DNA of 64,000 nucleotides from an uncultured Actinomycetes bacterium (GTDB lineage: Bacteria; Actinomycetota; UBA4738; HRBIN12). The DNA lies in assembly GCA_963728665.1 (NCBI GenBank), contig CAVSLG010000018.1, forward strand, positions 43,762 through 107,761, written 5' to 3'. The notes under the pieces are model-generated. The model had not been told where the DNA came from and did no database searches. It was given only the letters and a program-made list of their open reading frames with translations. Of this stretch, positions 1-64,000 are shown one piece after another (positions within the stretch are counted from its first letter, which is position 1; every line of letters starts with the position of its first letter). Made by a program: the position numbers and the translations under genes.

Positions 1-2100
1 GGGTCAGGTCGCCGCTCGGCGCCCCGCTCGCACTGATCGAGAAGGAATCCGCGAAGCTTCCGACGCTCGGCACGAACGTCGCGTCCAACCGGTCTCGGGT
101 CACCGTGTAGACCATGATGCCGTTGCCCGCGCCGGCCGTCCTCGCGAAGTACGGGAGCTCAGGATCATCGGGCTTGATCGAGGAGCCGGAGCGCCCGAAG
201 GTCCCCACGACCTGGACGACCGTCCCCGCGCCCTTGTCCATCACCCCCGCGCCGCTGTTGGCGACGCAGTCCTGATCGAAATCCCCGAGCACGAACGACG
301 GACACGTCCCCGGCACGAGGGCGAGCTGCTTGCTGCGTTGGTAGTTGTGGTGGTGCCCGGCCAGGACCAGGTCGACCTTCTTCTCGAGCAGGAGGTTGAA
401 CAGCGGCTGGCCGATCGGGCAGCCGGAGTTCGATGCGGAGATGCACGGGTAGTGCATGCCGACGACGATCCACCGGATGCCCTCCGCGCGAGCGTCGTCG
501 ATCGAATCGGAGAGCCACCGGTAGTGCACGTCGTTCAGCCGTACCCGTAGGTGACGTTCTCGATCTGAGGTCGGGCGAGATCATGAACACCCGCATGAGG
601 GGGCGTCCGCCGGATAGTCGAAGTAGTACTCGGCGCCGTAGTCCTGCTCCAGACCCAGGGTCGACCCCAGCCGGTCCGGCAGGCACGCGGCATGGTTCAT
701 GATGTAGCCGTCGGCACCGTTTTGGTCCTCGTGGTTCCCGGCGACGATCTCGAAGGGGTAGGCCGGCCCGAGGTTCGGCAGCCCTGCCTTCACCCAGTCG
801 CACCATGCGGCGTCGGTCGGCGTCTCGTCGTAGTCGAGGTCGCCCAGCATCAGGAAGAAGTCCGTCGCCGAGGCGTCCAGGGCGGCGAGACTCGCCACTG
901 CCCTCGACGTCGTCCCCGAGTCTCCGGCCGCTGCGAACGTGAACGAAGCCGACGACGGGGGAGCGGACGGGGTCGTCACCTCGGCCGGCTCCGAGGGATC
1001 GGAGCGGTTCCCGCTCGGATCGACCGCGACGACCGTGTATCGATAGGTGGTCTCCGCGACACGCCGTCGTCGACGTAGGTGATGCCCGCGGTGCTCTCGA
1101 TCTCGGCGTCGTCGCGGACGATCGACGTATCTGGCGACGCCGACGTCGTCCTGGCTCGCCGTCCAGCTGAGCTCCACGCGGGTCGGACCGGTCGCGGTGG
1201 CCACCAGGCCGGTGGGGGCCGTGGGGGGCGACGTCCACCACGTTGTCGACGAGGACCGCGACCGGCTGGGAGGCGCCGGCGTTCCCGACGGCATCGCGCG
1301 CGATCGCGGTGAGCTCGTGGGCGCCGTTGGCGACGGACACGGAATCCCACGGGATCACGTAGGGCGCGGACGAGTCGGTCGCGACGGTCTGACCGTCGAC
1401 CTGGAGGTCCACGGAGACGACCCCGACGTCGTCGTGCGCGTCCACGCCGACGTCGACCGATCCCTGGACCGTCGCACCCGAGGAGGGGACGTGATCGAGG
1501 CGGTCGGCGTCGCCACGTCCGTCGGCGGCGCGACCGTGACCACGAGCTCCGGCCGGAAGCCCGCCTTGCCTTCCTTCGATCTGAACGAGATCTTGTTGCT
1601 CGTCGGGGTGGCGATCCGCATGCTGAACTGGCCGTCTCCGGTCACGAGCGTCGACAGGTCGACCTCGTACCAGGTCGCGGCCGAGATCGCGCCGAGGGTG
1701 GCCAGGGGCGTCGGGTCGGCCGGCGGTGCGGTGTTCCAGTTCATGGTGCTCTCGCTCCACGTCGTGTTGGCCACACGAGAGAACACGCCACCGAATGACG
1801 CGCCGTCGGTCACGTAGAGGCGAAGCTTCGCGCTCTCGACGATGTCGGATCCCACCCCCGAGACCGTGAACCGCAGGAAGGAGTGCCGCACGGGTGAGTT
1901 GTCGGCCGCGAGAGAGGTCTCCGAGCCGCCGGTCGCCGTGGGCTGATCGGCCCGCACGGTGGTATCGGCGGTCGGAGGGAACGTGAGGGTCCGGGTCGCT
2001 GCCGGAGCCGGCGGAGCGGTCAGCGATGCTCGCGGCCGTAGCGGCGAGCGTGAGCGCGACGAAGAGCGCCGATCGGGCACTCCCTCGTCCGTCGCCGCTC
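1..2100 (-). CDS. Secreted purple-acid-phosphatase-like metallophosphoesterase with an N-terminal DNRLRE-like beta-sandwich domain and an FN3 domain. The 3' end runs off the window start. The reading frame is broken at least 3 times.
   Basis: Minus-strand translation gives the metallophosphatase motifs LGDLDYD, GNHE, VVGMHYP and AGHHHNYQR (the GHxH-Y-R of purple acid phosphatases). An FN3-like segment (LVATATGPTRVELSWTAS) is present. The N-terminal domain carries LRLYVTDGAS...TWSESTMNWNTAP. A signal-peptide-like stretch (SALFVALTLAATAAS) sits in a different frame near 2030-2090. The frame switches near 580, 1300 and 2030. Confidence 0.6.
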
Positions 2101-2451
2101 GCACGTCGCCCCCATCCGCTCGTCTCGTGGCGACCCTACCGAGGCGCCGGCGGCCCCACCCCATGCAAGCCGCGTATCCCCGCTACGTCCGCGTCGGTCG
2201 GCCGGTGCGCTCCCGATCGGGTCCCGCGTAGGGCATCTACGACGATCCACGCATGTCCGTGGACGACGGAGAGCGAGACTCCGTACTACGTCGTGGCCGG
2301 GGCACCCGATGCTCCGGATCGGCGAGAGACGGAGATCGGGGCGCACGTGGGGATCTCGCAGCGGACAGCGGGTATGGCATGAGGGGTCGGTAGCGCGTGG
2401 CGGTGCTCCACTCCCCGCGGTCATCGACGTTGCGGGGCCGGACCCTCGATC

Positions 2452-3756
2452 GTGGACGCGGCTCGTGCGGGCCGGCGTCCCGGCGGCCGATGTGATCGCG
2501 CTCGCGGTCGCGGTCGCGATCGCGGGTCTCACCCCGTGGAGCGTCGCTCTACGCCGGCTTCGTCCTCCTGGGGCTGCATCTCGATCCGGCGCGAGCGGGC
2601 AGGATCTGCCCGCAGGTTGACGACCGATGCCGGATGGCTGCTCGCGAAGGGCGCGGCGCCTCTCGTCGTGCTCCTGCCGGCGGCCGCAGCGCTCGGCGCC
2701 GACCCGAACTGGGCCGTCGTTGGTGTCCGCTGGCCGTCAGCCTGCTTGCTCCTCGGGCGTGGTGCTGCGTAGCGGTCTCGCGCAGGGCCCGCGTCGCGGG
2801 TATGGTCGCCGAGCCCACGCTCATCGTCGGCGCCGGCGAGGTCGCGGAGCATCTGGCCGAGATCCTCGCCCAACATCCCGAGTACGGCTTGCGCCTCGTC
2901 GGGTCCGTCGACGCCGCGGGACGCCGGGTGGGGAACGTGCCCATGCTGGGGGATCCTCGCGACCTCGGGGTGCTCATCGAGACCCACGGCGTCCGTCGCG
3001 TCGTGATCGCCTTCGGCGTCTCGGAGCGGGAGCTGGTCGCGACCCTGCGGTCGGCCGAACGATCGTCCGCGGAGTTCCACGTCGTTCCTCGACTCTGGGA
3101 AGCGAGCGCCATCGCCCGGCGGCGGGCAACGTGGACGACGTCTGGGGCGTCCCGCTCGTCCAGCTGCGCCGACCGACGACGCGTTCGCGCAACCAGCTCG
3201 TGAAGCGGTGCTTCGATGTCGTGGTGGCATCGGTGCTGCTGGTGCTGACGCTGCCGCTGCTGCTGGTGCTCGCGGTCGCGGTCCGGCTCTCCGGCCCGGT
3301 CCGATCCTGTTCCGTCAGAAGCGCGTCGGCCTCGACGGCACGCTGTTCGAGATCCTGAAGTTCCGGTCCATGCACGAGATCGAGGACTCCGACACGAGAT
3401 GGTCGGTCGGTGACGACGGGGTCACCCGCGTCGGCAGGGTGCTGCGCGCCACGAGCCTGGACGAGTTGCCCCAACTGGTCAACGTGCTGAGGGGCGAGAT
3501 GTCGCTCGTCGGCCCCCGCCCGGAGCGGCCGCACTTCGCGGATTCGTTCGCCGCGACGGTCCCCCGGTACGAGGACCGGCATCGCGTGCGGGCCGGCATG
3601 ACCGGACTCCCGCAGGTCTGCGGTCTGCGCGGCGACACATCGATCGAGGATCGCGTCCGCTTCGACAACGCCTACATCGAAGGATGGAGCCTCTGGGCGG
3701 ACTGCTCGATCATGCTCCGCACCGCCAGGTGCGTGCTGACGGGACAGGGTGCGTGA
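2452..3756 (+). CDS. Polyprenyl-phosphate sugar phosphotransferase (WbaP-type bacterial sugar transferase), the initiating enzyme of glycan assembly. At least 3 frameshifts.
   Basis: TM-rich N-terminus around 2450-2800. CoA-binding-like segment (LIVGAGEVAEHLAEIL...). Catalytic C-terminal domain with PILFRQKRVGLDGTLFEILKFRSM, DELPQL and SLVGPRPERP. The pieces lie in three different frames; 2634..3203, 2627..3358 and 3208..3756 overlap. Confidence 0.65.
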
Positions 3757-4810
3757 GCACGCGGTCATCTCGACCCGCCGTCCTCGAGCGAACGAAGTGG
3801 AGCGCTCCCCGACTTCCTCATCATCGGGGCGATGAAGTGCGGGACGACGAGCCTGTACCACTACCTGCGTGATCACCCCCAGGTCTTCATGCCGTCGATC
3901 AAGGCCCCCGAGTTCTTCGCGGAGGAGGGGAACTGGGGCCGAGGGATCGAGTGGTACCGGCGACAGTTCGAGGGAGCGGGTCCCGATGTCGTCGCGATCG
4001 GTGAGGCGTCGAACGTGTACACGAAGTACCCGCGATACCAGGGCGTGCCGGCTCGGATCGCCGAGCACATCCCCGACGCCCGCCTCGTGTACGTGGTCCG
4101 CGATCCGATCGACCGGATCCGCTCCCACTATCAGACGCGGCTCACCGAGGGAACCGAGCGGGCGCCGATCGGCCGTGCGGTTCGAGAGAACCCCATCTAT
4201 CTCGACTACAGCCGGTACGCGATGCAGCTGGATCGGTACCTCGACCACTTCCCTCGGGAGCAGCTGCTGGTCATCACGGCCGAGGACCTGCGTGGCGACC
4301 GGCGGGCGACGCGTCCGGCAGGTCTACGAGTTCCTCGGGGTACGTCCCGATCACGTGCCGAGGACATGGACCGGACCTTCTACGAGACGAGGCATCGCGC
4401 GCCGAGGTCTCCGGTGCCGCTGTGGGTCCGCAAAGGCCTCAAGCGGCACCTGCCGGCCGCGAAGCGCGCGAAGGAGCTCGAGAACAACGTGGTCCGCGCC
4501 CTCCGGGGCCTCCGTCGCACGCCCGAGGCGCCATCCGCAGCTGCCGGAGCGCCTCGTGATCCCCGACGAGGTGCGCGCCGAGCTCGCCGACGCCCTGCGC
4601 GACGACGTGCGGAGGCTCCGTCCCTTCCTCGGGCCGGGCTTCGACGGGTGGGGGATCGCGCTGAACCGAGGGATCGCCGAGACCGGCCGTGGGCTGATCG
4701 CGGCACGGAGAAGATGCGTGAGGATCGAGCCGACGAGCCCACGCGCCCGGACCTCCTACGTCATCGGCACGTCCCCCCCGACGTTCATCGCTGCTACAGA
4801 TGCGGGGTGA
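3757..4810 (+). CDS. PAPS-dependent carbohydrate sulfotransferase (Sulfotransfer_1/3 type). Reading frame broken about 4 times.
   Basis: 5'-PSB motif LPDFLIIGAMKCGTTSL at 3805-3860. 3'-PB-like RLVYVVRDPIDRIRSHY. Homologous C-terminal pieces alternate between frames 3832..4845 and 3869..4810. Confidence 0.6.
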
Positions 4811-4937
4811 CTGCCGAGCTGAGGGATCCAGAGGGGAGCGGGTGAGAGGTCTCGCGCCAAGCGCAGTCGCGTTCGGCGTGAGCGTGCCTCGAGGAGGCAT
4901 CCTCGCCGGGGCGGCGCCGCCGCGTGAGGAACCGGTC

Positions 4938-6801
4938 ATGGGAGGGTCAGGTATGCGGCGTCGAACTCGACAACTGATCGCACGCTCACTGAGCGTGGTT
5001 CTTAGCATTGGCGTGGTCGGGACGGGCACCGCGCATGCGCTGAACAGCACGACGCAGCCTCAGCTCACGCCTCAACCACCTGATCCGGACCTCGCCGTTC
5101 CAGGGATCGTCGACCGCGGTGCGCGACAACGAGGGCAGCGCGTACGTCGCGGGTGACGACGCGCTGTGGATGGCGTCGGACAACGACGACGCGCTGTTCG
5201 AGGTCGACCGCACGACCGGCGCGCTGCGCCGGAAGGTCGCGCAGGCGGACTTCATCGATGCGCCGCGCTTCGGCGTCGGCGGCAGCGCCGGTCAGGCGCG
5301 CACCGAAGACCTCGAGGCGCTCGCCTACGACGCGAACGCCGACGTCCTGTACGCCTTCTCCGGGAGCACGAGCGCGACCCCGACCTTCTTCCGCCTGACA
5401 CGTGATGCGAACAACCGGTTCCAGGTGCAGTCGTGGCAGCCCATGCCGTCGGAGTGGACCGGTGCGGGGTGGCGCTCGGCAGACGGTCTCACGTACGTCG
5501 CGAACGGCTCGACCATCCGCACGTACGACTTCGCCACGAACAGCCTGGGGCCGTCGTTCTCGATCTCGGGGCTCTCCAAGATATTCGGCCTCGACTTCGA
5601 CGATACGACCGGCGATCTGCTGGCCGTCAACGGCAGCGAACGGCTCTACCGGGCGTCGATGACCACCAGGACCCTCCTGCCCGGATGGACCGGCATCAGC
5701 CTCACCGGTCTCGGGTTCCTCGACACCCGCGCGGTCGAGGTCATCGGTGAACAGTTGCTCGTCACCGACGGCGCCGACTCCAGCGCGCGGCCGACATCGG
5801 ATCCCATGTCCCACGCCGTCTTCGTGCTCGACGTGACGCGGACCCAGGCGGGCCAGCTCCGACCGCGAGCTTCACCGCGACGCCGACCAACGGCAAGGCA
5901 CCCCTCGTCGTGAACTTCACCGACACGAGCAGCGGCTCGCCGACGAGCTGGGCCTGGACCTTCGGAGACGGCGGCACGTCGACCTCGGCGCTCGCCCTCG
6001 CACACCTACGACCACACCGGGACCTTCACGGCGACGTTGACCGTCACGAACAGCCAAGGGTCGAGCTCGGCGTCCCGCACCATCACCGTCAGCCAGCCGT
6101 CGGCACCGACCGCGAGCTTCACCGCGACGCCGACCACCGGCACGGCGCCCCTCGTGGTGAACTTCACCGACACGAGCAGCGGCTCGCCGACGAGCTGGGC
6201 CTGGACCTTCGGGGACGGCGGCACGTCGACCTCGCGCTCGCCCTCGCACACGTACGACGGCTCCGGGACCTTCACCGCGACGTTGACCGCCACCAACACG
6301 CTGGGGTCCAGCTCGACCTCGCAGACGATCATCGTCAGTACCCGGCCGTCATCGCTCCCTCCGACGATGCCCAGGTCAACCTGTCGGGCACGTCCTCCCG
6401 GGGTCCGCTCCGAGCTTCAGCGCGGACGGTTCGCCGGTGAGCGATGGCCTGCTCAAGTTCACCGTCAACGTCTCGGGCCAGATCACGGGCGCCAAGCTTC
6501 GCCTGTTCTGCGTGGACTCCTCGTCCGTCGGGCGGCACCGTCTTCGCCGCCGCCGAGACCAACCCCCCGTGGAGCGAGGGCACCGTGACGTGGGCGACCG
6601 CCCCGGTTGCCGGCGCGAGCTATGGCTCCCTGGGGGCGGTCAAGGTCGGGGACCTGGTACGAGGTCGACCTCGCGGCCCTCGTGACGGCGAACGGCACGT
6701 ACAGCCTGCGGATCAAGAACACCTCGTCCAACGGCGCGGATTACGCCACGAAGGAGGGGGCGGCCGGATCCGCTCCCCAGCTCGTGGTGACGACGGCCTG
6801 A
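4938..6801 (+). CDS. Secreted multidomain protein: signal peptide, uncharacterized beta-propeller-like N-domain, 2 PKD domains, C-terminal DNRLRE-like domain. At least 4 frameshifts.
   Basis: Signal peptide MRRRTRQLIARSLSVVLSIGVVGTGTAHA. Two PKD repeats (FTATPT.G.APLVVNFTDTSSGSPTSWAWTFGDGGTS...SHTYD..GTFTATLT.TN). C-terminal KLRLFCVDSSS...PWSEGTVTWATAP...TWYEVDL. Segments are spread over frames 4800..5156, 5119..5913, 5910..6440, 6037..6588, 6444.. and 6607..6801. Confidence 0.5.
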
Positions 6802-6897
6802 CCGCTCGGCTCGGTGCCGCGGGTCCTCGTTCGCAGCGCTCGTCCAGCTCGTCGAGCCGGCCGACGTTGACCACTTGGCACTCTCATGGCTATCCTG

Positions 6898-6924
6898 TTA
6901 GCACTCACCCAGCGTGAGTGCTAA
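6898..6924 (+). promoter_or_regulatory. CIRCE operator (HrcA binding site) upstream of groES
   Basis: Perfect inverted repeat TTAGCACTC-N9-GAGTGCTAA, 47 bp upstream of the groES ATG. Confidence 0.85.
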
Positions 6925-6970
6925 CGAGACTTGGGAACGGACCGCTGACCGCAAGGAGGAGACGAGCACC

Positions 6971-8989
<2,019 letters not shown>

Positions 8990-9000
8990 CGAACGATCGT

Positions 9001-9061
9001 GGCGGGTCTCGGACCCGCCCGCTGAGAACCCACGGTGGGGCGGGCTCGTGCCCGCCCCACC
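9001..9061 (+). terminator. Two GC-rich stem-loops immediately after the groEL stop; candidate intrinsic terminator
   Basis: ggcgggtc-tc-ggacccgcc (9001-9019) and ggtggggcggg-ctcgtg-cccgccccacc (9034-9061). There is no U-tract, as is common in high-GC actinobacteria. Confidence 0.45.
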
Positions 9062-9091
9062 GTGCGTTCCCGCGGGAATACACTCGACGAG

Positions 9092-10150
9092 ATGTTCGAG
9101 GAGCTGATCCGCGGATGGGACGGCGAGCACGTGGTCGTGCGGTTCGACGAGCCGTCGGGAACCTGGATGCTGGTCGGGGTGCATTCCACCGTGCTCGGTC
9201 CGGCGATGGGCGGCACCCGCATGAAGGCGTACCGCTCGCCCGATGAAGGCCTCCACGACGTGCTCCGCCTCTCGCAGGCGATGACGATGAAGCAGGCGGC
9301 CGCCGGTCTCGACTTCGGCGGCGGCAAGGCGGTGCTCGCGGTACCGGCCGTGCCCCCACCCGGCTCGTCGCAACGTCGTGAGCTGCTGCTCCGCTACGGC
9401 GACCTCGTCGAATCGCTGGGTGGCGCGTACGTGACGGCCGCCGACATGAACACCGGTGAGGCCGACCTCGACGTCATCGGCGAGCGCACGATGCACGTGC
9501 TGGGCCGTTCTGTCGTGTGCGGAGGGTCGGGAAGCTCGGCCGGCGCGACGGCCCTGGGAGTGTTCCACGGCATCCGGGCGAGCGTGCGCCAGGCGTTCGG
9601 TGACGAGGGCCTCTCGGGTCGGCATGTGCTCGTGCAGGGGGTAGGAGCCGTCGGGTCGCGCCTCGCAGAGCTCCTGCACGATGCCGGAGCACAGCTGACG
9701 ATCGCCGACCTCGACAACGATCGCGCGACGGCGCTTGCGGCATCGCTCGAGGTCGAGTCGGCGCCAGCGCACCACGTGTTCGACACGGAATGCGACGTGT
9801 TCTCGCCCTGTGCCACCGGTGGTCTGCTCTCGGCCGAGTCGATCCCCTTGCTTCGGTGCCGGGTGGTGGCGGGTGCCGCGAACAACCAGCTCGCCACGTC
9901 GTGGGACGCCGATCGTCTGCACACCCGCGGCATCCTGTACGCGCCCGACTTCGTGATCAACGCTGGCGGCGTGATCCACCTCGTGGGCTACGAACGGCTC
10001 AGTTGGGATGAGGCGCGCATGACGGCCCGGGTCGCCGGCATCGGTCAGACGCTGACCGACCTGTTCCGGCGGGCCGAGGCCGAGGGCATCACGACCGCAG
10101 CAGCCGCGGACCGGCTCGCGACCGAACGCATCGAGGCCGCTCGCGGCTGA
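9092..10150 (+). CDS. Glu/Leu/Phe/Val dehydrogenase family enzyme (leucine/valine dehydrogenase-like)
   Basis: MFEELIRGWDGEHVVVRFDEPSGTWMLVGVHSTVLGPAMGGTRMKAY...AAGLDFGGGKAVL... Rossmann motif VQGVGAVGSRLAELL. The length of about 350 aa fits Leu/Val dehydrogenases. Confidence 0.8.
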   Translation: MFEELIRGWDGEHVVVRFDEPSGTWMLVGVHSTVLGPAMGGTRMKAYRSPDEGLHDVLRLSQAMTMKQAAAGLDFGGGKAVLAVPAVPPPGSSQRRELLLRYGDLVESLGGAYVTAADMNTGEADLDVIGERTMHVLGRSVVCGGSGSSAGATALGVFHGIRASVRQAFGDEGLSGRHVLVQGVGAVGSRLAELLHDAGAQLTIADLDNDRATALAASLEVESAPAHHVFDTECDVFSPCATGGLLSAESIPLLRCRVVAGAANNQLATSWDADRLHTRGILYAPDFVINAGGVIHLVGYERLSWDEARMTARVAGIGQTLTDLFRRAEAEGITTAAAADRLATERIEAARG

Positions 10151-10718
10151 TCGCGCGGTGGGAGAAGGGGTTTCTCCGGGCGTCCGATGCCGAATGGATC
10201 CGGCCGCGCCGACACGTTGCAGACGAGGGGCCTCTCGACCAGGGGTCGCCGCCTCCGGTCGCGGGGCCTCCGCGCGCGCCCGCACCGGAAACGCGATCGA
10301 CATCCGTTCGGCAAACCCCGCGCGGTGTGCAGCGCGGTCAGCGACGCCGGAGGTGCGGGACGGCCGCACGGCCGCACGCCGTCATATCGACGAACAGGAA
10401 CTGGGTCGAGACCCTGGCATCGTCGCTCGATCGCGTCGGGCGAAGGAGGCCGGTCGACTTCACCGCGGTGAGCGCGAGCTCCTCGACCGGTCAACGGCCC
10501 GCATCGGTCCCTGAGGGTTGCATCGGCAGACATGAGGGCCGTAGGGTGATTGATCACGGCTGAGGTGGTGACGGAGGCGGATCCGCGCTCGGGGCAGCAG
10601 TTCGGTGGTAGGCATCGAGCAGGTGACGAAAGAGCACGCCTAGTGGCAACCTGGGGTAGGTGATCCGGAGCTCCGCGTTCGGGATCCTGCGCGAGCCGAG
10701 GTGAAGAAGGGGTAACTC

Positions 10719-13688
10719 GTGGTCGATGTCGGTGACATCGCTACAGGAGGTGCGGGTCGGCAGGCGGCTCGATCCGGATCCGTGTGGCGAGGATGCGCTG
10801 TAGTGCTGCTGCTGACGTGCGTGGCTTCGTGGCTGACGCCGATCTCCGACGCGGACGCGACCCCGCAGCCGGTCGGTGACGCACAAGCCACGGTGGAGAC
10901 GGCTCCTGTCGCGAACGCCGGCGACGCCGCCGACGATCCTGCGATCTGGCGTGATCCGGTCGACCCATCTCGGTCGATCGTGATCGGCAACGACAAGATG
11001 GGTGCGCTCGAGGTCTACGACATGTCCGGCGCGTTGATCCAGCGGTTCACGGGCGGGTTCTTCGGGAACGTCGACACGCGGACGGCGATGAGCACCGGAG
11101 TCGGGCTCGTCGACATCGCCGTCACCTACCGTCAGGGGATCCGGATCTTCGGGATCGATCCTGTCTCCCGGCAGCTGACGAACATCACTGACAACGCGGC
11201 GGGCAGCATCCCGTCACCGATCGGGGGAGAGGGGATCTGCCTGTACCGGGCCGCGGGCAGCGGGCAGATGTTCGTGTTCGTCAACGCTCGGGACGGCAGG
11301 GTTGCACAGTTCGGTCTCGACGATAGTGATGCCGACGGTCTCGTCGAGGGCACGGTGATCCGACAGTGGGATGTGGGGGCCGAGGTCGAGGGATGTGTCG
11401 CCGACGACCTGCTGGGGCGGCTCTACATCAGCGAGGAGACCCAGGCGATCTGGAGGTACGGCGCGGGGCCGTCGGACCCGACCGATGCCGGCTCACGCGT
11501 GGCCGTCGATCGCCCGATCGCCGCCGGGGGGCACTTCCGACCGGATGCGGAGGGGCTGACCATCGTGTATACGGCGGACGGCGGTGGCTACCTGATCGCA
11601 TCGTCGCAGGCGGCGTCTGACACCCTCAATTCCTACCTCGTGTTCGACCGTCTCGGTGGGAACGCGTTCATCCGCGAGTTCAGGGTCGTCGACGGGCCGA
11701 CCGTCGACGGCTGTGGCCGCACGGACGGTATCGATGCGCTCTCTGCGGACCTCGGGCCCGGCTTCCGCGAAGGTGTCTTCATATGCCAGGACAACAACAA
11801 CACGCTGCCCGGGAGCGTTGGGAACCAGAACTTCAAGTTCGTCCCGCTCGAGCGCGTTGTCGGCCTCCCGGACGGCGGGCCACCGCCCACTCCCGATACG
11901 GTCGTGATGGTGGTCAGCTCGCCCGCCGCCCTCATCAGCGGTGAGACCGCCGTCCGGGACCGACTCACCAACGCCGGGTACACGGTGTCGATCGTCGACG
12001 ACAACGCCGTGACGGCCGCCGACGCGAGCGGCGCCGCCTTCGTGTTCGTCTCTTCATCGGTCAACGATGCAACCGTAGGCACCAAGCTACGGCCCGTGCC
12101 TCAGCCGGTGTGGATGGCCAAGCCCTACTCCTTCGACAACATGCTGATGACCGGAACGTTGGCCAACGTGGACTACGGCACCATCAGCACGCAGACGATC
12201 GAGATCACCGACCCCAGCCATCCGCTGGCCGCGGGCAACAGTGGCTCGGTCAGCGTGACCCCGACGAACAAGACCAAGTCCTGGGGTGTGCCGGGTTCCG
12301 GGGCCGAGGTCGTGGCCACCGCGGGTGGAAGGGTCACGACCTTCGTATACCAAGCCGGTGATCAGCTCGTGGGCGGCGTGACCGCTCCTGGCTGTCGCCT
12401 GAGCTTCCCGGCCTTCCAGAATGGCCCGACGAGCTTTACCTCGGCCGCCTGGGCGATGTTCGATGCCACGGCCGCGTACGCGGCGTCGAACTGCGAGGAA
12501 ACACCGTCGGACCCCCTGCCCACCGTCTCTCTCACCGCCCCGGCGGATGGCGCGACTGTCAACGGAGCGGTCGCCTTGTCTGCGGATGCTTCCGATAACG
12601 AGGGCGTTGCTCGGGTCGAGTTCTTCGTCAGCGGGAACTCGGTCGGCGTCGACACCGACAGCATCGACGGATGGGGGGTCACCTGGGACTCCACGACTAG
12701 CGCAGATGGCGCCGCGACGGTGCGCGCGACCGTGACCGACACGGCCGATCAGACTTCAGATGATCAGATCGGCGTCACGATCGACAACCTCGGCCCCACC
12801 ATCGATCTGACCGCACCGACCAACGGAGCCACGGTCTCGGGTCCGGTCGTGAACGTGAACGCTACCGCCACCGACGCGGTTGGCCTGACTCAGGTCGAGT
12901 TCTCGGTCGACGGCACGTCGATCGGGGTCGATCAGAACGGTGGGAACGGGTGGTCGGCAACCTGGGATTCCACCGCTCACGCCGGGGGTCCGGCCACCGT
13001 CACGGCAACCGCAACCGACACGGCCGGCAGGACCGCGTCGGACTCCCACACGGTCACTGTCGACGATTCTTCCCCGGGAGCGGTGCTGATGGTCGTGGCA
13101 GATCCCAACATCATGGTCGCCGGTGAGGGGGCCGTGCTGAATCGTCTCGCGAACAACCTCGGCTTCTCAGTCGCGGTGATCGACGACAACCTGGTCGCAG
13201 CCGCCGACGCCAACGGCGCCGCCTTCGTCTTCGTCTCCTCGACCGTGAACGGTGGCGCGGTCGGGACGAAAATCCGCACCGTGACCCAGGCCGTCTGGGT
13301 GGCCAAACCCTACCTGCTCGACGACATGCTGATGACCGGGACCGTGGCCGACGTCGACTACGGCAGCGTCTCGTCGGCGTCGGTCGTCATCACGAACAAC
13401 GCCCATCCGCTGTCTGCGGGGTTGAGCGGGGCTGTCACCGTGACGATGTCGAATCACACGAAGTCTGTCGGCGTGCCGGGAGCAACGGCTGACGTTGTGG
13501 CGACCGCTGGCGGGAAGACCACGACGTTCGCCTACCAGGCAGGTGACCCACTCGTGGGAGGGAGCACGGCCCCCGGGTGCCGCCTGACCTCGTCGGCCTT
13601 CCAGAACGGACCGGCGAATTTCACCGCATCGGGGTGGGCGATGTTCGAGGCCGCTGCGCTCTATGCGGCGTCAGGGTGTGGCGGTTGA
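10719..13688 (+). CDS. Secreted beta-propeller phytase (3-phytase domain) fused to CTM - Ig-like pair - CTM. Intact 989-aa ORF.
   Basis: GTG start and signal peptide. BPP phytase hallmarks: DDPAIWRDPVDPSRSIVIGNDK...ALEVYDMSG...DGLVEG...DAEGLTIVY...FREGVFICQDN. Then a CTM (VVMVVSSPAALISGETAVRDRLTNAGYTVSIVDDNAVTAADASGAAFVFVSS...PGCRLSFPAFQNGPTSFTSAAWAMFDATAAYAASNC). Then two Ig-like domains (TVSLTAPADGATVNGAVALSADASDNEGVARVEFFV... and TIDLTAPTNGATVSGPVVNVNATATDAVGLTQVEF...). Then a second CTM ending ...AALYAASGCGG. Confidence 0.8.
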   Translation: MVDVGDIATGGAGRQAARSGSVWRGCAVVLLLTCVASWLTPISDADATPQPVGDAQATVETAPVANAGDAADDPAIWRDPVDPSRSIVIGNDKMGALEVYDMSGALIQRFTGGFFGNVDTRTAMSTGVGLVDIAVTYRQGIRIFGIDPVSRQLTNITDNAAGSIPSPIGGEGICLYRAAGSGQMFVFVNARDGRVAQFGLDDSDADGLVEGTVIRQWDVGAEVEGCVADDLLGRLYISEETQAIWRYGAGPSDPTDAGSRVAVDRPIAAGGHFRPDAEGLTIVYTADGGGYLIASSQAASDTLNSYLVFDRLGGNAFIREFRVVDGPTVDGCGRTDGIDALSADLGPGFREGVFICQDNNNTLPGSVGNQNFKFVPLERVVGLPDGGPPPTPDTVVMVVSSPAALISGETAVRDRLTNAGYTVSIVDDNAVTAADASGAAFVFVSSSVNDATVGTKLRPVPQPVWMAKPYSFDNMLMTGTLANVDYGTISTQTIEITDPSHPLAAGNSGSVSVTPTNKTKSWGVPGSGAEVVATAGGRVTTFVYQAGDQLVGGVTAPGCRLSFPAFQNGPTSFTSAAWAMFDATAAYAASNCEETPSDPLPTVSLTAPADGATVNGAVALSADASDNEGVARVEFFVSGNSVGVDTDSIDGWGVTWDSTTSADGAATVRATVTDTADQTSDDQIGVTIDNLGPTIDLTAPTNGATVSGPVVNVNATATDAVGLTQVEFSVDGTSIGVDQNGGNGWSATWDSTAHAGGPATVTATATDTAGRTASDSHTVTVDDSSPGAVLMVVADPNIMVAGEGAVLNRLANNLGFSVAVIDDNLVAAADANGAAFVFVSSTVNGGAVGTKIRTVTQAVWVAKPYLLDDMLMTGTVADVDYGSVSSASVVITNNAHPLSAGLSGAVTVTMSNHTKSVGVPGATADVVATAGGKTTTFAYQAGDPLVGGSTAPGCRLTSSAFQNGPANFTASGWAMFEAAALYAASGCGG

Positions 13689-13755
13689 CCGAGTCTCCGG
13701 GACACGGACGCGACGGGAGCGGGCGACAGTTCTTTCGGGCCGTTCTGAGTCCGTG

Positions 13756-14805
13756 ATGGCGCAGACCCGTTCGCGGCAACCGCTCGATGATGCTGGTCGA
13801 GTCGGCGTTGGAGCCGCTCCTCCTTCACGACCCTCAACGAGTCGGTGGACGCAGCCCGCTGCCTACGCCGCGGCGGTCCTTGTCGTGCTCGCGTTCGTCG
13901 CCGTCTTCTTCCGTGAAGGCGGTCCGCCCGCCGTCCTCATCCCCTCGTCCGGCGCCTACTTCGGAAGCTGGGTCGCTCCCCGTGCCGGTGAGTCTCGCGC
14001 CGATGCGATCGTGCGGGTGGAGTCCCAGATCGGGCGTCGATTCGCGATCGACCATCAGTACTACAAGTGGGACTCGAACTTCCCCGGTGCCCACGAGACC
14101 TGGACGGTCTCCGAGGGGCGGATCCCGTTCATGAACTGGAAGGCGGAGCGGACCAACGGCCAGGTGATCACCTGGAGCAGGATCGCCTCCGGCGCCGAGG
14201 ACGCCGCGATCATCGCGAGGGCCGACGCGATCGAGGCGTTCGGGGTGCCCGTCTACCTCACGTTCCATCACGAGCCCGAGGACGACCTCGCGACCTGGGG
14301 CACCCCCGCCGAGTACGCCGCCGCGTTCCGGCACGTGGTCGACGTCTTCCGCGCACAGGGCGTGGATAACGTCGCGTTCGTCTGGACGATGATGGCCTGG
14401 ACGTTCGATCCTCGCTCGGGCAAGCCGATCGACGACTACTACCCGGGCAACGCCCACGTCGATCTGATCGGCAGCGACGGGTACAACTTCTACCCCGGCA
14501 AGGCCGGCGCCAACTGGGATTCCTTCAAGACCGTGTACCAGCCCACCCAGGACTACGCGGTGCGCCACGGCAAGCCGTGGATGGCCGTGGAGTGGGGAAC
14601 GCAGGAAGACCCGGCGGTCCCGGGTCGCAAGGGCCAGTGGATCGTCGACTCCCTTGCGGTGGCCAAGACCTGGCCCGATCTCAAGGGGCTGATCTACTTC
14701 GACGAGATCAAGGATGGCTATACGTGGATCACCGATAGCTCGGCCTCGTCGACGGCCGGCTTCGCCGAGATCGGGGCCGATGCGTACTTGGATCCTGAGG
14801 GGTAG
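13756..14805 (+). CDS. Secreted or membrane-anchored GH26-like TIM-barrel glycoside hydrolase (beta-mannanase family-like). Standalone copy A of the repeated catalytic cassette.
   Basis: N-terminal hydrophobic anchor AAYAAAVLVVLAFVAVFF. Candidate catalytic glutamates in VYLTFHHEPEDD and PWMAVEWG. About 90% identical at the protein level to the catalytic domains at 33.2, 44.0 and 46.7 kb. Confidence 0.6.
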   Translation: MAQTRSRQPLDDAGRVGVGAAPPSRPSTSRWTQPAAYAAAVLVVLAFVAVFFREGGPPAVLIPSSGAYFGSWVAPRAGESRADAIVRVESQIGRRFAIDHQYYKWDSNFPGAHETWTVSEGRIPFMNWKAERTNGQVITWSRIASGAEDAAIIARADAIEAFGVPVYLTFHHEPEDDLATWGTPAEYAAAFRHVVDVFRAQGVDNVAFVWTMMAWTFDPRSGKPIDDYYPGNAHVDLIGSDGYNFYPGKAGANWDSFKTVYQPTQDYAVRHGKPWMAVEWGTQEDPAVPGRKGQWIVDSLAVAKTWPDLKGLIYFDEIKDGYTWITDSSASSTAGFAEIGADAYLDPEG

Positions 14806-14872
14806 CTTTCCATGGCCTTCGAGCGGTCGATCCATAGCATCGACGGCCCAGGGAGGCATCGGCGCTCGTCGG

Positions 14873-15796
14873 TCAACGAGGATCGTCCGCACGACGGATG
14901 CGTTCGGAGAGCCAGTATTCGACGACGCCGGTCAAGTACCCGGCCGCGGCGAGGAGGATGCCTGCGCCGAGACAGGCGATCCGCAGGAGGCCCCCGAGAT
15001 CGCCGCGCCGAACCTGCCGAGACTCGCGGCGCAGTCCTTGGCTGAGCGCGACGGCGACGAACCTTCGATCTGCGTCGAGACCGGTCCTCGGAAGGTTCCG
15101 GTGAGCCGCGACCTTGCCTCGGTTGACGAAGAAACACCGGCGCCAGAAGTATCTCCACGTCAGCCGATCGGGGGACACGTAATGCCGCGCGACGGCCCTC
15201 GGCTCGAACAGGATCTGCCTGTCCGGCCAACGATGTGCGAGCCGGTGACACATGTCCATGTCGTCGTGGTTGTCGGAATGGAAGTAACCGATCTGCCGAA
15301 GAGCGTCGCTCTTGACCGACATCACTGCCCCGATCAGCCGAGGCGTGCGCGCCAGCTTCGTCGGCAGCCCCGCGTACACGCATCCGAAGACCCAATCGAA
15401 CTCGTGCGGGAACCACACGGGACGAGGTCGTGAGTAGACGGGCATCGGTGCACCCCCAACCGCCACGACGGATGGGTCCAGGTATGGCGCCTGCAAACGT
15501 TCGAGTAGATCCGGTTCGGCGCGAGCGTCATCATCGAGGAAGACGAGGATGTCACCCCGCGCCACCTCAGCCGCAGTTCTTCGTGCCGACCCCAGGCGAC
15601 CACCGTGGCGGTTCGGGATGACGCTGATCGGGACAGTTGCCTCTCCTCGGATGAGGTCGGTGTCGAGCGCACGCTGCAGCATCTCGTCGTTGTGGTCGAT
15701 GCACACGATGATCTCGAGCGGCGGTGCGGTCTGCGTCGTCAACGACTCAACGGATTCGAGGAAGAGTGACCACCGATCGAGCGTGTAGGCGCACAC
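14873..15796 (-). CDS. Family 2 glycosyltransferase (GT2)
   Basis: CAYTLDRW...EIIVCIDHNDEM...DILVFLDDDARAEPD...(DxD) and a C-terminal TM segment. GT-A fold signatures. Confidence 0.7.
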   Translation of the reverse strand: MCAYTLDRWSLFLESVESLTTQTAPPLEIIVCIDHNDEMLQRALDTDLIRGEATVPISVIPNRHGGRLGSARRTAAEVARGDILVFLDDDARAEPDLLERLQAPYLDPSVVAVGGAPMPVYSRPRPVWFPHEFDWVFGCVYAGLPTKLARTPRLIGAVMSVKSDALRQIGYFHSDNHDDMDMCHRLAHRWPDRQILFEPRAVARHYVSPDRLTWRYFWRRCFFVNRGKVAAHRNLPRTGLDADRRFVAVALSQGLRRESRQVRRGDLGGLLRIACLGAGILLAAAGYLTGVVEYWLSERIRRADDPR

Positions 15797-16727
15797 GATC
15801 GCGAGACATGCTCACAGCACCCGCTTCGACCAACAGAATCCCTTCCTGCCTATCTTTCGCACGGGGCACAACCTCGAACGCTCGCAGAGGGACGCCGAGG
15901 GCCTCCAGTTCGGCTCGGCCCGGGACGCCGGGAGCGGGACGGATCAGCCCGAGCAGCGAGTCGGCTCTGAACGGCAGAGTGAAGGGGAGAAGCTCCGCGA
16001 GGCGCATCGTCGCGTATAACGGCTGCCAGGGTACGGGGACGAAGCGACACGTGCGACCATCCCAAGACGCCAACGTCGAGAGCAGGTCGCGGAAATCGAC
16101 GGGATCGGGATTGGCAACGCCGACCGGCCGGGTCGGAGCCTCCGTCGCTTCGGCCGCCGCGGTGACCACCGCGACGAAGTCCTCCTGGTGCACGGTGTAC
16201 TGGCGCATCTCGCCGATGGGAACGGGAACCAGCGGGAGTCGCACCAACCTCCTCAACAAGGCGATCATGCCGCCCGCTCTCTCTCCGAACACGAGGCCAG
16301 GCCGGAGCACCCAACCACCGATCTGCAACGTCGCTGCCTCGATCGCGAGCTTGGCTCGCCCGTACAGCTGAGTCGTGCCTTCGTATGCCGACATACTCGA
16401 GAGCACGATGACGCGAGGGACCTCGGCCGCCGAGGCGGCGCGAAGCAGCCTCCGGGTCCCTCCGATGTTCACTCTCTTGATGTCCGAGGGGCGAGTCAGC
16501 GTGAGGTCGTAGGCGCAGTGGATGAGCACATCCACGCCAGCGAGCAAGCCCTCGTCGCACGGGGCCGCCAAGTCGAACTGCCGAGCCTCGCCGTCACCCT
16601 GAACCGTCGAGCGAACGAGCGATATCGAACGCCACCCCGAGGTGCTCAGTGATCGGCGGATCAGGCCTCCGAGGTAGCCGTGCGCTCCGGTGATCGCCAC
16701 GGTCCTCTGTGCTCCCTCTGTCGTCAT
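15747..16727 (-). CDS. NAD-dependent epimerase/dehydratase (extended SDR)
   Basis: N-terminal VAITGAHGYLGGLIRRSL (GxxGxxG Rossmann). YGRAK resembles the YxxxK catalytic dyad. Overlaps the downstream GT2 start by 50 bp. Confidence 0.7.
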   Translation of the reverse strand: MTTEGAQRTVAITGAHGYLGGLIRRSLSTSGWRSISLVRSTVQGDGEARQFDLAAPCDEGLLAGVDVLIHCAYDLTLTRPSDIKRVNIGGTRRLLRAASAAEVPRVIVLSSMSAYEGTTQLYGRAKLAIEAATLQIGGWVLRPGLVFGERAGGMIALLRRLVRLPLVPVPIGEMRQYTVHQEDFVAVVTAAAEATEAPTRPVGVANPDPVDFRDLLSTLASWDGRTCRFVPVPWQPLYATMRLAELLPFTLPFRADSLLGLIRPAPGVPGRAELEALGVPLRAFEVVPRAKDRQEGILLVEAGAVSMSRDRVRLHARSVVTLPRIR

Positions 16728-18322
16728 CGGTAGAGGTCCAGCGATCGACTCGCGATGCGATGGGCATTGGCCATGATCGTCAGCGTGAAGGTCGTTGCCG
16801 GGATGTTAGGAAAGGTGGCGGCGTCGACCAAGTGGATCCGCTCCCGGGGAGCGGTCTGCCGAGCAGATCGCTTCCGAGCCTCGTCACCGGCTTCTCCTGA
16901 TGAGGGAAGCTGCCTCCGAAGTGGTAGCTCTTCGCACCGCCCGAGAACACGACGTATGGCATCACAGGCCACAGATCGAGGTGGCGAGCCGAGCGGATGA
17001 CACGCGCGAACACGGCCCGCAGCATCTGGTTCTCACGCCAACGGACCTCCTCCCTTCGGATCTGGAAGGGGGGAGGGCGCCTTCTGTCACGGGTGCGCGG
17101 ATCTGCAGTCGAAGGCTCGGTGAGGCCCACGACGGCAGGTACCCGAGCGCCACTGAGAATCGCCGGAGGAGCTGGTCCCTCGCGGGGCGAGAGGCACGGT
17201 GACGAAGGAATGCCGGGAGCCCGTCCTCGAACGCTGGGTCATAGGTATAGAAGTGAAGCAGCGATAGGTCGACTCCGCCACCGCCTGGGCTCACCAACAT
17301 GTTGAACTGGTTGAGCGTGAACTGGGGTTCGACCCTGGGGTCGGTGGCGGTCGGGGTCAGGCTGAAGAACGGCAGAGCGAACTGAGCGGCTTCGTAGAGT
17401 CGGATCGTCGAATCGAACAGCCCCAGCGAGTGTGCGGCGATCCGCGTGGAACCGATCGCGCCGCATGCGATGTAGACACGGTCTGCCTCGAAACGTCGAA
17501 TGCGGTCCGACCCACGCTCCTGCGCCCAGACGAACGCACGCCCATCATCTTCCCCGACTCGCGCCGCCAGAAGGTCACCGAGGTAGGTGATCCGTCCGGC
17601 GAGTCGCAGCCGGTCGATGGTCGAGGAAGCAGAATAGATGAGCGAGTATGGACACCCGGTCATACACAAGCCGCATCGGACGCAGGCGGAGGCCTCGAAG
17701 GCGAGTCTCGCTCGTCCGACGGTGACGCCGTGTCGTGCGAGTTTCGTGCGGTTGGCTGCGTAGTTGCGCAGGACTTGAGCGGTCCTGTCGGATGGGCTCG
17801 GCAGGGGGGTCGGCACGCCGATCAACGGGAAGAGCTCCGCGAGATCGTCCTCTTCCCCCGCCAGCGGCACCTCATCCAGGATCGCCCGATAGTGCGGTTC
17901 CATCTCCGCTGCTGAGATCGGCCACGTATCGAACGTTGCCTCGGTGAACGGCATGACCTGAGATCCCCATACGTTGCTGAAGCCCCCATATGCCCCTGAC
18001 ACCAAGGCCCGATTCACGTCGGGGCTCGGGCTGATGTCTCGGAGCTGTCCCGTGTCCCGGAAGGGGAAGTCGGAGCCGTAGGCTGCTTCTCGGGGATGCC
18101 CTTCACGCCCGAATCGACCGGTCGGGCCGAGACTTGTGAGAGCTTCAACGGATCCCACCCATCCTGCGTTTGGGTAGAGAGCTCGTCGACGATCGCGCGA
18201 CGATCTTGCTCCAGCCGCAGGCCGAGATCGATCACTGTGATCTGGAGGTCGCTCCGCTGGGAGAGCGCCATGGCTGCGCCAGCAGCCGCCGGTCCCGAAC
18301 CGATCACCAAGGCACTGGTCAT
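16724..18322 (-). CDS. GMC-type FAD-dependent oxidoreductase. At least 2 frameshifts.
   Basis: N-terminal MTSALVIGSGPAAAGAAMAL (FAD binding; frame 18014..18700). Central body in frame 16962..18158. GMC C-terminal signature IHLVDAATFPNIPATTFTLTIMANAHRIA in frame 16724..16972. Confidence 0.55.
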
Positions 18323-18405
18323 CGCAACCCCAGGTGTCCAGCGACCCCCGGGCGATCGCGGTCCCGAGGTCTGCTGAGGACGCTGAGGAACCTGCCGGCG
18401 TCGGG

Positions 18406-19413
18406 TCACGTCAGCGAGCAACCGATGCCGAGCCGCCGGCTTTCGTCTCGAACCAACTGAAAGGTCTCCGAGGAGGTCGGCGAGTGCACGGTTCGGTTCA
18501 TCGAACGACCCTGCAAGAAAGCGCGCGCTGCGGCCGACATGGGGTCGTAGCTGTGGGCGTTCTTCGTCGGGTAGCTCTTGAGTGCGTGGTCCGGCAACCC
18601 GAGGAAGGTGAGCACGTCGCGGTAGGCACGCTGGGGTTGAGCGAAGAAGTCGCCACTGTCCACGATGAGCATCTGGCTCCGCGAGAGATGGCTCAGCCAT
18701 CGTCGCAGTTGGTCGACGTATATCCCGCGGGCGACGTACGAGTGGTGTTGATGCTCTTCACTATGGTAATTGGGATCCGCGGACAATCGCTCGGCCTCCC
18801 CTGCGAGGCGTTCACCCTCCATCCTCAATGCGTCCTCGAACGGCAACGTCTCGTAGCCTCGTTCCACTTCGTGCCGATACTGGGAGTAGGCCTGCGCAAC
18901 CGGGTCTCGGAGCATCACGATGATCCGCACGTTCGGGAGTGTACTCGCGACCCTGGGGGGAACGTTCGGGTGGAGGAGGTAGTAGGGGCTGCTCTCTCCC
19001 GTGAGCGTTCGATGGTCGGCTCGTCTCGACACGAGCGACCTGTATCGACGGGTTGGGAAGTGGGACGCGTACCAGCTGTCGCCTCGTTCGTAGTTGACGT
19101 CGAAGTAGTGAACGCCCTTGCAAAGGACAGCCGGAACGACGGCGGGGTGCTGCGACAGGTAGGTGTACATCGACGTGGTCCCGCAGCGCTGTGCGCCGAT
19201 GATGAGGAAGTCCGGCAGGTCTCGGTATCGATGCGTCGCGGCTGTGATGCCGCGAGAAGCCCTCCAGAGGGTTCTATGCGCTCCTTTCAGGATGCCGGTC
19301 GGCAGGCTCATGTTCCGAGGGACTCGTACCGGCCTTCGTCGGCGAGCGGTACCGTTACGCTGGGAGTCGAACCCCTCAGACGTTCCCTCACGATCGTGCG
19401 CAACACCCGCCAT
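18406..19413 (-). CDS. PAPS-dependent carbohydrate sulfotransferase (second copy; intact ORF)
   Basis: LPDFLIIGAQRCGTTSMYTYL (5'-PSB) and RIIVMLRDPVAQAYSQY (3'-PB). A likely start is M at about 19311 (MSLPTGILKG). Confidence 0.7.
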   Translation of the reverse strand: MAGVAHDREGTSEGFDSQRNGTARRRRPVRVPRNMSLPTGILKGAHRTLWRASRGITAATHRYRDLPDFLIIGAQRCGTTSMYTYLSQHPAVVPAVLCKGVHYFDVNYERGDSWYASHFPTRRYRSLVSRRADHRTLTGESSPYYLLHPNVPPRVASTLPNVRIIVMLRDPVAQAYSQYRHEVERGYETLPFEDALRMEGERLAGEAERLSADPNYHSEEHQHHSYVARGIYVDQLRRWLSHLSRSQMLIVDSGDFFAQPQRAYRDVLTFLGLPDHALKSYPTKNAHSYDPMSAAARAFLQGRSMNRTVHSPTSSETFQLVRDESRRLGIGCSLT

Positions 19414-19428
19414 CCATCGGGGATTGCT

Positions 19429-20229
19429 TCAGGTTCTCACTCCAGAGATCCTCGCGTGTTCATAACTCGGGACCTCTGCGACGCGGATGCGAGCCTTCGC
19501 GAGTCGAACGTTCATCAATGTCTCCACCTCGAACCCGTCGCAGTCGACATTGAGATGCGGCAAGCATTCAACGAGGAAGGCATTGTAGCCGTAGCAGAGG
19601 TCTGAGTAGCTGCTCCGGAAGAGGAGGTTGACCAGGCGGGTCAAGACAGCGTTGCAAGCCCTGCGCACACCCGTTATGTCTTGGCTCCCACCTCCCTTGG
19701 CAAAACGCGTCCCCCTTCGCGAATTGCGCACCTTGCGACAACGCATCGAGGAACTTCGGGATCTCGCCGATCGGCGGACCCGTCCGCATCAGCATCACGA
19801 TGATGTCTCGGTCGTGGCCCTGAAGCCAGCGGCCAGGGCGTTGCCCTTCCCTTTGCCGACCTGCTGCACCACCCGCACGCGGGGACAGAGCCTCCTGGCC
19901 ACCTCGATGGTCTCGTCGCTCGATCTGCCGTCAACGAGCACGACTTCATCGACGACCGCCGGTAGGAGCGGGAGGATGAATCGGAGGTTGTCAGCTTCGT
20001 TCATGGCTGGGATGACGACGCTTACGGTCGGTTTGATACTCCTCACCGGGGGTGGCTCAGCGTGCGCAGTCGCCACTGGGTGAGGGGATCCCTCAATCGA
20101 ATACAGAGGACGTGGTACGTGGCCTTGCGATCTTGCCGGAACCTGCATCTGCGCCGACCTCCGTCGTGCCCAATGACCATGCTCGTATGGTTCGGATGCC
20201 CTCCCCCGTTTGGGGGATGCCTTATCCAC
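19429..20229 (-). CDS. GT2 polyprenyl-phosphate sugar synthase-like glycosyltransferase (DPM1/GtrB-like). One frameshift near 19780.
   Basis: N-terminal half TVSVVIPAMNEADNLRFILPLL...EVVLVDGRSSDETIEVARR...QVGKGKGNALAAGF (frame 19795..20229). C-terminal half YGYNAFLVECLPHLNVDCDGFEVETLMNVRLAKARIRVAEVP (frame 19429..19746). Confidence 0.55.
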
Positions 20230-20268
20230 ACTAGCTGGTAGCTGCTCGCGAGGTCAACACGCCACAGG

Positions 20269-21230
20269 CTATGGAGCGGGGCCCGGAGCGTGATCCGTCG
20301 AGGATGAGGCTTCGTATCCGAAGCGGCGCAAGAGCGGCCAGGTCAGCAGGCTCACGTATCGCTGCTCCCGACGAGTCAAATCCGTCTTCCATCCCTCGTC
20401 CGCTTTGAGCTCGACCGATCCGCGGGCGAACCTCACCGGATTGCCAGAGATGTTGTGCACGACCGACAGCTGGACCCGTCGATCACCGTGGAAGGGAGGC
20501 ACCGCGTCGGCGATGCCGGTCCATCGCAGGATCTGGGCAACACGCAGGGCCGGATCGGCCACGAAGTCTTCGTGCCGCATCGTCATGCAATGTGACGACC
20601 TTCCCCACTCCGCCTCGATCAACGAACCTCGGTACAGCCAGGTGAGGGATGACCTGGTGAGCCCGTGTGAGTCCATCGTGCCGGCTACCCCAGCCTCGTA
20701 TCGAACACGCTTCTTCAAGCTCGAAGCGACCCCCCGGGGGTCCCGGACGAGGTGAAGGAAGTAAGGCCTCAGGCCGGGGATTCCCTCCGCGATCGCGGCA
20801 TGCCATGGCGTCTTCGAAGCGTCGACCAGAACCGTGCTCGGGGTGGCCGGCCGCTCGGTAGAGCGGTCCAGCAGTTGACGGTAAGCATCGGCTGCCGGTG
20901 CATCGAGTCGATCCACGCGGTATCCGCCTCTTCCGATCATCGTGTCCCCAAGCGGGCCATCGCGCGACGACCTCACGGTGAACCAAGCTCGATCCGCGCC
21001 GAAAGCACTGGTGGCGATCGGGGTCCAGAACTAACACCGGCTGAATTGCGCCTCACACCCGCAGGTCATATCGAGCCCGAATCCCGGCTCCCAGATGTTG
21101 TTGACCTCACCGAGCGTGACCACTCCGGGCGTGCTTCCGAGCACGTTCGCTAGGATCGTGGAACCGCTCCGGTCCCAGCCGAGGATCAGAGGACCTCGCG
21201 TGCTCACCACGGAGGGACCGCCGAAGGTCG
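20269..21230 (-). CDS. Stf0-like sulfotransferase (third sulfotransferase; trehalose/sugar sulfotransferase family-like). Frameshifted near 21030.
   Basis: N-terminal PLILGWDRSGSTILANVLG (RSGST P-loop-like 5'-PSB of Stf0/PF09037; frame 21031..21486). C-terminal LHLVRDPRGVASSLKKR...HCMTMRHEDFVADPALRVAQILRW (frame 20269..20976). Confidence 0.5.
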
Positions 21231-21499
21231 CATTGACGAACAGATCCGGCCCCGGGCACGATGCGGCGATGCATGGACCACGATCAGGCGCTGGAGCTAT
21301 TACGTGGCCATGTTCTGGGAGCGGTCCTCGTGCACCAGGAGCTCTTTCGTCCGTCGTGGGTTCGGGGCGGCAGGCCTGCTGCGCCGCAACAGCGAAGCCT
21401 ACGTGTTGATGTCGTTCCTGCCACTCGGATCTGTTGGGGGCGACGCAGAACCCAGCGGTCGCGCCGGCGAGTCGAGATCGGCCCATCGTCGGGGGGTCA

Positions 21500-23200
21500 G
21501 GGTGCGTGGTTCCAGTGATGGCGCTCCTCTGTCGCCTTGCCGTGGGTGATGCTGTCGCACGTGACCTCGATCTCCCCAGGCCGTGGTCGGCCTCTGAGAG
21601 GGGTCCTGGGCCTCCTGGTGATCTAGGCTACCTGGGGGTGCACAAGGTGGATCCTGCCACCCACACAAGCCAGGATCGACGGTCGGGCCGTGATCCGACC
21701 CGGCCCGCGAGTGTCTCTACATCGCGGTTGGGCGATTGTGGCAGCGGTACATCTCGATTCGGTGCCTGTGTCGCTCCTTCGGCTTTCGCGGAGTGGCCAG
21801 GTCAACATCGAACCGTGTCCGGCAATCTCGTCGTCCCCGTGTACTTCGGCGTCGTCGCCATGAGTCGAACGGGGTCATCCGGCTCACTCTGGTACTCGCT
21901 GCTGTGCTCATCTCTCTCTCTCGTCGAGGGCGAACTCCTGATGGGATCCTCCCCTCCAGCCTGCTGGACTCGGATCGCACGCGCGACTTGGCGTTCATCG
22001 CCCCAGCAGCCATGTCCTCTACTTCGACCTGTGGCGCAGCCCCGCAACGTCATTAGGCACCTGTTGAGGATGGCCTCGACCAAGCCGTCAGCCATCGCGG
22101 CGCAGTGATCCCAACGTCCCTAGGTGAACCGGAGTTGCATCTCCAGGGCGTAGAGGCACGCAAGCCCCCCGTGTTGCTGATCGTCGACCCCGAGCCGGCT
22201 GAGCGTCGGCGAGGTTGCCTCGAGAGCGTCCACGAGTGCCCGCCCCGGGCTCCCCTTCCTGCTCGAAGACCTTGGGAAGTAGTAATCGAGGGCGTCGAAC
22301 CCGATGGGAACGTCGGGCGCGGTTCGTCCCGAGTCCCACACGATCAGAGTTCCGGCGCGCCAAGCTAGGTTCCAGGGAGCTCGATCCCCGTCAACCGGCC
22401 GAACCTGAACTCTCATCGGCCCACCGTGCTCGATCGTGGCTGGCGAGCACGGCCGTGACCTCGCTGGACACGGACATGGAGTCCGGCCGACGCGAACCAA
22501 CGCGAGGTATGCCTCCTTGAGCCTTCGTATTCCGGTGCCATCGAGTGACGCGATCTCCTCCAGCACATCTGCCCCCGGGGGGTGCTTCGAGCTTTGGTAA
22601 ACCGAGCACCGATGAAGTCACGCAGACCGTGCGATGATTCCACGTTCCACGATGGAGAACCCGGGGACGACCAATGTGCCGGGCTGTAGGCGCTGGCGAG
22701 CCTGAGGAAGTTTCCTGTTCGACATCAGCGTGCTGGTGAGCGGAATCCACCCGATCTTCGCGAAGCCAAGGGTCTCCCCGCCATCCCGTGAATGCAACCT
22801 AAGATGGCTTCTCGTTCGACGACGAGACCCAAACAAGCATGAGAGTTCCACTGCGGATTACCCAACGGCGTCGGCGAGGAACTCGTGCAGTGTTCGATCG
22901 CCGTGTCCCTAAAAGTGGAGGCGGATCGCAACCTGATCCTTCACCGAGCAGTCTGGTCGTGGCCGCAGGCTCAGCGAGCCAACCCAGACCGCGGGTGAAC
23001 GCGTCGCCCATAGAATCTGCCTCGGTCCAGCGAGTCATCGCCGCCGCAGTGGTCCGGGGATCATGGAGAGGCAATAGCCCGAGCACACCGTGCCGCAGGA
23101 CGAGCGCGAACTCACGCCACCCGGGATCGAGTGGCCGATCGAACTGACCCGGATGTCTTCGGGGCGAAACAGCTCAGTCGTGAGCCGCTCCCGCTCCCGA
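21500..23200. other. Patch with lower GC (about 55-62%) and no convincing ORF; probable decayed gene remnants
   Basis: Only short, stop-ridden ORFs on both strands. The composition departs visibly from its flanks. Confidence 0.3.
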
Positions 23201-23389
23201 CTCACGGAACCTGTCACTTGGATCCCGTGCCGAGCTGGCGCCTTCCTCGCAGCCTGCCTGCGATCAAGTCGGTCAGCTCGCCTAGGTCGAGCGGGATCCG
23301 CCAACGCCAGACGATGGTCGCGTATGCCGCAGTTGCCACGACTAAGAAGACGAGCAACTCGGTAGATCGTTGCCAAACGCCCTGGTGAC

Positions 23390-24790
23390 GAGCAGCCCTC
23401 CGAAGCCGAACACGAGCAGCGACGCCCCAGCGGCCACCTCCAGCCTGACCGAACGGGTGGAACCGTGGACGAACGCAGCTCGAGGAGTGGGAGCGTGTTC
23501 GCGAGCAGCCGGCTGACGGCCCAGGCGATGGCGGCGCCGTCGAGTCCGATCTTCGGGATGAGCCAGAGGTCAGAGCGACATTGGCGAAGAACGGACCATC
23601 GAGTTCACGAGGCTCCACATCGTCTTGCCTGACATCACGAGGAGCACGTCCACGGTCCCGAGCCCGCTGCCGACCAGGGCAGAGCCCGCGAGGATCGCGA
23701 CGACGACGTCGCGTCGTCGAAGCCGCTGCCGAAGATGCGGAGGAGCGCCGGCGCAAAGATCCAGACCGTGAGGAAGATCGGCCACGTGAGCCCGACCAAC
23801 CATCCGGTCGAGACCTGATACACGGACTGAGCCCGGACCGTTTCCTCCCCGCGCGAGCAGCTTTCAATAGATGGGCTCGACGACCTGCCCGATCGCCTCT
23901 ACGGCGATGAACCCGACCTGCAACAGTCGGGTGGCAACGGTGTAGACGGCAGCCGCCGTCGGTGAGATCAGCGCCCCGACCAACACGACGTCGAGCCAGA
24001 GCACGCCGACCCGGAACGCCGACGCGAACGCTCGCGGCAGCGAGAAGATCCAGAACCCGGATTGTGTTGCCCCAGGCGATCCGATGGTGAGCCGCCACCT
24101 GCGAACCGTCGTTCCCACAAAGCCCGAAGCCATGCCACGCCGATCACGAGCGACAGCGCCACGCCGGCTCCCCAGCCCCCGACCAGCCAGGCCGTACCGG
24201 CCGAGATGATGACGCACACCAGTCCGAAGATCAGCTGGGTACCTGTGCGCACAAGGCGCTCGGCCGTGACCGTCGGCACCATGGTGCCGTAGCCCCTAGT
24301 GGCGGCGAGACGAGAGGTTCAGGGCGCCGATCGGGACGAAGAAGGCGAGGACCGTGACCATCTGGGTCACCGTCTCCACCTCGCGCCGCCCGCCGAGCGC
24401 GCTGCCGAGCTCGGCGGCGTGGCCATGCCGACGATCGAGGCGATGACGGCGACGCCCATCACGGGCACGAGTTGACGGTCAACAGCCGCCATAACCCGTT
24501 CGGCCGTCGAGCGCGAGGGCTCGCGCCGTGAACCGCACCATACCGTGTCGGCGCCGAGGGTCGCGCAGATCACGACGATCGTGAACAACGCGATCGACTC
24601 GAAGAACGCGCCCGCCACCCGGCACCGAAGCCCCGGGTCACGACGAGGATCAGCAGCATCGACATCGCGCCGCCGACCGCGCTCCCTGCGATGTTGAGCG
24701 ACCCACCCTTGGCCACCGCTGCGATGTCTCGCGTCCTGGGTCGTGTGCTCATCACGGTCTCGAGTGCTCGACTGGGGACGATCGCCGTCA
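23390..24790 (-). pseudogene. Remnants of a Wzx-type polysaccharide flippase (polysaccharide biosynthesis protein family), fragmented into at least 5 frames
   Basis: The pieces IAAVAKGGSLNIAGSAVGGAMSMLLILVVTRGFGA (N-terminus), FFESIALFTIVVICATLGAD, AAVYTVATRLLQVGFIAVEAIGQVVEPIY and WPIFLTVWIFAPALLRIFGSGFDDA lie in different minus-strand frames (ORFs 24570..25109, 24367..24810, 23864..24217, 23635..23823). Confidence 0.45.
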
Positions 24791-25704
24791 GAAGCCACGT
24801 CCGGCGGCATTCAGCCATCTCATCAGACGTCCAGAGTCCAGGAGCCGGACCGCGACGACAGGCGCCGCGTAGGCCCGGATCTGACGCCAATCGAGCCGAG
24901 CCGCTTCTCGGGACGTTGCGAGGGCCCGCTTGCGGTGACCCGACGCCGCCTGCGCGAAGGCGCGCTGTCCAAGGATCCGCGCCAGTCCGCGCGGGTCCGA
25001 ATCGAACTCGGGCGTCTTGGCCACGAGGTAGGCGAGCGCCTCGTCGATCATCTCCCATCGATCGACGAAATACGATTGCTTGTGCCACTGCACGAGGGTC
25101 GTACATCACGGACCGCGACGATCGGCCGTTCCCGTGCCGCCCGGATGAGCCAGTCGTAGTCCTCGGCGTAGCTCCCCGGCAATCGTTCGTCGACCAGGCC
25201 GAGGTAGGAGTCGATGGCTGATCGCTTCACCAGGAAGGTCGACGGATGGGCGGCGGGGAGCCGATTCCTGATCAGATCGCCTATCGAGATGGACTCGCGA
25301 CCCGTGCGGCGTGGGATCCTACGGTCTCCGTGCGCGATGATGATGCTCCCGACGAGGAAGTCGACGCTGTCGTCGGACTGGGCGGCCGCCCATTGACGGC
25401 CGAGCTTCTGCGGAGCCCAGACGTCGTCGTCGTCGCAGAACGCTATCCACTCCGACCGAGACGCGAGGATCCCGGTGTTCCGTGCACCGGCGAGGCCCGG
25501 CGTCCTGTCGTTCGTGACCGTCGCGATCGAGATCTCTCGAGTCAGGGACGACAGCGTTGAGTCGACCTTCGTCTGATCGAACACGACGACGATCTCCCGT
25601 ATCAGACGCGTGTCCTGTTGGAGCATCCCTCGTATCGCGCGGCGAAGGAGTTCGGGGCGGTCCCGGGTCGGAACGATGACGGAAACCGGGGCGTCGGAAG
25701 TCAT
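24788..25704 (-). CDS. GT2 glycosyltransferase. One frameshift near 25090.
   Basis: PVSVIVPTRDRPELLRRAIRGMLQQ...EIVVVFD...AGARNTGILASRSEWIAFCDDDDVW (DxD). The C-terminus continues in frame 24788..25093. Confidence 0.6.
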
Positions 25705-26107
25705 GTCGGGTTCACCTCCGGCTGTCGGTCGTCTTCAACCCGCTCAGCACGTCGTCTGCGCGAACGGCTCCTGAGCACCGTGGACACGAGTCCGGCCAGG
25801 AAGACCCCAGCAACGGGAAGCAGCCAGGTGGGCGAGCCCAGCAGGGCGATGCTTACGACCACCAGATGAACGAGACGGATCCCGCGATCCCGATGATGAC
25901 TTTCGCGATGAGGTCTCGTGGAGTGGTGAGATCGATGACCAAAGATCCGGGAACCGTGAGGATGAAGAGCATGACGAACGGGAGCCTCACCTCGCTGCGG
26001 GCCCCGGAGATGGTCACGATGAGCACGCTCGTGGTCAAAGCGATCACCCATGCCAGGCCGGGCCGTCGACCCATCTGTCGCCAGAGCGCCGAGAGCGCGC
26101 GTGTCAT
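25704..26107 (-). CDS. Small polytopic membrane protein (GtrA-like?). One frameshift.
   Basis: Two ORF pieces (25853..26107 and the tail of 25701..26684) give about 130 aa with 3-4 hydrophobic helices. It lies between a GT2 and a large membrane protein. Confidence 0.3.
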
Positions 26108-27918
26108 GGTTCCTCCTTGAGCGTGAACACGACGGCGTCGCCCGATCGGAACGCGACCTCGAACTCGTCCGACGCCTCGAGAGCCGCCTGGATGTCGTCG
26201 AGCGTGCTCGGCAGTGCGGTACCGAGAGCTGTGACGGAGCGCCGCTGCGACTCCGTGAGGATGACGTAGCCGCCGTTGTACGTCTCGGAGTCACGGAGCC
26301 AGCTGGCGAGCGTCCCGGCGGGGTCGTCTCGCAGCTTCTCGAGGGTCTGGGCGTCGAGCGATCCACGTCGAAGTAGACGAACTGCTCGTACCGCCGATAC
26401 TGCCGTGGGTAATCCCTCGTGCCCTCGACGATCAGCGCGCCCGGCCTGGCGTGCTCCGTCACGTAGTCTGCCGCCGCCACCTCGTCGTCATTGAAAACCA
26501 GCCGATTGTCGATGCCGAACGCCGCAACCAACAGGCCAGACGTCGAACACGAGGAGCACGCCGGCGAGCGTGGCCACGGCGGGGATGCCCGGCCTGGCGC
26601 GGTCGACGGGGAACCAGAGGGAAGCGGCCAGGAAGGCGCCGAACGGGAGTGCGAACAGGTACGCGCGGAAGATGATCTCGCCACCGTAGGAACTGGCCAA
26701 GATCAGAACCGCGGGCACCACCGCGAGGAGCAGCACCCACCGGCTCGAGAGCTTGTGGTTGAGCCTTCGGATCAGTCCAAGCCCTGCGACCCCGACGATG
26801 CACGCGGTCAGCAGCCGGGCGACCGATGAGACGATGAACTGGTCACGGTTGACGAGCGCCGGAGTCACGAGGTTGTTGTCGAGGTTGGCCTGGAATCCTC
26901 CCAACTCCGCCGAGATCTTCCCGACGTTGTCGATCACGAAATCCCGAGCCGGGCCGAACGCCCACGCAGCCCCGAATACCATCATCGCCCCGACCGGCCA
27001 GGTCACGCGGATCACCCTGAAGAGCCGTAGGGTGGCGAGCGCAAGGATCGTGACGACCGGCGTGAGCTGGTGCGAGATCGTGATCGCCAGGAGCGAAAGC
27101 AAGACGACGGTCGAGAGGGCGGCCGCCTCAAACGTTCCTGGCGCCACGGCCTCATCTGCTCCCGGATCCGACCGGTGCGCGGACGTCGAGAACCATCGCA
27201 ACAGGATCATCATCACCACGAGGTAGAGGAAGAACGCGAGCGCCTGTGGAGCGAAGTAGTCCTGACCCACCCAGTTCCCGAGCTCGAAGATGAGCACTGC
27301 CGTCCAGACGAGCCGCCGGTCGGCCGAGAACCCCTTGAACAGCGCGTAGAGGGTGAGCGCATACAAGAGGTTGAAGAGGATGGGGGCCCACGTCGCGTAC
27401 GACATCGGTGAGTCGAGCCCCGCCTCGCGAACGATCCACGCGTTCAGGCCGAAGAACCCGGGCCAGTTGTGGTACGCGGGGAGCGAGTCGATCTGGGGGT
27501 CCACCCCTCCGGTTCGGAGGATGAACTCGACGATCCCGACGTGCTTCCATGCCCACGAGAACCGCAGGTGCTCGTAGATGAGCGCCGGCAGACCGTGGAT
27601 CATGACCGTGAGAGCCAGCACGTATACGCCGAGCAAGCGACTCGACACGTTCATGTAGAGGGCGCGCGTGTAGCCGATGATCATCGCCCCCAGGCAGAGG
27701 AGGGCGATGGGGGGCAAGATCGTGATGACGCCGAGTCCGGCAAGGTTCGCCTCGTCGGCCTGCGCGATCGCGGAGATCCACACGGTGATGACCGCGACGA
27801 TGAAGACGCCGTGGAAGGTCAGCTGATGGACAGGATCGCCTCGCGCCTCGGCCGTCGAGGTCTCTCCGCGGTCGAGGCCGACCGGTTCGGGACCCACACG
27901 AGGGTCACCGAGACGCAC
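26105..27918 (-). CDS. Large polytopic membrane protein with a C-terminal soluble domain (candidate GT-C-fold glycosyltransferase or polymerase). One frameshift near 26490.
   Basis: 476-aa ORF with at least 10 predicted TM helices (e.g. VFIVAVITVWISAIA, LLYALTLYALF, FFLYLVVMMILL). It continues after a frame change into a hydrophilic C-terminal domain of about 110 aa (...YVILTESQRRSVTALGTALPSTLDDIQAALEASDEFEVAFRSGDAVVFTLKEEP). Confidence 0.5.
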
Positions 27919-28249
27919 GGGATGCTCCGGTTTCGAGTGTGGCCATCATCGTGATCCGCTTCCGCCCCGCACAGGAGAGCCAGGTAGCCGTGATCGGCAG
28001 TGAAAGCCAATCTACCCTCGGGTATGGCCCGTGTTCATCCGCCCATCGGTCCCGAAAACGGCTTCGCGCGAAGACTCTTGGGGCGCGGGGGCCTTGACGC
28101 TCGAGGAAACCTTACCTTATCTTCGTTGAGTACCCCGAACGGGGGAGGGCGGACGGCCCACCTGCTGTAGGTTGGCGTGCACCGGATGGCCGGTGCACGT
28201 CTACGCTGTCTGTGGCGCGCGGGTAGATTGAAAGGGCAAAGGGCGGGGC

Positions 28250-31200
28250 GTGGTGGGATCGAAGCAAGGACGGCGGGTGGTATCGAAGGTTCTCGCGATC
28301 GCGCTCTGCGCCTCGACGGTCGGGATCGCCGGGTTCGGCGAAGCATCGGCGAACTCGTTTCCCCAGGGACTCGTCGTCTCGTCGAATCCCGTGGACAACA
28401 CCCCGTACGTCATGAACGGGTACGTCACGGCGATCACCACCATCGGCCAAAAGGTCTTCGTAGGAGGAACGTTCACGACGGTGCGGAACGCTGCGAACCC
28501 GACCAACCTCACGCGCAACTACATCTTCGCCTACGACAGGAACACCGGCGTGATCGACACGTCGTTCGCACCCGCCCTCAACGGAGTCGTCGAGGCCCTC
28601 GAGCCGGCAACCGATGGGTCAGGGATCTTCGTCGGTGGATCGTTCTCCACGGTCAATGGAGTCTCGAACTACGGGATCGCGAAACTCGATCCGAATGGCG
28701 GCGCGATGGTTCCTGGCTTCTCCGCCCGTACGGCAGGCAAGGTTCGCGACCTCGCGGTGCACGGGAACTCGGTGTATCTCGGCGGCGATATCTGGGCCGT
28801 GAACGGTTTTCAGCGACGCCGACTCGCCGCCATCAATGCCACGACCGGTGCGGTACTACAGAACTTCACGGTGGGCACGACGGCGCCCCGTATCTCGACC
28901 GACTGGGTGGCCGAGCTCGACGTGAGCCCTGACGGCTCCGAGATGGTCATCATCGGCAACTTCTTGGAGGTGAACGGGCTTCCACGGAAACAGATCGCCC
29001 GAATCGACCTCACCGGTCAGCAGGCAACCGTGATGGATTGGTCGACGGAGCAGTACGGTTCGACATGCAATACCGTCTTCTGGACGTACACCCGCGACGT
29101 CGAGTACTCGTTGGACGGCGATTTCTTTGTCGTCGCCACGACGGGTGGGCCTTACACAGGCACGCTGTGCGACACGGCGGCTCGGTGGTCAACGGCTGCA
29201 ACGGGCAGCAACGTCAAGGAGGAGTGGGCGGACTGGTCGGGAGGCGACACCCTGACCGCGGTCGCGATCTCCGATGTGGCGGTGTACATCGGTGGACACC
29301 AGCGCTGGATGAACAATCATCTCGGCCGTGACCAGGCGCAGCCAGGCGCCGTCTCCCGCCCTGGGATCGCTGCCCTCGACATCGAGAACGGTGTGCCGTT
29401 GACATGGAACCCTGGGAGGGACCCAGGGACTGCGGTGTGGGACTTGCATCTGTCCGATCGAGGTCTCTACGTTGGTTCGGATACGGACCTCATCGGCGGC
29501 GAGTACCACCCGAAACTCGCTCAGTTCCCCTTGGGGGGAGGATCAGCCGTTCCTGAGATCGAGCCGGCGACCCTGCCCGCGACGACCTACACCGGCGAGA
29601 CAGGGACCACGCTGACCAAGCGCTCATTCGACGGCTCTAGTTTCGGCACCAGCTCAGTGGTGGGCGGCGCCCCGATCAATTGGGCCGGCGTGAGCGACGC
29701 CTTCTTCGAGTCCGGAAAGCTCTACTACATCGAGGGCGGAGCGTTGAAGTCCAGGACCTTCGATGGCCTGACCTTCGGCCCGGCGTTGGCAGAGCCCTCC
29801 TGGACGACCTGGCCAAGTGTCACGGCGTCGACCTGGAACGGTGGCAAGCTCTACTACGTGGAAAGCACGAATTCATCGTTGAAGTTCCGCTACTTCTCGC
29901 TCGAGAGCGGCATCGTCGGGAGCCAAACGTTCACCATGACCACCGGCATCACGTGGAGCAACATTGCCGCCATGGACTTCTTGGATGGCGATCTCTACTA
30001 CGCCAAGACCGACGGGAACCTGTGGGCGGTCGAGGTCAATCAGGCGGGCGTACCGGTCAACGGGACGCAGCGCGTCGTGAGCGGGCCAGCTGTCGGTGAC
30101 GGCCAGAACTGGAACGACGCTTCGCTGTACTTCGTCAACCACCCCGACACGGTGCCCACCGTGTCCCTCATCGCCCCCGCGAATGGGAGCACGGTCGCCG
30201 GCACGGTGGCGGTCTCGGCCAACGCCTTCGACAGCGAGGGGATCTCCCAGGTCGAGTTCTTCGCGGACGGTACCTCGGTCGGTGTCGACAGCAACGGGGG
30301 CGACGGCTGGGGGATCGGCTGGGATTCGACGACGGCTCCCGACGGCGCGACCGATCTGTCGGCCACCGTCACCGACACCGCGGGGCAGACCGCGTCGGCC
30401 TCGGTGACGATCACGGTCGACAACCTCGGTCCCTCCGTGAGCCTGACCGCTCCCGCCGCCGGCGCCACGGTCTCGGGGCCTTTCGTCAACGTCAGCGCGA
30501 CCGCCGCCGACGCGGTCGGCCTCACCCAGGTCGAGTTCCTCGTCGACGGCATCTCGATCGGCGTGGACACGAACGGTGGCAATGGGTGGTCGGCCACATG
30601 GGACACGACGTCCCATGCAGGGGGTCCCGCCACGGTGACGGCCACCGCGACCGACACCGCGAACAAGACCGCGACCGATTCGGTCTCGGTCACGGTGGAC
30701 AACTCGTCTCCGGGCACAGTGGCGATGGTTGTGGCCAATCCCAGCTCCTTGATCGCCGGTGAGACCGCGGTGCGCAACCGGCTCACGAACGCTGGATTCT
30801 CGGTCACGCTGATCGACGACAACGTCGTGACGGCCGCCGATGCCAACGGCACAGCGTTCGTGTTCGTCTCCTCGACAGTCGGCAACGTCGTGGGGGCGAA
30901 GCTGCGGAACGTGCCCCAGCCAGTCTGGATGGCCAAGCCGTATCTGCTCGACGACATGCTGATGACCGGTCCCGTGGCCGACGTCGACTACGGCAGTGTC
31001 TCGTCGGCCTCGATCGTGATCACCAACGCTGCCCACCCGCTGGCGGCAGGGCAGAGCGGCACCGTCGCGATCACGACCTCGAGTCATGGGAAGTCCTTCG
31101 GGCTCCCGGGTGCTGCGGCCGATGTGGTGGCGACCGCGAGCGGCAAGCCCACGACCTTCGTCTACCAGGCCGGTGACCAGCTCGTCGGCGGGAGCACTGC

Positions 31201-31318
31201 CGACGGCTGTCGCCTGACGTCGTCGGTCTTCCAGAACGGACCTGCGAGCTTCACCGCCGCCGGCTGGACGATGTTCGATGCCGCTGCTGACTACGCCGCG
31301 GCGAACTGCCAGGCCTAG
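28250..31318 (+). CDS. Secreted delta-60-repeat beta-propeller protein with a second repeat domain, an Ig-like pair and a C-terminal CTM. Intact 1022 aa.
   Basis: Signal peptide VLAIALCASTVGIAGFGEASA. About 60-aa repeats carrying G(G)xF(S/T)xVNG (VFVGGTFTTV, IFVGGSFSTVNG, VYLGGDIWAVNG, VIIGNFLEVNG). A GKLYY-repeat region. Ig-like domains (PTVSLIAPANGSTVAGTVAVSANAFDSEGISQVEFF... and SVSLTAPAAGATVSGPFVNVSATAADAVGLTQVEF...). Then CTM (TVAMVVANPSSLIAGETAVRNRLTNAGFSVTLIDDN...GCRLTSSVFQNGPASFTAAGWTMFDAAADYAAANCQA). Confidence 0.8.
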   Translation: MVGSKQGRRVVSKVLAIALCASTVGIAGFGEASANSFPQGLVVSSNPVDNTPYVMNGYVTAITTIGQKVFVGGTFTTVRNAANPTNLTRNYIFAYDRNTGVIDTSFAPALNGVVEALEPATDGSGIFVGGSFSTVNGVSNYGIAKLDPNGGAMVPGFSARTAGKVRDLAVHGNSVYLGGDIWAVNGFQRRRLAAINATTGAVLQNFTVGTTAPRISTDWVAELDVSPDGSEMVIIGNFLEVNGLPRKQIARIDLTGQQATVMDWSTEQYGSTCNTVFWTYTRDVEYSLDGDFFVVATTGGPYTGTLCDTAARWSTAATGSNVKEEWADWSGGDTLTAVAISDVAVYIGGHQRWMNNHLGRDQAQPGAVSRPGIAALDIENGVPLTWNPGRDPGTAVWDLHLSDRGLYVGSDTDLIGGEYHPKLAQFPLGGGSAVPEIEPATLPATTYTGETGTTLTKRSFDGSSFGTSSVVGGAPINWAGVSDAFFESGKLYYIEGGALKSRTFDGLTFGPALAEPSWTTWPSVTASTWNGGKLYYVESTNSSLKFRYFSLESGIVGSQTFTMTTGITWSNIAAMDFLDGDLYYAKTDGNLWAVEVNQAGVPVNGTQRVVSGPAVGDGQNWNDASLYFVNHPDTVPTVSLIAPANGSTVAGTVAVSANAFDSEGISQVEFFADGTSVGVDSNGGDGWGIGWDSTTAPDGATDLSATVTDTAGQTASASVTITVDNLGPSVSLTAPAAGATVSGPFVNVSATAADAVGLTQVEFLVDGISIGVDTNGGNGWSATWDTTSHAGGPATVTATATDTANKTATDSVSVTVDNSSPGTVAMVVANPSSLIAGETAVRNRLTNAGFSVTLIDDNVVTAADANGTAFVFVSSTVGNVVGAKLRNVPQPVWMAKPYLLDDMLMTGPVADVDYGSVSSASIVITNAAHPLAAGQSGTVAITTSSHGKSFGLPGAAADVVATASGKPTTFVYQAGDQLVGGSTADGCRLTSSVFQNGPASFTAAGWTMFDAAADYAAANCQA

Positions 31319-31325
31319 GGGCAGG

Positions 31326-32015
31326 ATGTCGCGAGGAGCTCACCCAGGGCGATCTGCGCGGTGGATCGCTCGAGCGCCTTGGTCGACCCCCTGGTTCCTC
31401 TTTGTGCTTGCCGTGATGATGGCGTGCTCGGCCGACAGCGGCGAGCCGTTGGCGTCTGGGCAGGGTGCGGACACAACGCCCGCCGGTGGTGTGGGTGCAA
31501 CCGGCCCACCGTCACAGCCGACAGGGTCGCCCGGCCCGGATCGTGCACTGGGAGATCTGGAGGGCGAATCGACCGAAGCTGCCGCCACACGGAAAGATCC
31601 CGTTCCGAGTGGGGAGATCGCGCGGTTCCCTGGACTCTGGGACATTCGGGTCGATGAGGTCGATGTCGACGCGACCGACGAGGTCCTGGCGTTCGCCGAT
31701 ATCAATCCGAAACCTGAGCTTGGGTACCAGTACGTCCTGGTCACGATCGAGGGGGTCTATCGCGGCGACTCGATCGCTCAGCCCGTGTTCGAGTGGGGCC
31801 TCATCGACAGGCGGAACCGGGAGTACCAGCCATGGGTCCCGGGATGTGGAGTGATACCGAACTCCATCTACGACATCGTCGAGATCGAAGCAGGGGAGCG
31901 CTTTTCGGCGAACGTGTGCATGCCCGTCAAGGCCAGGAGCGTTCGTCGGGGCCTTGACCTCCATCTCAAGGTCGTAGGGGGCGACAAGTTGTTCTTCGAC
32001 CTAGACAGGTCCTAG
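31326..32015 (+). CDS. Hypothetical lipoprotein (DUF4352-like)
   Basis: Signal peptide with lipobox-like ...FLFVLAVMMAC|SADSG. A low-complexity linker and a small beta-rich domain (YQYVLVTIEGVY..). Overlaps the stop of the upstream gene. Confidence 0.45.
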   Translation: MSRGAHPGRSARWIARAPWSTPWFLFVLAVMMACSADSGEPLASGQGADTTPAGGVGATGPPSQPTGSPGPDRALGDLEGESTEAAATRKDPVPSGEIARFPGLWDIRVDEVDVDATDEVLAFADINPKPELGYQYVLVTIEGVYRGDSIAQPVFEWGLIDRRNREYQPWVPGCGVIPNSIYDIVEIEAGERFSANVCMPVKARSVRRGLDLHLKVVGGDKLFFDLDRS

Positions 32016-34210
32016 GCTCCACAGCCCGAGGCGGCGTATCTCGTGGCAGCATCGAACATGGCCCAGGCGTCGGGCGTAAAGCTGACGGGGGCGTTCCGGA
32101 ATACGGACATCGCGAGCCGGCATCCAGCCGCGCCCTCACCCCCCACCATCTCAGCACCGGGTTGGTAGACGAAGGTTGTTGGCGCTCCCACGGACGTTGC
32201 GATCACGATTGCGGACGGGCGAGGCGCGCCGAACGACTTCACCTTGTTGGACGGTGTCACGAGCACAGAGCCACTGAGCCCCGCGGCCAGCGGATGTGAA
32301 TCTCGGGCGATGACGACGGACTCTGATGAGTTCGTCCCGTAGTCGACGTTGGCCGTGCGGCCAGTCATCTTCATGTCATCGAGTAGCCATGGTTTGCTGA
32401 CCCAGACGGGCTGCTGCACATAGCGGAGGGTCGATCCAAGGACGTTCGAATCCACCGTCGACGTGACGAGGACGAAAGCGGCGCCGTTCGTATCGGATGC
32501 CTCCACCGTATCGTCGTCGAAGAAGTTCACAGCGAACCCATCGCTCGTGAGCCGGTCTCGGATCGAGATCTCCCCCATGAGCAGAGAGCCCGGGCTTCCG
32601 ACCACCATCATCACGGCAGGAGGGGTCATCGGATCTGCCACCATTAGGCCGACCGAAGCCTGCGATTCCCTGCCCGCAGTGTCGGTTACCGTCGCCTCAA
32701 CGAGGACTGTGCCGGCAGCGTGGGTCGTCGTATCCCATGGGATCGACCACCCGTCATGGGGATCGCTGTCGATGCCGATCGATGTTCCGTCGACGGTGAA
32801 CTCGACTCCTTCAAGACCTACGTCGTCGATAGCCGTCGCCGTCAGGTTCACGATGCCGGAGACAACGGCGCCTTCTGTCGGGGCGGTGAGGGAGATGGAT
32901 GGGCCAAGATTGTCAACCAGCACCCCGACGCCGGTGGAACTGGTCTGACCTACCGAATCGGTCACTTCGGCCCACACGTTCGCGACGCCATCAGGCACGG
33001 TCGACGAGTCCCAGTCCAGGCGCCAGCCGTCTCGTCCATCCGGGTCGACACCGACCGACGCGCCACCCGCGAAGAACTCGACCTGAGCCACGCCCTCTGA
33101 GTCCAGAGCGTCCGCCTCGAGAGCCACAACGCCCATCACTGTGCTGTCGGCTTGAGGTGACGTGAGTGCGATGGTGGGTCCCGCGTCTTGCGGGCTCGTC
33201 GCCCCCTCAGGATGCAGGTACGCATCGGCCCCCATCTGCGCGTAGCCGGCCATCGATGAGGATGAGCTGTCGGTGATCCAGGGCCTGCCGTCCTTGATCT
33301 CGTCGAAGTAGATCAGTCCCTTGAGCTCGGGCCAGGTCTTGGCGGTCGCGAGCGCGTCGATGATCCACTGGCCCTTGCGACCGGGGACCGCCGGATCTTC
33401 CTGCGCTCCCCACTCCACCGCCATCCAGGGCTTGGCGTGTCGAACGGCGAAGTCCTGGGTCGGTTGGAAGACGGTCTGGAAGGAGTTCCACGTGGATCCG
33501 GGCTTCGTGGGGTAGAAGTTGTAGCCGTCGCTGCCGATCAGGTCGACGTGGGCGTCGCCCGGGTAGTAGTCCTCGATCGGCTTGCCTGAGCGAGGATCGA
33601 ACGTCCAGGCCATCATCGTCCAGACGAACGCGACGTTATCCACGCCCTGTGCGCGGAAGACGTCGACCACGTGCCGGAACGCGGCGGCGTACTCGGCGGG
33701 GGTGCCCCAGGTCGCGAGGTCGTCCTCGGGCTCGTGATGCAGAGAGAGGTAGACGGGCACCCCGAACGCCTCGATCGCATCCGCCCTCGCGATGATCGCC
33801 GCGTCTTCGGCCCCAGAGGCGATCCTGGACCACGTGATCGCCTGACCGTTCTGGCGCTGCGCCTTCCAGTTCAAGAACGGGATCCGCCCCTGGCCCACCG
33901 TCCAGGCCTCGTGGGCCCCGGGGAAGTTCGAGTCCCACTTGTAGTACTGATGGTCGATCGCGAACCGACGCCCGATCTGGGACTCCACCCGCACGATCGC
34001 ATCGGCGCGAGACTCACCGGCACGGGGAGCGACCCAGCTCCCGAAGTAGGCGCCGGAGGAGGGGATGAGCACGGCGGGCGGACCCGAGACGGCGGCATCG
34101 GCCAACGGCAGGGTGGCGAGGATCGACGAAACCATCGTGGCAGCCGCCACAGCTATCGAGACCGCACGACTGCGCTTGCCCTCCGCGACGGATCCGCCCT
34201 TCGATCTCAC
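32012..34210 (-). CDS. Secreted GH26-like glycoside hydrolase (cassette copy B) fused to an Ig-like pair and CTM
   Basis: Catalytic domain AVLIPSSGAYFGSWVAPRAGESRADAIVRVESQIGRRFAIDHQYYKW...VYLSLHHEPEDD...PWMAVEWG...ADAYLHPEG. Then two Ig-like domains (PTIALTSPQADSTVMGVVALEADALDSEGVAQVEFF... and SISLTAPTEGAVVSGIVNLTATAIDDVGLEGVEF...). Then CTM (VMMVVGSPGSLLMGEISIRDRLTSDGFAVNFFDDD...GCRLAMSVFRNAPVSFTPDAWAMFDAATRYAASGCGA). The start is uncertain (34135-34420). Confidence 0.75.
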   Translation of the reverse strand: MRSKGGSVAEGKRSRAVSIAVAAATMVSSILATLPLADAAVSGPPAVLIPSSGAYFGSWVAPRAGESRADAIVRVESQIGRRFAIDHQYYKWDSNFPGAHEAWTVGQGRIPFLNWKAQRQNGQAITWSRIASGAEDAAIIARADAIEAFGVPVYLSLHHEPEDDLATWGTPAEYAAAFRHVVDVFRAQGVDNVAFVWTMMAWTFDPRSGKPIEDYYPGDAHVDLIGSDGYNFYPTKPGSTWNSFQTVFQPTQDFAVRHAKPWMAVEWGAQEDPAVPGRKGQWIIDALATAKTWPELKGLIYFDEIKDGRPWITDSSSSSMAGYAQMGADAYLHPEGATSPQDAGPTIALTSPQADSTVMGVVALEADALDSEGVAQVEFFAGGASVGVDPDGRDGWRLDWDSSTVPDGVANVWAEVTDSVGQTSSTGVGVLVDNLGPSISLTAPTEGAVVSGIVNLTATAIDDVGLEGVEFTVDGTSIGIDSDPHDGWSIPWDTTTHAAGTVLVEATVTDTAGRESQASVGLMVADPMTPPAVMMVVGSPGSLLMGEISIRDRLTSDGFAVNFFDDDTVEASDTNGAAFVLVTSTVDSNVLGSTLRYVQQPVWVSKPWLLDDMKMTGRTANVDYGTNSSESVVIARDSHPLAAGLSGSVLVTPSNKVKSFGAPRPSAIVIATSVGAPTTFVYQPGAEMVGGEGAAGCRLAMSVFRNAPVSFTPDAWAMFDAATRYAASGCGA
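33230..34060. repeat. About 0.83 kb dispersed DNA repeat (copy B) encoding the GH26-like catalytic cassette
   Basis: The spurious overlapping ORFs 33636..33938, 44381..44683 and 47062..47364 are identical to each other. So are 33321..33515, 44066..44260 and 46747..46941. This shows nucleotide-level identity with offsets of +10745 and +13426. Confidence 0.8.
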
Positions 34211-34581
34211 GCCACATCCCCCCACCAGCGCCTCGACGCTCCTGATCCTGTGTTCCTCGCCGATGAGCGAGGTGTCAGGTATCCATCGGTAGGTCGCACC
34301 GTCGGACTTGAGGGCAATCGTCGGCGTCCACATCGGCAATTTCGCCGACCCGACGGGGCGCGGGCGAGCTGTTGAGCCAGCTGTGCCAGGGGAACCGGAT
34401 CGACAAGGCGTGTGACCCAACGAGAAACCTCGCGAAATACCTAGTCCATCGGCCGTAGCTAGGTGAGGGGGGTCTGTGATACGTTCTGCCTACACCCGTT
34501 GTATCCATTGGCATCGTGTTGGTCGAGGAGGGGCGATGAGATCGTCGCAGCATCTCGACCCCACAGAGGAAGGTTGATCGC

Positions 34582-37500
34582 ATGCATCGTTCCCCCGCCG
34601 CTACCCGTCGATCGGTGAGCCTCGCGTTGACGGTCGCCGTGGTCGCGGCCCTGGTCGCGAGCGTTCCCCCGGCAGCCGCCAACGTGGCGCAGGATGCCAT
34701 CGTGAGTGCGAACCCGGCGAACTGGACCCCGAACGTGCTCGACGGCGAAATCTATTCATTCGTCGAGATCGGGAACAAGATTTACGCGGCCGGGCAGTTT
34801 ACGCAGGTGCAAGCCGCCACCGGCGGAACGATCTACTCCCGTAAGAACCTTTTCGCCTTCAATGCGACGACGGGAGCTATCGACACGAACTTCGCCCCGA
34901 CGTTCGACAACGTCGTCAAGTCTCTCGCGGTCGCTCCCGACGGCAACCTGTTCGCCGGCGGGTACTTCAACTCCGTCAACGGTGATACGACCGTCAGGAA
35001 GCTCGTCAAGCTCAACCCCGCCACCGGCCAGCGGATCACCGCCTTCAGTGCGAACGCGAACGGCCAGGTCTGGGAAATCAGGGTCTGGGGTACGCGTCTC
35101 CTCGTGGGGGGTCGCTTCACGTCCATCAAGAACGTAGCCCGCGATCGGCTCGCCGCACTCGACACCACCACGGGTGCCGTCGATCCCAACCTGAACTTCA
35201 CGATCACCGACCCCCACACCTCGGACTCGGTTCCGTGGGTCTATGCCATGGACGTGAGTCCTGACGGTTCCAAGCTCGTCGTGATCGGTAACTTCATGAA
35301 GATCAACGGGGAGTCGCGTCCTCAGGTCGGCGTGATCGACCTCTCCACCACGCCCGCGACTCTCGCCGACTGGCAGACCGACCGCTATGAACCGCTGTGC
35401 TTCGACTGGGCATTCGACACCTACATGCGCGACGTCGAGTTCTCACCGGACGGCTCGTACTTCGTGATCGCATCGACCGGCGGCGGGGTGACCGGGACCC
35501 TGTGCGATACGGTCGCACGCTGGAACAGCGATGCGACGGGATCCGGATTGGAGCCGGCGTGGGTCGACGTGGCTGGCGGAGACACCCTCTGGGGCCTTGC
35601 GATCACCGGAACCGCCGTCTACGTCGGCGGTCACCAGCGCTGGCTGAACAACTACTACGGTGTCGACTTCGCAGGTCCGGGCGCGGTCGTGCGATCGGGG
35701 ATAGCTGCCCTCGACCCGACGAATGGGGTGCCCTTCTCCTGGAACCCGGGAAGAAGTCGTGGAACAGCGGTCTTCGACATGTTCGCTACGGACGAAGGGC
35801 TGTGGGTGGGGAGCGACACAGACCAGATCGGTGGTGAGACCCATCGGAAGATCGCATTCTTCCCGCTCGCGGGTGGCACGACGCCGCCTTCCAACGACCC
35901 CTACACGCTGCCGGGCGACCTCTATAACGTTTCCGTATCAACATGCCAGGGGGGGACCCCTCGGTCCTTTTCCGGGTGAACACCGGAGGCCCAGGGGTCG
36001 GATCGTCGGACTGCGGGCCCGACTGGGCGGCCGATGACTCCGACGGTGCGCCTGGCGCGGCCTTCCGCAATACCGGGAGCAGCTTCGTGAGCTCATGGGG
36101 TCAGCAGTTCAGCGTGGACAGCACCGTGCCTGCCAGCACGCCGAGTACGATCTTCGACAGCGAGCGGTGGGATCCGGGCGACGCGGCCGAGATGCAGTGG
36201 AGCTTCCCCGTGGACTCCGGCACGAACCTGAGGGTCCGCCTGTACTTCATCAACCAGTACGGGGGCACCTCGGGCGTCGGCCAACGGGTCTTCGACGTCG
36301 CGATCGATGGCACGACCGTGCTCGATGACTACGACATCGTCGCCGACGTCGGAGATCGGGTCGGCACGATGAAAGCCTACGACATCACGAGCGACGGCAC
36401 CGTCAACGTCGACTTCGGGCACGTGACCGAGAACCCGCTGATCAATGGCATCGAGATCATCGACAGGGACGCCACCCCTGTCCTGCCTGGGGAGATCGAC
36501 TTCCTCGGGCGTCGGCAGTTCGACGGCTCGACCCTCGGGGCCACTACGAACCTCAGCACTCCGGGCACCGACTGGAGTTCTACGCGAGGCGCCTTCGCGT
36601 TGCAGGGCAAGCTCTATACCGGTTCCACCGACGGCAACTTCTACGTGCGGTCGTTCGACGGTTCCTCAGTCGGACAGCCCCAGCAGATCAATCTCAACGG
36701 GTTGACGGACTTCCCGATGCAGTCGCTCACGGGCATGTTCTTCGCGAACGGCGGCATCTACTACACGGTCCAGGGCGACCCGCAGATGCACTACCGGTAT
36801 TTCACGCCCGAGAGTGGGATCGTGGGTTCGTACCGCTTCTCGCCCTCCGGCAGTTTCGACTTTAGTGACGTTCGCGGAATGACCCTAGCGAACGAGGAGA
36901 TCTTCTTCTCGCGGACGGACGGGAACCTCTACTCGATGGAGTTCTCGAACGGTTCGCCGGTCCCGGGGACGGAGCAGCTCGTGAGCCCGGCGACCGATGG
37001 TTACGACTGGGCATCGCGCGGGCTGTTCGTTTTTGAATCCGTCGTCGACGGGGACCCGACCGTCGACCTGACGTCGCCGAACGATGGCGCCACCGTCAGT
37101 GGCATCGTGAACATGACCGCGACTGCCTCCGACGCCGAGGGCCTCACCCAGGTCGAGTTCATGGTCGACGGCACCTCGATCGGTGTCGACACGAACGGTG
37201 GGAACGGGTGGTCGGTCCAGTGGAATACGACGACGCACCCGGATGGTGCCGCGACGGTGGTCGCCACCGCGACCGACACCGCCAACAAGACGGCGACCGA
37301 TCAGGTGTCGGTGACGGTCGACAACTCGTCCCCGGGCACCGTGCTGATGGTCGTGGCCGACCCGAACTCCCTGCTCGCCGGTGAGACCGCGGTGCGCAAC
37401 CGACTCACGAACGACGGCTACACGGTCTCCTTGATCGACGACAACGTCGTCGCGGCCGCCGATGCCAACGGCGCCGCGTTCGTCTTCATCTCCTCGACCG

Positions 37501-37949
37501 TGAACGCCAACGTCGTGGGGACGAAGCTGCGTGACGTGCCCCAACCCGTCTGGACGGCCAAGCCCTATCTGCTCGACGACATGCGGATGACCGGCACGGT
37601 GGCCGACGTCGACTACGGCTCGGTCACATCGGCCTCGATCGTGATCACCAATGCCGCACACCCGCTGGCGGGTGGACAGAACGGGACCGTGGCGATCACG
37701 ACCTCGAACCACGGGAAGTCCTTCGGGATCCCCGGCGCGGGCGCAGAGACGGTCGCCACGGCCGCCGGCAAGGTGACGACCTTCGTCTACCAGGCCGGTG
37801 ACCAGCTCGTCGGTGGCACCACCGCACCGGGCTGTCGGCTGACCTCGTCGGCGTTCCAGAACGGGCCGGCGAACTTCACCGCCGCCGGATGGACGATGTT
37901 CGAGGCTGCCGCCGACTACTTGGCGGCGAACTGTGAAGCTGGCCCGTAA
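34582..37949 (+). CDS. Secreted delta-60-repeat beta-propeller protein with a malectin-like (CBM57) domain, repeat domain, Ig-like domain and CTM. One frameshift near 35950.
   Basis: SD gaggaagg plus ATG. Signal VSLALTVAVVAALVASVPPAAA. The propeller is paralogous to 28250..31318 (IYAAGQFTQV, LFAGGYFNSVNG, LLVGGRFTSIKN, VVIGNFMKINGE). Malectin-like block VLFRVNTGGP...AAEMQWSFPVDSGTNLRVRLYFINQY...GQRVFDVAIDGTTVLDDYDIVADVG...NPLINGIEII. Ig-like domain (PTVDLTSPNDGATVSGIVNMTATASDAEGLTQVEF...). CTM (TVLMVVADPNSLLAGETAVRNRLTNDGYTVSLIDDN...ANCEAGP). Confidence 0.75.
37050..37945. repeat. About 0.9 kb DNA repeat encoding Ig-like + CTM. It is nearly identical to 41075..41950, and its CTM part is nearly identical to 40440..41040.
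   Basis: Long identical antisense ORF segments (36885..38018 vs 40225..41733; 37001..37288 vs 41046..41309). Confidence 0.75.
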
Positions 37950-38170
37950 ATTCAAGGGGATCGGACGACGATGGTGGGGCCTGAAGCGTAGCTTCCCCCC
38001 ATCGTCGTCTGCCCTCATCAGCTGCAGTGGTGTTGATCAGGACTGGAAGACGCCGCTCGCCTCTAGAAGAGGTTGCAGTGAAGTCACACTCTCGAGCGTG
38101 CATTCACTCAGCACGTAGGCGTCTTGTTCGACTTACGTCGGTCGTGCTAGGGTCCTTGCGGGAGGGAAGG

Positions 38171-41100
38171 ATGCGATTTCGCACAATAGCTCAATACCGG
38201 CCACGAGGTCAGGCGTTTCGCAACCGCACCGCCCCCTTCCTTTTCGTTGCGCTTCTCTCTCTGGCTTTGGTAGCAGTCGGGTTGATCCCTGTCGCCGAGG
38301 CACAAGTCATCCTCCCCGATGAATACTCTGCGGCCACCATCGTGGTGGGTCTCAGCGACGGTAGGGATATCGTGGCGGCACCCGATGGGCGAATGTTTGT
38401 CGCTCTGGGTACCGGCCAGATTCGTGTGATTCAGAACGACGCGCTCTTGTCTCAGCCGTTGCTGGCCATCCCGGTCGGCAGCGGTGGGAACAAGGGGCTT
38501 CACACGCTCGCCCTTGACTCGGCGTTCTCGCAGAACGGGTACCTGTACGCCGTCTACACACCCATGGGGACTGACTTCAATCGGCTGTCACGGTTCACGG
38601 TCGTGGGCAACACGGCCAACCTGAATTCGGAGTTCAGGATCATGGACCTTCCGCCCCTGGAGGGTGCGCCTTCTCACTACGGCGGTGCTGTCGTCGACCT
38701 GGGGGACGGCACGCTCCTCGTGACAGTGGGGGATCACGAGAGAGCATCGAACGGACAGAACCTCAACGTATTAACCGGCAAGGCGCTACGCATCAACAAG
38801 GACGGGACGATTCCTCCCGACAACCCCTATGTGGGCAGTTCAACCATCGACCATAGGATCTACGCGCACGGTTTCCGAAACCCATGGCAAGCGGCGCTCC
38901 AGCGGAGCACCGGCCGAGTCGTCATCAGTGATGTTGGCTCGTCCCTGTGGGAGGAAGTCAACGTCCTCGCTTCCGGCGCGGACTACGGGTGGGCGGACGT
39001 TGAAGGCCCGGGAGGCCCCGGGACAGAGCCGTTGTTCGCCTACCCGCATTTCGGGCTGATCCCGGGCGCTCCATTCGAGGGATGTGCGGTGACCGGAGGG
39101 ACGTTTTACGAGCCTGATGTGGTGCAGCTACCGAGCCGATTCGTTGGGCGCCTCTTTGTGGGCGACCTCTGCAGTGGGTGGATCGCGTCTGTTGATCCAG
39201 AGACCGGCGAGGCGGAGGCTTTCGCCTCCGGATTCGATTCCCTCGCTGATCTCGCGACGAACCCAACCAATGGGGCCTTGTATGCCCTCGATCGCAACCT
39301 TGTGGACAACCGGAGCGGCATCATCAAGATCGAGTACATCGGTGGAAACGCCACGCTGCGCATCACCTCTCAACCGACCTCCCAACGGCTCGCCATCGGC
39401 CAGCGGGCATCCTTCTTCGTGGGTGCTGTTGGACAGGGCGATCTCCATTATCAGTGGCAGCGCGATGGAGTCGACATCCCAGGTGCCAACTCACCAACAT
39501 ATGTCGTTGATCCGGTGGCCCAGCCGATGACGGTGCCCAGTTCCGGGCGGTCGTGTCAGACGACGTCGGCCAAGTGACGAGTTCTGTGGCGGAGATCATC
39601 GTCACGGACAACCATGCTCCCCAGCCTTTCATCACTAAACCACCGGTAGGCAAGACCTACGGGGGAGGGGAGCAGATCACGCTCGTCGGCGGAGCGAACG
39701 ACGAAGAGGACGGTGTACTCAGCGAGACGGCCCTGACTTGGGAGGTTCGCCTAAGTCACGACGGGCATGACCATGGATTCACAGGAGAGATCGTTGGCAC
39801 TGGACAGTTCACCATCACGATTCCCCGCAGCGGAGAGACATCAGACGATGTCTGGTACACGGTCTACCTGACCGCCGAAGACGCCGATGGGGCGTCTACC
39901 ACGGTGGTGAGGACCATACAGCCGCGAAAGGTATCCATCCAGTTCAACACCTCACCATCTGGGGGTGTCCTCAATATCGATGGCCCGTCTCAAGCCACCC
40001 CGCATCAGGTGGTCGGTGTAGAAGGTGTCTTCCGGGAGCTGCGGGCGCCGAGGGTGCAGGAGTTCGGCGGGGAGCCTCACGGGTTCGTGCGATGGAGTGA
40101 CAATGGCTCAAGGGAGCACACGTTCGTTACCCCGGCCATCAATGCGTCACTGACGGCCCAGTATTCACCTTTGCCATTCGGTCAAGGCGCGACTCCCACG
40201 TGCTTCGTGGCACCTATGGACGATTCAGCCGTTGTCACCTTCTCCGGCAGCCTTGGCAGCTCCGTCAATCTTCGCCGCGATGGTCGTTGGATACAGACCG
40301 TGACGGGTTTCGAATACTACGTTGATGGCGATTCTCCTCTGCCGAACGCCGCATACTCGATCCGTGTTCGGGCGAATGGAGTGACGACCGACTATCCATG
40401 CTCCGGAGTTCAGTGGCCACCCGAAGGCGAACCACCTCCACCGTCCGGTACCGTGCTGATGGTCGTGGCCGACCCGAACTCCCTGCTCGCCGGTGAGACC
40501 GCGGTGCGCAACCGACTCACGAACGACGGCTACACGGTCTCCTTGATCGACGACAACGTCGTCGCGGCCGCCGATGCCAACGGCGCCGCGTTCGTCTTCA
40601 TCTCCTCGACCGTGAACGCCAACGTCGTGGGGACGAAGCTGCGCGACGTGCCCCAACCCGTCTGGACGGCCAAGCCCTATCTGCTCGACGACATGCGGAT
40701 GACCGGCACGGTGGCCGACGTCGACTACGGCTCGGTCACATCGGCCTCGATCGTGATCACCAATGCCGCACACCCGCTGGCGGGTGGACAGAACGGGACC
40801 GTGGCGATCACGACCTCGAACCACGTGAAGTCCTTCGGGATCCCCGGCGCGGGCGCAGAGACGGTCGCCACGGCCGCCGGCAAGGTGACGACCTTCGTCT
40901 ACCAGGCCGGTGACCAGCTCGTCGGTGGCACCACCGCACCGGGCTGTCGGCTGACCTCGTCGGCCAACCAGAACGGGCCGGCGAACTTCACCGCCGCCGG
41001 CTGGACGATGTTCGAGGCTGCCGCCGACTACGCGGCGGCGAACTGTCAGACCGGGCCACCTCCACCGGACGAAAACCCGACCGTCGACCTGACGTCGCCG

Positions 41101-41958
41101 AACGATGGCGCCACCGTCAGTGGCATCGTGAACATGACCGCGACTGCCTCCGACGCCGAGGGCCTCACCCAGGTCGAGTTCATGGTCGACGGCACCTCGA
41201 TCGGTGTCGACACGAACGGTGGGAACGGGTGGTCGGTCCAGTGGAATACGACGACGCACCCGGATGGTGCCGCGACGGTGGTCGCCACCGCGACCGACAC
41301 CGCCAACAAGACGGCGACCGATCAGGTGTCGGTGACGGTCGACAACTCGTCCCCGGGCACCGTGCTGATGGTCGTGGCCGACCCGAACTCCCTGCTCGCC
41401 GGTGAGACCGCGGTGCGCAACCGACTCACGAACGACGGCTACACGGTCTCCTTGATCGACGACAACGTCGTCGCGGCCGCCGATGCCAACGGCGCCGCGT
41501 TCGTCTTCATCTCCTCGACCGTGAACGCCAACGTCGTGGGGACGAAGCTGCGTGACGTGCCCCAACCCGTCTGGACGGCCAAGCCCTATCTGCTCGACGA
41601 CATGCGGATGACCGGCACGGTGGCCGACGTCGACTACGGCTCGGTCACATCGGCCTCGATCGTGATCACCAATGCCGCACACCCGCTGGCGGGTGGACAG
41701 AACGGGACCGTGGCGATCACGACCTCGAACCACGGGAAGTCCTTCGGGATCCCCGGCGCGGGCGCAGAGACGGTCGCCACGGCCGCCGGCAAGGTGACGA
41801 CCTTCGTCTACCAGGCCGGTGACCAGCTCGTCGGTGGCACCACCGCACCGGGCTGTCGGCTGACCTCGTCGGCGTTCCAGAACGGGCCGGCGAACTTCAC
41901 CGCCGCCGGATGGACGATGTTCGAGGCTGCCGCCGACTACTTGGCGGCAAGCTGCTAG
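38171..41958 (+). CDS. Secreted PQQ-dependent sugar dehydrogenase-like (soluble glucose/sorbosone dehydrogenase fold) beta-propeller protein with Ig-like domains and two CTM copies. One frameshift near 39560.
   Basis: SD ggagggaagg plus ATG. Signal/TM FLFVALLSLALVAVGLIPVAEA. GSDH-family motifs (LSDGRDIVAAPDGRMFVA, SHYGGAVVDLGDGTLLVTVGDHE, ALRINKDGTIPPDNPY, IYAHGFRNPW, YGWADVEGPGGPG). Ig-like domains. First CTM (40440-41040). Ig-like domain. Second CTM (41340-41955). Confidence 0.75.
41075..41950. repeat. Second copy of the about 0.9 kb Ig-like + CTM DNA repeat (see 37050..37945)
   Basis: Same evidence as copy 1. The offset is 4045 bp. Confidence 0.75.
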
Positions 41959-42026
41959 CGTCGCCAGGTTGGGAAGGCGAGCGCCCGCTCCAAAGTGCTC
42001 GAGTCTATGTTGGTGTCGGAGCCCAT

Positions 42027-43034
42027 CTATCCTCTTAGGTCAAAGAATGGGTCGGACGCCATCGCAGCGAAGGCGTTCGTGGCGGTGTCGGATGAATCTA
42101 CCGGCCAGCTGCAGCCTGGTTTCGCGGGGTTGATGGTCTGGAAGTAGAGCACCATCTTGACGCGGCGAAACGCCCTCTTCTTCAGTTGCCGGCGAGCGTC
42201 CCGGATCCACTCTGCCTTCCGCCCCGGATCGGTGGGGTCCTCTGTGCTGCCCCACTCAGGCAGGACGATCGGCTTCCCTGGGTGGTCCTTCGCCCAGGAA
42301 CGGATCGGGACGATCTTTTCGCGGAAGGTCTGCCAGGGTCGGCCGGACACCGAACAGTCAGCAGAGTTGTAGAGATCGGCACCGATGACATCGACGAAGT
42401 CGTCGCCGGGGTACCAGTAGTTGGCTGCACGCTCGTCTGTCGTCTCGAAGGCCCAGTCGGTCATCGTCCAAGTCCAACTGACGTTCCGGACTTCCTGCTG
42501 ACGGAACACCTGCACGAAGTTGCGCCATGCCGCGACGAAATCGGACGATGAACCCAAGGCGTCGTTGGCTTGTGACTCCGGCTCATGGTTGAAGATGAGG
42601 TAGATGTGCTTATCGAACGCCCGAACGCGCCGGGCCCAATCCATCATCGTCGCGTGAATATCCGAACCTGGTGCGGCATCGGCCACCGAGCGCCACGGCA
42701 CGATGGACCCATCCTGGCGCACTGATTTCACACTCAGAACTATGGTTCGATTCTTGCGCTTGAGCCACTTGACGTGGTCGTTCGGGAACTGACTGTCCCA
42801 CTTCAAGTAGACCCGAGTGGCCCGAAGCCTCTGGCCGATCATGCGCTCGAAGCGACGTTGGGCATCAACGAGGGATCCACCCGCGTTGTCCTGGACGAAG
42901 GCGCCCAGGACTGCTCCTCTCCCCGAGAGCCGATCGTCGGCGCGGGCGGTCGGTCCGAAGGCGGTCACCACGACCGCGATGATTGAAATGAGGGCCAGGG
43001 CGCCTCGGGGCGGGGTCCGGATCTCGTTCTCCAT
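42027..43034 (-). CDS. Secreted GH26-like glycoside hydrolase; divergent standalone paralog
   Basis: Signal peptide GALALISIIAVVVTAFGPTARA. It has the same catalytic signature as the cassette family (IYLIFNHEPESQ ... PIVLPEWGSTEDP) at about 35-40% identity. Confidence 0.65.
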   Translation of the reverse strand: MENEIRTPPRGALALISIIAVVVTAFGPTARADDRLSGRGAVLGAFVQDNAGGSLVDAQRRFERMIGQRLRATRVYLKWDSQFPNDHVKWLKRKNRTIVLSVKSVRQDGSIVPWRSVADAAPGSDIHATMMDWARRVRAFDKHIYLIFNHEPESQANDALGSSSDFVAAWRNFVQVFRQQEVRNVSWTWTMTDWAFETTDERAANYWYPGDDFVDVIGADLYNSADCSVSGRPWQTFREKIVPIRSWAKDHPGKPIVLPEWGSTEDPTDPGRKAEWIRDARRQLKKRAFRRVKMVLYFQTINPAKPGCSWPVDSSDTATNAFAAMASDPFFDLRG

Positions 43035-43182
43035 GAGCCTGCCTCCTCATGGTGGTTGATGGGCTGAAGGGTTGAGGAAACGAAAGAGACCGCCCGAATC
43101 GTCCCCGGACGGCCTCTGGCGTGAGTATGGTCGAAGGTATCAGATGAGGTAGGGGTGTCAACCTTGTCGCTTCCAACCCTCT

Positions 43183-44958
43183 TCAGGGCCCGAGGTAGGA
43201 GTCTCGTGAGACGCCTGGCTCGTCTGTCCAGAAGGTGAAGGAGGACGTGGCCCTGCCGGAGCGGCCGATCTGCACCACATCGACTGCCTGCCCGATCCGC
43301 TGTCCAGAACGAGACCGCACGATCTCGGATGGGACCTGAATGTCCCCGTCAAACACCATCATTTCGATCGTCCCTGAGACGTGATCCGATGACCATTCGA
43401 TACGCAGCCAGCCGCGAGTCCAGATCGGCTCCGAGGTTCTGAGAACCACCTCTCCCTTTCGATCGCGGGCGCGGAGGTCGCCTCCAGGGGTGATCTCGAT
43501 AGAGACGCTTGTCGCGCCCTTGTGTTTGGCCCGAACGAGTTGGAGCGGTTCCTTTGGCGCTCGAGGAAGCCAGACGTAGAAGCGTCCGAACCAACGATCG
43601 CTGACTCCGAAGGAGTGTCCGTATTCGTAGAAGGCATTCTCGCCAGGGCCGGCCTCGTGCTTGGCGGCAAGCCCGGAGTGCGCACGTCTCGAGTCGTAGA
43701 TCAAGCTCGCCCCGCGCTCGGCCTTGACCGAATCAAAGGCTGACCCGCTGGCGCCACCGCTGTTCGCGCGCGTGATGCCTTCCCCTGGCGACCCTCCGTC
43801 GAGTGAGTTGGTGAGGGGGCTAGGGCTAGGGCTAGGGCTAGGGCTAGGGCTAGGGCTAGGGCTAGGGCTAGGGCTAGGGCTAGGGCTAGGGCTAGGGCTA
43901 GGGCTAGGGCTAGGGCTAGGGCTAGGGCTAGGGCTAGGGCTAGGGAATGGCCTTCCACTCAGATGACCATCGGCCCCCATCTGCGCGTAGCCGGCCATCG
44001 ATGAGGATGAGCTGTCGGTGATCCAGGGCCTGCCGTCCTTGATCTCGTCGAAGTAGATCAGTCCCTTGAGCTCGGGCCAGGTCTTGGCGGTCGCGAGCGC
44101 GTCGATGATCCACTGGCCCTTGCGACCGGGGACCGCCGGATCTTCCTGCGCTCCCCACTCCACCGCCATCCAGGGCTTGGCGTGTCGAACGGCGAAGTCC
44201 TGGGTCGGTTGGAAGACGGTCTGGAAGGAGTTCCACGTGGATCCGGGCTTCGTGGGGTAGAAGTTGTAGCCGTCGCTGCCGATCAGGTCGACGTGGGCGT
44301 CGCCCGGGTAGTAGTCCTCGATCGGCTTGCCTGAGCGAGGATCGAACGTCCAGGCCATCATCGTCCAGACGAACGCGACGTTATCCACGCCCTGTGCGCG
44401 GAAGACGTCGACCACGTGCCGGAACGCGGCGGCGTACTCGGCGGGGGTGCCCCAGGTCGCGAGGTCGTCCTCGGGCTCGTGATGCAGAGAGAGGTAGACG
44501 GGCACCCCGAACGCCTCGATCGCATCCGCCCTCGCGATGATCGCCGCGTCTTCGGCCCCAGAGGCGATCCTGGACCACGTGATCGCCTGACCGTTCTGGC
44601 GCTGCGCCTTCCAGTTCAAGAACGGGATCCGCCCCTGGCCCACCGTCCAGGCCTCGTGGGCCCCGGGGAAGTTCGAGTCCCACTTGTAGTACTGATGGTC
44701 GATCGCGAACCGACGCCCGATCTGGGACTCCACCCGCACGATCGCGTCGGCGCGAGACTCACCGGCACGGGGAGCGACCCAGCTCCCGAAGTAGGCGCCG
44801 GACGAGGGGATGAGGACGGCGGGAGGACCGACGGGAGCGGCGCTCACCGCCGTCGGGGCGACCAGGCCCGAGGCGAGCGCCATGCACGAGAGTAGCGCGA
44901 CGACGGTCTTCCCCAGCGAACCTGCAGAGAGCCGTGGAATGGACGAGGGGGTTGCCAT
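43183..44958 (-). CDS. Secreted GH26-like glycoside hydrolase (cassette copy C), then a (Pro-Ser)21 linker and a C-terminal beta-sandwich (lectin/ConA-like?) domain
   Basis: Signal peptide TVVALLSCMALASGLVAPTAVSA. The catalytic domain is identical to copies B and D. A PSPSPS... run precedes a 190-aa C-terminal domain (WFGRFYVWLP...WLRIEWSSDHVSGTIEMMVFDGD...). Confidence 0.7.
   Translation of the reverse strand: MATPSSIPRLSAGSLGKTVVALLSCMALASGLVAPTAVSAAPVGPPAVLIPSSGAYFGSWVAPRAGESRADAIVRVESQIGRRFAIDHQYYKWDSNFPGAHEAWTVGQGRIPFLNWKAQRQNGQAITWSRIASGAEDAAIIARADAIEAFGVPVYLSLHHEPEDDLATWGTPAEYAAAFRHVVDVFRAQGVDNVAFVWTMMAWTFDPRSGKPIEDYYPGDAHVDLIGSDGYNFYPTKPGSTWNSFQTVFQPTQDFAVRHAKPWMAVEWGAQEDPAVPGRKGQWIIDALATAKTWPELKGLIYFDEIKDGRPWITDSSSSSMAGYAQMGADGHLSGRPFPSPSPSPSPSPSPSPSPSPSPSPSPSPSPSPSPSPSPSPSPSPLTNSLDGGSPGEGITRANSGGASGSAFDSVKAERGASLIYDSRRAHSGLAAKHEAGPGENAFYEYGHSFGVSDRWFGRFYVWLPRAPKEPLQLVRAKHKGATSVSIEITPGGDLRARDRKGEVVLRTSEPIWTRGWLRIEWSSDHVSGTIEMMVFDGDIQVPSEIVRSRSGQRIGQAVDVVQIGRSGRATSSFTFWTDEPGVSRDSYLGP
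43817..43942. repeat. Perfect hexanucleotide microsatellite (GGGCTA)21, which is (TAGCCC)21 on the coding strand. It encodes the (Pro-Ser)21 linker.
   Basis: Read directly from the sequence: 126 bp of uninterrupted GGGCTA units. Confidence 0.95.
43975..44805. repeat. About 0.83 kb GH26-like cassette DNA repeat, copy C
   Basis: See copy B. Confidence 0.8.
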
Positions 44959-45234
44959 GCGGAGTGCCTCCCTCGCCTGCCTGGCGGGGACGGGACAACC
45001 TCGCATCCCCCTGAGTCAGGCAGACGAACCAGTCGGGGTATGAATCGGCGTGCGGGCTGGGGATGCTTGAGTGGGGCGATAGGGCGCTCTTTGGACCCCC
45101 CATCCAGGGGACAGACATGAGCGAGATGAGGCTGGACGATGTCTGGCAGGGACGCACGGTAGGACGTTTCCACGTGTGAGACGGAGAGAAGACGACGTCG
45201 CCTACCGATTTCCGCGAAGGACGGCACTACTGTT

Positions 45235-45558
45235 TTGGAGATGACCGGACCTGTTTCGCCGCCCCATGACGACGGGCTGGCATCACGCGCGTACCTGGTG
45301 CGTGATGCAGTAGTGACGTCGAAGAGACTGTCGGAGCGTGATCGGAAGGCGGCAGTTGCGGCCTTGGCCGAGATCGTCTCTCAAGCGCGACGGGCCGAAG
45401 GATACGAGGAGGCCTTGCGGGCGATCGCGGGTCAGCAGCTTGACGCCGAACCTGGCTACGGGGCCACGATGTCCGGCGTCAAGGCGTTCGCGAGGGACGT
45501 GCTTGCATCGACGTCAAGGCGATGGGCGGCGCGGCCCAGGGTTGCCGCCAACGAGTAA
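45235..45558 (+). CDS. Hypothetical small protein (low confidence)
   Basis: 107-aa ORF with plausible helical composition, in the intergenic space between cassette copies C and D. No recognizable motif. Confidence 0.2.
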   Translation: MEMTGPVSPPHDDGLASRAYLVRDAVVTSKRLSERDRKAAVAALAEIVSQARRAEGYEEALRAIAGQQLDAEPGYGATMSGVKAFARDVLASTSRRWAARPRVAANE

Positions 45559-45710
45559 CGCGAGGCGGATCGGCTTCTCGGCGCTAGGGGCCGAACCGAC
45601 CGACGAATGGCAACTCCAGTGATCTTGCCGCGCCCTACATTCCTCCGCGCATCGATGAGCTGCGCGATCTGGGTCGAGCGCCGTCCTTCATCATGACGAG
45701 ATGGACGTCC

Positions 45711-47639
45711 TCAGTTCGTTGAGCAGCCCGATGATGCGAACGCCACTGCAGCGTCGAACATCTCCCAAGCAGCAGTCGTGAAACTCACCGGTCCGTCTCG
45801 GAACACTGAAGACGACAAGCGACAGCCCCTCGCGGGACCGCCCCCCACCAACAGATCGCCAGCTTGGTAGACGAATGTGGTGGGCTTGCCGGCCACGGTC
45901 GCGATAACGTCCGCCGAGGGGCGAGGAAGGCCGAACGACTTCGTCCTGTTCTCCGGGGTCGTGAGGACCGTTCCCCGTTTGCCAGCGGCGAGCACGTGAG
46001 TTTCGTTCTCGACGACGATCGAGGGCGACGACACCGTGCCGTACTCGACGCTCGGGCATCGCCCTCGTCATCAGCATGTCGTCCAGGGCGTAGGGTTTCG
46101 CGACCCACACCGGATGCGGCACATCGCGCAGCTTCGAACCCAGGACACGGCTGTCGATCGTCGACATCACCATCACGAAGGCCGCGCCATCCGCATCGGA
46201 TGCCTGCACCGCGTTGTCGTCGACGGCCGCCACTGTGTATCCGCTGACCGAGAGTCGATCGACGACGGCAACCTCACCCCGGATCAAGCGGCTCGGGACT
46301 CCGACCACCATGACGACGTTCCCCAGCTCGGTCTCCACGATGACTTCGGCGCTATCGGACGCGGATTGGCCGAGTCGTGTCAGTCGCCAACACCGATACA
46401 GTTCGCAGGTCCATCGGTGGCAGTGGCAGCGTTCCACTCGAGGGTCCACCCGTCGGTGCCGTCCGAGTCAACTCCGATCAGGACGCCGTCGACGTAGAAA
46501 TCGACTCGCTGCACGGCCACGTCGTCAGCCGCGTCGGCGCTGATCGTTACCGTACCGCTGAGGATGTCACCGTCAGCCGGCGAAATCAGCGAGACGGTCG
46601 GCCGCTGGTCAGGAACGGGCACCGGACTTGGGCTCACGCTCAGGTACGCATCGGCCCCCATCTGCGCGTAGCCGGCCATCGATGAGGATGAGCTGTCGGT
46701 GATCCAGGGCCTGCCGTCCTTGATCTCGTCGAAGTAGATCAGTCCCTTGAGCTCGGGCCAGGTCTTGGCGGTCGCGAGCGCGTCGATGATCCACTGGCCC
46801 TTGCGACCGGGGACCGCCGGATCTTCCTGCGCTCCCCACTCCACCGCCATCCAGGGCTTGGCGTGTCGAACGGCGAAGTCCTGGGTCGGTTGGAAGACGG
46901 TCTGGAAGGAGTTCCACGTGGATCCGGGCTTCGTGGGGTAGAAGTTGTAGCCGTCGCTGCCGATCAGGTCGACGTGGGCGTCGCCCGGGTAGTAGTCCTC
47001 GATCGGCTTGCCTGAGCGAGGATCGAACGTCCAGGCCATCATCGTCCAGACGAACGCGACGTTATCCACGCCCTGTGCGCGGAAGACGTCGACCACGTGC
47101 CGGAACGCGGCGGCGTACTCGGCGGGGGTGCCCCAGGTCGCGAGGTCGTCCTCGGGCTCGTGATGCAGAGAGAGGTAGACGGGCACCCCGAACGCCTCGA
47201 TCGCATCCGCCCTCGCGATGATCGCCGCGTCTTCGGCCCCAGAGGCGATCCTGGACCACGTGATCGCCTGACCGTTCTGGCGCTGCGCCTTCCAGTTCAA
47301 GAACGGGATCCGCCCCTGGCCCACCGTCCAGGCCTCGTGGGCCCCGGGGAAGTTCGAGTCCCACTTGTAGTACTGATGGTCGATCGCGAACCGACGCCCG
47401 ATCTGGGACTCCACCCGCACGATCGCGTCGGCGCGAGACTCACCGGCACGGGGAGCGACCCAGCTCCCGAAGTAGGCACCGGACGAGGGGATGAGGACGG
47501 CGGGCGGGGGAGCCGCCCGCGATGCCCCGGAGAACAGGCCTTGAGTGAGCGCGAGGGAGACGAGGGTCGCAGACAGGAAGAGTGCGAAAGACGCTCGCGG
47601 TCTCATCGACCGCGGCTCGCGACGTTGCGTGGAACTCAT
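45711..47639 (-). CDS. Secreted GH26-like glycoside hydrolase (cassette copy D) followed by an Ig-like domain and CTM. The C-terminal part has frameshifts (possible pseudogene).
   Basis: Signal peptide ASFALFLSATLVSLALTQG. The catalytic domain is identical to B and C. Then Ig-like (PTVSLISPADGDILSGTVTISADAADDVAVQRVDFYV...). The CTM is split between frames 45691..46449 (...LIRGEVAVVDRLSVSGYTVAAVDDNAVQASDADGAAFVMVMST...) and 45711..46034 (...GCRLSSSVFRDGPVSFTTAAWEMFDAAVAFASSGCSTN). Confidence 0.6.
46656..47486. repeat. About 0.83 kb GH26-like cassette DNA repeat, copy D
   Basis: See copy B. Confidence 0.8.
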
Positions 47640-48109
47640 GCGTGTCCCTCCCTTGCCGCCTCAACGCTGGAGGCGAGCTTTGAGGATGGCCCCGTGGGGC
47701 AGATCAGGGTGGCGATCGCCACCGCGTGATGTCCTGGGTTCGCGTGGGAAGCGCCCTCAAGCTCTCGAGATCGGGTGAGCTCGTGGGGCGACGATGCGGC
47801 GGCTACGGGAGTTTCGGCGCCACCATTCTCGTAGCCTTTGCCCGCGGTCGGTCCGCGAACATATGCTCGACCTCCGATAGAGAGGATGCTTCGGTCGTCG
47901 GGATGCGCATGGATCCGCCCCCTTCCCGCCGTCCTACTCTGACGGCTCTCTTGCCGAGCGCCTACCCGGCCGGCTTGGTCGCCGTGTCCCCGACAAAGGG
48001 AATCCCACCGACACCATCGTGCGTGCCCGGTGGGAACTCCCCAACCCTACACAAGAGGAAGGAATCGTCAAACCAGCGCTGAAGCTCTCGTGGCCGCGTG
48101 ACGACGCGG

Positions 48110-48565
48110 TCAGACGAACGGCTTCTCCTGGCCCCCGAGACCCATGCCCACGAGCAACCCGGCGCCCAGCCCGCCGTTCACGACCGCGAGCGTCCAGAAC
48201 GGCCACGCGTCGGCACCCTCGGGTACCCCGAAGACCGCGTTGATCGCGAAGACGGTTGCGGTGCCGACCTCGAGCACGGCGAACGCCCACGACCACCACC
48301 AGAGCTCGTCGATCTTCTGGGCGACGAGCACCATCAACAGCGCCAGCACGACTCCCATCACTGCGGCAGCCCGGACCCACACGTAGTCGGCGAGCACGGG
48401 CTGGCCGAAGAGGCCTTCCAGCACCCAGCGGGGGAACAGCCCGACCGCCACGCTCCACACGAGCCACAGCGCGGCCTGCACCTTCAGCAACCGTCGCAGA
48501 AGCTTCACGAGCGTCGTCCTTTCCCGGGTGGGCCGGGTTTCGAGCGGTTGGTAGGATACGCGCAC
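48110..48565 (-). CDS. Hypothetical small integral membrane protein
   Basis: 151-aa ORF with 3-4 hydrophobic helices (ALWLVWSVAVGLF, AAAVMGVVLALLMVLVA, WSWAFAVLEVGTATVFAINAVFG, WTLAVVNGGLGAGLLVGMGL). Confidence 0.45.
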   Translation of the reverse strand: MRVSYQPLETRPTRERTTLVKLLRRLLKVQAALWLVWSVAVGLFPRWVLEGLFGQPVLADYVWVRAAAVMGVVLALLMVLVAQKIDELWWWSWAFAVLEVGTATVFAINAVFGVPEGADAWPFWTLAVVNGGLGAGLLVGMGLGGQEKPFV

Positions 48566-48630
48566 CGCGGAGCACCCCTTCGCTCAGCGCGTCGGCGCGC
48601 GGCTTCCGCACCGTTTCCGTCTCTGAGAGG

Positions 48631-48821
48631 ACGCAGCATGCAACGAGCGCTCAAGTACCGAAGGGGTAGCGCATGATCGATGCGCTCAAGTACCGAAGGG
48701 GTAGCGCATGAACGACGCGCTCAAGTACCGAAGGGGTAGCGCATGATCGACGCGCTCAAGTACCGAAGGGGTAGCGCATGAACGACGCGCTCAAGTACCG
48801 AAGGGGTAGCGCATGATCGAT
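48631..48821 (+). repeat. Tandem 35-bp repeat (about 5.5 copies) reiterating the Shine-Dalgarno, ATG and first codons of the downstream gene
   Basis: Unit GCGCTCAAGTACCGAAGGGGTAGCGCATGA(T/A)CGA(T/C). Copies start at 48647, 48682, 48717, 48752 and 48787. The last copy supplies the real ATG at 48813. Each earlier ATG opens a 12-codon mini-ORF M(I/N)DALKYRRGSA whose TGA overlaps the next ATG (ATGA). Confidence 0.9.
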
Positions 48822-50210
48822 GGACCCAGGGTCGCGGTCATCGGCCTCGACTGCGGTGCGCCGAAGCTCCTGTTCGAGGACCTCGCCGACGAGGTGCCGA
48901 ACCTGCGGAAGATCTTCGCCAACGGCATGTACGGCGACCTCGCGAGCATCACGCCGCCGATCACCGTGCCGGCGTGGGCATGCGCGATGACCGGCAAGAC
49001 CCCCGGTCAGCTCGGCATCTACGGCTTCCGCAACCGCAAGGACACGAGCTACGACGGCCTGCAGGTCGCGACGTCGCTCTCGGTGAAGGAGCCGGCCGTC
49101 TGGGACGCGCTCGGGGGCGCCGGCAAGCGTTCCCTGTTGATCGGGGTGCCGCCCGGGTTCCCACCTCCGAAGGAGTTCCCCGGCTGGCGCGTGGCCTGTT
49201 TCCTCACGCCGCCGAGCGCCGATCGCTACGCGTTCCCCGCCGAGCTCGAGACCGAGATCTCAGAAGAGCTGGGCGAGAACGATTACATCTTCGACATCCC
49301 GAACTTCCGCCAGCAGGGCCCCGACTTCGTGATGGACCAGATCTTCAAGATGACGGAGCGGCGGTTCCAGGTGGCGAGGCGCCTGATCAAGAACAAGCCC
49401 TGGGACTTCTTCATGATGGTCGAGATGGGCCTGGACCGGCTGCATCACTGCTTCTGGCAGTTCTACGACCCGCAGCACCCGCTCTACGAGGCCGGCAACA
49501 AGTACGAGACGGCGTTCCACGACTACTACCGCTTCCTCGACCAGCAGGTGGGCACCCTGCTCGAGGTGCTGCCGGAGGACGTCGTCACGATCGCGATGAG
49601 CGACCACGGCGCGCGCCCCATGATGGGGGGCCTCTGCTTCAACGACTGGCTGATCCAAGAGGGGTACCTCGTCCTGAAGGAGCCGGTGCGCGAGATCACA
49701 CCGATCGCGAAGGCCGACATCGACTGGAACCGCACGGTGGCATGGGGCGACGGCGGCTACTACGGGCGCTGCTTCCTGAACATCAAGGGCCGCGAGCCCA
49801 ACGGCATCCTCGAGCCGGCGCAGTACGAGACGCTGCGCAACGAGATGATCGCGAAGCTCGAGGCCCTGCCCGGCCCCGACGGCCGCCCGATGGGCACCAC
49901 GGTGCACAAGCCGCAGGACGTCTACTCCGAGGTCCGCGGCGTGGCGCCCGACCTGATCGTGTACTTCGGCGACCTCGATTGGCGCTCGGTGGGTGCCGTC
50001 GGCAACCCCAGCATCTACACGTTCGAGAACGACACGGGTACCGACGGCGCCAACCACGACCGCACCGCGTTCTTCTCCATGGTCAACCTTCCCGGGCAGG
50101 CGATGGGCCGTGTGGAGGGCATGAACCTGGTCGACGTCGGCCCGTCGATCCTGTCCCTGTACGACATCGAGGCGCCGGCCGGCGCCGTCGGAAGGAGCTT
50201 CCTGCAGTGA
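48813..50210 (+). CDS. Type I phosphodiesterase / nucleotide pyrophosphatase (NPP) family enzyme of the alkaline-phosphatase superfamily. Cytoplasmic, with no signal peptide.
   Basis: VAVIGLDCGAPKLL (metal-site Asp) and PPITVPAWACAMTGKTPGQ, which matches the NPP PTxTxPNHxxxxTG nucleophile-Thr motif. MSDHGARP (HG metal ligands). Intact 465-aa ORF. Confidence 0.8.
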   Translation: MIDGPRVAVIGLDCGAPKLLFEDLADEVPNLRKIFANGMYGDLASITPPITVPAWACAMTGKTPGQLGIYGFRNRKDTSYDGLQVATSLSVKEPAVWDALGGAGKRSLLIGVPPGFPPPKEFPGWRVACFLTPPSADRYAFPAELETEISEELGENDYIFDIPNFRQQGPDFVMDQIFKMTERRFQVARRLIKNKPWDFFMMVEMGLDRLHHCFWQFYDPQHPLYEAGNKYETAFHDYYRFLDQQVGTLLEVLPEDVVTIAMSDHGARPMMGGLCFNDWLIQEGYLVLKEPVREITPIAKADIDWNRTVAWGDGGYYGRCFLNIKGREPNGILEPAQYETLRNEMIAKLEALPGPDGRPMGTTVHKPQDVYSEVRGVAPDLIVYFGDLDWRSVGAVGNPSIYTFENDTGTDGANHDRTAFFSMVNLPGQAMGRVEGMNLVDVGPSILSLYDIEAPAGAVGRSFLQ

Positions 50211-50833
50211 GCGAGCAGCAAGGGTTCACCGTCTGGTTCACGGGCCTCTCGGGATCGGGCAAGTCCACGATCGCCGAGATGCTCTTCCACGAGTTCCAGG
50301 CACGAGGATTCAAGACCGAGATCCTCGACGGCGACGAAGTGCGCAAGAACCTCTCGAAGGGCCTCGGGTTCTCGAAGGAGGATCGCGACACCAACATCCT
50401 GCGCATCGGGTTCGTCGCGAACCTGCTCACCCGCAACGGCGTGGTGACGATCTGCTGCCCCATCAGCCCCTACAAGGAGACGCGCGACGCGTGCCGCGAG
50501 CAGATCGGCGAGTTCGTCGAGGTCTACGTGCACGCGACGGTCGACGAGATCGCCGCGAACCGCGATCCCAAGGGCCTCTACAAGAAGGCGCTGGCGGGCG
50601 AGATCACCGGGTTCACCGGCGTCGACGACCCTTACGAGGTGCCCGTGGATCCGGAGATCACTGTCGACACGCTCTCGCAGACCCCCGAGGAGTCGCTGCA
50701 GCACGTGCTCACCCGGCTGAAGGAGCTCGGTCGTCTCGAGGACGACGACGTGCACGTCACGGGCGACCGGGTGCACTCGGGCCTCACCGACCTGCGTGTC
50801 AGCGAGGCCGGCACGGTCGTCAAGGAGCACTGA
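50207..50833 (+). CDS. cysC: Adenylylsulfate (APS) kinase
   Basis: GTG start overlapping the upstream stop (GTGA). SD gaaggag 10 nt upstream. P-loop VWFTGLSGSGKSTIA. The full length is APS-kinase-like (...DGDEVRKNLSKGLGFSKEDRDTNILRIGFVA...). Confidence 0.9.
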   Translation: MSEQQGFTVWFTGLSGSGKSTIAEMLFHEFQARGFKTEILDGDEVRKNLSKGLGFSKEDRDTNILRIGFVANLLTRNGVVTICCPISPYKETRDACREQIGEFVEVYVHATVDEIAANRDPKGLYKKALAGEITGFTGVDDPYEVPVDPEITVDTLSQTPEESLQHVLTRLKELGRLEDDDVHVTGDRVHSGLTDLRVSEAGTVVKEH

Positions 50834-50834
50834 C

Positions 50835-52253
50835 TCAGGGGTCGGGGACCGCGGCGACCCGCAGCGCGAGCTCGAGGTGCGCCGACAGGAAGTGCGGGGC
50901 GAGGAATCTGCTGCGTACCCGCTGGCGGGCGCCGTGACCGATCTCGACGGCGAGCTGTTCGTCGCGCAGCAGCGTCGAGAGCGCCTCGCCGAACGCGGGC
51001 AGGTCGGTGGGGTCGACGAGCAGGCCGCTCTTGCCGTGCACGATCTGCTCGGCGATGCCGCCGAGCCGTGACCCGACGACCGGGCGCTCCTTCCACATCG
51101 CCTCGGTCACGGTCAGGCCGAACCCCTCGGCAAGGCTCTTCTGCACCACGACGTCGGCGCGTCGCTGCAGCGCGTTCACGACCACCGCGTTCTCGGTGAG
51201 GTCGTGCACGGGAAGGCTCGCGAGATGGGTGCGAGCTCGGTCGTGGGGGAGCAATCCCTGCCACGCCGTGCTCACCTGGGCCAGCACCTCCGCCCCTTCA
51301 GGGTCGTCCGACACCGCGTCGACCTGGGGTCCGGCGAGCACGAGGTGTGCCCCCGTGTCGAGCGGCACCTCGGTCGCGAAGCCCGTCAGCACGCCGATCG
51401 GATCCTTCAGCCGGTCCCACCGCGAGACCTGGACCACGAGTGGGGCCGTGGCGGGCACGGGCGCCTCCTCGAGCATCGTGGCGGCTCGAGCGACACGGAT
51501 CGTGCTCCCGTCGGCGAGCGGCACGGTCGGATCGCCCACGGGCGCCTCGATCACGCCGGCGGCAGCCAGCACGGCCTCGACCGTACGGTTGTCGATCGGC
51601 ACGTTCTTCGGCGCGCTGGCATCGATGCAGGGCGGGATGACCGAGACGCGGGAAGGATCGAGCCCGTCCCATGCGTACACCGGCCGCGTGAACACCGTGG
51701 CGGCGGCGGCTCGCGCGTCGTCGAGCAGGAACGCCCAGGCGTCACGAGCGAGATCGTTCGCGACGTCGATGCCGACGTGGCAGACCCAGATCACGTGCGC
51801 CCCGCGCGACACGAGCTGCGACGTGAGTCCGACGGTCTGGGGGTCGTGCAGCACGACCACGTCGCCCGGTCGCACCAGGGCCTCGATCGGGCCGCGCTCA
51901 CGCTCCAGCGCTGCGTCGTAGACGGCGCGCTGCTCGGGCCCGAGCGGTCCGCCGTCGCCCGCGGCGCCGTGCAGCCGGTTGTGGATGCGCTTGGTGACCT
52001 CGAAGAACGAAGGATCGCCCTCGATCACCATCCACCTCGTATCGACGTCGGCGGACACCACGTACCCGAGCAGGGCGTGCAGCAGCTCGGCGACGCCGCC
52101 GCCCTCGGAGGTGGAGTTCACGTGCCACCACGTTCGTCCGCGGAAGCCCTCTGCGGCATCGGCGAGCGCTCGCTGATAGCGGAGCAGGTCGCCGGGCTCG
52201 ATCAGGTCGGCGAACCCGTCGGGGCGCTGCGGTGCGATCGGAACCTCGTGCAT
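50835..52253 (-). CDS. GT4 family glycosyltransferase (trehalose synthase TreT-like)
   Basis: N-terminal WHVNSTSEGGGVAELL (the NST.FGGGVAE motif of TreT-like enzymes). C-terminal GT-B signature EGFGLTVTEAMWKERPVVGSRLGGIAEQIVHGKSGLLVDP. Intact 473 aa. Confidence 0.75.
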   Translation of the reverse strand: MHEVPIAPQRPDGFADLIEPGDLLRYQRALADAAEGFRGRTWWHVNSTSEGGGVAELLHALLGYVVSADVDTRWMVIEGDPSFFEVTKRIHNRLHGAAGDGGPLGPEQRAVYDAALERERGPIEALVRPGDVVVLHDPQTVGLTSQLVSRGAHVIWVCHVGIDVANDLARDAWAFLLDDARAAAATVFTRPVYAWDGLDPSRVSVIPPCIDASAPKNVPIDNRTVEAVLAAAGVIEAPVGDPTVPLADGSTIRVARAATMLEEAPVPATAPLVVQVSRWDRLKDPIGVLTGFATEVPLDTGAHLVLAGPQVDAVSDDPEGAEVLAQVSTAWQGLLPHDRARTHLASLPVHDLTENAVVVNALQRRADVVVQKSLAEGFGLTVTEAMWKERPVVGSRLGGIAEQIVHGKSGLLVDPTDLPAFGEALSTLLRDEQLAVEIGHGARQRVRSRFLAPHFLSAHLELALRVAAVPDP

Positions 52254-52298
52254 CGGAGCATCATGCCAACCCGGGGCGACGAACGGTGGACCTGCGGG

Positions 52299-53807
52299 AT
52301 GCTCGGAGGGGCTACGCTCGGTGTCGTGGAGGGATTCGACGCGATCGTGTGCGGCGGCGGCACGGCAGGGTCGGTCGTCGCGGCGCACCTCGTCGAGTCG
52401 GGTCGCCGAGTGCTGGTGCTCGAGGCCGGACCCGATCACGGTCCGTTCGCCGACGGCCAGTGGCCACCCGAGCTGCTCGATGCCCGCACGATCCCCCGCT
52501 CGCACGACTGGGGCTACACGTCGGTCGATGAGCTGCCCGGTCGCTCGCTCGACTTCGAGCGAGCGCGGGTGATCGGGGGATGCTCCGCCCACAACGGGTG
52601 CACGGCCTCGTGGGGACACCGCGCGGACTACGACGCCTGGGCATCGCTCGGGCTCGAAGGTTGGGGCGCCGACGACCTGCTGCCGCTGTTCGAGCAGGCT
52701 TCGTCGCAACTGCGAGTGCGGCGGTTCGCCGACGATGAGATCGCGCCGTTCCACCGGGGGTTCATCGAGGCCGGCACGGCGCTGGGATTCCCCGAGGTCG
52801 ACGACCTGGAGTCGCTCGACGGGGGCGTCGGGGTCTGCGCCGAGCCGTCGAATAGCCCCGACGGGGTGCGCTGGAACACCGCGTTCGCCTACCTCGACCC
52901 CGTTCGGGAGCGGCCGGAGCTCACGGTGCGGGGAGACACGGTGGTCGACCGCGTGATCGTCGAGTCGGGACGCGTGGTCGGGGTGGCGGCGCTCGGGCCC
53001 GAGGGGGTCGTCGCGTTCCGCGGTGGCCTCGTCGTGGTGAGCGCCGGCACGTACGGCACACCGGCCGTGCTGCTTCGCAGCGGCATCGGGCCTGCCGAGG
53101 GGCTCAGGGAACGCGGCGTGGCCGTCATCGCGGACCTCCCCGTGGGCCGGAACCTGCACGATCACCCGAGCTTCGAGCTGTCGTTCGCGCCGAGCGACGA
53201 GCTGCGACGCCGGACCGCCGCGTTCGAGGCGACCGGGCGGGTGGTGCCCGACGAGCAGGGCTTCGCGAAGGGCGAGAGCGGCCGTGCCCAGGCGCAGGGT
53301 GAGCCGTTCGACCTGCACGTGTTCCCCGAGATCGCGATGGACGGACGTCTCGGCGTGTTCGTGGCCCTTCTCACCCCGCGCTCGCGCGGAGCGCTGACGC
53401 TCCGCGGTCTCGACCCGGAGGCCGCGCCCAGGCTCGATCACGCCTACCTCGCCGACGCTGAGGGACACGATCTCGAGGCGCTCGTCGACGGCGCGGAGCT
53501 GGCACGGGCGTTCGCCGCCACCGAGCCGTTCGCCTCGCTGCTCGACCGCGAGCTGGAACCCGGGCCGACCGCGCCGGCGCGACACGACCTGCGCGACGCG
53601 GTCCGGGCAGGAGTGATCCACTACTGGCACCCGGTGGGCACGTGCGCGATGGGGACGGTCACCGACGCCGACGGGCACGTGATAGGGGTCGACGGACTCG
53701 TCGTCGCCGATGCCTCGCTCATGCCGATCACCCCCCGGGCGACGACGAACATCCCCACGGTGGTCGTGGCCGAACGGATCGGGCGTGCGCTCGCTCGGGT
53801 GCCCTGA
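52299..53807 (+). CDS. GMC family oxidoreductase (choline dehydrogenase/cholesterol oxidase ChoD-like)
   Basis: FDAIVCGGGTAGSVVAAHL...LVLEAGPD (FAD-binding). GMC signature GGCSAHNGC. C-terminal HPVGTCAMG...VVADASLMP. It sits upstream of guaB3-guaA as in mycobacterial choD-guaB3-guaB2 regions. Confidence 0.8.
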   Translation: MLGGATLGVVEGFDAIVCGGGTAGSVVAAHLVESGRRVLVLEAGPDHGPFADGQWPPELLDARTIPRSHDWGYTSVDELPGRSLDFERARVIGGCSAHNGCTASWGHRADYDAWASLGLEGWGADDLLPLFEQASSQLRVRRFADDEIAPFHRGFIEAGTALGFPEVDDLESLDGGVGVCAEPSNSPDGVRWNTAFAYLDPVRERPELTVRGDTVVDRVIVESGRVVGVAALGPEGVVAFRGGLVVVSAGTYGTPAVLLRSGIGPAEGLRERGVAVIADLPVGRNLHDHPSFELSFAPSDELRRRTAAFEATGRVVPDEQGFAKGESGRAQAQGEPFDLHVFPEIAMDGRLGVFVALLTPRSRGALTLRGLDPEAAPRLDHAYLADAEGHDLEALVDGAELARAFAATEPFASLLDRELEPGPTAPARHDLRDAVRAGVIHYWHPVGTCAMGTVTDADGHVIGVDGLVVADASLMPITPRATTNIPTVVVAERIGRALARVP

Positions 53808-53922
53808 GGGCGTCTGCTACCCTTCCGGCATGTAGGGAGTGACGCCCATCGGGGAACCGGTGGGCGTCCTGCGTTCGTGGGCGGTTCGACAGCTGGCGGC
53901 GAGACCGAGGGTGGGGGAAGAC

Positions 53923-55083
53923 ATGGAATTCGAGATCGGCATCGGCAAGACGGCCCGGCGGGCTTACGGGTTCGACGAGGTCGCGATCGTCCCGTCGCGG
54001 CGCACGAGGGACCCCGAGGACGTGAGCATCGAGTGGGAGATCGACGCGTACACGTTCGGGTTGCCGATGATGGCGAGCGCGATGGACGCCGCCGTGTCCC
54101 CTTCGACCGCGATCGAGATCGGGAAGATCGGCGGCCTCGCGTGCCTGAACCTCGAGGGCCTCTGGACCCGGTTCGAGGACCCCGAGCCTGTCTACGAGGA
54201 GATCGCGTCGCTGCCCGACGAGAAGGCCACGCGGCGTATGCAGGAGCTCTACGCCGAGCCCGTCAAGGAAGAGCTGATCGGCCGTCGCATCGAGGAGATC
54301 AAGGTCGGCGGGGTCACGAGCTGCGCCTCGCTCACCCCCCAGCGGGTCGAGCGCTACGCGAAGCTCGTGCTCGACGCCGGGCTCGACATCCTGGTGATCC
54401 AGGGCACCGTGGTCTCGGGCGAGCACGTCTCGAGCCAGCACGAGCCGCTGAACCTGAAGGAATTCATCCCGGCTTTCGACATCCCGGTGATCGTCGGCGG
54501 CTGCGCGTCGTACTCGACCGCGCTACACCTGATGCGCACCGGCGCCGTGGGCGTGCTCGTAGGCGTCGGTCCCGGCAACGCATGTACTACCCGAGGGGTG
54601 CTGGGTGTCGGAGTGCCGCAAGCGACCGCGATCGCCGACGCCGCCGCGGCGCGTCGCGAGCACCAGCACGAGACCGGGCGGTACTGCCACGTGATCGCCG
54701 ACGGCGGCATGCGCACCGGCGGTGACATCGCGAAGGCGATCGCCTGCGGCGCCGACGCGGTGATGATCGGCTCGCCGATGACGCGCGCGTACGAGGCGCC
54801 GGGACGCGGATTCCATTGGGGCATGGCAACGTTCCACCCGACCCTGCCGCGCGGCGCGCGCGTGAAGACGCAGCAGGTGGCCTCGATCGAGGAGATCCTC
54901 ACCGGGCCCGCGCACGAGAACGACGGCACGTTCAACCTGTTCGGCGCGTTGGCCACGTCGATGGCGACCACCGGCTACCAGACGATCAAGGAGTTCCAGA
55001 AGGCGGAGCTCGTGATCGCCCCCTCGATCAAGACCGAGGGCAAGAGCTACCAGACGCAGCAGGGCGTCGGCATGGGTCACTAG
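53923..55083 (+). CDS. guaB3: IMP dehydrogenase-related protein (GuaB3-type; IMPDH/GMP reductase fold without CBS domains)
   Basis: [34 protein letters not shown]... [27 protein letters not shown]... [30 protein letters not shown]. Confidence 0.8.
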
Positions 55084-55087
55084 CGGC

Positions 55088-56632
55088 GTGCCGGAGCCGC
55101 GGCCGGTCCTCGTCGTCGATCTCGGAGCGCAGTACGCGCAGCTGATCGCTCGCCGCGTGCGCGAGGCGCACGTCTACTCCGAGATCGTGCCACACGACGC
55201 GACGCCCGACGAGATCCGGGCGCTGCGGCCCGCCGGGCTGATCCTCAGCGGGGGACCGGCGTCGGTCTACGCCGAGGGCGCGCCCCAGGTCGACCCGGGG
55301 TTGTTCGAGCTCGGGGTGCCGGTGCTCGGCATCTGCTACGGCCATCAGCTGATGGCCCGGGCGCTCGGCGGCGAGGTGGGCGCGACCGGTCAGCGCGAGT
55401 ACGGGGCTACGTCGCTCGCGCTCGACGAGGGGGGCTCCGGCGTGCTGCTGCAGGACCTGCCGCCCACCGACACCGTGTGGATGTCGCACGGCGACGCCGT
55501 GACGCGGGCGCCCGAGGGATTCCGGGTCACCGCGACCACCGATCAGATCCCGATCGCCGCGATGGAGGACCCGTCGCGCGGCATGTACTCGGTGCAGTTC
55601 CATCCGGAGGTGTCGCACACGACGCACGGACCGGACGTGATGAAGCGCTTCCTGTACGACGGGTGCGACCTGCTTCCCGACTGGACGCCGACGAACATCA
55701 TCGACGATCAGGTCGCGCGCATCCGGGCCCAGGTGGGTGACGCGCAGGTGTTGTGCGCGCTGAGTGGAGGCGTCGACTCCGCGGTCGCGGCGTTGCTCGT
55801 GCATCGAGCGATCGGGGATCAGCTCACCTGCGTCTTCGTCGACCACGGCTTGAACCGCGAGGGGGAGCCCGACCAGGTCGAGGAGACGTTCGCCAGGCAC
55901 TTCCGGGTGCCACTCGTGCACGTGAAGGCGGCGGACCGGTTCCTCGGGCGGCTGGCCGGCGTCGTCGACCCCGAAGTGAAGCGCAAGACGATCGGCGAGG
56001 AGTTCATCCGGGTCTTCGAGGAGGTCGCGCGGGACCAAGCCGATGCCGGGTTCCTCGTGCAGGGGACGCTGTACCCCGACGTGATCGAGTCGGGGTCGAA
56101 GACCGCCGCGAACATCAAGAGCCACCACAACGTGGGTGGGCTGCCCGAGGACATGACGTTCGAGCTCGTCGAGCCGCTTCGCGACCTGTTCAAGGACGAG
56201 GTGCGCACGGTCGGTGCCGAGCTCGGACTGCCCGAGGAGATCGTGCAGCGCCAGCCGTTCCCGGGTCCCGGGCTCGCGGTGCGCATCGTGGGCGAGGTCA
56301 ACGCCGAGAACCTCGCGAAGGTGCGCGGGGCCGACGCCGTCGTGCGCGAGGAGATCAAGCGGGCTGGACTCGACCGGGAGACGTGGCAGGCGTTCTGCGT
56401 GCTGCTCGCCGATGTGCAGAGCGTGGGCGTGATGGGCGACGGCCGCACGTACGAGAACCCGGTGATCGTGCGAGCCGTGACGAGCGAGGATGCCATGACG
56501 GCCGATTGGGCGCGCCTGCCCGACGACGTGCTCGACCGCATCGCGTCGCGCATCGTGCGAGAGGTGCCCGGTGTGAACCGGGTGGCGTACGACATCACCT
56601 CGAAGCCGCCCGGCACGATCGAGTGGGAGTAA
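55088..56632 (+). CDS. guaA: GMP synthase (glutamine-hydrolyzing)
   Basis: GATase1 domain ([14 protein letters not shown]). PP-loop SGGVDSAV. C-terminal dimerization domain ...[19 protein letters not shown]. Intact 514 aa. Confidence 0.95.
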
Positions 56633-56703
56633 CGGACCCGCTGGCGGTCCAAGGACGATCCGTAGCCGCCCCGCCGAACGCGCACGCTCTCTCATCACTC
56701 GGA

Positions 56704-57033
56704 GTGGGGGCGCTGGTCCTCTCGGCGCGGGAGTTGGCCGGCTTGTCGCAGCGAACGCTCGCAGCGCGCGCCGGAACGTCGCAGAATGTCGTCAGCGGGA
56801 TCGAGACGGGGGATCGCCTCCCGACGATCCGATCGCTCATGCGCCTCGTCGAGGCGGCCGAGCTCGAGTTGGTCGTGGGGCTGCGCCGTCCGGGGGTCCA
56901 GCACCCGGTCGCGCTCGGCGCCCTCATCTCGAACGCCGCCGACGGGCTCGCTGACTCCCTGCCGATGAGGGCGTCTTCGCCCCGTTCGATTGGCCGCTCG
57001 GCAGCTAACTCGCCGACACGCGACGCGCCGTGA
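56704..57033 (+). CDS. XRE-family helix-turn-helix transcriptional regulator
   Basis: LSARELAGLSQRTLAARAGTSQNVVSGIETGDRLPTIRSLMRLVEAAELEL (HTH_3/XRE signature). The start is uncertain (GTG 56704). Confidence 0.6.
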   Translation: MGALVLSARELAGLSQRTLAARAGTSQNVVSGIETGDRLPTIRSLMRLVEAAELELVVGLRRPGVQHPVALGALISNAADGLADSLPMRASSPRSIGRSAANSPTRDAP

Positions 57034-57676
57034 CGATCAGGCGCTCGGCGCTCGAGTACTTCGGGTTGCAGGTCGTGAGCACCAGGGTCGGCTTGGGCGT
57101 CTGCACCAGCACTCGCCCCGAGCCGGCCGAGGGCACGACGAACACCCGGTCGACCTCATACCCGAACGTGCCGTACTGCGTCCGCAGCGTGATATCGTCG
57201 CCGGCTCGCAGCTGCTCGAGGTCGAAGAACGGTGCCTGGTACGTCGTGCGGTGGCCCGCGATGCCGACCCGGCCGGTGTCGTCCCACGGGTCGGCGGTGT
57301 CGGGGTAGTGACCGGGACCGTCCTTCAGGTCCTCGTAGCCCGTGCCTTGCACGACCATGAAGTTCACGTCGATCGCGGGGATCGAGAGCTGCGCGTACGC
57401 GTCGCCGAGCGGCACGAGCTCGGTCGCGGTCGACGGGTCGGCCGGTTCGCCCTCGAGCTCCTGCCGGAACTCGGTCCGCAACCGGTCCTGGGCCTCGGCG
57501 GTGTGCAGGCCGGTTCCCCAGAGCGACCAGGCGATGTAGCCGGCGAACCCCGCCGCGACCATGAGGCAGGCCATGCCGAACCAGTGCACGAGCGTGCGCC
57601 AGCCACCTCGCGGCCGCCGTCCATCGGCCGGCCTCTCGGCCCCGGCGTTCTCGGCCTTGCTTCGCAGCTGGGTCAT
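57005..57676 (-). CDS. Class E sortase (transpeptidase)
   Basis: N-terminal TM anchor HWFGMACLMVAAGFAGYIAWSLW. Catalytic His (IAGHRTTY). TLXTC motif LVLTTCNP. Conserved Arg. Confidence 0.8.
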   Translation of the reverse strand: MTQLRSKAENAGAERPADGRRPRGGWRTLVHWFGMACLMVAAGFAGYIAWSLWGTGLHTAEAQDRLRTEFRQELEGEPADPSTATELVPLGDAYAQLSIPAIDVNFMVVQGTGYEDLKDGPGHYPDTADPWDDTGRVGIAGHRTTYQAPFFDLEQLRAGDDITLRTQYGTFGYEVDRVFVVPSAGSGRVLVQTPKPTLVLTTCNPKYSSAERLIVTARRVSAS

Positions 57677-57735
57677 GCCTTGAACGGTACCGCCGCTCGG
57701 GGCTCACGTCGCCCATCCCTCCTACACTGGCTCCC

Positions 57736-60042
57736 GTGAACGCCGTCTCCCCCCTGCTCGAGGGCCTGAACGACATCCAGACCGAGGCGGTCCTGCACAC
57801 CGAGGGACCGGTCCTGATCGTGGCCGGCGCCGGCAGCGGTAAGACCCGGGCGCTCACCCACCGCATCGCCTACCTGATCCGGGAGCGGGGTGTCTCACCG
57901 TTCGAGATCCTCGCGATCACGTTCACGAACAAGGCGGCCCGCGAGATGGCCGAGCGGGTCGAGGGCATGCTCGGGGAGCGGGTCACCCGTGGCATGTGGA
58001 TCCTCACGTTCCACTCGACGTGCGCTCGCCTGCTCCGGCGCGAGCACACTCACCTCGGCGTGCCGAGCGGATTCACGATCTACGACGACGGCGACACCGA
58101 GCGCCTGATCGCCGGCATCCTGAAGGATCTCGACCTCGATCCGAAGCGCTTCCCGCCGAAGGCGATGGCGAGCGCGATCTCGAGCGCGAAGGACCGGGTG
58201 ATCGGTCCCGACGACTTCGCGAGCATGGCGAGCAACTTCTACGAGGAGACGATCGCGAAGGTCTATCACGCGTACGAGCGGCGCAAGCGTGATGCCGGCG
58301 CTCTCGACTTCGACGACCTGATCACCGAGACCGTACGGCTGTTCCGCGAGCATCCCGAGGTGCTCGAGCACTACCAGGAGCGGTTCCCGTACCTCATGGT
58401 CGACGAGTACCAGGACACGAACCGCGCGCAGTACGAGCTCGTGAACCTGCTCGCCGCGAAGCACCGCAACGTGTGCGTCGTCGGCGACGCCGACCAGGGT
58501 GTGTACAGCTGGCGCGGCGCCACGATCCAGAACATGCTCGACTTCGAGCGCGACTACCCCGATGCGACCGTCTTCCTCATGGAGCAGAACTACCGCTCGA
58601 CCCAGAACATCCTGGAAGCGGCGAACGCGCTGATCGAGCACAACCAGCAGCGCAAGCCGAAGGCGTTGTGGACCGAGGCGGGCTCGGGCGAGTTGATCGT
58701 TCGGTTACGCGCCGACGACGAGCACGAGGAAGCGTTCTTCGTGGTCGACGAGATCGAGCGGTTACGCGAGACCGAGGGCTTCCGGCTCTCCGACGTGGCG
58801 ATCTTCTACCGCACCAACGCGCAGAGCCGAGTGCTCGAGGACGTGCTGATGCGTGTGGGCACGAACTACCGGGTCTTCGGCGGGGTGCGGTTCTACCAGC
58901 GCCGGGAGATCAAGGACGTGCTCGCGTACCTGCGCCTGCTGATCAACCCGCAGGACGTGATCTCGTTCCGGCGCGTCGTGAACACCCCGAAGCGTGGCAT
59001 CGGCGACGCCACGGTCGCGGCGCTCGAGTCCTTCGCCGACACCGAGGTCATCGACGTGGTCGAGGCGTGCCGGCGCATCGACGAGATCGCGGTGCTGCAG
59101 ACGCGGGCGAAGGGGGCCGTCGCGGGCTTCAACACGGTGATGGAGGCGATCCGGCGTCATCACGACGACGGCGCCGGGCCGGCACGCATGGTCGAGTTCG
59201 CCGCGATCGAGTCGGGCTACCTCGCCGAGCTCGAGGAGGAGCGCACGGTCGACGCGCAGGGGCGCATCGAGAACATCCAGGAGCTGGGAGGGGTGGCCGC
59301 CGAGCTGCTCACCCGTGAGCCCGACGCCGGTCTCGAGCAGTTCCTCGAGCAGGTGTCGCTGATCGGGGAGCAGGACGAGTACGACGAGGACGCCTCGAGC
59401 GTGACCCTGATGACCCTGCACATCGCGAAGGGGCTCGAGTTCCCGGTCGTGTTCATCGTAGGCATGGAGGACGGCATCTTCCCCCACTTCCGCTCGATGA
59501 CCGACGCCGCAGCCCTCGAGGAAGAGCGTCGCCTGGCGTACGTGGGCATCACGCGCGCGCAACAGCGCCTGTACCTCACGCACGCGTGGAGCCGCACGAT
59601 CTACGGGCAGACGCAGTACAACCCGCCCTCACGCTTCCTCGGGGAGGTGCCGGAGCATCTGTTCGACGTGCGCGAGAGCGAGGGAGCCGCGACCGGGTAC
59701 GGAGGGCGGTACACGGGTGGCCGCCAGGCTGGACGAGGCTCCGGAGCCGCCGGGTATCCGGGAGCGGGCCGCGGCGGCGGCCGTGTGATCGGCGGACGCC
59801 GCGAGCACGACGACGACGACCGCCCGCCGCAGGACTGGACGCCGCCGCAGCCCAAGAGCGTCCCGATGCGCGAGGCGCCGGTGATCGCGGCCGGCGACAC
59901 GGTCGTGCACGAGCGCTGGGGCGAGGGGGTCGTGCTCGCGGTGAGCGGCGCGGGCGACGGCACCGAGGCCACGATCTCCTTCCCCGAGGTCGGGGAGAAG
60001 CGGGTGCTGCTCGCCTACGCCCCCCTCAGGAAGGCGGGGTAG
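57736..60042 (+). CDS. pcrA: ATP-dependent DNA helicase PcrA/UvrD family
   Basis: GTG start. Walker A AGAGSGKTRALTHRIAYL. Helicase motifs TFTNKAAREM, VDEYQDTNRAQY, TLMTLHIAKGLEFPVVFIVGMEDG, YVGITRA. Intact 768 aa. Confidence 0.9.
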   Translation: MNAVSPLLEGLNDIQTEAVLHTEGPVLIVAGAGSGKTRALTHRIAYLIRERGVSPFEILAITFTNKAAREMAERVEGMLGERVTRGMWILTFHSTCARLLRREHTHLGVPSGFTIYDDGDTERLIAGILKDLDLDPKRFPPKAMASAISSAKDRVIGPDDFASMASNFYEETIAKVYHAYERRKRDAGALDFDDLITETVRLFREHPEVLEHYQERFPYLMVDEYQDTNRAQYELVNLLAAKHRNVCVVGDADQGVYSWRGATIQNMLDFERDYPDATVFLMEQNYRSTQNILEAANALIEHNQQRKPKALWTEAGSGELIVRLRADDEHEEAFFVVDEIERLRETEGFRLSDVAIFYRTNAQSRVLEDVLMRVGTNYRVFGGVRFYQRREIKDVLAYLRLLINPQDVISFRRVVNTPKRGIGDATVAALESFADTEVIDVVEACRRIDEIAVLQTRAKGAVAGFNTVMEAIRRHHDDGAGPARMVEFAAIESGYLAELEEERTVDAQGRIENIQELGGVAAELLTREPDAGLEQFLEQVSLIGEQDEYDEDASSVTLMTLHIAKGLEFPVVFIVGMEDGIFPHFRSMTDAAALEEERRLAYVGITRAQQRLYLTHAWSRTIYGQTQYNPPSRFLGEVPEHLFDVRESEGAATGYGGRYTGGRQAGRGSGAAGYPGAGRGGGRVIGGRREHDDDDRPPQDWTPPQPKSVPMREAPVIAAGDTVVHERWGEGVVLAVSGAGDGTEATISFPEVGEKRVLLAYAPLRKAG

Positions 60043-60045
60043 CGC

Positions 60046-63000
60046 TCAAGGGCAGGGTTCGACGTGGAGATACTGGCGGCACTCCTCGTCGGAGAGTTGC
60101 CTCGTCACCTTCGTGCCGGCGATCGCGATCAGCTCGTCGAGATCGAGCTCCCAGACGCGGACGAGGCCGTCCGGCGCGGCCGATGCGAGCCGCCGTCCGT
60201 CGGGGCTGAACGCGATGCCCGAGACGAGGTACGTGTGGCCCCGCAGGACCAGTTGCTGGATCCCCTGCTCCGGGTTGAACAGTCGGACGGTGGCGTCCAT
60301 GCCGGAGGTCGCGATCCGCCCGCCGTCCGGGCTGTAGGTGATGTTCTCGATGCTTCCGGAGTGCGCGGGGAACCGGAGCACGCGCTCGAGGCCGGGCACG
60401 GAGAAGATCTCGACGATGCCATCGAAGCGCGCCACGGCGAGCTCCGACCCCGTGGGATCGAACGCCACGCCCGTCGCCCCGATCGGCTCGATCGAGCCCT
60501 CGATCGCCTCGCCTTCCCAGTCCCAGATCGACACGTGGTTCTGTTGCGGCTTGGCGATGACCGACACGGCGGTCGCGATCCTGCTCCCGTCAGGGCTGAA
60601 CGTGACATCGTCGATCTGCCTCCAGCTGCCCTCCTCGACCAACCTTGCCACCTGCTCTCCCGTCGCATCGAGCACGGTCGTGCTCCCATCCCATGTCCCG
60701 ACGACCAGGTGCTCGCCGTCGGGGCTCCAGTCGGCGGCCGAGATCTCCTCCCCGATGGGTACCTCGAACACGGCGTCCCCCGTTCCGACATCCCACGCGG
60801 TGATCGTGTCGCTGAAGAGGCGAACGGTCGCGATGCGCGATCCGTCGGGACTCACCTCGATCAGCCAGACGGCCCGAGGGGATCCTGCGCCGGGACCGAT
60901 CGTCGCAGCCTCACCCTCGCGCACGTCCCATAAGGTGACGGATCCCTCGTCGCTCGGTGCGACGATCCGTCCGTCCGGCAGGTACGCGACATCGACGGGA
61001 GCCAGCTCGTCGGTGGGCAGGTTCGCCACCTCGGCATCGCCGTCGATGGTCACGTCCCAGATCTTGACCGCAGTGATCGCCGTATCGCCGGTCAGGACCC
61101 CGTTGCCGTTGGGAGAAAACGCGGCGAACGTGCCCGACCTCGTCTGCTGCGCCGAGAGCGTCAGCACCTCGCGGCCCACCGCGTCGTCGATCTCCCACAC
61201 CCTGGCGGTCCCGTCGCTGCCTCCGGTCACGAGCCGTTTCGAGTCGCGTGCCCAGTCCACCGTCACCACGACACCGGTGTGACCGACGAGCTCCGTCTCC
61301 AACCGCTCGGTCGCTGCCTCCCACACGCGTATCGACGAGTCGTTGGCCCCGGTCGCGATCCACCGACCGTCCGGGCTCCACGAGACGGAGTTGATCGTAT
61401 AACTGTGCCCCCGGAGGTCGAACGCGCGCTCGCCGGTGGCGACGTCGAAGACGGCTCCGACAGGGGTGTTGCCCATCCCGACCGCGACGTGCTCGCCATC
61501 TGGGCTCAGGGCGGTGTCGAAGGGATTGTCGGGCAAGGAGATCGTGCGAACGATCTCGCCGGTCGACGGATCGACGATGCGGGTCTTCCTCTCGGATATC
61601 CATGCCGCCGCGAGGAGCGATCCGTCGGCGTCGAAGGACTGCCCGAGCACCGGTCCCTCCCCCTGGATCACTGACACCTGGTCGCCGGTTGCCGGATCCC
61701 AGATGCGGAGAGCGCCGTCGTCACCTCCCGTCGCGAGGAGTGATCCGTCGGGCGAGAAGCGGACGTCGTTGACGTCGGGGTCGTGGCCCTCCCACGACCG
61801 GACGATCTCGCCGGTCGATGCGTCCCTGAGCTCGATCATGCGGCTGTCCTCGGGGCCTTCGGTGACGAACACGCCCTCAGGGCTCCAATCGAGGTTGCCG
61901 CCGGCGCCCGACGCCGTGAGCACGATGCGGGAAGCGGTCACGGCACTGTGCAGAGCTTCTTCCGCCTCGGGGAGGACCGTGCCGTCGACCGACCGCGTTC
62001 GATCGATGGATTCGAGCGCGAGGAGGATGCTGCGCTCGGGATCGACCTCGAGACTGGCGACGGACGCCGCCGCGAGCTCGCGAGCCTGCGCGGTCAGCTC
62101 CTGGTCCTGGGCCTTCCGCTGCTGGCTCATCGCGAAGAGCGTCAGGGCGCCGGCCACGACCGCTGCGACCGTCAGCACGGCGACGATCGTGCGCAGCCGG
62201 CGCACCGACCGTCGTTCGAGCTCCCGTTCGTGGTCCTGGCGCGTTCGCTCCTCGACCTGCACCCGGTCCCGCTCGGCGGCGGCCGCGTCGAGGAACGCGC
62301 TCTCCTCGGGGGTGAGCGCCAGCGGCGACCCGCCACGCCACGCCTCGATCTGCTCGAGGCGCGATCCCGAGATCAGGAACGACGGATCGCGGTCGGCGTC
62401 GGCCCAATCGCGCGCCGCCGCAGCGAGCCGTCGCTCGGTGCGTATGTCCTCCCGCGCGGCGTCGATCCATCGTCCGAGCCGTCGCCACGCGGAGAGCATC
62501 GCCTCGTGCGCCAGCTCGATCGTCGGTTCGCCCGTGCGGACATCGCGGTCGAACGTGAGCTGGCGCGAGGTTCCATAGGTCTCGATCACCCACGACATCG
62601 CCTGCTGGTCGAGGTCGAGCGAGGTGATCTCGGCTCGCGACACCCGTCGACGCGTGTCCTCCGTGCCTTCGCCGAGCGCCACCAGGTGCAGGAACAGCTG
62701 TCGCGCCGCGTCCTTCCCGGCCGCGTCGAGCCCGTCGTAGATCTCCTCCGCCCGGCGACCGAGCGCGCCCGAGACCCTGCCGATCTCCCGATAGGAGCCG
62801 AGCGTGATCATGCGACCATCCCGCCGCTCGAACAGCTCGGTCAGCGCGTACTCGAGCAGGGGGAGCGCGCCCGGTTCCTCGGCGACGTCGGCAAGCATCG
62901 CGGCCACGAGCCCGGTCTCCAGGGAGACGTCGGCCCGTTCGGCCGGCTTCGTGATCACCTGCTCGAGCTGCTCGGCCGAGAGCGGGACCAGCGACTCGAC

Positions 63001-64000
63001 GCGCGCCGCGAAGAGGTCCGCGAATCCGCGGTAACGAAGGGGCCGATCGTAGAAGTCCGCTCGCAGCGTGACGATCACCCGTAGGCGGCTGTGGGGATCG
63101 CTCACCGCGGCCTCGAGGCTACCGAGGAAGTGCCGGCGGGCATCCTCGTCGTCAACGAGGGTGAAGACCTCCTCGAACTGGTCGATCACGAGCACGAGCT
63201 CGGAGCGGTCGGACGGCAGGACCCGGAGCACGGCTCGGTGGAGCCCGCGCTCATCGGATCGGAGCTGCTCGATCAGGCTCGGTGGTGGGTCCATGGCGAC
63301 CTTCAGCAACGCCGCCTCGAGCCCGTCGAGCGGGTACGGGCCCGGGAACATGTCGGCGATCGGCCAGGTATCAGATCCGGCGATCGCGCCACGACGCAGG
63401 GCCGGGATCAACCCTGCGCGGACGACCGACGACTTCCCGCTGCCGCTCGGTCCGACGAGCGCGAGGAACCGCGTCTGCGACAGGCGATCGACGAGCTGCT
63501 CGATCAGGTCGTTGCGTCCGTGGAAGTCGGGGGCGTCGCCCTCCTCGAACGCGCGCAAGCCCTTGTAGGGGTTCGCCACGATCGCGCCCGGGCCGGCTGG
63601 TTGGAGCCGGGTCCCCGACGCGCCCAGCGCCCGCCGGAAGGCGACGTCCTCGGCCGCGTCGTCGGCTTCCGCCTTCAGTCGCATCACGTGGACCGGGTGA
63701 GCGATCCCCTTGAGCTGCACCGTACCCCGATCGACGGACGCGACGCCGTCCACCTTGCGGGCCAGATGCACGACCTCGCGGCTGGCGAGGATCTCCCCGG
63801 GTCCCGCGATCGCGCACAGGCGCGCGCCGAGGTTGAGGGCGCCCCCCCGATAGCCCCCCTCGACGGAGACCGCTTCGCCGGCGTCGAGACCGATGCCCAC
63901 CGGAAAGGGAAGCGATGGATCGGCGACGGTCTCCTCCACGAACCGGCGCTGCAGGTCGATCGCCGAACGGATCGCCTGCCGGGTCGACGTGAAGACGCAG
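60046..64000 (-). CDS. Adenylyl/guanylyl cyclase domain - STAND (NACHT/NB-ARC-like) NTPase - single TM helix - WD40 beta-propeller protein. The 5' end extends beyond the window.
   Basis: C-terminal half of a class III cyclase domain (FPVGIGLDAGEAVSVEGGYRGGALNLGARLCAIAGPGEILAS). Walker A LALVGPSGSGKSSVVRAGL and Walker B LVLVIDQFEEVF. TM RLRTIVAVLTVAAVVAGALTLFAM flanked by R-rich N-side. At least 10 WD40 repeats (ALRIWD, SIRVWEA, ARVWE, VRVWE...). 1297-aa intact ORF to 63939; the upstream part probably lies beyond 64000. Confidence 0.8.
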   Translation of the reverse strand, partial: CVFTSTRQAIRSAIDLQRRFVEETVADPSLPFPVGIGLDAGEAVSVEGGYRGGALNLGARLCAIAGPGEILASREVVHLARKVDGVASVDRGTVQLKGIAHPVHVMRLKAEADDAAEDVAFRRALGASGTRLQPAGPGAIVANPYKGLRAFEEGDAPDFHGRNDLIEQLVDRLSQTRFLALVGPSGSGKSSVVRAGLIPALRRGAIAGSDTWPIADMFPGPYPLDGLEAALLKVAMDPPPSLIEQLRSDERGLHRAVLRVLPSDRSELVLVIDQFEEVFTLVDDEDARRHFLGSLEAAVSDPHSRLRVIVTLRADFYDRPLRYRGFADLFAARVESLVPLSAEQLEQVITKPAERADVSLETGLVAAMLADVAEEPGALPLLEYALTELFERRDGRMITLGSYREIGRVSGALGRRAEEIYDGLDAAGKDAARQLFLHLVALGEGTEDTRRRVSRAEITSLDLDQQAMSWVIETYGTSRQLTFDRDVRTGEPTIELAHEAMLSAWRRLGRWIDAAREDIRTERRLAAAARDWADADRDPSFLISGSRLEQIEAWRGGSPLALTPEESAFLDAAAAERDRVQVEERTRQDHERELERRSVRRLRTIVAVLTVAAVVAGALTLFAMSQQRKAQDQELTAQARELAAASVASLEVDPERSILLALESIDRTRSVDGTVLPEAEEALHSAVTASRIVLTASGAGGNLDWSPEGVFVTEGPEDSRMIELRDASTGEIVRSWEGHDPDVNDVRFSPDGSLLATGGDDGALRIWDPATGDQVSVIQGEGPVLGQSFDADGSLLAAAWISERKTRIVDPSTGEIVRTISLPDNPFDTALSPDGEHVAVGMGNTPVGAVFDVATGERAFDLRGHSYTINSVSWSPDGRWIATGANDSSIRVWEAATERLETELVGHTGVVVTVDWARDSKRLVTGGSDGTARVWEIDDAVGREVLTLSAQQTRSGTFAAFSPNGNGVLTGDTAITAVKIWDVTIDGDAEVANLPTDELAPVDVAYLPDGRIVAPSDEGSVTLWDVREGEAATIGPGAGSPRAVWLIEVSPDGSRIATVRLFSDTITAWDVGTGDAVFEVPIGEEISAADWSPDGEHLVVGTWDGSTTVLDATGEQVARLVEEGSWRQIDDVTFSPDGSRIATAVSVIAKPQQNHVSIWDWEGEAIEGSIEPIGATGVAFDPTGSELAVARFDGIVEIFSVPGLERVLRFPAHSGSIENITYSPDGGRIATSGMDATVRLFNPEQGIQQLVLRGHTYLVSGIAFSPDGRRLASAAPDGLVRVWELDLDELIAIAGTKVTRQLSDEECRQYLHVEPCP

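Follow-up and report, generated by a model that had tools for sequence, protein, structure and literature searches.

The locus

PAPS is the universal sulfate donor, and in the textbook pathway an ATP sulfurylase, an APS kinase, and a generic pyrophosphatase suffice for its synthesis. The stretch of DNA analysed here, which is referred to as the window and is 64,000 nucleotides long, raises the question of why an APS kinase gene (cysC) is joined to the gene of an NPP-like enzyme of the alkaline phosphatase (AlkP) superfamily, and what that enzyme might contribute to sulfate activation. The gene pair and its upstream region comprise the following features.

48110-48508, minus strand: small membrane-like protein of 132 aa, divergently transcribed, with a GTG start at 48508 and no Pfam family
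48548-48562, plus strand: conserved motif TTGGTAGGATACGC, similar to an extended -10 element of promoters, located ahead of the operon between the divergent genes
48638-48815, plus strand: five leader mini-ORFs of 12 codons each, arranged in a chain, MQRALKYRRGSA followed by alternating MIDALKYRRGSA and MNDALKYRRGSA
48813-50210, plus strand: NPP-like/AlkP-superfamily gene (PF01663, COG3379-type) of 465 aa, predicted cytoplasmic metalloenzyme
50190-50197, plus strand: Shine-Dalgarno sequence GGAAGGAG of cysC, 9 nt ahead of the GTG start and still within the 3' terminal part of the NPP coding sequence
50207-50833, plus strand: cysC, canonical APS kinase of 208 aa (PF01583, E 7e-60) with a C-terminal tail of ~30 aa

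The NPP-like protein

With a score of 132.6 bits (cut-off 23) and E 3.2e-38, the Pfam profile PF01663 matched the 465-aa ORF over profile positions 1-342 of 342, which places the ORF in this family. In a profile alignment to 2GSN, Thr51, within PPITVPAW, was the counterpart of the nucleophile T90 of the Xanthomonas NPP (XacNPP), and Val52 followed it where XacNPP has Phe. The metal ligands D13, D208, H212, D264, H265, and H415 are kept across clades, as is N74, which is flanked by R73 and R75, so that the Thr nucleophile, the two-metal ligand set, and the active-site Asn of NPPs are all present. In the AF2 model (pLDDT 95.4) the first beta-strand, which bears ligand D13, begins at residue 7, which leaves no space for a signal peptide; the protein is accordingly modelled as cytoplasmic, and the original prediction of a cytoplasmic NPP-type enzyme with a Thr nucleophile was borne out on both points. 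The best Foldseek matches of the model were ENPP1/3, SPAP, and XacNPP (TM ~0.55, 14% identity); a PDB search with the single sequence gave nothing better than E 0.04, and among the PDB searches XacNPP was reached by the family profile only. More than 6785 homologs were found, of which the best 120 are ~465 aa long and 72-94% identical; identity is likewise 72-94% within the clade and ~50% across phyla. The best explanation of these sequence data is a putative two-metal, Thr-nucleophile phosphoryl-transfer enzyme that belongs to a distinct and highly conserved branch of the NPP/alkaline phosphatase superfamily.

Leader region and the NPP/cysC junction

The chain of mini-ORFs is built by a 35-bp tandem repeat (TRF: 48647-48820, period 35, 5.0 copies, 96% matches) in which each TGA overlaps the following ATG as ATGA, the final ATG being the NPP start. 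The same uORF is present in one copy in L005 and in two copies in L006, and is absent in more distant clade members. In many members of the clade the motif TTGGTAGGATACGC is found again, ~75-90 nt ahead of the NPP start codon, from which we infer a promoter element; an Rfam search of the 5' region gave no match. The 132-aa membrane-like protein was found beside NPP-cysC by phmmer in 27 loci, all of the window's clade, at identities of at least 65%, and gene calling in L001, L002, and L004 gave 132-aa genes that match no Pfam family.

The cysC product scored 201.9 bits with PF01583, 208.9 against 138.7 with TIGR00455, and 245.3 against 244 with NF002059 (Pfam and NCBIfam), and its motifs GLSGSGKST (the P-loop), LDGD, ISPY, and KGLYKKA are intact, which makes it a member of the APS kinase family. 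Its best PDB match was the APS kinase domain of the Aquifex bifunctional SAT/APS kinase (2GKS, E 2.6e-55). Direct reading of the junction upheld both the overlap with the NPP stop codon and the separate Shine-Dalgarno sequence that had been claimed for cysC: the GTG start at 50207-50209 overlaps the NPP TGA at 50208-50210 as GTGA, and no other in-frame start lies ahead of the P-loop. Of the 25 species-level GTDB loci that represent the window's clade, 24 have a CysC alignment beginning 0-69 nt past the end of the NPP alignment, the exception being L030 with a gap of 361 nt. In homologous loci this distance was 0-24 nt, and the tight junction is therefore conserved and no accident. The leader uORFs, the NPP gene, and cysC would thus form one translationally coupled expression unit.

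Pathway partners

A phmmer search of the whole 64-kb window gave no match to the Sat domain or to E. coli CysD, CysN, CysH, CysI, CysQ, and Ppa, in agreement with the original prediction that the usual PAPS-pathway partners (cysD/cysN or sat) are missing. Nor was an ATP sulfurylase gene found within 10 kb in the 25 GTDB loci of the window's clade, where NPP-cysC stands alone and occupies an unchanged place in the chromosome, with groEL/gdh on one side and guaB on the other. In the sister actinobacterial clade the arrangement is sat-NPP-cysC-PHP, with sat directly upstream, and the missing sat is thus a trait of one clade. The loss of sat near NPP-cysC looks like an operon reduction rather than an oddity of the pathway, and from the gene orders compared we infer that sat-NPP-cysC-PHP was probably ancestral in Actinomycetota. 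A second, deeply divergent NPP paralog was observed in some operons (L081, L082, and L084).

The absence of sat within 10 kb in all clade loci, set against its position directly upstream in the sister clade, would also be expected if the NPP-like enzyme had replaced ATP sulfurylase in the window's clade, forming APS from ATP and sulfate via a covalent Thr51-AMP. NPPs do cleave ATP to AMP and PPi through a Thr-AMP intermediate, and the clade-specific substitutions G412, D416, and R417 adjoin the metal ligand H415. Such a replacement is nevertheless highly improbable: elsewhere a bona fide Sat accompanies the enzyme or is fused to it, so that sulfurylase activity would not be its ancestral role; the catalytic core is the same in the sat-less clade; sulfate would face competition from water for the intermediate; and in Actinomycetota cysDN or sat commonly form an operon of their own. 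Because the sat-linked and sat-less clades have the catalytic residues and 118 positions in common, the two sets of enzymes are probably isofunctional.

The PHP protein of the sister-clade operons had as its best PDB match 2YB1 (E 1.2e-27), which we take to be Cv1693. Cv1693, of the PHP family, hydrolyses pAp (PMC8268124). In 11 GTDB loci, and in L085 as well, the operon with the NPP gene includes a gene for a pAp phosphatase of the Cv1693 type.

Linkage and fusions across phyla

Homologous loci were sampled with the narrower alignment A2; the more diverse alignment A1 had no sufficiently conserved stretch. Neighbours were called by mapping of domain coordinates, because fusions and long spurious ORFs of high GC content had blurred part of an all-against-all clustering of neighbour ORFs. 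Among the 78 species-level loci with an intact NPP homolog, cysC and/or sat adjoin it in 53 (cysC in 48, sat in 25), and the linkage extends over Actinomycetota, Chloroflexota, Verrucomicrobiota, and Marinimicrobia. Pairs of sat and NPP without cysC were found in L049 and L068. The two enzymes are also joined in single proteins: a Sat::NPP fusion in Chloroflexota (P0128; PUA_2, ATP-sulfurylase, and NPP domains), whose architecture recurs in all 120 of its best-listed relatives at 52-85% identity; a CysC::NPP fusion (P0149; APS_kinase and NPP); and an NPP::PK::Sat fusion (P0209; NPP, PK, PUA_2, and ATP-sulfurylase). An NTP_transferase::NPP fusion (P0247) and NPP::GT2 fusions were found as well. 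Approximately 25 homologous loci are without a sulfur link and hold instead arrays of Thr-type sulfatase-family proteins and NPP-like paralogs.

Judged from this conserved linkage, the NPP-like enzyme is a third component of the sulfate-activation module, with a predicted accessory role in APS/PAPS synthesis. The functional tie to the PAPS pathway that had been proposed for the window is strongly supported by the conserved operons and fusions across phyla.

Proposed removal of pyrophosphate and competing functions

The role for which we argue, at a probability of roughly 0.4 and from sequence comparison, is that the NPP-like enzyme would remove PPi or another phosphoanhydride by-product and thereby pull the formation of APS/PAPS. 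PPi is the by-product of sulfate adenylylation; its putative hydrolysis by the NPP-like enzyme would drive the very unfavourable ATP sulfurylase equilibrium forward, so that APS kinase could make PAPS. Since sat, cysC, and a pAp phosphatase are already there, PPi removal is the sole unfilled step in the operons. It is favoured by P0247, which joins the enzyme to another PPi producer, and fits the sat-NPP pairs that lack cysC. A phmmer search with E. coli Ppa (threshold E<1e-3) was negative for the window and for all loci searched, so that any pyrophosphatase role would be analogous and not homologous to that of family I. ATP sulfurylase, APS kinase, and inorganic pyrophosphatase together have been described as the sulfate-activation pathway (PMC3149026), and in stramenopiles and haptophytes ATP sulfurylase is naturally fused to an inorganic pyrophosphatase that removes PPi (PMC2275785). 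The NPP-like enzyme would correspond to the latter without being homologous to it.

Several points weigh against PPi as the substrate. We know of no AlkP- or NPP-fold enzyme specialised for PPi, and most bacteria already have an efficient housekeeping pyrophosphatase. The ~100 invariant residues, many of them aromatic, and the large cap domain of the model suggest a substrate larger than PPi, such as a nucleotide. With sat dropped and the NPP-cysC overlap kept, a role around the substrates and products of APS kinase (APS, PAPS, ADP) fits better than one around the PPi of the sulfurylase. The divergent second NPP paralogs and the loci without a sulfur link were also counted against it.

The same observations lend some weight to a hydrolase of sulfonucleotide or nucleotide by-products, either pAp, as an analogue of CysQ, or APS, PAPS, or ADP, which would relieve the inhibition of APS kinase and sulfotransferases by substrate or product, or control the PAPS pool. 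The fold and catalytic set are those of NPPs, which use nucleotides; the abundant conserved aromatic and arginine residues would suit an adenine polyphosphate ligand; the NPP gene is still joined to cysC where sat and PHP have been lost, with neither CysQ nor PHP near it in the window's clade; and a CysC::NPP fusion is known. We nonetheless regard such a hydrolase as unlikely. It would be futile to hydrolyse APS or PAPS beside the enzymes that make them, and the sat-NPP pairs have no cysC. Val52 takes the place of Phe91 of XacNPP, the residue next to the nucleophile that, together with a Tyr, we take to form an aromatic nucleotide/base clamp. For pAp, which the original prediction had listed among the candidate substrates, the case is weakened further by the Cv1693-type phosphatase in the same operon, owing to which NPP and pAp phosphatase are not complementary; the NPP-like protein has no CysQ homology, and the PHP homolog of the sister-clade operons is a separate gene.

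The PK fusions bear on a role in adenylate salvage, in which a phosphotransferase or mutase would make ADP (AMP + PPi to ADP + Pi, or pAp to ADP) for recharging to ATP by PK or by the cell. NPP::PK and NPP::PK::Sat proteins, two independent architectures, attach an ADP-consuming, ATP-forming domain where cysC is absent, and the AlkP superfamily includes phosphomutases that work via phospho-Ser/Thr intermediates. This is very unlikely, as there are only these two architectures, the chemistry is purely speculative, and PK might equally recycle ADP or supply ATP. PPi removal is retained as the preferred reading.

Sulfotransferases and neighbouring genes

The features of the window that concern the use of PAPS lie outside the gene pair.

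3757-4845, plus strand: sulfotransferase-domain ORF (PF13469 and/or PF00685)
10192-48108, no strand assigned: accessory glycan island of 37.9 kb, inserted between gdh and the NPP-cysC module, as context outside the module
18406-19428, minus strand: sulfotransferase-domain ORF (PF13469 and/or PF00685)
20269-21030, minus strand: sulfotransferase-domain ORF (PF13469 only, E 9.5e-8)
50835-52253, minus strand: TreT-like GT4 glycosyltransferase, convergent (PF21269, the TreT N-terminal domain, E 1.4e-38; PF00534)

The presence of three sulfotransferases agrees with the PF13469 and/or PF00685 matches, and these proteins would be PAPS consumers outside the conserved module. Their proposed coupling to the NPP-like enzyme is weak and is not conserved. 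Two of them lie in the island, which is missing from the close relative L005, whose NPP is 97% identical (blastn: L005 219-4334 corresponds to 6100-10191 of the window, and L005 4301-4874 to 48109-48682), and a sulfotransferase is missing from the 10-kb surroundings of most homologous loci. By Pfam the island encodes GH26-like, Big_7, phytase-like, malectin, and GSDH-type proteins, GT2s, an epimerase, and the two sulfotransferases; its GC content in 2-kb windows is 61-68% (mostly 63-66%) against 66-72% for the backbone.

The GT4 at 50.8 kb, described earlier as TreT-like, does carry the TreT N-terminal domain, but its score of 197 bits against the NCBIfam TreT equivalog cut-off of 775 keeps it outside TreT proper. 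It lies downstream of the module in only five of 29 clade loci (the window, L005, L013, L025, and L027), and is a neighbour that is not conserved with the module. For the 20.3-kb ORF, labelled "Stf0-like" earlier, Pfam gave no Stf0-family match and the PDB search gave no chain at E<=1, so that the label is not confirmed. A sulfated trehalose product, which had been suggested from these two genes, was rejected on the TreT score and the Stf0 searches.

Loci that lack sulfotransferases raise a further alternative, that the NPP-like enzyme is itself an AlkP-fold transferase consuming activated sulfate, Thr51 taking a sulfuryl or phospho group from APS/PAPS and handing it to an acceptor, by analogy with the AlkP-fold phosphoethanolamine and phosphoglycerol transferases. 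The sat-NPP-cysC-PHP operons are complete for sulfation except for a PAPS consumer, and L035 has no canonical sulfotransferase within 10 kb. The glycan clusters L085 and L086 encode Sat and NPP-like proteins but neither a sulfotransferase Pfam domain nor cysC; L085 alone also has a PHP protein and a Thr-type sulfatase-like protein. The NPP::GT2 and NTP_transferase::NPP fusions and the paralog arrays alongside sulfatase-family proteins point the same way. Such a transferase is nevertheless distinctly improbable, since the complete two-metal NPP/AP ligand set favours attack on phosphorus over sulfur, from the very high conservation and the housekeeping position one would expect a small, universal substrate rather than a variable acceptor, the window has canonical sulfotransferases, and no precedent was found in the searched literature. 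Taken together, a new sulfate-activation reaction beyond a pyrophosphatase analogue, whether an APS/PAPS-using transferase (a new class of sulfotransferase) or a Thr-AMP ATP sulfurylase in place of Sat, is quite unlikely.

Significance

No association of an NPP-like or alkaline-phosphatase-family protein with APS kinase or sulfate activation was described in the searched literature, and members of the family are named only "alkaline phosphatase family protein" or, for fusions, "ATP sulfurylase". What is new is a widespread and strongly conserved enzyme encoded between, or fused to, PAPS-synthesis genes in thousands of sequences from at least four phyla, and this NPP-like partner suggests that a well-established pathway has a helper step not described before. 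If PPi removal is its function, it would be a dedicated, non-homologous pyrophosphatase and would explain how the unfavourable sulfurylase equilibrium is overcome in bacteria without recourse to the CysN GTPase; if not, it would carry out a new reaction in sulfur activation. Annotation should be improved in either case, as ~860-aa "sulfate adenylyltransferases" are fusions of two enzymes, and the family offers candidates for better enzymatic production of PAPS.

Comparison with known systems

The ATP sulfurylase-pyrophosphatase fusions of stramenopiles and haptophytes resemble the module in that a third enzyme is physically joined and has the same proposed job of PPi removal (PMC2275785), and the Entamoeba mitosome likewise has a third enzyme, IPP, with its ATP sulfurylase and APS kinase (PMC3149026). 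In contrast to these inorganic pyrophosphatases, the NPP-like enzyme has an unrelated fold and no family-I similarity, and its pyrophosphatase activity is presumed. The pAp phosphatases CysQ, NrnA (DHH family), and Cv1693 (PHP) are, like it, accessory phosphohydrolases of the PAPS cycle (PMC8268124); it is homologous to none of them, and in the sister-clade operon a Cv1693-type gene fills their role. With the Aquifex bifunctional SAT/APS kinase, to whose kinase domain CysC is nearest, and with PAPS synthases, the module shares the way in which sulfate-activation genes are fused or grouped in operons, whereas its kinase is coupled to an AlkP-fold enzyme and has no sulfurylase nearby in the clade.

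PafA and SPAP (PhoK) have the PF01663-type fold, and SPAP was among the top Foldseek matches. These enzymes use extra Lys/Arg residues for phosphomonoesters; unlike the NPP-like enzyme they are secreted and scavenge phosphate, and there is no sequence kinship beyond the fold (PafA, E 0.6 in the profile search). The closest likeness is to the NPPs (XacNPP, 2GSN, and ENPP1/3), with which the enzyme shares the AlkP core fold, a Thr nucleophile at the equivalent point of the motif, the full set of six metal-ligand positions, and an Asn ~23 residues after the nucleophile. It differs from them in its low similarity (only ~14% identity, TM ~0.55), its large inserted helical and beta cap regions, the Val in place of Phe next to the nucleophile, the Arg residues flanking the Asn, its predicted cytoplasmic location where NPPs are secreted, and the embedding of its family in sulfate-activation operons.

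The NPP-like gene and cysC

The window has a GC content of 66.8% and carries an overlapping gene pair, as follows.

48813-50210, plus strand: NPP-like ORF, 465 aa, matched end to end by PF01663 (type I phosphodiesterase/nucleotide pyrophosphatase; 132.6 bits versus a cut-off of 23)
50207-50833, plus strand: cysC, canonical APS kinase, 208 aa (PF01583, E 7e-60)

The cysC product scores above the NF002059 and TIGR00455 cut-offs, and in the PDB it is matched best by the Aquifex SAT/APS kinase 2GKS, over the kinase domain (E 2.6e-55). The coupling described in the original prediction was borne out, as the cysC GTG (50207-50209) overlaps the NPP TGA (50208-50210) and is preceded by its own Shine-Dalgarno sequence, GGAAGGAG, at 50190-50197, 9 nt 5' of the GTG; there is no further in-frame start ahead of the P-loop. 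Thr51 of the NPP-like protein (in PPITVPAW) aligned with the Xanthomonas NPP nucleophile, as had been proposed, and D13, N74, D208/H212, D264/H265, and H415 are conserved. In the AF2 model (pLDDT 95.4), the first strand runs from residue 7 and bears metal ligand D13, leaving no room for a signal peptide, in agreement with the predicted cytoplasmic location. Alignment identifies the protein as a predicted intact two-metal, Thr-nucleophile phosphoryl-transfer enzyme. When a Sat (ATP sulfurylase) domain and E. coli CysD, CysN, CysH, CysI, CysQ, and Ppa (inorganic pyrophosphatase) were used as phmmer queries, no match was obtained within the 64-kb window, which confirmed that the sulfurylase partners are missing from it.

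Conserved gene neighbourhood

More than 6785 homologs of the NPP-like protein were found at E<=1e-10, the best 120 all being about 465 aa long and 72-94% identical, and a library clustered at 50% contained 7399 representatives at E<=1e-10. The order NPP to APS kinase was the same in three metagenomic contigs with close homologs; on two of them (loci L001 and L004) the flanks are the housekeeping genes tsaD, groES/EL, and gdh, and no sulfotransferase was called near the pair. When GTDB was scanned with each species represented by one genome, at least 579 relatives were detected, and Sat, CysC, PHP, pyruvate kinase (PK), and sulfotransferase domains were mapped on the best 80 loci, two of which had only a truncated NPP and were removed. 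Among the remaining 78, cysC was adjacent in 48, sat in 25, and either or both in 53; the 80 loci were picked by similarity to the window's NPP, and these frequencies hold for that portion of the family and not for PF01663 as a whole.

Within the window's own clade (Actinomycetota MAGs, at least 65% identity), NPP-cysC was present in 24 of 25 GTDB loci, and both sat and PHP were absent within 10 kb. In the actinobacterial clade next to it (52-56% identity), every sufficiently long contig carries sat-NPP-cysC-PHP. In Chloroflexota, cysC comes after a Sat::NPP fusion of about 863 aa; in a verrucomicrobial locus, NPP comes after Sat::CysC; and NPP-cysC was found in a Marinimicrobia locus. The two genes thus form a conserved module and no local accident, and the NPP-like protein is genetically welded to sulfate activation.

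About 25 homologous loci lack a sulfur link and instead hold arrays of NPP-like and Thr-type "sulfatase"-family proteins. Thermodesulfobacteriota and Dadabacteria loci (L053, L057, and L079) combine a subtilase with arrays of NPP-like and sulfatase-family proteins. The sole sulfatase-like protein inspected, in locus L085, reads TAPSL where sulfatases have the CxPxR motif, with Thr at the position of their formylglycine-forming Cys.

Fusion proteins

Longer proteins among the top 150 representatives were surveyed for fusions.

P0128: PUA_2+ATP-sulfurylase+NPP
P0149: APS_kinase+NPP
P0209: NPP+pyruvate-kinase barrel+PUA_2+ATP-sulfurylase
P0244: NPP+PK
P0247: NTP_transferase+NPP
P0158: NPP+GT2

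The best 120 matches of P0128 were essentially all Sat::NPP proteins (52-85% identity), which carry the source name "ATP sulfurylase" alone; one such relative lies on a 5.2-Mb contig, where APS kinase is again next in line. NPP::PK::Sat and NPP::PK fusions were located in low-GC glycan clusters (L085, 7459-10914; L086, 4297-6657; also L087 and L088), in which neither cysC nor a sulfotransferase Pfam was found. Beside Sat and NPP, PK and CysC appear mutually exclusive, and the PK-like domain may either stand in for the kinase or just recycle ADP; adenylate salvage by the NPP-like enzyme, supplying the fused PK, seems improbable. An R-L-x-x-L-G-Y tail recurs at the C-termini of the homologs P0124, P0147, P0175, P0201, and P0267, and on 75-aa proteins just 5' of the NPP::PK fusions (L085, 6908-7138; L086, 4028-4255) that by eye look like ribbon-helix-helix regulators. 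This tail may serve these proteins as a common peptide for interaction or regulation.

The fourth gene and evolutionary history

In the sister clade, the gene 3' of cysC encodes a 295-aa PHP-domain protein; its closest counterpart in the PDB is 2YB1 (E 1.2e-27), which we take to be Cv1693. On this basis, these operons already contain genes for a sulfurylase, a kinase, and a pAp phosphatase. Three classes of pAp phosphatase are known, and Cv1693, which hydrolyses pAp, represents one of them (PMC8268124). The co-resident phosphatase weakens the view that the NPP-like enzyme is a hydrolase for pAp, APS, PAPS, or ADP, a doubtful reading with which the NPP fold and the coupling to cysC nevertheless agree.

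In a neighbour-joining tree, the window's NPP-cysC clade and the sat-NPP-cysC-PHP clade are sisters, and both lie in the same part of the chromosome, with groEL on the upstream side and guaB-like genes on the downstream side. Most simply, the window's lineage would have lost sat and PHP from the operon or moved them elsewhere. The sat-less, sat-linked, and fused groups have 118 alignment positions in common, every catalytic one among them; G412, D416, and R417, adjoining ligand H415, are among the few changes specific to a clade. Residues flanking H415 are fixed as DGANHDR in the sat-less clade versus DEANHAE or DDANHAQ in the sat-linked clades. Sequence comparison gave no sign of change in the putative catalytic core of the sat-less clade, and replacement of Sat there by the NPP-like protein, via a Thr-AMP intermediate, would be very improbable.

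Upstream region

A 35-bp tandem repeat of five copies at 48638-48815 forms five consecutive 12-codon mini-ORFs, M[QIN][RD]ALKYRRGSA, in which each TGA overlaps the following ATG and the last ATG is the NPP start codon. Relatives L005 and L006 have one and two copies, respectively, and more distant clade members none; the repeat may be a translational leader that varies in copy number, or an artefact of assembly. The motif TTGGTAGGATACGC at 48548-48562, also present in loci L001-L027 and about 75-90 nt ahead of the NPP start codon in many members of the clade, is probably the -10 region of the NPP-cysC operon. Rfam detected no RNA family in the leader. The divergent gene at 48110-48508 (minus strand) encodes a 132-aa hydrophobic, membrane-like protein with no Pfam family, kept in 27 loci, every one in the sat-less clade, and present where sat and PHP vanish.

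Sulfotransferases and other window features

Three sulfotransferase-domain ORFs lie at 3.8, 18.4, and 20.3 kb. The original description is accurate except for the label "Stf0-like" given to the last, which matched only PF13469 and no PDB chain. A blastn comparison with L005 (NPP 97% identical) delimited a 37.9-kb insertion of somewhat lower GC at 10192-48108, between gdh and the NPP-cysC module. Its proteins include many of Big_7-domain, GH26-like, phytase-like, malectin, and GSDH type, together with GT2s and an epimerase, and it is a candidate island for sulfated glycans or the cell surface. The island also holds two of the three sulfotransferases; the sulfotransferases are plausible PAPS consumers, as first suggested, but are accessory cargo because the insertion is missing from L005. 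The TreT-like GT4 occurs in just 5 of the 29 clade loci and fell below the TreT equivalog cut-off; the suggested sulfated trehalose found no support.

The GH26-like ORFs at 43183-45006 and 46380-47639 (both minus strand) are near-identical over their N-terminal ~330 aa and contain a direct DNA repeat (43948-44247 and 46629-46928, 97-100% identity); one bears a long (PS)n linker. The two arose by recent duplication or reflect a collapse in the assembly. At 60046-63999 (minus strand), a large WD40-repeat nSTAND1 NTPase (at least 1317 aa, continuing past the window end) adjoins a sortase and a PcrA/UvrD helicase.

Possible function of the NPP-like enzyme

Canonical sulfate activation needs ATP sulfurylase, APS kinase, and pyrophosphatase (PMC3149026), and in several eukaryotes a pyrophosphatase is fused to ATP sulfurylase, shifting an unfavourable equilibrium (PMC2275785). 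In sat-NPP-cysC-PHP operons, PPi removal alone has no gene, and the NPP-like protein would hydrolyse PPi or a related phosphoanhydride (probability about 0.4). This role was ranked first because of the step left without a gene and three fitting observations: no family-I PPase homolog was found in any locus searched, the protein is also fused to NTP transferase, another PPi-producing enzyme type (P0247), and Sat-NPP pairs without cysC exist (L049 and L068). Counting against it are the very large conserved surface and the cap domain, which look over-engineered for PPi, the overlap with cysC that persists after sat was dropped in the window's clade, the second, deeply divergent NPP paralogs in some sat-NPP-cysC operons (L081, 12172-; L082, 12099-13463; L084, 3891-5246), and the loci outside a sulfur context.

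A new sulfuryl- or adenylyl-transfer reaction is unlikely. Slightly less likely is an AlkP-fold transferase consuming APS or PAPS: canonical sulfotransferases are absent near the sister-clade operon and likewise from glycan clusters L085 and L086, which have Sat and NPP-like proteins and no cysC (L085 also PHP and the Thr-type sulfatase-like protein), but the phosphorus-type metal site and very high conservation weaken this explanation.

Relation to known systems

The protein belongs to PF01663 by Pfam and catalytic residues but is remote from every solved NPP (about 14% identity, TM about 0.55), and it is homologous to none of Ppa, CysQ, PHP, and Sat. No association of an NPP-like enzyme with sulfate activation was described in the literature searched; the novelty lies in the third, undescribed enzyme of a sulfate-activation operon or fusion. 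In function, this enzyme, with its predicted PPase role, comes closest to the algal PPase that is fused to ATP sulfurylase.

Follow-up and report, generated by a model that had tools for sequence, protein, structure and literature searches.

A predicted membrane-split STAND protein with an N-terminal class III cyclase and two C-terminal WD40 propellers

Results

Gene extent and domain order. The minus-strand gene at the end of the window (by which we mean the whole 64,000-nucleotide stretch of actinomycete DNA that was analyzed) probably encodes a single-pass membrane receptor of ~1390 residues, with its N terminus inside and its C terminus outside the cell (type II). We likewise consider it likely that, taken as a whole, the protein works as this arrangement suggests, with a cyclase and a STAND NTPase inside, WD40 propellers outside, and ligand-driven oligomerization activating the cyclase. 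The underlying domain order (cyclase, P-loop NTPase, transmembrane helix, WD40 repeats), put forward in the original prediction, was confirmed by Pfam matches, hydrophobicity, and comparison with relatives.

The visible gene runs from position 60046 to position 64000 of the minus strand, to which all coordinates given here refer. Translation of positions 60046-63999 yields an open reading frame (ORF) of 1317 codons, followed by a stop codon at 60046-60048. This frame stays open up to the window edge at 64000, and the GTG at 63939 in the ORF list is just the first internal start-like codon. The 5' end of the gene, corresponding to ~73 N-terminal residues (roughly 220 nucleotides), falls past position 64000; the P-loop is found at residue 256 in full-length relatives versus residue 183 in the visible protein, and the full-length cluster representative P0121 measures 1401 aa. 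The visible part of the cyclase domain begins immediately past the GDGA(L/M) metal-binding strand.

A divergent cyclase domain. What is visible of the class III nucleotide cyclase, recognized through homologs and PDB matches, is its C-terminal half (aa 1-109; 63673..63999), which is connected to the NTPase by a linker without a family match (aa 110-143; 63571..63672). While the visible 109-residue fragment alone gave no match to Pfam PF00211, in relatives P0009 (92% identical) and P0002 (75%) the sequence goes on upstream and the class III cyclase domain is complete. The P0002 N terminus scored 22.6 bits against PF00211 (cut-off, 21.9), with P0008 reaching 14.3 bits, and a phmmer search of the PDB with the P0002 N terminus returned the solved class III cyclases Ma1120 (E=2.6e-14), Rv1900c, Rv1264, and Cya2. 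The metal-binding Asp residues, here located upstream of the window, were seen in P0009 and in P0001 (94% identical) as FADIRGYT and ELQGDG, and the window itself shows the transition-state Asn and Arg in NLGAR (aa 56-60; 63820-63834), in their canonical form, as mapped through the Ma1120 alignment and published residue roles (PMC4215837).

Of the earlier label of adenylyl cyclase, the cyclase part was supported by the relatives and the PDB matches, but adenylyl specificity was not: the adenylyl-specific Lys/Asp pair is replaced by Glu/Gly, with Gly at the substrate-Asp position in the window (within VEGGYRGG; 63841-63864; role from PMC4215837) and Glu at the Lys position in close relatives. 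The combination of Glu and a small residue is a guanylyl cyclase (GC) pattern, the Glu/Gly pair is that of the active guanylyl cyclase Cya2, and a K101E/D157G change in Ma1120 led to higher GC activity (PMC4215837). Cya2 (Synechocystis; PDB 2w01), a detectable sequence relative (E=6e-6), additionally carries a Tyr at the position of Ma1120 A167, which raises its GC activity, whereas the window protein carries Ala there, and specificity is therefore not readable from sequence. The specificity residues lean toward GTP or a dual substrate rather than classical ATP and, because of the Glu/Gly pair, the cyclic nucleotide (cNMP) that is made may be cGMP or more than one product.

The domain has diverged (its Pfam score is borderline), and the activity of the window copy is a prediction. 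One could imagine that the topology is as we propose but that the cyclase-like domain no longer works, serving instead as a dimerization or nucleotide-binding module while signaling or scaffolding is left to the NTPase alone. The low PF00211 scores, the lack of a match for the visible half, and the loss of both ATP-specifying residues would all fit such a scenario, and inactive cyclase domains are known from other multidomain bacterial systems (PMC7159879). Nevertheless, we consider it improbable, given that both metal-binding Asp residues and the transition-state Asn and Arg are all kept in relatives with 92 to 94% identity, that the latter two are visible in the window copy itself, and that the substituted pair is the one found in an active enzyme and boosts GC activity in another (PMC4215837).

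An intact nSTAND1 NTPase in a housekeeping neighborhood. Residues 144-539 (62383..63570) make up an nSTAND1 NTPase domain, matching profile positions 1-378 of 379 of Pfam PF20703 (E=9.3e-119; 397.9 bits versus a cut-off of 27.1). Both the Walker A motif (GPSGSGKSS, aa 183-191; 63427-63453) and the Walker B motif (LVLVIDQFEE, aa 268-277; 63169-63198) are intact, and the NTPase is predicted to act as a nucleotide-dependent oligomerization switch. The nSTAND1 clade was named by Kaur, Iyer, Burroughs and Aravind (eLife 2021), who described it in predicted counter-invader systems (PMC8195603), and some of its published members are predicted to be cytoplasmic (PMC10907252). With these proteins, the window protein shares the NTPase itself and the general plan of an N-terminal output, a central NTPase, and C-terminal repeats, but it differs from them in its membrane helix between NTPase and repeats, its signaling output, and its housekeeping context. 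The neighboring genes are pcrA, guaA, and an IMPDH-like gene, along with a gene for a GMC oxidoreductase, in an order that is kept in a relative.

This context weighs on the question of whether the gene belongs to an NLR-like immune or conflict system, in which the propellers would recognize, perhaps at the cell surface, a component of a phage or competitor, the STAND module would oligomerize, and an alarm nucleotide would activate a toxic effector encoded elsewhere. Besides the setting in which nSTAND1 was defined (PMC8195603), the recurrence of cNMP cyclases among the effector-side domains of such systems (PMC7159879) and the presence of WD40 sensors in defense STANDs (PMC13581612) speak for this possibility. 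However, PADLOC models gave no real match (two short hits to the P-loop, at E=3.8e-4 and 3e-3), and neither defense genes nor a partner effector gene were found among the visible neighbors, the upstream side lying past the window. Moreover, the family outputs include no toxic effector domain, the alternative N-terminal modules being kinases and DNA-binding regulators and not nucleases, proteases, or TIR domains. Together with the conserved housekeeping neighborhood, this makes a role in defense unlikely.

A single predicted transmembrane helix separates NTPase and propellers. Topology was judged from hydrophobicity and charge counts, cysteine counts, domain fusions, and AlphaFold2 models. Following the NTPase, a cytoplasmic linker (aa 540-603; 62191..62382), which the model shows as helical from aa 586 onward and which ends in LERRSVRRLR, leads into a single transmembrane helix (aa 604-625; 62125..62190; TIVAVLTVAAVVAGALTLFAMS), assigned on the basis of hydrophobicity, conserved position, and charge bias. 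With 22 apolar residues, a Kyte-Doolittle 19-residue mean of 2.56 (versus 1.27 for the next best segment of the protein), and a summed Hessa-type free energy of -1.68 kcal/mol (versus +7.9 for the next segment), it has no competing candidate. Across 98 homologs, the corresponding segment contains 20 to 25 uninterrupted apolar residues (Kyte-Doolittle value of about 2.5), its hydrophobicity being conserved rather than its exact sequence. Its position is also conserved: 80 of 81 genome loci and 133 of 137 representatives at 50% identity have it ~420 residues past the P-loop, regardless of the N-terminal output. AlphaFold2, with aa 540-584 left out, modeled aa 586-648 as one confident, continuous helix of ~63 residues that is not packed into a domain.

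Directly before the helix lies the conserved flank LERRSxRRLR (in its fuller form, L-E-R-R-S-x-(R/N)-R-L-R; kept in 298 family members), represented in the window protein by ERRSVRRLR (62191-62217). The original prediction had based its orientation on this Arg-rich flank and the positive-inside rule, and the basic bias turned out to be family-wide, with the N side richer in Lys and Arg in 92 of 98 homologs. Within 8 flanking residues, Lys plus Arg averages 4.6 before the helix and 2.0 behind it across the family, with 0.03 versus 1.29 acidic residues; for 15-residue flanks, the Lys-plus-Arg means are 5.85 and 3.44, respectively. The motif has arginine pairs but fits the Tat consensus S/T-R-R-x-F-L-K poorly, and a signal of that kind would be internal.

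On the predicted outer side, the long helix continues as a stalk to aa 648 and is followed by juxtamembrane helices (aa 654-672 and 677-689) in the AlphaFold2 model; this region (61933..62124) is conserved among homologs, including variants with a solute-binding domain. The >600 aa of WD40 repeats that had been noted after the helix resolve into two seven-bladed propellers, spanning aa ~692-995 (61015..61926) and aa ~996-1285 (60145..61014), with an approximate boundary between them. In support of this, the repeats match PF00400 (WD40; E=7e-65), a count of SPDG-type motifs gives 14 blades, and AlphaFold2 (pLDDT 92.5, pTM 0.81) produced a confident, wholly beta-stranded WD40-type repeat region, the model of which resembles double-propeller proteins in a Foldseek search. 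The structurally characterized WD40 double propellers that Foldseek found to resemble the model are all cytoplasmic or nuclear, and we know of no canonical WD40 domain that is extracytoplasmic.

The protein ends in a helical cap (60049..60144) with the conserved motif LSDEECRQYLHVEPCP and two conserved cysteines. These two residues, Cys1307 (60079-60081) and Cys1316 (60052-60054), are the sole cysteines C-terminal of the membrane helix, and the cap is probably stapled by a disulfide. In the family, too, the post-helix part (~700 residues) usually has exactly two cysteines, both in the cap; in Chloroflexota, the first is found at another place, with the pair still being kept. Even post-helix cysteine counts outnumber odd ones by 95:14 in representatives and 49:10 in genomes, counts that, the homologs being kin, do not represent independent events. 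Cysteines are scarce in the cytoplasmic part as well.

Domain fusions provide a further line of evidence. At least nine clusters pair nSTAND1 with SBP_bac_1 (PF01547), among them P0106 (6.5e-16), in which helix, juxtamembrane helices, Cys cap, and solute-binding domain follow each other in that order and of which the solute-binding domain has ABC-transporter binding proteins as its nearest free relatives. One Chloroflexota member carries a Peripla_BP_4 domain past its propellers (7.8e-28); Peripla_BP-type folds are also found in cytoplasmic LacI-type repressors.

In summary, the single helix, the charge bias, the Cys pair, and the solute-binding fusions support the predicted placement of cyclase and NTPase in the cytoplasm and of the WD40 propellers outside, and all computed lines agree on it. 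It is very unlikely that the hydrophobic segment is instead a buried, re-entrant, or oligomerization helix in a cytoplasmic, Apaf-1-like STAND protein, the propellers of which would sense an intracellular ligand and directly autoinhibit the NTPase: although the propeller pair finds its nearest solved counterparts among cytoplasmic folds (Apaf-1 being one; TM-score 0.57) and all characterized STAND sensors work inside cells (PMC13581612), the long apolar run with its conserved hydrophobicity and one-sided basic flank, the recurrent fusion of ABC-type solute-binding domains C-terminal of the helix, the conserved Cys pair with its even-number bias, and the placement of the segment in a lone long helix, outside any packed domain, all argue against it.

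The predicted topology is the rule across a large clade. Since helix position, basic flank, Cys pair, and solute-binding fusions recur family-wide, the predicted membrane-split topology is the rule, rather than a peculiarity of the window gene, across a very large clade (19,424 representatives at E≤1e-30) hosted by Actinomycetota, Chloroflexota, and relatives. Among 71 loci, the N-terminal outputs comprise kinase (62), LuxR-type HTH (15), BTAD (8), cyclase (7), and HTH_3 (6) domains, making the cyclase a minority output and the protein kinase the usual one. A literature search found no paper on such a topology. Thus, the notion that the arrangement is unusual for STAND proteins holds for the searchable literature but not within the clade, where it is the norm.

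Discussion

Several known systems resemble the window protein in part. Like Apaf-1 and other AP-ATPase STANDs, it combines a STAND NTPase with two WD40 propellers behind it; Apaf-1 also gives the best structural superposition on the propeller pair and shares the logic of an oligomerization-activated output. However, Apaf-1 is a soluble protein, the propellers of which contact the NTPase and capture cytosolic cytochrome c, whereas in the window protein the membrane is predicted to separate the propellers from the NTPase, and the NTPase clades differ (NB-ARC in Apaf-1, nSTAND1 here). A fusion of an N-terminal class III cyclase to a STAND-type ATPase is shared with the Rv0386-type regulators of mycobacteria, also Actinomycetota, which continue into a LuxR-type HTH and likewise have noncanonical substrate residues; these are cytoplasmic proteins that combine helical repeats with DNA binding, and they are not known to have a membrane helix or WD40 repeats. 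Animal receptor guanylyl cyclases and the trypanosomal GRESAG4 adenylyl cyclases (PDB 1fx2; a weak phmmer match of the P0002 N terminus) are likewise single-pass proteins with an outside ligand domain and an inside cyclase that needs dimerization. In both, the orientation is reversed (N-out, with a C-terminal cyclase), no NTPase separates membrane and cyclase, and the outside domains are not WD40. Finally, PknD-type kinases share a cytoplasmic catalytic output and an outside beta-propeller sensor with the window protein; PknD, an actinobacterial receptor Ser/Thr kinase, is reportedly an N-in/C-out single-pass protein with a six-bladed NHL propeller outside. It has no STAND NTPase, and its single NHL propeller contrasts with the two WD40 propellers found here.

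We infer that the protein functions as a ligand-sensing switch, which could work as follows. An extracytoplasmic ligand, probably large or multivalent (e.g., an envelope polymer or a protein), would bind the propellers and alter how the membrane helices pack or cluster. Through the continuous ~63-residue helix that would link the cytoplasmic side, the membrane, and the outside stalk, this change would lead to nucleotide exchange and oligomerization of the STAND modules, causing the cyclase domains to meet. Since class III cyclases must dimerize to be active, bringing these domains together would switch on cNMP synthesis. Family-wide, the same chassis carries other proximity-activated outputs, most commonly Ser/Thr kinases. 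In classical STAND proteins, the sensor autoinhibits the NTPase directly; since this is impossible across a membrane, the signaling step proposed here is without precedent. More tentatively, and with somewhat less than even confidence, we suggest that these proteins form an unrecognized receptor class, in which a STAND (NLR-type) switch is driven from outside: propellers or solute-binding domains would capture a ligand, the helix would transmit the signal, and nucleotide-dependent oligomerization would activate a proximity-dependent cyclase, kinase, or transcription factor. A single polypeptide would thereby merge surface receptor and intracellular NLR, arms that are separate in plants and animals.

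STAND/NLR proteins are held to be intracellular sensors, with a repeat domain that touches and inhibits the NTPase. In the window gene and ~19,000 sequence clusters, the repeat domain is predicted to lie opposite the NTPase across the membrane, and therefore the accepted activation model cannot apply unchanged. This very large receptor family of Actinomycetota and Chloroflexota is unstudied. Should the proposed topology be true, monoderm bacteria of soil and sediment would possess a large, unexplored class of outside-in receptors, in which canonical WD40 propellers would for the first time be seen to work outside the cytoplasm and which would provide a new control route for class III cyclases, kinases, and SARP or LuxR regulators. 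An easy readout of the mechanism, cAMP or cGMP, comes with the cyclase variant.

Gene structure and cyclase domain

Translation of the minus strand at 60046 to 63999 yields 1317 residues (numbered here from the window edge) and ends at a stop codon at 60046 to 60048; since no in-frame stop lies between that codon and the window edge, the gene is truncated at its 5' end. Pfam identifies residues 144 to 539 as a full-length nSTAND1 NTPase (E = 9.3e-119), in which Walker A (GPSGSGKSS) and Walker B (LVLVIDQFEE) are both intact, and many WD40 and other beta-propeller models match the same strand at residues ~700 to 1300; 14 WD40 blades were counted after the membrane helix. NCBIfam returned only subthreshold propeller matches (e.g., TolB and hydrazine synthase), none of them meaningful, and for the juxtamembrane region Pfam gave a subthreshold TarH match alone, which was given no weight. 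Translation, Pfam, hydrophobicity, and the blade count show that the original prediction had the domain order and positions right: cyclase, P-loop NTPase, single transmembrane helix, and WD40 repeats.

The visible 109 N-terminal residues alone gave no Pfam match. In three homologs, two of them 92 to 94% identical (P0009 and P0001) and one 75% identical (P0002), the upstream sequence completes the class III cyclase domain, and comparison with these relatives shows that the window opens directly downstream of the GDGA(L/M) strand, with ~73 residues missing. In a PDB sequence search, the N terminus of P0002 matched the solved class III cyclases Ma1120 (E = 2.6e-14), Rv1900c, Rv1264, and Cya2; against the Pfam cyclase profile it scored 22.6 bits, barely above the cutoff of 21.9. 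Residue roles were assigned by alignment with Ma1120 and from the mutational study of that enzyme (PMC4215837). The canonical transition-state Asn and Arg lie in the window, within NLGAR, and both metal-binding Asp residues, which fall upstream of the window in this copy, are kept in close relatives; on this basis the domain looks catalytically competent, and it is improbable that it is cyclase-like but noncatalytic, the marginal Pfam score of P0002 notwithstanding. In place of Lys and Asp, the two substrate-specifying positions hold Glu (seen in relatives) and Gly (visible here). A Glu with a small residue is the pattern of guanylyl cyclases, and the bacterial guanylyl cyclase Cya2 has Glu-Gly itself (PMC4215837). 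The product may be cGMP, cAMP, or both, a choice that cannot be read from sequence alone.

Genomic neighborhood

The gene is convergent with a PcrA/UvrD helicase gene (57736 to 60042), whose stop lies 3 nucleotides from the stop codon of the STAND gene. Beyond the helicase follow guaA (GMP synthase) and an IMPDH-like gene (both within 53839 to 56632) and a plus-strand GMC oxidoreductase gene recognized by Pfam (~52335 to 53772). The order helicase, guaA, IMPDH-like gene, and GMC oxidoreductase is kept on L001, a contig from a relative with 94% identity. That guanine-nucleotide synthesis genes lie close to a cyclase that may use GTP is probably a coincidence of synteny. A GT4/TreT-like glycosyltransferase was assigned by Pfam to the minus strand at ~50918 to 52124. 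Two very long ORFs overlapping on opposite strands at 50835 to 53807 are overextended, judging from their Pfam matches; ORF length in DNA of 70% GC does not count as evidence for a gene. At 48813 to 50833, two overlapping plus-strand ORFs, read in different frames, encode a type I phosphodiesterase/nucleotide pyrophosphatase domain (~48831 to 50045) and an APS kinase domain (~50219 to 50668), and these are probably two adjacent genes with overcalled starts.

On L001, a stand-alone gene for a class III cyclase and, after it, one for an alpha/beta-hydrolase (2299 to 4403) lie ~6 to 8 kb upstream of the ortholog; this pairing is known as a fusion in mycobacterial LipJ/Rv1900c. The corresponding region of the genome studied here falls beyond the window. 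The ortholog itself (L001 10001 to 14120) is broken directly past the membrane helix because the contig is full of frameshifts, and the helicase gene and guaA are also fragmented, which suggests assembly errors, not real pseudogenes. L001 was used solely for synteny and for the N terminus.

A role in immunity or conflict, with the cyclic nucleotide as an alarm signal, would be in keeping with the context in which the nSTAND1 clade, of which this NTPase is a clear member, was named in 2021, namely, that of predicted counter-invader systems (PMC8195603). We nevertheless regard such a role as doubtful here: no defense-like genes were found among the downstream neighbors within the window, and PADLOC returned only P-loop noise for the gene.

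Membrane helix and predicted topology

The sole strongly hydrophobic segment comprises residues 604 to 625 (TIVAVLTVAAVVAGALTLFAMS), with a mean Kyte-Doolittle value of 2.56 (runner-up, 1.27) and a summed transfer free energy of -1.68 kcal/mol (runner-up, +7.9), and is immediately preceded by RRSVRRLR. Whichever N-terminal domain is present, this helix lies ~420 residues past the P-loop: nearly all sufficiently long homologs among the 120 listed have it there, as do 80 of 81 genome loci and, among the representatives of clusters at 50% identity, 133 of 137. Across 98 homologs, the apolar stretch is 20 to 25 residues long, and the eight flanking residues contain on average 4.6 Lys plus Arg before the helix versus 2.0 after it, and 0.03 Asp plus Glu before versus 1.29 after; Lys plus Arg is higher on the N side in 92 of these sequences. 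The positive-inside placement proposed originally, with cyclase and NTPase in the cytoplasm and the WD40 region outside, is supported by this charge bias and by the conservation of the helix, as well as by the cysteine pair and the solute-binding fusions described below. We therefore consider an N-in/C-out topology likely, as an inference supported by computed evidence, all of which agrees.

An AlphaFold2 model of residues 585 to 1317 (pLDDT, 92.5; pTM, 0.81) contains a continuous helix (residues 586 to 648) that includes the apolar segment, followed by two short helices, an unbroken all-beta repeat region, and two C-terminal helices. The solved structures resembling the propeller pair, Apaf-1 included, are all cytoplasmic or nuclear, which counts against outside propellers; set against the charge bias and the near-invariant position of the helix, however, a nonspanning segment in a wholly cytoplasmic protein is very unlikely. 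Some nSTAND1 proteins have been predicted to be cytoplasmic (PMC10907252). Foldseek returned generic double propellers, uninformative on location, and was dropped as evidence on this point. An N-out orientation was rejected, since full-length relatives have no N-terminal signal sequence and the N-terminal domains need nucleotides.

The N-flanking motif, L-E-R-R-S-x-(R/N)-R-L-R, is conserved in 298 sequences (here residues 595 to 603, window positions 62191 to 62217). This conservation far exceeds the need of a mere positive-inside flank, and the arginine pairs adjoin the hydrophobic segment. The motif might serve as an internal signal anchor of a twin-arginine (Tat)-like kind, for the export of prefolded propellers, or else as a docking or signaling element; its fit to the Tat consensus is poor.

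Cysteine cap and solute-binding variants

The C-terminal part (~700 residues) contains exactly two Cys residues in most members, both within a conserved helical cap (LSDEECRQYLHVEPCP here; residues 1286 to 1317, window positions 60049 to 60144). In Chloroflexota, the first cap Cys lies a few residues earlier (LTCAEREQYRVEPLC), and the pair is still kept. A conserved Cys pair and a bias toward even numbers are expected in disulfide-bonded exported proteins; even and odd counts stood at 95:14 in the cluster representatives and 49:10 in the genome loci, counts that are not independent because the sequences share kinship. Found at the end of almost every member, the cap reads L-T/S-x-E-E-C-x-Q-Y-L-x4-5-C in Actinomycetota and L-T-C-x-E-R-E-x-Y-x-x-x-P-L-C in Chloroflexota (loci L013 to L080 compared with window positions 60049 to 60144 and P0106). 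Three Chloroflexota loci (L066, L067, and L070) have a different, Cys-containing C-terminal tail (CxISAGTCEFAVTEE). These three and L043 have ectodomains of 1300 to 1500 residues with many more WD40 repeats; L066, the one scanned, has at least 13 clear PF00400 units.

The homolog P0106 has the order kinase, nSTAND1, helix, juxtamembrane helices, Cys cap, and SBP_bac_1 (PF01547; E = 6.5e-16). Since the pairing of nSTAND1 with SBP_bac_1 occurs in at least nine clusters, a chimeric assembly was rejected as an explanation. The closest free-standing relatives of the fused domain are ordinary ABC transporter substrate-binding proteins, and a Chloroflexota locus (L059) carries a Peripla_BP_4 domain C-terminal to the propellers (E = 7.8e-28); solute-binding proteins of the SBP_bac_1 and Peripla_BP types act outside the cytoplasmic membrane. 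Juxtamembrane helices and cap are neighbors in the sequence of P0106, and in solute-binding variants without WD40 repeats the cap lies only ~35 residues past those helices. This proximity suggests that helices and cap may form one small helical domain that the propellers interrupt as an insertion.

Family size and output domains

A full HMMER scan with residues 144 to 700 against 1.84 billion cluster representatives yielded 50,751 proteins at E≤1e-3, of which 19,424 reached E≤1e-30; the 150th best match still stood at E=1e-149. A species-level genome scan gave 462 relatives, of which the best 80 all belong to uncultured Actinomycetota, Acidimicrobiia, Chloroflexota (mostly Anaerolineae), and Dormibacterota. 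Among the 71 loci with complete N termini, the output domains (some combined in one protein) were protein kinase (62), LuxR-type HTH (15), BTAD (8), class III cyclase (7), HTH_3 (6), and Trans_reg_C (5). Given this mixture, the cyclase form is one among several output variants on a shared chassis, which comprises the NTPase, basic motif, helix, juxtamembrane helices, a sensor predicted to lie outside (in most cases a pair of WD40 propellers), and the Cys cap.

Possible mechanism and relation to known systems

The predicted ectodomain is acidic (pI 4.3; net charge, -63). It would catch a ligand outside the cell, the signal would pass through the continuous helix, the STAND module would oligomerize in a nucleotide-dependent manner, and the cyclase would be switched on by induced dimerization. 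In class III cyclases, the active sites arise at the interface between dimerized domains, and kinases and SARP and LuxR regulators are likewise proximity activated, which would fit the interchangeable outputs. Since an outside sensor would be unable to touch the NTPase, classical STAND autoinhibition could not apply; the main mechanistic gap is this sensor-to-NTPase step without contact.

The closest functional analogs are Rv0386-type cyclase-STAND fusions, PknD-type receptor kinases with outside propellers, and receptor-type cyclases, no one of which unites all three elements. In the literature searched, no bacterial STAND protein spanning the membrane and no bacterial WD40 domain outside the cytoplasm was described, an absence that is not proof; a term search of the systematic survey of prokaryotic WD40 proteins (PMC5587647) returned no relevant passage on membrane topology. 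The gene studied here is typical of its family, and the interest of the finding lies mainly at the level of that family, whose function as a set of membrane-spanning receptors we infer.
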